41,685 nucleotides of DNA from Lenisia limosa (Eukaryota; Protista; Breviatea). The notes beneath the pieces are model-generated. The model did not search any database and was not told the DNA's origin. It worked only from the letters and a program-made list of their open reading frames with translations. The stretch lies in contig LPNZ01011587.1 in NCBI GenBank assembly GCA_001655205.1, positions 1 to 41,685 of the forward strand, in the 5' to 3' direction. The position numbers and the translations under genes were made by a program. The first letter of the stretch is position 1; each line of letters opens with the position of its first letter. Below are positions 1-41,685 of the stretch, piece after piece.

Positions 1-3000
1 TAAGATGGGATATCATCGCTTCACGTGGTTAATCAATATTAAACTAGCAGTCATTTGAAAAATGCAGAGGAACTCTTGAAAACAGCATTATTTCCTCTAT
101 TCCCCCACTCTTTCAGCCATTTTGCCGACACGTCGTCTTTTGGCGTCGGGTTTGTTAAACAGACGCCCATCGTTGCGCGAATAAAGCTTATGAAGTTCTG
201 AAGGTTGAGGGAAGGGAGCTTATGAAGTTCTGAAGGTTGAGGGAAGAGAGCTAATGAAGTTCTGAAGGTTGAGGGAAGGGAGCTAATGAAGCTCTGAAGG
301 TTGAGGGGAGCGGGCGAGTATGTAGGCCAACTCATAGAGTGCACCAAATCCGTATCAAGAACTAACAATGCAAACCTTCAGTAGTTACACATTCCCTCCA
401 GGATTTGTCAAAGCGGAAAGCAACACAACGGGGGAAGCGGAAGGTGAATTCATGCTGAGAGAAAAATATGAACTTTGATTGATCACATTCTCGATACAAA
501 ACCAAACAACAAAAGCAGCAGTAAGGCTTTGGAGTTTCAGATGACAGTTCATAAAAACGTGAGTCACTTTTCACAATAAGTATGATTTGAATGGACAAAC
601 TTTCAAAAAAGAAGTCTCAACTACAAAAAAACAAATATCCTTTTTTATTCCTTCTCACATCACCCACAGCAAAGGCATCAGTAGGGGTGATCTGGGATGC
701 TTTGATGGTCATGCAGAAAATGTCGTCAGGGTTAAGGTACACATCCGGCTTGTCCTTAAGTCGGATAGGCATTTTCTAACATCCAAGTGAGAACAGTACT
801 TTAGACGAATTGAGTATTACAAGGCTAAAATACCAGTGCAACTGAAGAGGCAGTATCATTGGTATGCTGGGGAGGCATGCAAAAGCTGTGCGCACAAGGT
901 TGAAAGGCAAATGTTTGGGTGAATTTATTTCTTTGTCATAGAATATAATGCCATAAATCAGAAACAAAAAAAAAGTGAGAGAAACACAAGGGAGAAAATG
1001 ACCATTCGGCGTACCGTATGCGAAGGGGGATTGCTTGGATCAAACTTCTCCCATTTATTCTCCATGTGTTTGATGTCATCCTAAAAATTGTTAAACAACG
1101 TTGTCAAAAAATGTTTGCACAGTGTTAACATTCTTGGTTTCACTTGGGATATATTATACAGTTCCCATGAAGGATGATCGAATCTTGTTGTGTGTCAACC
1201 AAAAGTTCTAAACCCATTGTATTTTTACGATATCACGATATCATATAGGTTGGTGGTTAAAACCGCGAACATGATTAAAACTGCGAACAAGCTAAAAATC
1301 GACATAAATCGCTTCAATAACACCCTTTTTAGTGTGAAATTCNNNNNNNNNNNNNNNNNNNNNNNNNNNNNNNNNNNNNNNNNNNNNNNNNNNNNNNNNN
1401 NNNNNNNNNNNNNNNNNNNNNNNNNNNNNNNNNNNNNNNNNNNNNNNNNNNNNNNNNNNNNNNNNNNNNNNNNNNNNNNNNNNNNNNNNNNNNNNNNNNN
1501 NNNNNNNNNNNNNNNNNNNNNNNNNNNNNNNNNNNNNNNNNNNNNNNNNNNNNNNNNNNNNNNNNNNNNNNNNNNNNNNNNNNNNNNNNNNNNNNNNNNN
1601 NNNNNNNNNNNNNNNNNNNNNNNNNNNNNNNNNNNNNNNNNNNNNNNNNNNNNNNNNNNNNNNNNNNNNNNNNNNNNNNNNNNGCGTCTGATTAAGGTAT
1701 ATACTGCGTCAATAACCCATTTACCGTTCTGGAACGGTACAAAAGGTAAGAGTCAAATTTGCTTGATTTATAAACATCTTCTATCATATTTTCGCCCATT
1801 TATGGGAAATTTACGCTCATTTTTTGCCCAATTTCTCTCGTATTCTCTACTTAAATGCCTCTAGGTTACTCAAGGGTGGAAAAAAAATCAAATATGATGG
1901 TGCAAGAACGTCTTCACTTTATCGCAGGGACAATTCTAGGCCCATAATCAGTGTTTTTAATGTATTTCGCATGAAAATTGAAGTACCATGAAGGTGGTAT
2001 TTTGCATGTATGTTGATACCCCTGCCTATTCTTCTGAACAAAACCCTGTATAAAGGAGTGTTTCGGGCGATAATTTGAAAAAAATGCGAAAGAGGCGTAA
2101 ATAAGGAGCGTATTGACTCAAAATTTGAAAGAAAAGCCTCCTTTTTGTTCGCGGTTTTAATCATGTTCGCGGTTTTAACTATATACTATATACTATATTA
2201 TATAATATATGTACTCTATGTGAAGCAAAAAAAAAACAATGCATCGAGCCAAAACAACTCATAAAAAATATCTAAATGATGAATATTGTTGAAAAAAAAG
2301 CAGTACTATCCAAAGATATAATACTATTGGCATGAATAAAGAATAACATACTCTTTTTTCCTTCATAGTGAGTCCCGAGCCAACGATTCCCAAAGACAGA
2401 AACCTGGAACACGATTACATACACAGAATAACTATGAATTGACTATCAAGGTATATAATATGGCAATTAGAAATAACAAAAATAAGGTGTATCTGGCCGA
2501 AGCCGTCCACACCAGCACGCTTATAANNNNNNNNNNNNNNNNNNNNNNNNNNNNNNNNNNNNNNNNNNNNNNNNNNNNNNNNNNNNNNNNNNNNNNTTTG
2601 CCTTAATACTCTGCACACACATCTTTCTGCGTGCCTCCCTAGCATACAAAAAATACTGACTGAAAATACAAGATATTTCAAGTTGTCTAAAATGACATTT
2701 TCAACTATTCAAGCCCTCATACTCAACTTCATCATTTGACGCGCTGGGGAGAGTTGGGATGGCAATCACAAACTTGTTATATGTTCCGCCATCTCGCCCG
2801 CGACCCTGGAATGCACCTAGGTATACATTTAGAAATTTGATCAACTCCATGACAAAAGCCTAAAACTAGAACTACGCAAAACGATAAACAGTTAAGGTCG
2901 GAATGTCTGATAATTAAATCTATGGTGGTAACAGTCCAAGAGCCCATACCAATGACTGCAACATCAAGGTCCACGAGCCCGCTGTCCAAATAGTCAATCT

Positions 3001-6000
3001 AAACAATGAAAATGGACGTTTGCTATTTCATCCAAGCTTGGAATATCATATTTTCGCTAACTGACCTTCAATTTGATCCAATTGGTGTTCCTTTCTCCGA
3101 TCTGATATTCACTCGAAAGCTTCTTGACCATAATTCCTTCTTCTCCCTGATGGGGTGAACATGTACACAAATAAAACGTGACAGTATATATCTAAATTAA
3201 GAAATATAATCAGTTGTTTTGTTGATATAAGTCCAATACTGTTTTCACCCCTATTACTACGAAAACGGCAAATAAAAGGGCTGAATGTTGATTTTGTAAA
3301 TATTTAAATGGTATAAAGCAAACAGGAATGTGCCATTTTGAATGGTGCCTCCACTCACTGCCATACTGGCCTCAGTGAGCCTTGAAATGACCGTCTCCAC
3401 ACTGTCTACTGGGGTCTGTTGTGAGACCTTAAAGCTTAGAGATATTCCTGTCGTTAGTGGTTTTCAAGTTAAATTAAGTCCTTAAATCATAAAAAAGCCA
3501 TTTACATCCCACCTCGATTTTCTTGGAGCTTTCCTTAATTGTTTCCTTCAGAATTCGGTGGCGCTCGGAAAGTGTCTGAAGCGTAATAACTAGACAGGTA
3601 GGCCTCCAAAGTTATGCCACTTTAGATTTCTTACTTTCATACAACCTTAGCAAAATCATTTTAACCAGACAATAACTAAACCAAGAGCCCACTAAGCCAG
3701 TAAGTACGCGGTCATCTTTTTTAATAATGTCAAACACCATGTAAACAAGGCAGTCATCTGGGCTCTCAGATTGCCCATTATCTATATCGTAAGCGTTTTC
3801 ATAATAAATTTTGATTGATGATACGATACAAATCATAAAAGCATACAGACAGCAGGAACAGCGGAACATGGGAGGAAGCGATTCTGACTTGGTGAGTACG
3901 GACACATTTCACCATCGAGAATGCAGCTGTATGGTAAAAGAAAAAGAGTGACAGACAGTGGAAACTGAGAGGAAAACAAAAAACAGAATGTACAGAAATA
4001 TGAGAATATTATAATATTCTTTTCACCAAAATGTACCAGTTTTCCTTTTAAAAAACCAGTCACTAGTGTGACTCAATAGTGATAGTTCCTCCCTCAACAA
4101 GCCAAAAGCATAGCAGCAATAATGAGACTGCCACCCAGTGTTATATGCATATCGAAATAGTATTATGTATTTAAAAAGCCCTTTTCAGACCTGTCAGGAA
4201 CCACAGCCTTCATGATGACACGGTCCATAATGTCCTTGATTCGACTGGTCAAGTCCTCAGCGTTACGGGAGTAGTATCTACACGTTATATGACGACAATG
4301 GAATGCACAGCTATAGTTCAAGCATACCTGATAACAGCGTTTTCTTTGTGAATGAGTACTCGATGACCGTCAAATTTTGTTTCTGTAACATAATTTCCTT
4401 TGGCCATTACCTGTGCCTGTGAGTGGCGATTCCACATGCAACAAACTGGCTATAAATTTATTTATTTATGCTCCTGTATAAAAATGATACATGCCTTAAT
4501 TAAAATTTCTCAATGGATACAGTTAATCTGGCCAGAAACCCAGTTACATTCTGCAGCTCTGTCATTTGAACGCGTTGGGCTAAAAACGGCTTGAATCTCG
4601 AAAACATCACCACAGACTAAAAAGATTAAGAAAAGTACAGTAAATAAGTGTATGGGGAAATAAATAAAAGACAAAAGCTTAAGGTAGTTTAAGCAAACTG
4701 ATCAAACAACTCACATTTTTGTCTATTCTAGCGTTCGGGTCCTTGAGTTCTTCTGCAACCTAAAATGTTAGCTTATAACCAAAATCACATTATTATTTCT
4801 AACGTTGCATAATCCATCATCTGTGATGTATTTTCATGAGAATAAGAAAATTGATGCAATTAAAATAGATAGGGCTCTGTGCAATTAATTGAAAAAATAA
4901 CTACAAAATTTGAAGTGGGATATAGTGAAACCAGAAGCCCTTTTCAGACACTTTAATTTCTAATTTTGAGAATTAAATTCTTCAAAAAATTAATTGCACG
5001 CAGCCTTAACAATTGTTCCCTGACATGTACATTTTTTATTATAATATACTCTGCAATCTATAGCTGTGATATCCAGCAAAATAACCATTGAAATAGAAGA
5101 GTACTAGGTTAATTACAATGCAAAACCATTGCAAAACTCAGCATACCTGGCGAACGGAGTTGCAACGATTGAACAAAGTACTGGCTTGAGGGTGGAATGC
5201 GTTGAGGACTGAAGGGTGACATATATATGACATTCATAATTAAAGGATTTCTGAAGAAGGCTGACGATTCTCAAAAATGGATAATGGGGGGGGGGGGGTG
5301 GAAGCACAAAAAATAACACTTGACCCACTTCTATTGGCACCGCACCCAAGCTTCAAATCTAAAATTATAATGATTACAGTTTGAAGAATTCTTCGCAGCA
5401 AAAACAGTAGTTGACAACCTCACATAATAACTATGCAATTATTATTATCTCCCATCCCACCCTTCAAAAGCAATCTCACAATCCATTTATGCTCTTTGGG
5501 TACTGCGGTTCTCAAGAGGCTGCGGACAAGATCCGTGTTCCCCGAGTCTCTGGCAGGGTTACGGTAATGAATTGGTGGGTAAGCTAAACGCAGGAGTAGC
5601 GATAAATGAAAACGGCATGAATGTCATACTATTCTCTACAATTACGCTGTTCCTGAATTATATTTTACATAATATATGAAACACACATTTCTGGAATGTA
5701 CACATTGCATGCTAAACAAAACAACATGGCAAACCCAGCAGTCTGCTTGAAGCGATCCAATATTTTATTGACGTCTTCCACGGACATTGTGGATTTCTCA
5801 GGGCAAGCCATCTTGACGTTATGTTCCACAACCAAGGACAAATCACCAGCACCCTGTTGATATCAAAATACAACTTTGGGACTGATTATAGAAAAAACCA
5901 ATGATGGTTGGCTGTTGATATCACCGAATATGTGAATCCCATTACTCACCTTAGAGCCGGCGTTTTTCCTCCAGTTGGTGATAGCATAAGCCTTGGCTGA

Positions 6001-6500
6001 CGACTTGGTCAATGCGTTGGCGTAAGCCTTTGCAATAGTCTGCTCCTTCATTCCAAACGCCCCTCCAAACTCCTCCTATAGACTTGAGAAAGCCTTGAGT
6101 TGATATGATATCTACCGTCAGGAAATAACCCAGGGCTTAAGATCAAGCATAATTCCCAACAGTTTGCTCTGGTATGAAGCAATATCAATAGGTCAGCGAA
6201 GCCCCACCTTAGGGAGCAACAGTCTGAGCGCGGGATAAAAGTCGTTTTGTGGGTCTCGCCAGGAGTTGAGGAACGCAGCAACATGCTTTGGGCTGTTTGT
6301 GGGGGTCTAAAATATCAAGAATGGGACATTCACGCTAAAAATAATTGGGACTAGAACTTGTCCAATGTCTCTTATTGATACTAAGTCTGTTGGATAGTTG
6401 GGCTTGTAGGGGTGAAGTTTATCCAACATACCGCTTCAGCAATGCTCTCATATGCTTGAACTAATGTCAAAAACGGTATAGTGGCTGCGTAGGAGGTCAT
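1..6500 (-). CDS. LIG4: DNA ligase IV (NHEJ ATP-dependent ligase), multi-exon (at least 23 exons), 3' end (expected BRCT region) beyond the window start
   Basis: Hand-spliced exons give MTSYAATIPFLTLVQAYESI (ATG at 6500), NDFYPALRLLLPK, GAFGMKEQTIAKAY, HKWIVRLLLK-DLKLG, FKPFLA, motif I YVTETKFDGHR (Lys at 4375-4377) then YYSRN, motif III SCILDGEM, IIIa VYMVFDII, IV GEEGIMVK, V WIKLK-IDYL, OB fold DLDVAVIG-AFQGRG, VGSGLT, KPDVYLNP and motif VI TFRFPRCVAFRFDKSWREC. Order and wording follow LIG4 as I recall it, not LIG1/3. Intron phases were consistent at the junctions checked. Confidence 0.95.
185..308. repeat. 32-bp tandem repeat, about 4 copies, spanning a LIG4 3' splice site
   Basis: Unit agct(t/a)atgaagttctgaaggttgagggaaggg starts at 185, 217, 249 and 281. 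There are no spacers. Confidence 0.95.
1248..2180. mobile_element. Non-autonomous DNA transposon (MITE-like family C), copy 1, in a LIG4 intron
   Basis: About 33-bp inverted repeat aaaaccgcgaacatgattaaaac(t/c)gcgaacaa ... ttgttcgcggttttaatcatgttcgcggtttt. Near-identical to 14878-15696, with TA-rich flanks and an internal N gap. Confidence 0.85.
4870..5008. mobile_element. Short MITE-like element (family B), hAT-like TAGGG terminus, in a LIG4 intron
   Basis: Left end tagggctctgtgcaattaatt matches the reverse complement of the right end (taaggctgcgtgcaattaatt) at 18/21. The TSD is degenerate (5/8). Confidence 0.6.
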
Positions 6501-6880
6501 CCTTGATCAAAACCTAGGAACCTGGAGCTTACTAAGCCATTTTCGTCTTTCTATTTGGATGTAACTTTAGTATATTTTACAGTAAAAGAGGAAATATCTT
6601 CTTGGGCCAACAACAACCTTATATCATGTAGGATCACGTTGATCGTCAGTTATAAGTTCTGGAACCAAAAGCGAGAGAGCCTCTTTCTTGTGCGATAATG
6701 TTTACAGTATGTTATTTTTTTGAATAGATGTTAAAAATAATACAGGAACTGGCCTTCGAAAGACTTCTTCCCTTCCCAATATGTTAGGAGGGCCGCAATT
6801 TGACTGTTTGATGAAAGCCTATATCGCCCATTTTGAGCAACACAACAATCAATAAGTGCCTCCATAACACCGTATCAAAT
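6501..6880. promoter_or_regulatory. Probable bidirectional promoter between LIG4 and the WH2-containing gene
   Basis: Predicted start codons diverge at 6500 (minus) and 6881 (plus), 380 bp apart. No specific element was identified. Confidence 0.4.
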
Positions 6881-9800
6881 ATGGAAAACCTACACCGCCC
6901 AGAAAACACTTCCTTATCTCCCAGATATCCTGTGTTGATGGTGAGTCACTTCACGACTATCTGAGAACGTAAGCGCTTTTGGAGTTAAAATCGAATTTCC
7001 ATGGTGTTTATCAACCGTTGAATAATCTGAATTGAATCTAGTCTCTGTGATTTATCGAATCGAGGGAGGTATATGTGTGAACAATGAAAGAGGTGCCAAA
7101 AAAGAATGAAACGCACGATTTATTAATTGAAGCGTTTCATACAAAACGATTAAAGATCTGCAAGTACATTTTTTGATTAATCAGTCTGCTTCCCTCCATT
7201 AACTCTTCAGATGAGGCCGCGGTCCTACTCTCATGTCCCTCTGGGTATCGCAAGCAGGCTTGATAGCCCATCGGTGAGGATGATATTGAGCTACTCAGCA
7301 TGCTTAAATTGATATTGTGGTTGTGTCATTAATGCAAACAGGATACTTTAAACATGACTATAAAGGATAAATAATTTAATCCACATTCAAAAGTCTGTTA
7401 CCACACAGCCGTTAAGGAAATCAAAACCGTTACCTCCCACGCCAAATCAAACGTTGTCGTCACATTGGTCCCCGTCGCCTCTAAGTCGATCTCCAATGTC
7501 AGTTTCATAAAAGCAAAAGCAATAATTTCATACGAGCAAATAGTTCTAAATATTTCACGAAAACGGTCCTAATTTCATATTCATTAATAACAAGAACGCT
7601 ATTAACATTACACACAGTTCTGAGCCGCCCCAAAGAAGCCTGCCACCAACACCACGAGGAACAGCCGACCTGAGACTCTTGCGACCTCGATCGGCATCTC
7701 AACACTCCCTATCAGGCTCGCAGCATCACAGTGCAAGCAGCTCCCTTCGATCTTCAAATGACCGTTTCCTCTCATCTTCACTTATCCCGCTTGATGAGGA
7801 TAAAGCCACTGTGGGAAGTTTCCTTCCGATAGCTTCCGACACGCTTCCGACAAACAGACCCGCCACAGTTCCGCGTTCACTTTCTATTGAGTCTCTTCGG
7901 TCACGCGACTCTCGAGCCTATGGGGATCCAAGTGATCTTCATGTGGATCCTTCAGGCGCGTTTGTTGATAGAAGGGCTGCATCATCATATTCTCGGAGTA
8001 GCTCCCCCGTGATTAGTGGGGGGCGCCATCCCTCAGAGGGGCATATTTCAGCTTCCCAATATGGCCTGCATTCACAGCCCCACAATCCAAGCCACTCAAG
8101 TCAACAGCCAGGTCATTCTTGCGAGCCCGAGGCCCCTCAGCAACCCACCCCGTTACCGCAACCGCATCCACAGCAACCACAGGCTAACTGTGACCCCCGT
8201 ATGGTAACGTCCAGTCATCATGTCCATCAAGCCACCAGGAATGTAGTCCCTGGAAAATATCAAAACCACCAAATGCCTCCACAACAAGCAGCCAGTACCT
8301 TCGAAAATGCACCGCAAAACATGGCATATTTCCCCCCGCCGCACTACCCTGATGTATCAGCCTACCCCGCTCAATACCACCAATTCAGAGTACCGACCCA
8401 GGTATGACTATTATTCATTTATTGTGAATACTGTTTTTACAAAATTGCATGGCCATTTATCCTATTAGACACAACCTGTTACAGTTTCTCGTTCCAACCC
8501 TTTCTTTACATTCCAATGGATTTCCCCCTGTTTCGTCAAATTCATGAGCTCAGCTGCCTTACACCCCCGGATTCCCCCAATGGGCGCCCGACGCAGCAAG
8601 CCCCTTGGTGTTGACATCCGCATCCGCCCTGTCGGCTCTTGTCGGCTCAGCGGGGGATAAGAACCCAGACAGTACGCAAAGCGAAGTAGCCGAGATCGCA
8701 TCTGGAAGGCAGTCCCAGGTACAGGTACAGGGGGCTAGTGATAGTAATACTGCATCGGTGGAGCCTGTGCCCGTATTGAGTGGTGGAAGCGTGTTTCTAG
8801 GAATTATTATTCAAATGATATGCTCAACTGTTTGAAATCTATCCGGATGTAGGGGCTCGAAAGTAGTTATAAAGTCATGCCAAAATTGCATCATAATGAC
8901 GATTAGTTTTCATTGATCAGAGTGAAGAAAAGAAGACACCAGAGAAGCCTGGTGCTCTTTCACAAGATGAAGAGTTGAATAAACTTGTTAACACGGTGAG
9001 CCTTTTCGTATTATTTCCACGTTGTTTTTGTGTGAGTACATCCTCTTTACTATATTTAGATACAATCCTCCATATCTGATCAGGCGGCGCAGATCAAAGA
9101 TCTCTCAGAACTTCAGGTTGGTATGATATTAATATTGACTATAATGGACTTTGTCCATTTTCACGTATTATCTCAAACTTTGTTTTTGTGATTTTTCTCC
9201 TTTTATTGTTTGGTTATATCGTTATCAGTGTGTGACTGCTGTAGCTGCGAGCGTATCAACAGCAGCAGCATCTCCGCCACAATCTCCAGGGTACTCCCGG
9301 CTTCGACCCTCTGACAAACGTCACACAAGCCGTCCACCCCATACCCGTCAGAGAAAGTGCAGCACCAAATCCTCCTGCAACCATCCAATTGCCGAACAGC
9401 ACTCCAGTCCACCACCAGCCAAGCCAACCCTCTGAAGATCCCAAATTGTTATCCGCGGAAAAAGAGGAAATTGTCCGAGAGTGGCAGAAGATTGAAGCGG
9501 CTCGGATTGAGGTTCAGAGCCAAGCAGCTCTACAGGCACAACAGGAGCATGAGCGTGTACGAGCCTTGCGGAAGGCTGAGAAGCTACGTGATCGTGAAAT
9601 GAGGCGTCAGGAACGGAAGGAGCGTAAGATCAGGAAAGCTGCCAAGGCGGCTGCCCAGGATGAATTAAGAGCTCGTCAGGTTGGGGGGGGGGGGGGNNNN
9701 NNNNNNNNNNNNNNNNNNNNNNNNNNNNNNNNNNNNNNNNNNNNNNNNNNNNNNNNNNNNNNNNNNNNNNNNNNNNNNNNNNNNATTGATATTTTAGGCA

Positions 9801-12800
9801 GTATTTGCTCAGGAACAGGGAGTTCTCATGCGAAACCCAGAGGTTTGTTTTTATCTGTTAAGTCAATGAGGATAGGCAAATCTCTTTCAGACGAGCTAGT
9901 ATAGTATCACTAGGGCTTCACTACGGTCCGAAAAAGACCGTCAAAATATCGATATTTATCGAAGTTATCGAGAAATTCAGTCTTTTTTGGGACCGTAGAA
10001 GGCTTAAGTATCACAGAAAAATATATGAATACAGAACACTATGTGGATGGATAAATGTGTCCGACTATTGGGAGCAGTTAACGCATCATCAGAGTGCGCA
10101 GACGGAAATTGATCCCTTCACACCAGCTGATGCTGCTTTGCCGCCTGATCAAGCCTACAGGTTAGCTCATGCTAGATTTTTGTTTCTTCTCTCCTAAAAG
10201 GGTTTAATTGTGTGTCCCCTCACGACATTAGGAACCAACAGTACAGTGCAAACATGACCTTCCACACGCAGCCATCCCTGCCAGCTGCCCCAGCCCCTAT
10301 GAATCCCCAACTTCAGCAGTATATGATGAACCAGGGCCACTATCCTCCTGAAATGCAGCAACAGATCTACCAGGTTTGAAGTTATTTTTTATGCAAGGTA
10401 ATCATAAAATTATGATTCCTAATGGTCAACTCTATATGACAGCTTCAGAAAATGCAGCAAGACGCCCAACAACAGAGCTGGAACCCGCAATTCATGACTC
10501 AAAGTGGAATGGTGCCTCCCAATGTGCCCCAAAAGCCTCAGTACAATATGATTGTTCCCAACTCGGAGCCCTTGAACTGGACAATGCCAATGAATGACGA
10601 CTTTATGGAAGTTTGAAGGGAGTTACAATATTATGATTTTACTATAATTATTACTGTCTTAGTTTCTTTTTCGTATTGCTTTTGTTATTATTATTATTAT
10701 CTTTTGCAACTGCTTGGGGAAAACACAGCATGTCGTTTCCAGTTCATCTTATATTACATACAATTCTGTGAGATGTACAAATCAGCTTTGTTGAGTATGT
10801 GTTGCTTTCAATACCTGTTACACTCTTTCTGAACTCTCAGGTTGAAATCGAAGAAACTCTTCCCAGACAGAATACCCAGGTCAGCTCTTTTATTAGAGGG
10901 TATATAAATTAACACTCTTTTCTGGTGTGCTACTTGAAAATTTGACCGTTGATAATCTTGCAGGAGAGGCCTCTTTACCAGTACCCACGGTCAACCTTCA
11001 CCGAAAGAGTTGAGGAATTTGCTATGAAAGTGAAACGGTCTCCGCCTCAAAAGCAAACAAGGACCAAGTCGAAGGTATGCGTATTACAACTTGCATCGGA
11101 GGGGTTTTTTTGGGGGTTTACACACCCCAAATTTAATTAAGTCTGTTTGTCTCATTTCCTCAGCCGAAGCCGGACGCCTCGATGTTGAGCGGTCCCCCTG
11201 AAGACCTTTTACCATCAGCACGAAAGCACCACCCGAAGGCTGAGGTATACTCGTTTGATTGAATGTAAAAACGCATCTCTATGGGTAATTTTTATCTCCA
11301 CTTTCCATAGTAACGCGTCCAGACCAGCTCGCCACCACCTCCATCATTCGGCACGATTTCACCTCAGTCAAGCTCGTCAACACTTCAAGCTTTTGAAATG
11401 ACACCGCCCGTATTCTCTCCTGAGCAGCAGAAGAACATTGAGGAACTCAGACGGAGACGGTCATCCATCTCGTCCACGCACCCGCTCAACATGCCGTCGG
11501 CAAGTTCTGTTCAGCCCGAACCGAAGCGCGTAACTCGAATGGCGGACATCCAGCCACTTCCTTATGACTTCGCAAGGCCATCCTATGCTAATACAATTCC
11601 GGGAACTTCGTACTGTGGTAACACCATTTCATATAGTCCCCAACACACAACAATTCCTCCTCAAGGCGCACAGAGTATTGCCCCGGGTGACTTGGCTGAA
11701 ATGATTCGCAAAGCCGTGACTGATAGTTCCGACCAGGTTCCAACAACTGCCGATCTGGAGCGGCACGTCAAAGGACTCCTCACCACCATCCAGCGAATGA
11801 CTGACAGACACCGATCTCGGTGAGTGGGGTGTTAACACTATATTACGTGATGGATTTTGATCGAATGATCTTTTAAATAATAACCTTGTTATAATAAGGC
11901 CAGCATTATTGAAATTGGTTAGTGCAGATATTTTTTTTGTGTGTCTTTTGTGAATTCTATTTGCCAACTACTTTCTTTCAAACAACCTGCTTTTGATTCC
12001 TCACGAAAAGGTCACTGACGAACACGATTGAAGAAGCCATTCAACGATATGGCAAAATTGGTTCCGGAACAGGGATGATTGCTGATTCCCTTGCAAGATC
12101 CATTACCAATTTTGCGGGCCTTGCTGACCCCACGTTCCAGCCCCAATACAGGTCAGCGAGCATCTATGTATGTATTCTGTGGTCCATTTGAATTTTTCCA
12201 ATTGTAAACATCTCTCTTTTTTGTTTTCTATCTTCTTTTTTGTTGGTTTTAATGTCACCATTTTTCATTTCGAACACAGTTTATTTCAAACAAACTGCTT
12301 TCTTACATCAGCATCTGGTCTGAGCAGGATATTCAGTACTTTTTATTAACACTGCTAAGTGTCATTTTCCCTTTTCTCCTGAGTTTTAAACAGTGTTTAG
12401 GTTTAAACAGGTTGGAAATATAAGGAAAATAGAAGCCAATTGTAGACTGTAGCAAGGCTAAATAATAAATATTCCCCCAGTAAAAAGCACGCAAATGAAG
12501 AATCCAAGGAAGGAGCTACTTGGGATGGAGTGTTCCAGACATAAAAGCCCGAACATTTGCCCTCCAAAGCAACATGATTATGTAAAAACACACATGAATA
12601 CTCCTACGATTCTGAACGAGGACTTCATTCCCGTGACGGGCTGAACAAGAAGCGCTTTATCGTCAATTGGCGTGGTCACTAACGTACTCCAAAGTCGCAA
12701 CATGATAAAATCTGTTGACATTAGTCATTCCCAAAGCAATGAGGAGGTTTTTTCCATAGCAATGAGGAGGTGGTATTGTTGAGCAAGTGATTCAGATCAA

Positions 12801-15800
12801 ACCTTCTTTTTCCAAATGAAAAGTCACAGAAATAACGAGGAATGTCCAAACGGGTTTTCAGAAAAGATCTCAAAGAGCCTCACCCTAATTGGAAGCCTAG
12901 AGACATCATCCCTCACACCAGGCCAAGAGGCAGTCTGGAACTGTGTCACCTTCAAAGTTTTTGAACTGAACTGTGTTCTTGAGAATGGATTCTTAACCGA
13001 TCTCTTTGCTTTTGACAGTTTTTTTTTTTCAGTAACAATATAACTATCGTCTTTTTTGACTTTCTTTTTCTCTATCTTTTTCAGTGGTTGAGTTTCTTTT
13101 TTTAACAAATAATAATGATTGAATACAGTGAAAGGATGACAGACCCAAGTCGGTCACACTCAACCAGAGAGCAAAAGCCGCGTTATGAATCCCCTCGCCC
13201 TCAACAGGCGTCACAGCGTTCCTACGAATCCCCCCGTCCAGTCGAATTCAGAGTAAGAGGCCATTATATTTGTATTGTAAGTTTTGACTTTTGACTTTCA
13301 GCCCAAAATACGACCACTACTTTGCTCTTTGACACATGACCGCTCACCATCACAGGCGTCAAGAGAGACCATTGGGCCAACCCCTCCGTTGGACTTCTCT
13401 CAACTGCAGAATACAGTGGGCTACCTGCACTCCTCCTCCAACTGTTGAATGCAGATGGCAAAATCTTGGATTTAGCAAAAAAACGACTTTTTGATCTCGT
13501 TCAACAAATTATACTACTAATATACACCCCTCATACACACAGCCGTCAAGAGAGAGTCTTCAGAGCGCAGCAATGTCTAATAGAAGGTATGAAGTGCGTC
13601 TTTTCACTTCACTTGGATTTTTTTAGCATGTTTGCCATACCTCCTTTTTCATATTTATTTTATCGTTTCGATTTACGATATTTATAATATTTACGATAAT
13701 TACTATACAATATTTACGATATTAGGCCTCGCCCGCTGGTCCCTCAAGGTGGAGAGGTGTGGACGGACCCCTCATCGGAAACACTCAACTCTGGCCGCGG
13801 CACACCGAGAGACCAGGCTCGTGCGGCGGCCTTGGCTTCGGGAGGTAAGTAGTATTGTTAAAATACAGGAGTGTTCTCTCAAAGAAGTCAGGAGGATTAT
13901 TGATAGTTGACAATATTGACGTTGACAGCAACACGGCCTCACGAAGGCACTTCCGTGATGTTTGGTGGTGACTCTTCAGATTCGTCTTCGTCCAATAGCG
14001 AAGAGCTCGATAGATTGTGGGTGATTTCAGCGACTTCTTTATCAGGTTCATAAAACCACAGAACTTTGGATTTGGGTAATCATTAGGGCTTCACTTCGGT
14101 TCGAAAAAAGACTGAATTTATCGTTTAATCTTTGAAAACTATCTATATTTTGCCAGTCTTTTTCGAACCGAAGTGAAGCCCTTGGAATCATACTCTAATT
14201 CAAATTCGAATAAAACTCTTTTCATCGATTAATTGGCATGATTATATTTTTTATTCCTCCCTCTTGGACCAGCCCAAGCCCTGAAATTTCTATTCAGCCA
14301 TCCACTCCGACCGGGCAAGATACCTCCCGGTTTGTAGATTGTTTTCAATATACAACCGTCTCTCAAATTGTGTAACATTTTTGGTGAAAACCAGTTTTCA
14401 GTGATATTTAACCGAAGACCACCAAGTCCCAAAACTAATATTTTTAGGAGCCATGCTTTCTCAGACAAACGACCAAACCACCTGACAAGTAAGCATCTAC
14501 AAGTATTTTTTGAATCATTTAGCTAATTAGACAATTTGGCGGTATACATCTCAAAACGTGTAATTCATCCCCCCCCCCCNNNNNNNNNNNNNNNNNNNNN
14601 NNNNNNNNNNNNNNNNNNNNNNNNNNNNNNNNNNNNNNNNNNNNNNNNNNNNNNNNNNNNNNNNNNNNNNNNNNNNNNNNNNNNNCCCTCCATCGTCAGC
14701 TACACAAACAACATCACCCACGCGGTTGACGAGCTTGTTGACGAAGCCATTGGAGAGGATGACTTACTCAACATGTCCCTGGATGTATGCCAAATGTTAT
14801 GGACTGTTTAATAACTATTTATATATACTATATCATATGCATATAGTATTTAGTACATATACTATGTAACATATATAGGTTGGTGGTAAAACCGCGAACA
14901 TGATTAAAACCGCGAACAAGCCAAAAATCGACATAAATCGCTTCAANNNNNNNNNNNNNNNNNNNNNNNNNNNNNNNNNNNNNNNNNNNNNNNNNNNNNN
15001 NNNNNNNNNNNNNNNNNNNNNNNNNNNNNNNNNNNNNNNNNNNNNNNNNNNNNNNNNNNNNNNNNNNNNNNNNNNNNNNNNNNNNNNNNNNNNNNNNNNN
15101 NNNNNNNNNNNNNNNNNNNNNNNNNNNNNNNNNNNNNNNNNNNNNNNNNNNNNNNNNNNNNNNNNNNNNNNNNNNNNNNNNNNNNNNNNNNNNNNNNNNN
15201 NNNNNNNNNNNNNNNNNNNNNNNNNNNNNNNNNNNNNNNNNNNNNNNNNNNNNNNNNNNNNNNNNNNNNNNNNNNNNNNNNNNNNNNNNNGCATCTTCTA
15301 TCATATTTTCGCCCATTTATGGGAAATTTACGCTCTTTTTTGCCCTATTTGTCTCGTATTCTCTACTTAAATGCCTCTAGGTTACTTAAGAGTGGAAAAA
15401 AAATCAAATCTGATGGTGCAAGAACGTCTTCACTTTATCGCAGGGACAATTCTAGGCCATAATCAGTGTTTTTAATGTATTTCGCATGAAAAATTGAAGT
15501 ACCATGAAGGTGGTATTTTGCATGTATGTTGATACCCCTGCCTATTCTTCTGAACAAAACCCTGTATAAAGGAGTGTTTCGGGCGATAATTTGAAAAAAT
15601 GCGAAAGAGGCGTAAATAAGGAGCGTATTGACTCAAAATTTGAAAGAAAAGCCTCCTTTTTGTTCGCGGTTTTAATCATGTTCGCGGTTTTACACTATAA
15701 TACTATATGCAATTCCCCATCAACGTAATGATGATATTTTAACTGCCCCCTCACTATCAATTTCTGTTTTGAATTTCCTAATGCTCTTGTACACCTTGAG

Positions 15801-17918
15801 CTTCTCAAAAGTGACCATTTTTCTTTTCTTTACGATACGATAATATAATTTGAAATACGCCTCTTTACACTTAAGGAAAAGCGAAAGGCCAAAAAACAGT
15901 GGAAGGGTGCCGTTTCAAGGATTATTGACTCCATGCGCAAGACCAACTCTGTGGACCCTGTGAGCAATGCTGAATTTTTTTTGGCAGGAATATTGTTCTT
16001 TATTTGAACACAAAACTCTGTAATTGCATTTCAAAAGACCATCGATGGAGAGCTACACTGATCACTTCAAAATCATATGTTTTGTCACACTTTAGGCCAT
16101 TTTGAAGTCTGCTAAGGCTCAGAAAGGAGCCGTTATGCGTCTGCTTCAGGACATTCGGAGAGGCAAGGATCTGCGAACAACTGGAAGTGGTTGGAGGGCT
16201 GTAGTCATCTTTAAACTGTGATGAGTAATACTGAAATATAATGACCTGGAAGTTCAGGGGACAGAATTGGAGAGTGAGAAGACTATTCTTTTGATTTGAC
16301 TTTGAGCCTAACCCATCATAGAACTGGAGAAACAGACCAACCCCATGGACCTTCTGCTGTTCACAATCCAACGAGGCCGTGAGCTGAGGAAAGTAGACAT
16401 GGACGAAGTGGAGAATAACAAAGTACGGGGGGGCATGTTGCTTGTACTTTGAGCTAAGACAGTTTTTTTTTGTGTGAGTCTTTGGATGAGTTGGGCGTCT
16501 TCTTAAGAATTTTTGTTAATCATGTGTTAGAAATACGCCGAAGACACGGCTGTACTTAGGGTGGTCATCCAGTATATATGATGATATAATATATAATATA
16601 TGCATATAGGTACATGTATATTATATTTCTTTTTGATTTGCGCCTGACCTCATGACCCCATGAAAAAAAAAAAAAAAAAAAAAANNNNNNNNNNNNNNNN
16701 NNNNNNNNNNNNNNNNNNNNNNNNNNNNNNNNNNNNNNNNNNNNNNNNNNNNNNNNNNNNNNNNNNNNNCTCTACGCTGGAGAACATTCTCCTGTCAGCT
16801 ATGGAGGCGAGAAAGTGCGATGGGTTACTGGCTTCCCATCCTCTGGAAAAAGACCAGAAACAACTAATTCAACACGTGCTATTACTATCAAGTTATATAA
16901 CGGAATAGAATAGAGGCTCAGCGTTATAGTTTCCATCTATTGTAACGCTTCCTTTTGGTACAACGCAAATCTGAATATCCTAATCAAGGTTGATATTTTT
17001 ATGACTTGTAAAGAACTTTGATTTCCCTATTACTATCATCATCATAGATTATTAACCGCTTTAGATCATGCCTTACCCAGGATGATTCGGATAATGACTC
17101 AGTTCCCCCTGAGGACCTGGATGAATGGTTTGTGGACCATAGAGACCAATAATACCATAGAGACAACGATAATACCATAGAGACAACGATAATACCATAC
17201 ATACTAGTTATTATATTATATGAAGAATTCTTAGACAGGGACTACAATGATAGAATTTTTCACAGAAACACATCTATACAACACGCTCCCTCAGGGCTAT
17301 CATTCAATCATTGACCTCGCAGGTACGAAGAGGACGAAATGCCCTCGTACGCTCCAAGCCCCGTGTCCACACCACCCCCTCCAGATGGCACCAAAGGCTT
17401 TAATGATGGTGGGGGCGATGGGATATGATGCCACTTTTTTTGCATTATTTCTGAATTGAGTCCAACATTTCAGATCTTGACGTGGCACTAAACCAGCTTT
17501 CAACACCAACGTAAGAAATATTAAATAGCTAAGAACTTTAAAAATGAATGCTATTATTATGTTGTATTCTGACTTGTTTGCTTTGCATACCCAACTCAAT
17601 TTACCTCATCCAGCCCCACACCTCCGCCACCCCTGGACCTTCTCCCACCACCGCCTCCGGCATCCACCCTGCCCATGTCATTTTCAGGCCCTCTCCCCGC
17701 CCCNNNNNNNNNNNNNNNNNNNNNNNNNNNNNNNNNNNNNNNNNNNNNNNNNNNNNNNNNNNNNNNNNNNNNNNNNNNNNNNNNNNNNNNNNNNNNNNNN
17801 NNNNNNNNNNNNNNNNNNNNNNNNNNNNNNNNNNNNNNNNNNNNNNNNNNNNNNNNNNNNNNNNNNNNNACCGTCTGAATTTGTCAAAAACAAATCCAAA
17901 AAAATACTATTGAGCTGA
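6881..17918 (+). CDS. Large low-complexity S/P/Q-rich protein with a coiled coil, polyproline tracts and a WH2-WH2-C-A module; WASP-family (JMY/WHAMM-like) actin nucleation-promoting factor candidate
   Basis: Exon chain from MENLHRPENT (6881) includes 7617-8400, the coiled coil at about 9460-9680 (EEIVREWQKIEAAR...ELRARQ), 11323-11820 and 12011-12152. Further exons: 16096-16189 (AVMRLLQDIRRGKDLRTT), 16322-16422 (PMDLLLFTIQRGRELRKV), 16770-16814 (STLENILLSAMEARK), 17065-17127 (SCLTQDDSDNDSVPPEDLDEW), 17323-17408, about 17474-17510 and 17613-17703 (PTPPPPLDLLPPPPPAS). Phases agree at most junctions checked, but N gaps interrupt the chain. It could be two genes split at about 10610-10840, and the 3' end is uncertain. 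Confidence 0.7.
9911..10006. mobile_element. hAT-type mini-MITE (family A), copy 1
   Basis: TIR tagggcttcactacggtccgaaaaagac. Perfect 8-bp TSD agtatcac at 9903-9910 and 10007-10014. Confidence 0.9.
14084..14183. mobile_element. hAT-type mini-MITE (family A), copy 2
   Basis: About 29-bp TIR agggcttcacttcggttcgaaaaa(a)gactg. 8-bp TSD gtaatcat / ggaatcat (7/8). Confidence 0.9.
14878..15696. mobile_element. Non-autonomous DNA transposon (MITE-like family C), copy 2, intronic
   Basis: Same termini, orientation and internal sequence as 1248-2180, for example catcttctatcatattttcgcccatttatgggaaatttacgctc. Internal N gap. Confidence 0.85.
17137..17199. repeat. 20-bp tandem repeat, about 3 copies, in the intron after the acidic exon
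   Basis: Unit aataccatagagacaacgat at 17151 and 17171, a partial copy at 17191 and a degenerate copy from 17137. Confidence 0.85.
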
Positions 17919-18159
17919 CGTCATATTCGGGGGGAGGGTTGGAAAATTTCCAAGGATTTGGGAAACAAAACGGGAATATTTACAGACTGGAAATATTCTG
18001 TGATGGTGTTTGATGAAACATCTAGTAAAATTTAACGCCCTCAAACAGTTGAGCTACAGGCCTGAGGGTTTTCTGAAGATACATAATAACGGTTGGCACA
18101 CCCCATAGGAGACGTCTTTGAGAGACCTTGAGTGATTAGATAAACACGGTTATATTTAC

Positions 18160-18251
18160 TAGGGCTTCACTTTGGTTCGAAAAACCCTAAAATATCGATT
18201 CGAGGATTTACCGAAAATTTCGGTCTTTTTTCGAACCGAAGTGAAGCCATA
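18160..18251. mobile_element. hAT-type mini-MITE (family A), copy 3, between convergent genes
   Basis: tagggcttcactttggttcgaaaaa ... tttttcgaaccgaagtgaagccata. Flanks atatttac / attattac (6/8). Confidence 0.85.
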
Positions 18252-18306
18252 ATTATTACACCTGCATATGACGAAAAGAAAACACTCTCACTCTCTATGA
18301 GTGAAT

Positions 18307-20685
18307 TTACACGCACTGCGTGGTGCTGTACGATGTTGAATCCACCATACCAAGGTAAAACTGGCAGTAATTGGCAGCTTGGTTGTAGTACGAGCCATTG
18401 CACATTGCTGGTGAAGTGGCAGACGCCCGTAATCGGTCAAGCTGGTGGTCAGGGTAGAAAGATAGAATTACGAGAGTGATATTGATTTTCTACTCATGTC
18501 AAAGTGTGGTCAAATTATGATAAACTCCCCAAATAGTATGACACAACAATCTAAACAATAAATAGTGTCATCAAGATCGCCAAAAAAAAAACGAAACAAC
18601 TGTACAGCACCAAAAGAAGTGGAGAATGACAATTCAAGTATTATTACATGATTCATTGGAGCGTGAATAATGACCCCCCCCCCTACTCCGATTCCAATTT
18701 TCCCATGAATCCACGTAACCGGGTCGTTGCTAGTACGTAATTTCAAGGATAATAGGGCATTCAAGATCAACAAAGTGCCAAAAATGTTAATACTATTGTA
18801 TGCAACGGGGAGGGGGGGGNNNNNNNNNNNNNNNNNNNNNNNNNNNNNNNNNNNNNNNNNNNNNNNNNNNNNNNNNNNNNNCATTTTCAATGGAACCACC
18901 GAACACGACTAAATATCGTTAATCACTTGAAGAGTTTAAAACAGAGCTTCCTTAAAATATGACCGTATGATGCACTTAGGATAAAGGTGGTTGTCTTAAA
19001 AAGTTTGCATTGCGGAATAATTCTCAGGGCTCATTAAAAAAAACTGATCTTAGTATTTCCATGCGGTATGAACAACATACCACTCCGTCTGTGGTATTCT
19101 GAAGGTTCACAAGAACCTCCCCGAACGGCGTGGTGTCACCCTTGGTCTGGTCCATGGGGTATTCAGTGGCTACAGCGGATAAGACTGTTCCAGGGGACCA
19201 GGGTTGAGAGAACTATGTCGAATCAGATCATACAAGTATTGCATTATATTCCACAGTATTGGATATTCCTGCCATCTTACCTCCTAAAAACCCGATAGGG
19301 TTTACTATGGGGGTAGTGTAGAAGTATTCTGGAATATAGAGGCCAGCTATGGAGTTAATACAATAAACGAGCTTCAGTACTGTGAAGAAATCTAAAACCC
19401 AACCGCCCCACCTGTATCTGAGGTGTAGCGGGTAGTCCAAAACTCAGTGGGAGGATCGGGTGAGTGGTAAGCATTCAATCCAAAAAACCTAAATATTAGC
19501 AAAACAAAAGTTGAGAATCGAACATTCTTTCAGCATCCCCTAACTTGAGATAACCCTTTGAATTGCGATAAATGCACTTTCCAACAACATCCTAAAACAA
19601 TATTAATTTTCTAGTAGTACATTAGCATATCATCATCTACGAATAAAATATGTTCAATGAAAGGAGCTGAAAGAAAAAATATTAGACGAAGGTTACGTGA
19701 AATTATCAAAATACACTTGATTAACCCTTCAAAAAGCAACATATGAGAACCAAAAGGATGATATTTGAATAGCTACAATGATGTGTACATAATGTGGTTT
19801 CCCCCACCTTTCCATCAATATGCAGTGTCACTTCACCCTCCGGCAGGCCTCTTTCCATGGCTTTCGTGCAGGTGGCGGGAATGTCTAGAATTTGATAAAC
19901 ACACGGATTTCTTGGCAGAAATATATTCTATTTCACAATGGACCGCATGTTTCGATTGTTATTACCAAAATTGTTTGTTCACAACGGCTACCCGTGCGTA
20001 CTAACAAGCTCATAAAGTTTCACCAGTTCTTCGCTGCCAAAGGTCTAGAAGAATGAAGAACAAGACATCTACGCCTCTAATATGATTCAGCATACGTGGG
20101 TGGCACCGTTTGAAGTGAACGACAGGGAGCTATTGCCGACGTTCAGGCCTCCTTCGACGTCAAGACCAGAATCAACAGTCAAGTGACCGCCGATATTGGC
20201 ATTGTTGGCAACAGAAAGGCGATTAACTTCAACCCCTTCGGCCCTGTTGTGGTGAGAGGTATGATTATGTTTTGACACCACTTCCACTGTGGTTAAACTA
20301 ACTTTGCTCCGCACTCTTTACAACAATACAATAATTCGCCCATTCATATCAACATATTAACCCACACTTCTGTGAATAAGTACTTCCCAGACTTACTTAA
20401 TTTCACCAGTTGGCTGGATAATGCTGAAAAGTGAGAGTGGGGGACTTGGCTTGAATAATCCAGACACTATGCCAACAATTCGTTTTGGCAATGAACAATG
20501 AGAACACTTTGGCAATGAACAATGATAACAAACCATATATCTCAGTGGAAGCGAGGAGGATTATATTCTCCTGGTCTTAAAAATGCAGCCCAAAAGCCCC
20601 TCCCCTCATACAATGCATTTGATGAATATATTAGCAGTAAAGCTATAAAGAATAAGCCTAGGAGGCCTGGAGAACTTCCTAACAT
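18307..20685 (-). CDS. Secreted protein of unknown function with 6-residue beta-strand repeats (tail-fibre / triple beta-helix-like) and a Cys-containing C-terminal region
   Basis: Exons 20685-20612 (MLGSSPGLLGLFFIALLLIYSSNA, signal-peptide-like), 20423-20397 and 20243-20096 (AEGVEVNRLSVANNANIGGHLTVDSGLDVEGGLNVG) have exactly matching phases. Further exons give TFGSEELVKLYELV, NIPATCTKAMERGLPEGEVTLHIDGK, FWTTRYTSDT, AGLYIPEYFYTTP and, after an N gap, NDPVTWIHGKIGIG-LDRLRASATSPAMCNGSYYNQAANYCQFYLGMVDSTSYSTTQCV with the stop at 18307-18309. Confidence 0.75.
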
Positions 20686-21230
20686 TCTTCTGGTTCTGAC
20701 TTCTTTCCCCTTCTTTCTTTTTTGTGCCACTATGTTTCGATATCGAATATAATATTTTTTTTCAGCTGGGATACAATTATAGAACTTTACGCCGGCGGGT
20801 ATATTCTCGGAAAATTTAATAAGACCCGAAACGCCCCGGGAAATAGAACTTTGAACCAACTTTAATGCATCAATAATCGGGGGGTATGTTCACCCGAGAA
20901 ACATCAAACGTCTCATCTTTTGCATGGGAAGTCCCGAAATTGAACTTCACACAAACCCTCCTAGGGGTTATACAACATAAAAACTACGTCAGGAAGCTAT
21001 TTATGATACTGTACTAATACTAAAATATCACTCCTGATATTGTCCTGATATACACAATCTCAGAATATAATCTATAAGAGTTGTATTAATAAATTACGTG
21101 TCATGAATACAACCGTATTTTGTAAGACATGTGGTAATTTCGTTTAGAAACGGGATAACAACATATAAATATCAAAATTACTGAACACAAAGAACCAGCA
21201 GTCTTCAACCAAGACTCGGTCTGGTTCTCT

Positions 21231-24200
21231 TTAGGCTCTCAGAGGAGACCATTCGTATGCAGTTGATACTACAGGGCTCTGGTTGAACACCAGTGGTAAT
21301 CGCGTACATGCTACGAGGTGAAAATTTACTAATTATTCATTTTGAAAGTCTTTATACTAGATATTCATTAATAATAACAACTAATATAATGAGATCTCTG
21401 GGAAAGGTCAGCTTACCTGCCATTGTATGCAAATCTACAAGCATTGTGTTTGATGGACACAATTCCTCAAGTTCCTGAACTCTTTTCATCAGTGCACCCC
21501 ACTAAAAGAGTCACAATGTTTTTGATATACGAAATGTTCAAGTAACTAAATCAAATTGACAAGTAATCTTACCAAGATGAAGCGTGGCTGTTGGGAAGGT
21601 ATAATTGCGGTTACTATGCTTCCTGATGCGATTCCAACTGTCAAAGAAAGGGGAAAACTCTCATGACTCTGAAATGGTTATCCCGTAGGACTTGAAAAAA
21701 TTGGCCGTGAATTACAGTTTCAAAATATAGTTCGGTTACAACTGTGAAAATTTATCTTAAAATATCCAAGACAAATAATGAACTGCATAATATCTAAATA
21801 GAGTGTTACCTGGAATTTTTCAAGGTGTTTTGAGAGGATGACAGAGGCGGTCGTAACCGAAGAGGTCTCGTGCTGCTTGCTTGTGTCGGGTACTCCGGAT
21901 ATACCCTGAAAATAAGGTCCCGTAGGACACCACATCACGTGCCACCTCAATGTTAAGATCTTTTATATTGCTTCAGAGGGGAGGGATTTGGGCAATCATA
22001 ATCGGACCAAAATACATAGTCTATCTCACATTCATGCAGTCTTCTGGGCCCACCGTTACAACTCAAATTCAACATAAATACTGTTACCCTATTGAATCGT
22101 TACCCTGATACGTAATGACTCTGCCACCCAACCAAACATACCATCCAAGTGTCGCCATCAGTAAAGGCGTTGTAGACTCTGTTGGACTTCGCAGTTTCCG
22201 TGTACATTTTTTGCAACCAGTCCAATGTAAATATAGCTGTAGTGGGCTGAAATTGTGAAAACACACCCATTTTTTGATTTTCAGATGTTCTATAATCCGA
22301 CATACGGAAACACTTTGAAAGAATTTGTCGAAGTTTTTGGCGGAAACCTAATGGTAAATTACATTGTAAATGTGACATTACACATGTATGACATTACATA
22401 GCAAAATGTAAAATTCAATTCACAAATAAATTTGGCCTTTAATGTTGTTCTTACCCGAATAATAGTGACAGAAGTGTAGGTGTTTGATATTACCTTCTTG
22501 GATTTCAGGAATACATTTACACTACAAATTGATTAATTAAAATAATTGGTACACCATGCAAGTCAGAGTAATAAGTTAATATAGATATAAGTTTATTTGT
22601 CTTTATATGCTCTTGTGAAGCAGATTCATACCTATAAGATGGAAGAAGTAGTTCATAAATTGCTGCCGCTGATCTTCTTTGAGATATCACTACTCCCTGA
22701 AAGTATGACTTTGCTAACTTTTGAGCAAAAAGATTCAAATTATTGTTTCATAAATAATAGTATATAATGCTTTTTTTAATAAACAACTTATTCAACGTAT
22801 TTTTATCTGCATATTCATAGGTAGATGTATTCACTCACTTCTCCGATGAATTGCGTTCGGCAAGAAACCTCGCGACGGACAGACAAAACAGAACATCCAA
22901 TAATAGTGAGCAAGAAAATGAACACAATTTCACTAAAATACGTGAATATAAATTTTTTTCAATCATATAGTGTCACAGTAGTTTTGGTTTTCATACCAAA
23001 AGTTTGCGTAAGATCTTATTAAATCCCCGTTTTTTTAGATTTGAAATATTCAAACTCTCAGATATATTCTGTTTGAGGTCTGAATCTTATTCTTTATTTA
23101 TTAAACCAGAATGCTGTACTCCTAACCTCAACAGGGTCAAATTGAGACTTGTTTGAGAAAAAACAATAATCTGTTTCACTGATACAGCTCCCAGGATTGC
23201 CAAACTAAAATGTCAACCTGTTGCACTATTGTTTGATTAGTGTTGATAATTCAATCAATGAAAATAGTCTATAAAAAGCTCATTATATTGAATTATAATT
23301 TTGAGCCAACTTTTCATGTGCGAGAACCGGTGTAACACTTGATATTATTACAAGTATTCCACAAATTTTGGTGAGACGGAGAGGTTTGGAGTTATCAATT
23401 TCACTGGGCAGGGGTCCAGACAACATTGCAAACACTAAGCAACTGAGCAGCATGACCCCTCTTTGATACCTGGAAGGTAAATAGGTCAATATTAATGGTA
23501 CAATCAGACCTTCTTGCCTTTTCAGAGTTGAGTACTATCAGACAGAATATCATCGTCACAAGTTCAAAATACATGATCATTATTCTTGTCTAGATGGGAG
23601 TTATCATATTAATAAAGGTGATATATTTAGATTAGGTACTTATAGTGATGTGTTATTTCGATCTGATACCAAAGAAAAGATTTTTTTCTAATTTCCAAAT
23701 GCTTGTTTTACTCGCTTCTTTGGGAACTATTTGTACATTGAAAATGTTCTAGTATTTTTATTGAATTCATGTACCTCCCCTCAATCCACACCAAACCTCT
23801 GAGTATGTTGAGCAGCCAATAACGTAACCCAGGAGGGTGACAATCTGATATAATGTCAACAACCAGCCAAGTAAGTATTATTACATCATATAATATGTAC
23901 ATAGTACATGTATATTACATGGGAATTGTTGTTTGTAACCTACCAAGATACATTGCACGCAAAAAATCAAGGACCGGAAAAGGCCCTAAGAAGTAAAAAC
24001 CTATTAATGTACACATGTACATGCCCATTTGAAGGTTTAAATATTTAATATAGTAGCTGCACTACTCTGTAACCAGCTCTAGCTCCAATAAAATAAGAGC
24101 CAACTGCTCAGTTTGTGATATTACATTATTTTGGTTGGACTTAAATCTCACTAAGTAGCATGCGCTATAATCCTCGCGAAATCGAGACTCCAGATCATTG

Positions 24201-27200
24201 GGATTTACCCACATGCACTCAGGGGTGTTCTACAATTATTAAATGATTGATAATGGTATTTAAATGGGTTCTAAGCACTTTCATCTTTTTTATTAAGCAA
24301 GCACAAGACAATAACTATTGGACAAATTGAAGATATTTCATCAAGCTAAATGAAAAGATTTGATTATTTATAAAATTTAGTGTAATTGTCAGTTATGTTG
24401 TTTTCAAATAGTCTCACCTCAGGGACTGTAGGAGTTGCTAAATACGTTAAAGAACCTCTACGAGCTCCTGGCTGGGAGTGGGGGCCGTGAATTGAGAAAA
24501 TCGATCAATAAGAAAAATATCCGTTTTGATGAGAAATAGTTTCAAACACATGTTTTGATGATTCAACCTGCCAACAGATATCTGATAGAACTGGTCTAGG
24601 GGAAGCGTGTGTTTGTTTGGGCGTGTGGTGGATTTTGTCTAAATATTGTGAGCGTTGTTATACCCAATAGTTACCACAAAATACTCACCTTCTGGGTGTC
24701 AGTTGACATTAAAGACGCCTGTGAGTCAGTAATTACCTGTAGTCCAGTTTTACGGGACAAAATCTACGTTGTTAATCAGATTATCATAATGTCATGCAGG
24801 TTTCGACTAATGTGAACACTAAAACTAAACAATGTGTTTGATACAAACCCCTACCTTATACTTCACATTCAAAGCGGCTTGAGTCATGTGGTTATTAATT
24901 CCCACTTGTGCAAAGTCATTTACATCACTAAATGTTGTTTACAAAATGACAAAAGGTAGATTGAAAGCCATTGTGTTTTGAGGTCAAGAAATCTTTTAGG
25001 AGCAACAAATAACAAATTTATTTTGAAAATTAACAAAATAGTATTGATCTCACACTAACTGTTTTTGGATGAGAACAACCTATTCTGCCCACCTTAGCTG
25101 AATATCACCAAGTAACATGTTTTCTGGTAATTTTTCTTGCAATTTGCTAAAAATGGTCATTTTGTAAGACTCTAATGACACAATATCCATATTGAACCAA
25201 TTGAGCTAACTTGATCATTTTTTGGTGACTGAAAGAATATGAACTCCAGAGTCTATTACATTGGACAAAAATAAAGGCAATTGGACAGTCATTAGAGTTC
25301 TGTTGTGAACTAAAGTTTTGTGACAACATCATTCTGTTAGAATAATCCCACCTTTTCCATAAGCCTCTTTCAAGTACCAGCATCTGCTTGTTCACATTTG
25401 GCGAAAATAAATTGGCTGCTACAATTGTGTAAAATATATCAGATAGAATACTAGTATTATATCATATGTTCTAATAATATAGTGTAGTATATAATAAGAT
25501 TTGATTACAAATGGATTTTTATCCAGCTCATATCATTATTTGGATCACTTTCACACAAGTAATGATATCGATAAATACATATACTACATGTAGTGCTCCA
25601 GATAAGCTGCACTCATATCTTTACCTCGTTTTAGTCTACTACCATCATTTTTTTTAATAAAAACAGTGTTAGGTTGGAGCTAATCCAAAACTCGATTTTT
25701 TAAAATGAACTGAACCGATATTTACATACCATATGTGGAAATATGCGAATATTGGATGTTTTATGAGTAAATATTGGGGAAATTAACTAAATAGACAGTG
25801 TACGGTTTTGGTGCGCTTGTAACTTTGAAATACAAGTTTTGGCGGTGACAGGTTTTGGTGCGCTTTTAATTTAAGATGACTCAATGTATATTGTGAAAGA
25901 ATCAGATATGACAACATAAAATAAAGGCTGAACTTACTATTGGACGTCGGAACTTTTTCATAGTCTCTATCATGGCGGAATGAAAAGTCCCAAATAAATG
26001 TGGGGTTAGTCCACAAAGACAATTTATTTGTCAACCAGCTATATAAAGTCTCAATCAGAAGTATCCGTGTGTACCTAAAGGATGTTGAACAATCACCCCA
26101 TGAGATGGATAAACCTTCTGGAAAGCAAAGAACCACCACTTCCGATCAAGATAAGCTACTCTGAAACTGTAGTTTGTGCTGATGAGGTTTAACAAGTAAC
26201 AAAGAAAAGGTTTCAAAATTCCAGAAAATATTATCTCATAATAGTAAAAATTTCCTTTTTTGGGAAGTAAAAATCAGTTCAGTTCATTTCAAAAAATCTG
26301 GTTTGGAAACATAAACTTGGAGTCTTTAGCTCCAACCTAGTACTTTTTCTACTAAAAATGATGGTAGTAGACTCTAAAATGAGGTAAAGACATGAGTGCA
26401 GCTCTTTATCTGGAGCACTGTATATATCATATATATTTTTAAGCACGTGGTCTATTTCTTTAAGTCGTCATTAGTCATCAGTTTCTGTGTTTTGACAGTT
26501 CTATTTAGTAAAAAAACTATTTTCAACATTTTTCATAAAAACAAAATTTTTTTAAAAAAAAGTACAGCCTAGAGTTCAGTTCATTGCCTTTTGTCCTTTT
26601 TTTTTCTTCAAACCCCCTTTTTATGTAAGTTGATAAATTATTGTTGTATTGTTTTAAAGATTATAATCTCAGCAAGTTGTCATTAAGTTTCTTTTCTTGA
26701 TAAAGCGCATTTAAGACCCTCAAAAGAAGGGGGACATTCTCTCTTTTTACCGGACCAAGGCATCCGCGGCAAGAGTCGGTAAGCCACGGTGTGTCCATGA
26801 AAATTGATCATATTCATTTATATACTTCATACACTCATATATTTTTTATTTTTAAGCTTTAATTTCACTTACAAGTTTTTATTGAGGATACGAAGAATTC
26901 CAACTGTTTGATGTTTATTGTTCATATTATATTGTATTTCTTAATACTGTACTTGTTTACGACGTGTTCGTATTTTGTATTTTTACTAATCGTCTAGAGA
27001 TGCCTAAACCCAAAGCAAATCGCTTCATTCCAACGAACAAACCGCTTCTGTCTGATGGTTGGAAGTTTCAAAACAAAGTTGAGAAAAACAAAATCATGAA
27101 CNNNNNNNNNNNNNNNNNNNNNNNNNNNNNNNNNNNNNNNNNNNNNNNNNNNNNNNNNNNNNNNNNNNNNNNNNNNNNNNNNNNNNNNNNNNNNNNNNNN

Positions 27201-30200
27201 NNNNNNNNNNNNNNNNNNNNNNNNNNNNNNNNNNNNNNNNNNNNNNNNNNNNNNNNNNNNNNNNNNNNNNNNNNNNNNNNNNNNNNNNNNNNNTGAAGAT
27301 GTTGCTGATACAGCCTGGTCTTCATGTTTTTTTTTGCTCATATATCAGGTAATTGCGAATGCCAATGAGCTCAAGGCAGATCGAGCTTGTAATGTAGAAG
27401 TTAACAGAGGTGGCATTCTTGCACCTTCTACAACGACACTTACAAAGCTTGTGAAAAAACAAAAGAAAAAAAAGTAACATGTTGTAAACATCTATTATTT
27501 ACCCTTGATACAAGTTGACTGTGTTGATGAAATGATATTATTGTGAGGAAGAAAATTTATTTTTTGTTTAAAAGTGTGTGCATGTAATTTGAACAAAGGG
27601 CTAAGTACTGGATCAAAAACAGAGAGTGAGCTAAAAACTCGAGAAAAAAAAATAAGCAACGGGAAAGGGGAATAAATATCTGCGCCTGAGCATATATATG
27701 TTTACTATGTATCTAGGATTGAATATGAGAATTTTTTAGAACCATTATGAAAACAGATAACAATACTAAAAGCTTGTTTCTCTATAATTATCAGTGACTT
27801 CCCAGATCCCTTACCGCCATAGTTGTCCAAGTTGCTATTGTTTGGTTTGTTGGTAATATTTTGCAGTGTTGTCATTCGGTTTTGAATAGGTTCTGCAAAA
27901 TCAAATAAATTCGTAGATTTAAAAACTTTGGAGTTGATTTTTATGTTTTTATAAACGGAATAGATAATATTTAATTATATGCTGTACCTGAAATAAATAT
28001 TACAAGAAATTGGAATTCAATACAACTTCTGTCTTACGTTGAGCTGTGGTAGGAGAAGGGGGCTTGTTGTGGCTATCAAGAATAATAGGGTTTGTACTCC
28101 TAAGATATGATTTTAAAAAACTTGTACCAATGTAACTCAATTACAAGTAAATAATTTGCAAGTGGAACTGCTGGAACAATGACGAGAAACTGGAGAAACT
28201 TTTGAAAAAGTGTATAAAATTACCTTTTAGGAGTGGGAGGCTCGGGAGTTGATGCGTCCTTCAGATTTTGTCCAAAATTTTGGCTTTTGGCAACCTACAT
28301 TTTGTTATTGGGAAACATGACGTCCATTGAGAATTTAATGTTCAAAAGTGGTCTCAATTGTTGCATACCTGCATAGAAGTGTTCATTCCAGACATGCGAA
28401 GAGGTGATTTTGACATCAGCATCACATTCATGGACTGAGCCTCCATAAGTGCTACAAATAATCATTGTCGGGAAGGATATTGTATATTATATGATAGGTA
28501 TCGATTAAAAAAAGAAGAACAAATATTTGAAATCGCTCTTCAGTTCACTATTCATAATTTTGCATTGTTAAACATCCCCAACAACTACAATCAATGTTGT
28601 CCAACGAATAAAACTTACTAGGAGGTTCATCTTGCAGGATACTACTACTTCTTGCTCTTTGTGCCTAAATCATAAATAAGTATGTATATATATATGTATG
28701 TATGTAAATTCAAGAGTATCACTACTTGTGCAAAAAACAGAGAGGTAAGCTAAAAAGAAGTGTGTCCTGCTTGGCAAGAGCCAAATTTTGTAATGATTTC
28801 TATGTGATATTCATCACGATGGTGAGAATGATGATGATGATGGTAATGATGATGATGATGATGATGTTGAATGTGAGTACCCCTACGGTACCAAAAATAA
28901 GAATATGTTGATATGATACTCATTGCGTGATTTATGTATAATGGCAGTTATTCAATTCTATAACACTTTGTAACACAGATACACCCCCACCTGGATACCC
29001 TTTGCCGCTTCTCTTGGTGACTGTAAGCCCTGGGATAGTTAGTTTTGCATTATCACAGGCAGAAAGCCGGCGTTGAAAGAGTGGATACTCAGCTTACTGA
29101 AGTTACAATATTTGGTCTATTTATGATGCCTGAACTAGAATATCTTCGTTGAACCTGAACATTTTGTGAGATAAAAACAGGGTAACTATCCCAATTGTAT
29201 TTCAATTTTGTCTCAAAAATAACAATTGCAACACAACTCAAGAACAATCATACTTGGGGTACAGGATGAAGCGTTTGCTGGGACTTGGACCCTGACATTT
29301 TGGAAATTGTTGATGTTAGAATTTTTGATGATGCACGCTCCATTAGAATCTATAAGTTATTGGAATAATTGACCAATAAGTCACAATGACACTATGCTAC
29401 ACTTGAAATGAACCCTAATGGGACTCTTCGTCGTTTATTTCGACCTTAATGCTGATCATATGATCGTATCAATTGTGGATATGGATAAACATATCTTGTG
29501 ATTTCAGAGATGCAACAAGTCCAAGGTACCTGCGATGGGCTTGATGATGTTTTGATATCGGTTACATTGACTATTTCCATCAGGCTATCTGAGCTTATGA
29601 CATCAAGCAGCTGGGTGGTGAGGACAAGTTCAAAGTATTTGACAATATGTATGGTCTGTCTTATTATAAATGGCTACCTCATATGGCAGTTCGTTCTCGA
29701 TTATTTCTACGTCCGCAATCAGAGAATGCTTATAGTCCTAAATAAGTAAAATCAAGATTTGCTGAGTTTGGTTACATGAACAGTTGACCAACATCTGAAA
29801 TAATGCTGAGAATGGTACAAATTCTCCACATATCATGATTTCGAAGACTCCTAAAATTGTAAGCGACAGTGTATTTGAACAAAGCATAATAATATTCCAG
29901 GAACCAACCTTGATGCAATTGGAATTCCTTCCCGAGGATCTGATAAATACCTAAATGAATAAGAATATAAACGGAGTAGATATTTCTCATGTATACAGTC
30001 TAATCAATTTCATTCAGTTATAATTCCATTTTATGAAAATCCGTTTTTCTTACTTTTTCTCACTTGTGCCTGTGGGATACATTCTACAATGTCATTATGG
30101 AGAAATCAAATATATTTGTTTTTCAGAAATTCAATCATTGATAACTCAATCCTTGACCCTGCTTAGAATGAAATGTGTATAACCCCATCTATCTCTAAAT

Positions 30201-33200
30201 GAAGTTTGTAACAACTCACAATTGCGACTGCTTCAACCTAGTTGTTGGTAGGTCACTATCATTATTAAATGAGCCTAGGTTAATAAGCACTTTGTTTGAA
30301 CAAAGACACAACATAAAACCATCGCCAAACCAGATAAGCTTAAAGAACTACTGTCTTTTGTCAGGACATTCTGGTGAAATATAAATGAATACATATTTCA
30401 TAATTGCTTACCAATCCACTTGTTCCCTTATCTGATACTTTCTTAGATGTTTTGTTCTCAGGACTCGCAGCTAAATGACATCAGTCATTTTTAATTGTAT
30501 TCTCAGTATTTTGGAAACTTAGAAAAAACGGAATGGAGATTAAGAACCGTTAAACAGATGGTGAATGGTGTAATCCGAATGAAATACCAAACACAGAACC
30601 CTAACATACGTTTGTATGGAGTCATACTGTTGTCATCTCTAATGGACACATTGGATCGCCTAAACCAAATTAAATAGCAAAAGTAATAGAGTTACCTACA
30701 TATAGTAGATATTTAGATTTAGTCTGAGCAGTTACATTTTATCACAAAAATATTTTTTAAATATAATTGTAAGTTTTGTAAAAGTCTACAGTTGGCAACT
30801 ATCAAAACTAGCTTACGCTGAATTCATTCTTGATATTGACTGTGAACGTTGAAATCCGGAATTATTATCATTGCTAGTCGCTGGGGAATATTAGCAACAC
30901 AACAGTTTGATTCAACCAAATCATCTTGATAAATTCAAGCTGTTCAATATCACATTAAACTACTTACCAGTGTGAGCTTTTTGAGATGCAAATAATTTCG
31001 TTCTAAAAAATATAATTTATAATTGATTTCAAAACTCAATAACCAAAAGCATCCAACTAACTTAAATACCGATGCGCTCTTGATCACATTCAGAGTGTAT
31101 ATGTCTAGAAGCACACAAAAAGGGTTTGCTTTTGACGCTAAAGCCCTAGCTTCCGACACGGTGTCACCAAAACACTTCCACCGCAGTACTTTTCCTCCTA
31201 AACTATCATTTATACACAATTGGAATACAGGAAAATGCAGCATTGATAGAAACCTAATTTGTTAAATGTTTGGTTTGTTCGTTATGACTAAGGGCATACC
31301 TAGCAATCCAGATATAGCCGGTCCTGTAGTTACAGCGCCAGATGGCAAGAAATCTGACTCGAACTTTTCCACCACTAGAATCTAATTGATCAACATTACC
31401 TCGATTTGTGTATTATAATTGAAGATTATTGATGAAGAAGAACAAATCAAGAAGGCTTCTGGCAAACCATTGCAGCAGCCAAGTCGAGAGCACTGACAGC
31501 GGCATCTGTTGTCCAAGATGGCATTCCATAGGCAACCGTGAAGCAGTCGGTAGTTTGATCAATCATATGCCTGAATAAAAATAAATATATCTTGGCTACA
31601 ACCTACCCATTTTTAAATTTGACAAGTGAATCAAAAGCTAAAGCAATTCTGGAATACCTGGTGCAAAACTATACGATGAAAAATAGGGATGCACTTTGAG
31701 CCTACGTCTTTTGCGCTCAAATTGTTAAACTCCAGTGTAAACTAGAATTTAAGGCAATGAATAGAGGTGTCACAAAAGCAAAAATCGAATAAAATCTAAG
31801 AGAGATTGAGGACTTACTTTGATGCAAATTACTGATATGTTCTCAAGTTTTTGCACGTCCCTATCTTGCATAAGTCCTTCATCAATCTTCATAAGGATGT
31901 GGTTTGGGATAAGAGATTTGCTGATACTTTCTACAGAATATTAATGATGAGAAGACGATTGTGTTTGTTATTGTTTCACATCAAATCTTTGAGTGTTTTC
32001 TTACCTATTTTCCTATCCACTTCTAAATATTGACTTCGTATATGAACGTCATACTCAATGTTATGGTTCTGGAAAGATAATTGGCGAAGCAGATATGTTG
32101 ATAATAGAGTTACCTTACCTTTCTTATTTTGACTGCAATGATGACAAAAATTGAAGACAGACCGACAATAACTGTGTCAATGTAGAACTCCTTGATAAAG
32201 AGGGAGAGTAATATGATAGTGGCGATCCATGACATTGTTGCCGTTATTACACACGCAGCTACACTCAGTCCAGACAAAACTAAGTTGTGAAATGTCTGAC
32301 TGAAAGGCACAGGCATAACCGCAACATTTACCTACCAAATGAAAGACCTAATAGCATAGCTATGGTGGTACAAACACTGAACTCAAGGTCTTCAGTTAGC
32401 ATATCTGAGACTATCGACAAATACGACAACATGATGGCAGTTGATAGGAGAACTGTTATTGCTCGTTCCTTCTCGGCCCATGTTGCTAATACAATCTGTT
32501 TGTTGAGATTTAACTATTTCTTCCTTGTTTTATGATCGATTATTTTTGCACTTTCTGCTTACCAATGCAAAGTCTGTTTTTGGCTCATAACCACTTTCTG
32601 AAGCACTTCCCCTAGAAATACCCTATATTGGTGAGTTGAAAGGTGAAATCTAATTCACGGCTGTAAGTCAAAAAGTGATGTATTGCTTATACATGTTCCC
32701 AAACAAACCTCAAGCACCGCGTTTTTGTTGAGAGTTCTTCTTCTCTGAACCTCTTTGGCGTGTCTAATAGTCACTTATGCAACAAGAAAATCCCATACCA
32801 AATGTAAATACATGAAAATGAACAGTACGGACGGGCTTATTTCCCCTTATTATATGATATATACTGCACATAGTTGACATGTTTCCTCTAGATTCACGAC
32901 ATACTGTTGAATTTGGCGTGTAGTCACGTTGATGATTGCAATCGCGGCCATAAGTATCAAAGCCAACAAACCATGCGTAAACCAAAAGAGCAAAGAGAGC
33001 TCATTTGTCCAAAAGAGGATAAACATGAAAACATAGCCGATATTCGCAAATGACAGAGAGATGGCAGTGAAATGATTGTCAAAAATGGCTGAGAGTGACG
33101 CTGAGGACTCAAGTGAAATATTCTAAAATGTTAAATGCCAATCTGCATCCGTAAGGTTCTAATACATTCTCAATGTCTGCCTGTTGCTGACTATCCCCTT

Positions 33201-33600
33201 ACTCTCAGATATTCATCTTCAATGTTTTCTTCTAAGTGGTAAGTTTGGATACTAATAACAAATGAGGGAAAGGGCACTGACATCAGACATCAAGAACCGC
33301 CCATGATTCCATTTGGCAATCAATAACATCAATACATCTACCTCGCCGCCCACGAGGTGCAATTCGACTTCCGTTTGCATCCAAATGCATTTTCCTTTCC
33401 TAATATCAAGGAATTTTGCGACCACAACCGATCACAATAAAACCTGACAAGTAAATTGGTACCAAAGTTCAACACAGGAAGTAATCTCAAAGATACAACA
33501 ATTTGAGTAAATATAAAATTTATATTAAATGGTATTGGTATCCACCTGTGTCTGGCGTACCAAAGAAGCGCGGGCACAGTGGATGCCCAGTGAACCCCAA
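21231..33600 (-). CDS. Class III nucleotide cyclase-like membrane protein (TM block-cyclase-TM block-cyclase), predicted catalytically inactive; 5' end approximate
   Basis: TM block 1 lies at about 33110-32110. Cyclase 1 (about 31930-31075): SKSLIPNHI, ENISVICIK, AFDSL, QTTDCFTVAYGMP, VTTGPAISGLLGGKVLRWKCFGDTVSEARAL. TM block 2 lies at about 23950-22830. Cyclase 2 (about 22700-21231): IYELLLPSY, SVTIIRVSAKNF, VYNAFTDGDTWM-GISGVP, LTVGIASGSIVTAIIPSQQPRFILWGALMKRVQELE. Stop at 21231-21233. The middle of the linker is not fully resolved because of an N gap. Confidence 0.85.
25591..26420. mobile_element. Non-autonomous Tc1/mariner-like foldback element (family D) with long TIRs, intronic
   Basis: Left end (t)agtgctccagataagctgcactcatatctttacctc... 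matches the reverse complement of the right end ...gaggtaaagacatgagtgcagctctttatctggagcactg|ta over about 140 bp with indels. CAGTG/CACTG-type terminus with TA on the right flank. No transposase ORF. Confidence 0.8.
28828..28866. repeat. (ATG/CAT)n microsatellite
   Basis: atgatgatgatgatggtaatgatgatgatgatgatgatg. Confidence 0.9.
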
Positions 33601-33955
33601 AACGGACCAATACCCTGCGAAGCGAGGGACCCCACCTGGTGTCCGCTCAATTGTCTTACCTCAGAGCTTTAAGGTAAGAGTAATTCAGTAAGTTTTTAAT
33701 CTTTTAATTTTAATTATTTAAGAGACACTTAGGTTATGTACTCTTTGGGGAAGATAACCAAAAAGGGAAACCCGAGCCAAACTGAGCCAAATCTCTGACC
33801 AAATTTGGTGAATTAGGCTTGAAAGAGATTTTTTCAATTTCAGTCTCCAAACGCGGTTAGTCAACAATCTTTAGTAAATCAAGTGTAGATAGCGTATTGA
33901 AACGTTTTTTTTTCTTTGTACGAGAGTCCGTTGATACCTGTTGGTTGAATAAGCC

Positions 33956-36900
33956 ATGAATGGTACACATTCGCAAAATGGACAATCAGTTAAGTCGCAT
34001 TTAGCCTCATGTAAGTTGTATTCATATTCACGTAATTAAAGACACCTTCTTTGCTCCTTTTTAGCACAGTTACATCTTGACATTGTAGTGTCTGAACGGA
34101 TTACGGCCTTCAAAGCGTTGACAGAGTCAAGAAAGACAGGTTTGTAACGTCTAATATCATTGCTTCCTCCTTTCCAACCCCGCAGAACATGTATACAGCA
34201 AGACTATTGACTTAATACGTCATATACAATCTAAATGCCGAAATTACTCTTTGCCCAGGAAAGTCAGGCTACTCGCCTCGATCCTCTCAACCAGCTCCTC
34301 CACCGCCAGCCTCCCAGCAGACTTACTCTGATGTGGTGCCAATGTCAACGAGCGATATCTTGGAGAGGCTAGCAAGGGAGCGAACTGCGAAAGGTTTGTG
34401 GCGAATGGTGTGACGAGATCTTACTATTGCATTTTTAACTGCCGTCATCAGTTTCTATTTGTTAAACCATTGATTCCTTGTGTAATTTTTTAAACTTCTC
34501 TTTTTTTGAAGTATTTAATTATTTACCCCTTAGCTCAACCTTCTCCAAGTGACATCATAATACTGCCATCTTTGCATGGTGAGGGATCTGTTAATTTATT
34601 GTTTTGGGTCTGTCTGTGATACTGGGGTTTGCATTGTTTCAACCTTGATGGAGGCACAATGACCAGTGCAAGAGATGTTTATTGATTTTGAGAGTCACAT
34701 CATATGTGTGTAATATTTGTCATGGTTTGAGTCATTGTTTCCCTTTTACATCGCGAGTTGGGCTTTATTATTAATTGTTGGTGAAATCTCTTCATTTTCT
34801 TTTTGATATGCATTGAGTTTACGGTGTAGACACTTCGCGCTCTGAGTCATCTCCACAAAACCCTCTCCCGCACCCATCCCAGCAAAACCACACCCCTCAA
34901 ATTGCCCACCACAGCCCGCAGATGGATGATGATGGCCGTTTGGAGGCTGAGTGCTTGTCCAATAGCCTTGGTAGGCAACACTGTGTTATTTACGTTGGAC
35001 GACAAAATATGATATGATTTTCTTAATAATATATTGCTGCGTCTTCTGTAATTCATCCAGTCTTTTTCCATTATATCATATGATATATTACTCTGCTTTT
35101 CATCTTTAGTTTTCATTGGCTCACAAATACCAGGCACTAGAGAGTCCCTCATGAGCCAGTCAGGGCCACTAATGCTCGATGTTGAAGGGGTCAATCTCTT
35201 GAAAAATGTAGGCTATCCTTTACACTTCTTCTGTAATGTCGTTTTTTCCAAATGTATCTTCAAAGTTGTCAAAACTCTAACATCATATCAAAATTAAAAT
35301 GCTGTTTTCCTTGAAAAAGAATGTTCCAATTTTTACTCCATGAAAATTTTGATTTGGAACTTAAAGAAATGATTCATGTTTATAATCTTAACTTAAGAAT
35401 ACTCATCTATAATCGTTCACAGCTTATTCATTTTTTTTGCAGCGTATTCAGGCGGTGGAAGCGCAAATGGATCAGGAGCGATCGGCCCGCAAATTGGCCG
35501 AAGATGACGGTTTGTGATATTTTTATAGGGTTTTCTAAAAATGGATGAAAGAGACCCGGCTGTTTTCTTGAAAGACAAACTATCCATGATTCTAGAAGTT
35601 GTGATTTTGCATCAAAATGAACAACATTCTTGCTTATTCGCCTTATTCCGCAGCCTCAAAAGCTTTGGAGGTGGTGACAGCTGCTGAGAATGAACTCGTG
35701 AAATGGAGGGCAAATTCAGCAGACCTTGAGAAGATTACAATGGAAAAGGTTGGGTATTTCTATTTGAATTGAGGACAGGCACATGCCGAGTGAATTTCTG
35801 GAAGTCCTCTCCCAATTTTTCTTTCACACTTCAAAAAATCATTCATTTTTCATAACATATTCACGTACGCTAGAGTTGGGATGCCACTGACCTGGGCTTT
35901 GTTTGTTTAGTTGTTATCAACCCTCGTGTGTTGTGCCAACAGAGTTGATTTTGAGCATTATTTGTCCCCCCCCCCCTCTAGGACGAGAGACTGCAACAGC
36001 ATGTCACTCATCTGGAGGCAGCCTTGCGGAAACTGAGTCAGACTGAAGCCGAACGAGCAAGTCTTGAGAAGAGAGTCGAGGCCATGGCTGATGTGGGAGG
36101 TGGCTGTTTCCGCTTACAAAACCACCTTATTCCCGATCCAGAGTATTAGATTTTTTTTTTGTTTCATTGATTCCATTTTTTTATCACATCACCCTCCAGT
36201 CCAACATGACTTCCAACGAGTCATTTAATGCCGAGATTGAGACGCTGAAGAACAAAATCAGTTCTCGCGACTCGGACCTTGACAGATACAGTCATCGAAT
36301 TAAAGTTGGAGCCTGGGATGAAGACAACTTCTTACTTCCTATAATTGTATAATAACTATTCTCTCAAGTGCTAAAGTCTGTAAAATTATTACATGGTCTT
36401 TTTGACTTGCTGGATCTGTGCACTTCTTCAAAACTAAACACCACTTTTTCGAATACTTTTTGATTGATAATGATGTCCAGGTTTTCTAGTTTAGTGAATC
36501 AATGCTACCGGTGTATCATCTTCAATATTACTTATTCTCCAGGAGCTGGAATCCGAGTCCGAGGCCCTTCGAGTAGTTCGTGATAAAGCCCTCGTGGAAA
36601 ATGATGGCTTTATGAAGGAGATCCGGGTTCTTAAAGACTCACAAAAGTCGGAAATTCGAGCGTTGGAAGAGAGTCATAGTGGCGAAACAAGGGTTGGTGT
36701 GGGAATCTTCTAAATGTTTAGGTGCCCATAATACTGTCCCTGCAAACTTTGATTCCGACTTAACGTACAAGGTCTTACAAGCTCGAGTGGAAGCTCGCGA
36801 CTCAGCTGAAAGGGACCTCCAAGCTCAAATTGCTCAATTAGAAAGTGGGAGAAGGAGTTTGCCAAAATGACCAGGAATAACCCGAACCCAGAGACTGTAC

Positions 36901-39900
36901 AAGTAATACATACTAAATCAGAAACATCGTTTTCCCAATCTAATGCTAAAATATTTCCCAGTTGGTGTAGTGAGCAGTGATGACTTTCCTGTTGAATCCA
37001 AAAACGATTATGAATCCTTGAGTCACTTCAATAATATATCCGATCATTTTCCCCTTGTAGTGTGTCATTTCGGACAGTTGGCTCACTATTGATAAATTTG
37101 CCTTTTGCATGCCTTTTTTGGACTCTTAGTAATCCAATATTTGTGACCATTCAGGTGAACTGGATCGCAGTCGACGAGTGGCTAAAGATGCATCGAGTAT
37201 GAGCAAAAATGAGACGGAGAAGCTAAGGGTAAGTACTGCAAAATATGAAGATATTTGGATGATTGTAAGCGTATTTCATGACACAATGGAGTTTACGATT
37301 CAATCTGCCTCCTTTCAAAGTTCAAATTAACATGTTTCTGCGCTAATATTTCCAGTCTTCCCTTGAGATGAAGGACCAAGAAATCGACCGACTTTCCTCG
37401 GAGCTGCAAGCGTCAAGAAAAGCGTATTCAGAAGCTCAAGATAATGCTGCTGCAACACTGAGGTTGGACAGTTAACTTCCATTTTGCTTAATAAAAAAAC
37501 CCAACATAATCTCTTACTGGGGCTTGCTCAGTGTAAGTAATATGAAAGGGATTTATAGATCCCAAGCAAGGGAAGGAACAAACACAAACAATATTCACAC
37601 GTCTCACTCACCAAGGAACACGCGAGTTGAGCTAATGAACGAACGTCAAGCCGAATCCCAAGCCAACCATCGGAGGGTCTCGGAACTCGAGGAGGAAAGT
37701 GCTGCCACCCGGAAGGCCCACCACATCGTTGTTATGGACCTTGATAGAGCCCAGGTACTATGGGGTTGTGTATTTCACAGTTTCGCCTTTTACCGAAAGA
37801 AAATGCAGGAGGAACACTCTGAATATTTCTTATAGCTCTTACCCAATAACCCCCTCCCCTCCCACACACACAGATCGAGTCAGACGTTCTCAAAAGGGAG
37901 GTGGAGTCCCTTAGAAGTCAGGTGGCCGGCGTAGCCTCCGAGAAACAGCGGCTCATTGCCGAGGATAGAAGATTGATTGTTGGGGGGGTTGCTGACTTGT
38001 ACACACTCTCAAGGAAGATACATTCTCATATTATAAAGATACTAGCTTTGTTCATCACCATATTAGGAAGACGATCGCCACCGTAAGGAGCTGGCAGATG
38101 CGGAAATTAAAACAATCCGAGACCATGCCGATAGAATCAAAAGAGATGTGAGTTGAGTTTGTATTCATAGCTTATTACAAAGTAATGAAAACAAGATCAG
38201 GGATTTGTTTGTTTTGAATCATCGTCGATCCTCTAATGACAATTAGGCTGAAGACAAGGTTCAGGATTTGTTGCGAAAGAACAAGGATATTGAGTCTGAT
38301 AAACGTACTGCTTTGGACAACAACCAACAGCTTGAAACAGAGGTATGTGAAGAGCATCACATGCAAAGGATCATAATCATTTGTTTACACCATAATCGCC
38401 TTGTCGTTTTTCTTACTCTAGCCCACAGGCATTAATACTACATTCTGGATTCATTTGAACGGAAATGAGTAATATAGTCTGTGCCTAACTTGTCACAGAT
38501 TCGACATGTTCGTTCCAAACTTGACGAGGCTGATCTGGAGATCTCAAGGCTCAACAAAAGAGTGAGGAGAGGGTGACGCACCCATTTCACATAGTGTTCT
38601 AACCCTCAATCCTCGTCATAGATAGCACATATCATCTCTGTAGCTAACATTGGAAAGTAGTCGTAGAATGTATTTAGTCTTTTTTATATATACTTAATCT
38701 GGATCGGCTTCTTCCCATTTACCCTGCCAGGCTGAAGAATGGGAAGTCCATGCGTCGGAAGTGGCTAATGCTGTGCGGCAAATCGAAGACGACGTCATGA
38801 GGTTGGGGGTGCCCCCACTACTATTTTGAGACCAGCTCTGTGTCGGAATAGTGCGTAACATATGCAATTTCCTTACCAAGGCGTATATGTCACTTTTTAC
38901 TGACATTGTTTTCTTCTTTTTTTTTGTCTCATTCCGACTTTGAAGATCTCGAGACGCTAACAGCGAGATTGAGAAAAACCTCACGGAAGAAAAGGCGAAA
39001 AACGAAAGTCTGTGGAAATACCTTGGTCTAATTTATAACAGCATGTCTGTCGTAGTTATTAATAGATTTCGTTAAAGTGTTGCTAATTTTGGTAACACGT
39101 GATGTATCTCGTCTTATGTCTTCGATTTATCCTTTTCAGAGCTCAGTCAGCTTCTTTTGGAGGCCGAATCTGAGCTGAGGGCTAAAACACAGGATGCTTC
39201 GGTTGGGGGGGGGGGGGCAAAAATNNNNNNNNNNNNNNNNNNNNNNNNNNNNNNNNNNNNNNNNNNNNNNNNNNNNNNNNNNNNNNNNNNNNNNNNNNNN
39301 NNNNNNNNNNNNAATGAACGTTATACTCTGCGCATAGTCCAACTGTTTTCACTTTGCTCCAATTGACCCCCTACCCCATAGACCCTTGTCTCCGATCGGG
39401 ATAAAATGACGGCCAACTTCACGCAGGCACAAGACAAAATTTCGGAAGTGGGAGGGGTAAACAATAGTTTTAATAATTGGATTTGTTGCCTGATCCAGCT
39501 CAACTTACAACAGATTATACATATATATATATCTATGCAGTGACTAGGATAAGCCTTAACCGATTTTTCTGGAAAATCACATAGCAAATCGGTCAAAACT
39601 TATCCGGNNNNNNNNNNNNNNNNNNNNNNNNNNNNNNNNNNNNNNNNNNNNNNNNNNNNNNNNNNNNNNNNNNNNNNNNNNNNNNNNNNNNNNNNNNNNN
39701 NNNNNNNNNNNNNNNNNNNNNNNNNNNNNNNNNNNNNNNNNNNNNNNNNNNNNNNNNNNNNNNNNNNNNNNNGTTCTTAGTTCTTAACACACACAGTTCA
39801 AATTGTTACATTTGGCTAAATAGGCGTTGTTTCCTGTGGTAGAGCCCACTTGCAATCTTAGTATTAATGTCATTATTAGTTTACTGCAAACCTACTCCCT

Positions 39901-41685
39901 TATCCCTCTAGCTGAAGTGGCGAGAGTGGAGCTTTCGGAGGTTATGGTGCAGCTGAAGGTTATGGAAGGAGAGGTGGGCATATGTTCAATTCTTCCCTCA
40001 AAAAATGATTGATTTTTTCAAAAATAAAAACAAGCTGTATTCTGATATTCTATTAGGTCTCAGAAGTTATGAAAGTGGCGGAGGACAGCCAGGCTATTGA
40101 GAAGAAATACAACGACGTAAACAATGAACCGAATGCTATTATAGTCAAATATATTGGATCTGAGTGCCACTTTAAGTGATATTCAACAAGCCAAATATAA
40201 TGTGTTCATGTAGTACCGTATTTAAAGCAAATTAAAGTCACTTAATTGACCCATTAGCTGGATGCGAAATGGCGCATTCTGAAGAGGGAGCACGATGAGA
40301 GTCTGAATGCTGCTCTCGACGCCAAGGAAGCGGCCGAGGCTGCAATGAAGGCCAAAAACAAAGCCCTTGAAAAGGTTGGTGTCAAGGTATCTGAACAAGG
40401 TATAATATATTATTTTTTTTGGGACGGTGACATCCACTTAAATAAATAATTTGCCACATCATCACACTTTTTGAGTCCAACTCCTCCCTCTTGTTGTTTA
40501 CTGAGCCAGCTCCATTCTTTGCCTTCTTGTTAGTCACGCCTTAGTTGAGTAAACTAGAAGACGCGCAAGAGGACGAACAAGATCGACGCAGTGCGGCTGA
40601 AAAGTCCCTCAAGGCTATCCAAACAGTTATTGATGAGACTGAAAAAGAGCGAGACTTATTGAGTGCCGAGCGGGATGACTTGAAGGAGCGGCTGGACGAG
40701 AGTGAAGGTTTGAGTGCTGATACTTCATGAAGGTATGGCATTACTTTACAATACCTGCTTGATGTGTAAACTAGAACCAATTTTTAATGACCATTAATAC
40801 TCAAACCAAAGCTTCTCTCATCAATACTAGCTCGAATCGCGACCTTGGAAGATGACTTAGATCTTGCAGCACTGCAGAGGGAGGAAGTTTGCCTACAGGT
40901 ACGCTACCCTTATCCTAATCGTATCGTTTCTCATTGACCACACTTACATTGCCTCATTGAGATGATTTCTGCTGTTTTTTGTTGCATAAATCTCCATTTG
41001 ACTGGGATGCGGTGCTGCAGAAGCGACTGGCNNNNNNNNNNNNNNNNNNNNNNNNNNNNNNNNNNNNNNNNNNNNNNNNNNNNNTTCATATATTTTCCAA
41101 TTTACCCCCCCCCCCACCCAGGTGGACGCTATTCAGTCAGGAGTTGAGCATATGAGAGACCAGTTCCAGTCCTCGGAAGCCGAACTCGAAAATGAGGTAT
41201 TTATTATAAAGGCTTCACTTCGGTTCGAAAAAAGACTGAGTTTCGATAAATCCTCGAAAACTATCATATTTTACCGGTCTTTTCGAAGTGAAGCTCTATT
41301 TATTATACTCGACATTATTGTACTATTAGATGATATCATCAGTAGCATTCCTATGAGTTTCTATTCTAAACCCCCCCACCCCTAGAACCAGCACCTCCGG
41401 GCTTTGCTTGTCGACATTGAAACTGCCAGTGCTGATGGCAAAAACGTGGTATGCTGGGGCATTATTACTATTATTATTATTACTGCAGAAGAGCTCTCAT
41501 TAAACATAATAATACAGATATAAACACTACAGGGCAGAGCTTGTTAAAGAGTACTGAAAGATTCGCATCAACTCGTTTGCATAACACTATATTGATATGT
41601 GCTACCAGATTGAATCTGCGCGTATGGCGAAGGTTCGACTCAATCGTCGAGCGGCCCATTTGGCTGACCATGTGCATCAAGACGT
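33956..41685 (+). CDS. Long multi-exon coiled-coil protein of unknown family, continuing beyond the window end
   Basis: ATG at 33956 (MNGTHSQNGQ) and a Pro/Ser-rich N-terminus (APPPPASQQ). Many short E/K/R/A/L-rich heptad-like exons follow: ERLQQHVTHLEAALRKL, AEIETLKNKISSRD, RDSAERDLQAQIAQLE, RRVSELEEES, KAAEAAM-like EAAEAAMKAKNKALEK, ERDDLKERLDESE, RIATLEDDL. Splice sites are canonical and no globular motif was recognised. Confidence 0.75.
41208..41298. mobile_element. hAT-type mini-MITE (family A), copy 4, next to a 5' splice site
   Basis: aaaggcttcacttcggttcgaaaaaagactg ... gtctttttcgaagtgaagctcta. Perfect 8-bp TSD tttattat at 41200-41207 and 41299-41306. Confidence 0.9.

Follow-up and report, generated by a model that had tools for sequence, protein, structure and literature searches.

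To our knowledge, the known carriers of a WCA module (WASP, WAVE, WASH, WHAMM/JMY, WHIMP, WAWH, and WAML) all combine it with a folded domain at the N-terminus, which determines the place and time of Arp2/3 activation. A contig of the breviate Lenisia limosa (LPNZ01011587.1; the window is the whole 41,685-nt stretch that we analyzed) raises the question of whether such a module can sit in a protein that has no such domain. An earlier note, made from the sequence alone, had proposed that a series of short exons at 15876-17127 encodes two WH2 motifs, a connector (C) helix, and an acidic segment with Trp in a giant low-complexity protein with no recognizable WASP-family N-terminus. In the broad sense, the WASP family is defined by the WCA domain (PMC7112243).

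Gene model and RNA evidence

The gene that extends from ~6881 into the gap at 17704-17869 on the + strand is real and spliced, and it is expressed. Based on GT-AG borders and phase consistency, we modeled 26 exons with the first codon at ATG 6881. The encoded protein is mostly disordered (12% P, 12% S, 8% Q) and comes to ~1,300 residues, a more modest size than the "giant" first described. The exons upstream of the module are as follows:

6881-6940, 7211-7273, 7409-7497, and 7618-8401, + strand: ATG exon and three further exons, with GT-AG borders, agreeing phases, and no stops (model only, RNA cover zero)
8554-8790, 9245-9679, 10242-10373, 10443-10610, and 10964-11074, + strand: exons with AG/GT borders, all phase 0; additional intervening exons possible
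11323-11819 (165 aa) and 12011-12151, + strand: largely disordered exons with three isolated helices
13129-13252, 13356-13415, 13543-13586, 13726-13844, and 13929-14020, + strand: exons with agreeing phases
14448-14488 and 14700-14784, + strand: modeled exons with an acidic amphipathic stretch, DELVDEAIGEDDLL (RNA cover zero)

From the ATG onward, the disordered region 6881-8401 is rich in S and P and includes two PxxP sites of the PLPPTP type (KPLPPTP and SLPPTPR). Exon 9245-9679 encodes a Q-rich part followed by a charged E/R/K helix of ~75 residues, which is the sole "coiled coil" of the protein. The single-sequence AlphaFold2 model of the 165-aa exon (pTM 0.22) includes helices only at residues 33-49, 121-135, and 142-164 and no globular fold. 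Further downstream, one RNA contig covers 13171-13252 plus 60, 42, and 26 nt of the following three exons, and exon 13929-14020 ends in a second acidic-Trp motif, SNSEELDRLW. The protein also includes DDLL and LDLL motifs. As an alternative to the pair 14448-14488/14700-14784, a single exon could run from 14531 through the poly-C gap, and the phases fit either version; this gap (14580-14685), which an independent DNA contig shows to be just 45 nt long, may be intronic, and the polyproline that the earlier note supposed it to hide is conjectural. Beyond the 3' end of the gene model, an RNA contig at ~18047-18441 does not resolve into canonical introns.

The module and its tail are encoded by the following features, in which all six peptides quoted in the earlier note were recovered in + strand frames:

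15876-15959, + strand: exon A, phase 0 to 0; QWKGAVSRIIDSMRK read in frame at 15897-15941
16096-16186, + strand: exon B, phase 0 to 1; MRLLQDIRRGKDLRTT read in frame at 16135-16182
16322-16422, + strand: exon C, phase 1 to 0; PMDLLLFTIQRGRELRKV read in frame at 16342-16395
16685-16769: assembly gap following an A25 run; the acceptor of exon D and its 5' part lie inside
16770-16814, + strand: visible part of exon D, open frame up to the gap, donor AA/GT, end phase 2; STLENILLSAMEARK read in frame at 16771-16815
17065-17127, + strand: exon E, AG/GT borders, phase 2 to 2; QDDSDNDSVPPEDLDEW read in frame at 17078-17128
17323-17408, 17474-17510, and 17614-17703 (continuing into the gap), + strand: exon F, a 37-nt micro-exon, and exon G, phases agreeing; YEEDE read in frame at 17324-17338

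The exon borders are AG/GT and the phases agree at every junction that can be checked, as had been reported from the sequence. RNA shows part of the joining directly. One polyA-RNA contig contains 57 nt of exon A, then B, then C, with the introns absent, and it shows C spliced to a further exon, with 9 nt past the C donor before the contig ends. A second RNA contig joins F, the micro-exon, and G, and then extends 50 nt inside the gap at 17704-17869, where it continues as GCCCCCGTTTTAAGGG to an in-frame TAA stop. In this contig, F follows, with the intron removed, an exon that ends in a base compatible with exon E; the E-F junction divides the Trp codon as TG/G, and the first base of exon F completes it. 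RNA thus bears out the joining of A-B-C and of F-micro-G, while D and E have zero depth in the single RNA run, which is to be expected because the run is tiny (46 Mb of contigs).

The putative C-D junction falls in the gap at 16685-16769, which no contig bridges, whether DNA or RNA. The left DNA contig stops at 16653, ahead of the A25 run, and the right DNA contig starts 62 nt before 16770. Exon D must start inside the gap because position 16770 is a C that completes a codon. An exact-match search aimed at this gap, using a 44-nt piece of exon D against JGI metagenome contigs, gave 0 matches.

The module is not C-terminal; the RNA contig and the phases put a tail after it. Exons F, micro, and G encode the acidic YEEDE and then a proline-rich stretch with LLPPPPP, ending in PPPF, such that 74 residues separate the Trp from the TAA. 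In known WASP-family members, by contrast, only a few residues lie between the Trp and the C-terminus. If exon E were read through without splicing, the protein would stop 8 residues past the Trp, and none of the RNA shows such a form.

WH2-like motifs, connector, and acidic segment

Exon B encodes the first clear WH2-like motif (LLQDIRRGKDLRTT), and exon C the second. The two WH2-like motifs are non-random; among stop-free six-frame matches in the window, a relaxed WH2 pattern hits only exons B and C, compared to 0.03 matches expected per shuffled window. In the PDB, the best match to exon B is the Spire WH2 triple repeat (E=0.0019), and exon C matches Spire WH2 (0.014) and N-WASP WH2 (0.058). 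A two-row profile of B and C returned Spire (2e-5), INF2 WH2/DAD (0.02), N-WASP (0.17), and WIP (1.1); the best natural solved chains that match both motifs are WH2 peptides from these four proteins. In the ESM Atlas, a protein language-model search, the top named cluster for exon C is a WHAMM-like WH2 (score 0.82), which we treat as a lead only, and exon B gave no usable match.

Other comparisons went against the motifs. Pfam WH2 (PF02205), which had been suggested as a check on these exons, did not match them even at E≤10, and both motifs fail the strict WH2 pattern of PMC3298513. The first is one position off, with Thr for the second K/R of LKKV (its Gln at the third helix position is also off if the formula of PMC3298513 is followed rather than the text), and the second is two positions off (Phe, Thr). 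Exon A contains a basic stretch and a helix, KGAVSRIIDSMRK. This helix and the LKSA with which exon B begins may make up a degenerate WH2 with a long linker. By eye, exon A fails three of the ten positions of the PMC3298513 rule. It has 0 matches in the PDB and Pfam, and a word-indexed search for relatives of the 52-aa open stretch around it gave no candidate.

The putative connector helix runs over exons D and E, which are joined by phase only, and reads L-x3-L-x3-M-x2-RK-x2-L. The general rule that Kollmar et al. 2012 (PMC3298513) give for C domains asks for three large hydrophobics spaced by three, then two adjacent K/R residues and a final hydrophobic, and the sequence here agrees: its three large hydrophobics, with the same spacing, are followed by RK and then L. 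The C pattern alone is unspecific, with 25 matches in the window versus 33 expected. Exon E contains the connector end and the acidic motif DDSDNDSVPPEDLDE. The acidic segment with Trp reads DDSDNDSVPPEDLDEW and is followed by YEEDE; this D/S/E-rich sequence with Trp starts ≤3 residues after the connector. Across its six frames, the window contains the pattern [DE]x[DE][DE]W a single time, in exon E, versus 0.23 expected. Searched against the PDB, the connector stretch and the acidic stretch each had 0 matches.

Upstream region and comparison with known systems

The claim that the protein has no WASP-family N-terminal domain held up against the gene boundary, the exon model, and the Pfam and CRIB scans. 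Left of ~6500, the sequence belongs to a DNA ligase gene on the minus strand, which bounds our gene on its 5' side; as the model starts at ATG 6881, beside this ligase gene, a WH1, WHD, WAHD, or WMD domain would not fit in. Pfam and the other searches were run exon by exon, which is weaker than a scan of the joined protein. In Pfam, no family rose above noise in any modeled exon or in several alternative open stretches, and we disregarded sub-threshold matches to AIP3, Selenoprotein_S, Ribosomal_S5_C, partial_CstF, SUZ-C, and zf-C2H2_16. Specifically, Pfam detected no WH1 (WASP), WHD, WAHD1, WMD, or IMD domain in any modeled exon, nor any EH or other endocytic domain. The CRIB motif is absent from all + frames of 6500-18000 with up to 3 substitutions allowed. 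The 165-aa exon has 0 relatives among 1.84 billion representative proteins (HMMER). As no orthologue was found, there is no conservation to show constraint.

The module shares with the WCA of N-WASP/WASP a tandem pair of WH2-like motifs, a connector helix with hydrophobics at spacings of three and two adjacent basic residues, and an acidic segment containing Trp. Unlike N-WASP/WASP, the protein has no WH1, no CRIB/GBD, and no clear proline-rich region ahead of the module; its proline-rich tail comes after the module, and Pfam WH2 is silent. With WHAMM/JMY, it shares tandem WH2-like motifs, the second starting PMD..L, and a charged helical region upstream. Unlike WHAMM/JMY, it includes no WMD or JMY N-terminal domain, its helix is only ~75 residues rather than a long coiled coil, and our searches found no sequence relatives. 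We considered whether it could be a JMY/WHAMM orthologue and rejected this given the missing WMD and the absence of relatives in those searches.

Listeria ActA and yeast Pan1 carry short Arp2/3-activating motifs in disordered protein, downstream of which proline-rich repeats recruit EVH1, SH3, or profilin partners. Our protein shares this layout of motifs in disordered protein and then a proline-rich part, while the sequences are unrelated. In ActA, the motifs come in the order A-W-C, and a membrane anchor is present; Pan1 contains EH domains and is itself a nucleation-promoting factor.

Amoebae and Apusozoa have lineage-specific WCA proteins, WAWH and WAML (Kollmar et al. 2012, PMC3298513). 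Like these, the Lenisia protein is a putative protist WCA protein without a classical N-terminal domain, and they are a precedent for protists inventing their own WCA carriers. WAWH has a GBD, and WAML has IMD and WAID, whereas neither set is detectable here. WAML was also considered on account of the long S/P-rich body and rejected, as it is Entamoeba-restricted and needs an IMD (PMC3298513).

A candidate Arp2/3 activator and alternative readings

Judged by its motifs, the protein is a plausible lineage-specific WCA-type factor and a candidate Arp2/3 activator. The WCA reading proposed in the earlier note stands as to the exons, the WH2-like motifs, the fit of the connector, the acidic segment with Trp, and the missing N-terminal domain; it did not stand as to Pfam WH2, the strict WH2 pattern, PDB matches for the connector and acidic parts, and the C-terminal position. 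We put at about one in two the probability that this is a disordered ~1,300-residue protein with a WCA-type module near its C-terminus that acts as a class-I nucleation-promoting factor. Each WH2 motif would hold one actin monomer, and the connector and acidic-Trp motif would dock on the Arp2/3 complex; the class-I role would follow from these two activities. With no folded targeting domain, recruitment and control would fall to short linear motifs, namely the N-terminal PLPPTP-type SH3 ligands, the charged helix, the second acidic-Trp motif, and the 74-residue proline-rich tail, in which LPPPP could bring profilin-actin or EVH1/SH3 partners. A bolder version of this proposal, which we consider tentative and on balance doubtful, is that the protein is the first recognized representative of an Arp2/3-activator class particular to its lineage, in which the WCA is carried on a wholly disordered, motif-driven scaffold and the profilin/EVH1-recruiting proline-rich region comes after the module, not before.

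The WH2 motifs are the only parts of the module with database support, and there are two or three of them in tandem with short linkers. The protein could instead be a tandem-WH2 actin-monomer binder or an Arp2/3-independent nucleator, like Cobl, Spire, or the second activity of JMY, in which case the connector-acidic likeness would be incidental and derived from acidic low-complexity sequence. The low specificity of the C pattern, the lack of matches to the connector and acidic pieces, and the distance of the Trp from the C-terminus all favor this. Yet the C pattern, RK pair, closing Leu, and acidic-Trp motif follow the last WH2 directly, in canonical order and spacing, and we estimate from the window-wide rate that the C pattern would occur by chance in a 30-residue span in only ~1% of cases. 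We consider this alternative unlikely. Less probable still is a scaffold function in endocytosis or adhesion, after the manner of Pan1/Eps15, with acidic-Trp and DLL-type motifs binding adaptor or clathrin appendages, PxxP sites binding SH3 domains, and the WH2 motifs coupling the scaffold to actin. Two acidic-Trp motifs (13929-14020 and 17065-17127), DDLL/LDLL, the PLPPTP sites, and the charged helix would all suit such a scaffold, and the long disordered Q/S/P-rich body with a proline-rich C-terminus recalls the layout of yeast Pan1; against it, no EH or other endocytic domain was found in the modeled exons, and such motifs are short and common in disordered proteins. A scaffold role would also be compatible with nucleation-promoting activity, as Pan1 combines the two.

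Least probable of all, in our estimate, is an artefact, either a misjoin at the gap at 16685-16769 that brings together WH2 exons and connector/acidic exons from different genes, or a false prediction of D and E as exons. The gap is unbridged, and D and E had no depth in one RNA run, but RNA shows C spliced onward and F spliced to an upstream exon with an E-compatible last base. Moreover, the borders of D, E, and F are AG/GT and their phases agree with one another, and the ~350 nt from C to D is too short a distance to hold the end of one gene and the beginning of another. Should the motifs of the candidate Arp2/3 activator prove inactive, the locus would serve as a caution that acidic proteins of low complexity give rise to WCA-like strings. 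If the module is functional, a WCA borne by a scaffold that is purely disordered, and placed ahead of the proline-rich region, would mean that the module can be deployed by linear motifs alone, and it would add a further data point on how the control of actin nucleation has diversified among the relatives of animals and fungi.

Exon structure and RNA evidence for the candidate module

The candidate WCA module (WH2, connector and acidic segment) is assigned to exons A to F, and the tail of the protein to F, a micro-exon and G. The exons were placed by reading the DNA, with a scripted check of borders and phases.

Exons of the candidate module
15876-15959, + strand: exon A, possible degenerate third WH2
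16096-16186, + strand: exon B, first WH2-like motif (motif 1)
16322-16422, + strand: exon C, second WH2-like motif (motif 2)
start within gap 16685-16769, end 16814, + strand: exon D, putative connector helix (with E)
17065-17127, + strand: exon E, end of putative connector helix and acidic-Trp motif (to first base of F)
starts 17323, + strand: exon F

All peptides quoted in the earlier note are present in plus-strand frames at their coordinates, and the script returned exactly the exon phases it described. AG and GT flank the module exons at every border; the D-E junction completes a Lys codon, and a Trp codon is split between E (TG) and F (G).

To these we compared contigs from one very small polyA RNA run and one DNA run of a single study, the only two public runs with this DNA. 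A 261-nt RNA contig comprises 57 nt of exon A and the whole of B and C with both introns spliced out, and extends 9 letters past the donor of C. A second, of 271 nt, has 7-8 letters 5' of the acceptor of F and joins F (17323-17408), a 37-nt micro-exon (17474-17510, placed using the depth table and sequence) and G (17614-17703), before entering the gap 17704-17869 for 50 letters, where there is an in-frame TAA. The proposed joining is borne out by RNA for A-B, B-C and F-micro-exon-G; D-E and E-F are predicted from splice signals and phase, and this single small RNA run gave no depth over D and E. The C-D join, across gap 16685-16769, is putative: exon D must start within this gap, which no contig of the RNA and DNA runs spans. 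The left DNA contig ends at 16653, ahead of an A25 run, and the right one begins 62 letters before 16770.

Recognition of the motifs

A relaxed WH2 expression (two hydrophobics, x2, I/L, K/R/Q, a linker of 3-5, L, K/R, K/R/T, V/T/A) matched only exons B and C in six frames of the window, bar one stop-containing match, against 0.03 matches expected per shuffled window. The strict WH2 pattern of Kollmar et al. (PMC3298513) had zero matches in the same six frames: motif 1 has Thr for the second basic residue, and motif 2 has Phe-Thr at both small/polar helix positions. The Pfam WH2 check suggested in the earlier note came back negative, with no match at E<=10 in an exon-by-exon scan. L-x3-L-x3-M-x2-RK-x2-L, read over D/E, fits the general C-domain rule of Kollmar et al. 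(PMC3298513), in which three large hydrophobics at three-residue spacing precede a K/R doublet and a hydrophobic closes the motif. With 25 matches across the window the pattern is a common one, and the match draws its weight solely from where it lies. The acidic-Trp expression was matched a single time in six frames of the window, against 0.23 expected.

In phmmer searches of all PDB sequences, the single match to exon B was the Spire WH2 triple repeat (E=0.0019), and exon C matched Spire (0.014), the N-WASP tandem WH2 (0.058) and one designed repeat protein. A two-motif profile matched Spire (2e-5), an INF2 WH2/DAD peptide (0.02), N-WASP (0.17) and WIP (1.1). It also matched designed repeat proteins, in which the score adds up over many repeats, and a pair of unrelated short natural peptides with E near 1. 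No PDB sequence was matched by exon A, the connector stretch or the acidic stretch. The second WH2 resembles that of WHAMM/JMY, and a WHAMM-like WH2 cluster ranked first for exon C in an ESM Atlas feature search (score 0.82, a lead only); the same search with exon B found nothing.

The gene around the module

A 26-exon chain modelled from the ATG at 6881 is stop-free, with AG/GT borders throughout and consistent phases; since most junctions are phase 0, skipped or extra exons are possible. RNA also backs exons 13129-13844. On the minus strand, an ATP-dependent DNA ligase adenylation domain (Pfam DNA_ligase_A_M) matches at profile positions 17-44 (4321-4449) and 176-204 (3060-3191), and the region contains a KFDG-containing motif. 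From these profile positions, the ligase gene runs leftwards and its N-terminal exons occupy DNA to ~6500; it and the WH2 gene are arranged head to head.

The modelled protein, of ~1,300 residues (P 12%, S 12%, Q 8%), is S/P-rich from its start, with two PLPPTP-type sites, a single charged helix of ~75 residues in exon 9245-9679, and an acidic amphipathic stretch immediately before exon A. Exon 13929-14020 closes with a second serine/acidic run with a terminal Trp (SNSEELDRLW); this run precedes the WH2 motifs by ~130 modelled residues and could be another Arp2/3- or adaptor-binding site. The expected lack of a WASP-family N-terminal domain was supported. In exon-by-exon Pfam scans, no modelled exon contained a family above noise, and the N-terminal domains that define WASP, WAVE, WASH, WHAMM/JMY, WAWH and WAML were all looked for and not found. 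A CRIB pattern allowing three substitutions was absent. The 165-residue exon (11323-11819) had zero relatives among 1.84 billion representative proteins and, folded alone, gave three isolated helices (pTM 0.22).

The Trp is followed by YEEDE and then by a proline-rich tail, which carries a single LPPPP site and ends in PPPF. These total 74 residues, and the module is therefore internal, whereas in known WASP-family proteins the Trp lies only a few residues from the protein end (PMC7112243).

Homopolymer or C-rich runs (G15, C10, A25, CCCCGCCCC) flank all four gaps 9697-9784, 14580-14685, 16685-16769 and 17704-17869. In an independent DNA contig, 14580-14685 is actually 45 nt long and 17704-17869 is 133 nt, so N counts are unfit for reading frames. 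The poly-C-flanked gap 14580-14685 may be intronic or code for ~15 residues.

Interpretation and neighbouring sequence

We read the protein as most likely (probability about 0.5) a class-I nucleation-promoting factor specific to this lineage, whose predicted module would work like the N-WASP WCA. Two or three WH2 motifs would supply actin monomers, the connector and acidic-Trp motif would bind Arp2/3, and the PxxP sites, second acidic-Trp motif and proline tail would substitute for a folded targeting domain. If a WCA domain alone defines the WASP family (PMC7112243), the protein becomes a candidate for a new subfamily. WAWH and WAML of amoebae are protist-invented WCA carriers (PMC3298513); given this precedent, the kind of protein is already known and this variant is new.

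The CA-like string might instead be incidental in a tandem-WH2 binder or nucleator, which we consider unlikely. A Pan1-like endocytic scaffold, which would be compatible with nucleation-promoting activity, appears rather improbable. It is very doubtful that the module is an artefact of assembly or modelling at the gap 16685-16769.

The window is eukaryotic DNA of ~37% G+C, with short exons and numerous small assembly gaps. A short repeat of very high copy (ORF peptide ASLRFEKRL) at 14080-14200, 18100-18260 and near 41122 is probably a MITE-like element within introns; DNA contig depth is 2,000-52,000 against ~30 elsewhere, with many opposite-strand joints. A second family (ORF peptide MIKTANK; DNA depth 2,000-5,800) occupies 14880-15660, in the long intron ahead of exon A, and 1190-2160, by the ligase gene, and is matched by RNA contigs too. 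A 543-nt RNA contig with two matching blocks at ~18047-18441, long unmatched ends and no canonical intron borders found there may stem from a neighbouring transcript or from repeats. Downstream, at 35600-41400 on the plus strand, a succession of short, E/L/R/Q-rich, heptad-like open stretches suggests a gene for a long coiled-coil protein.
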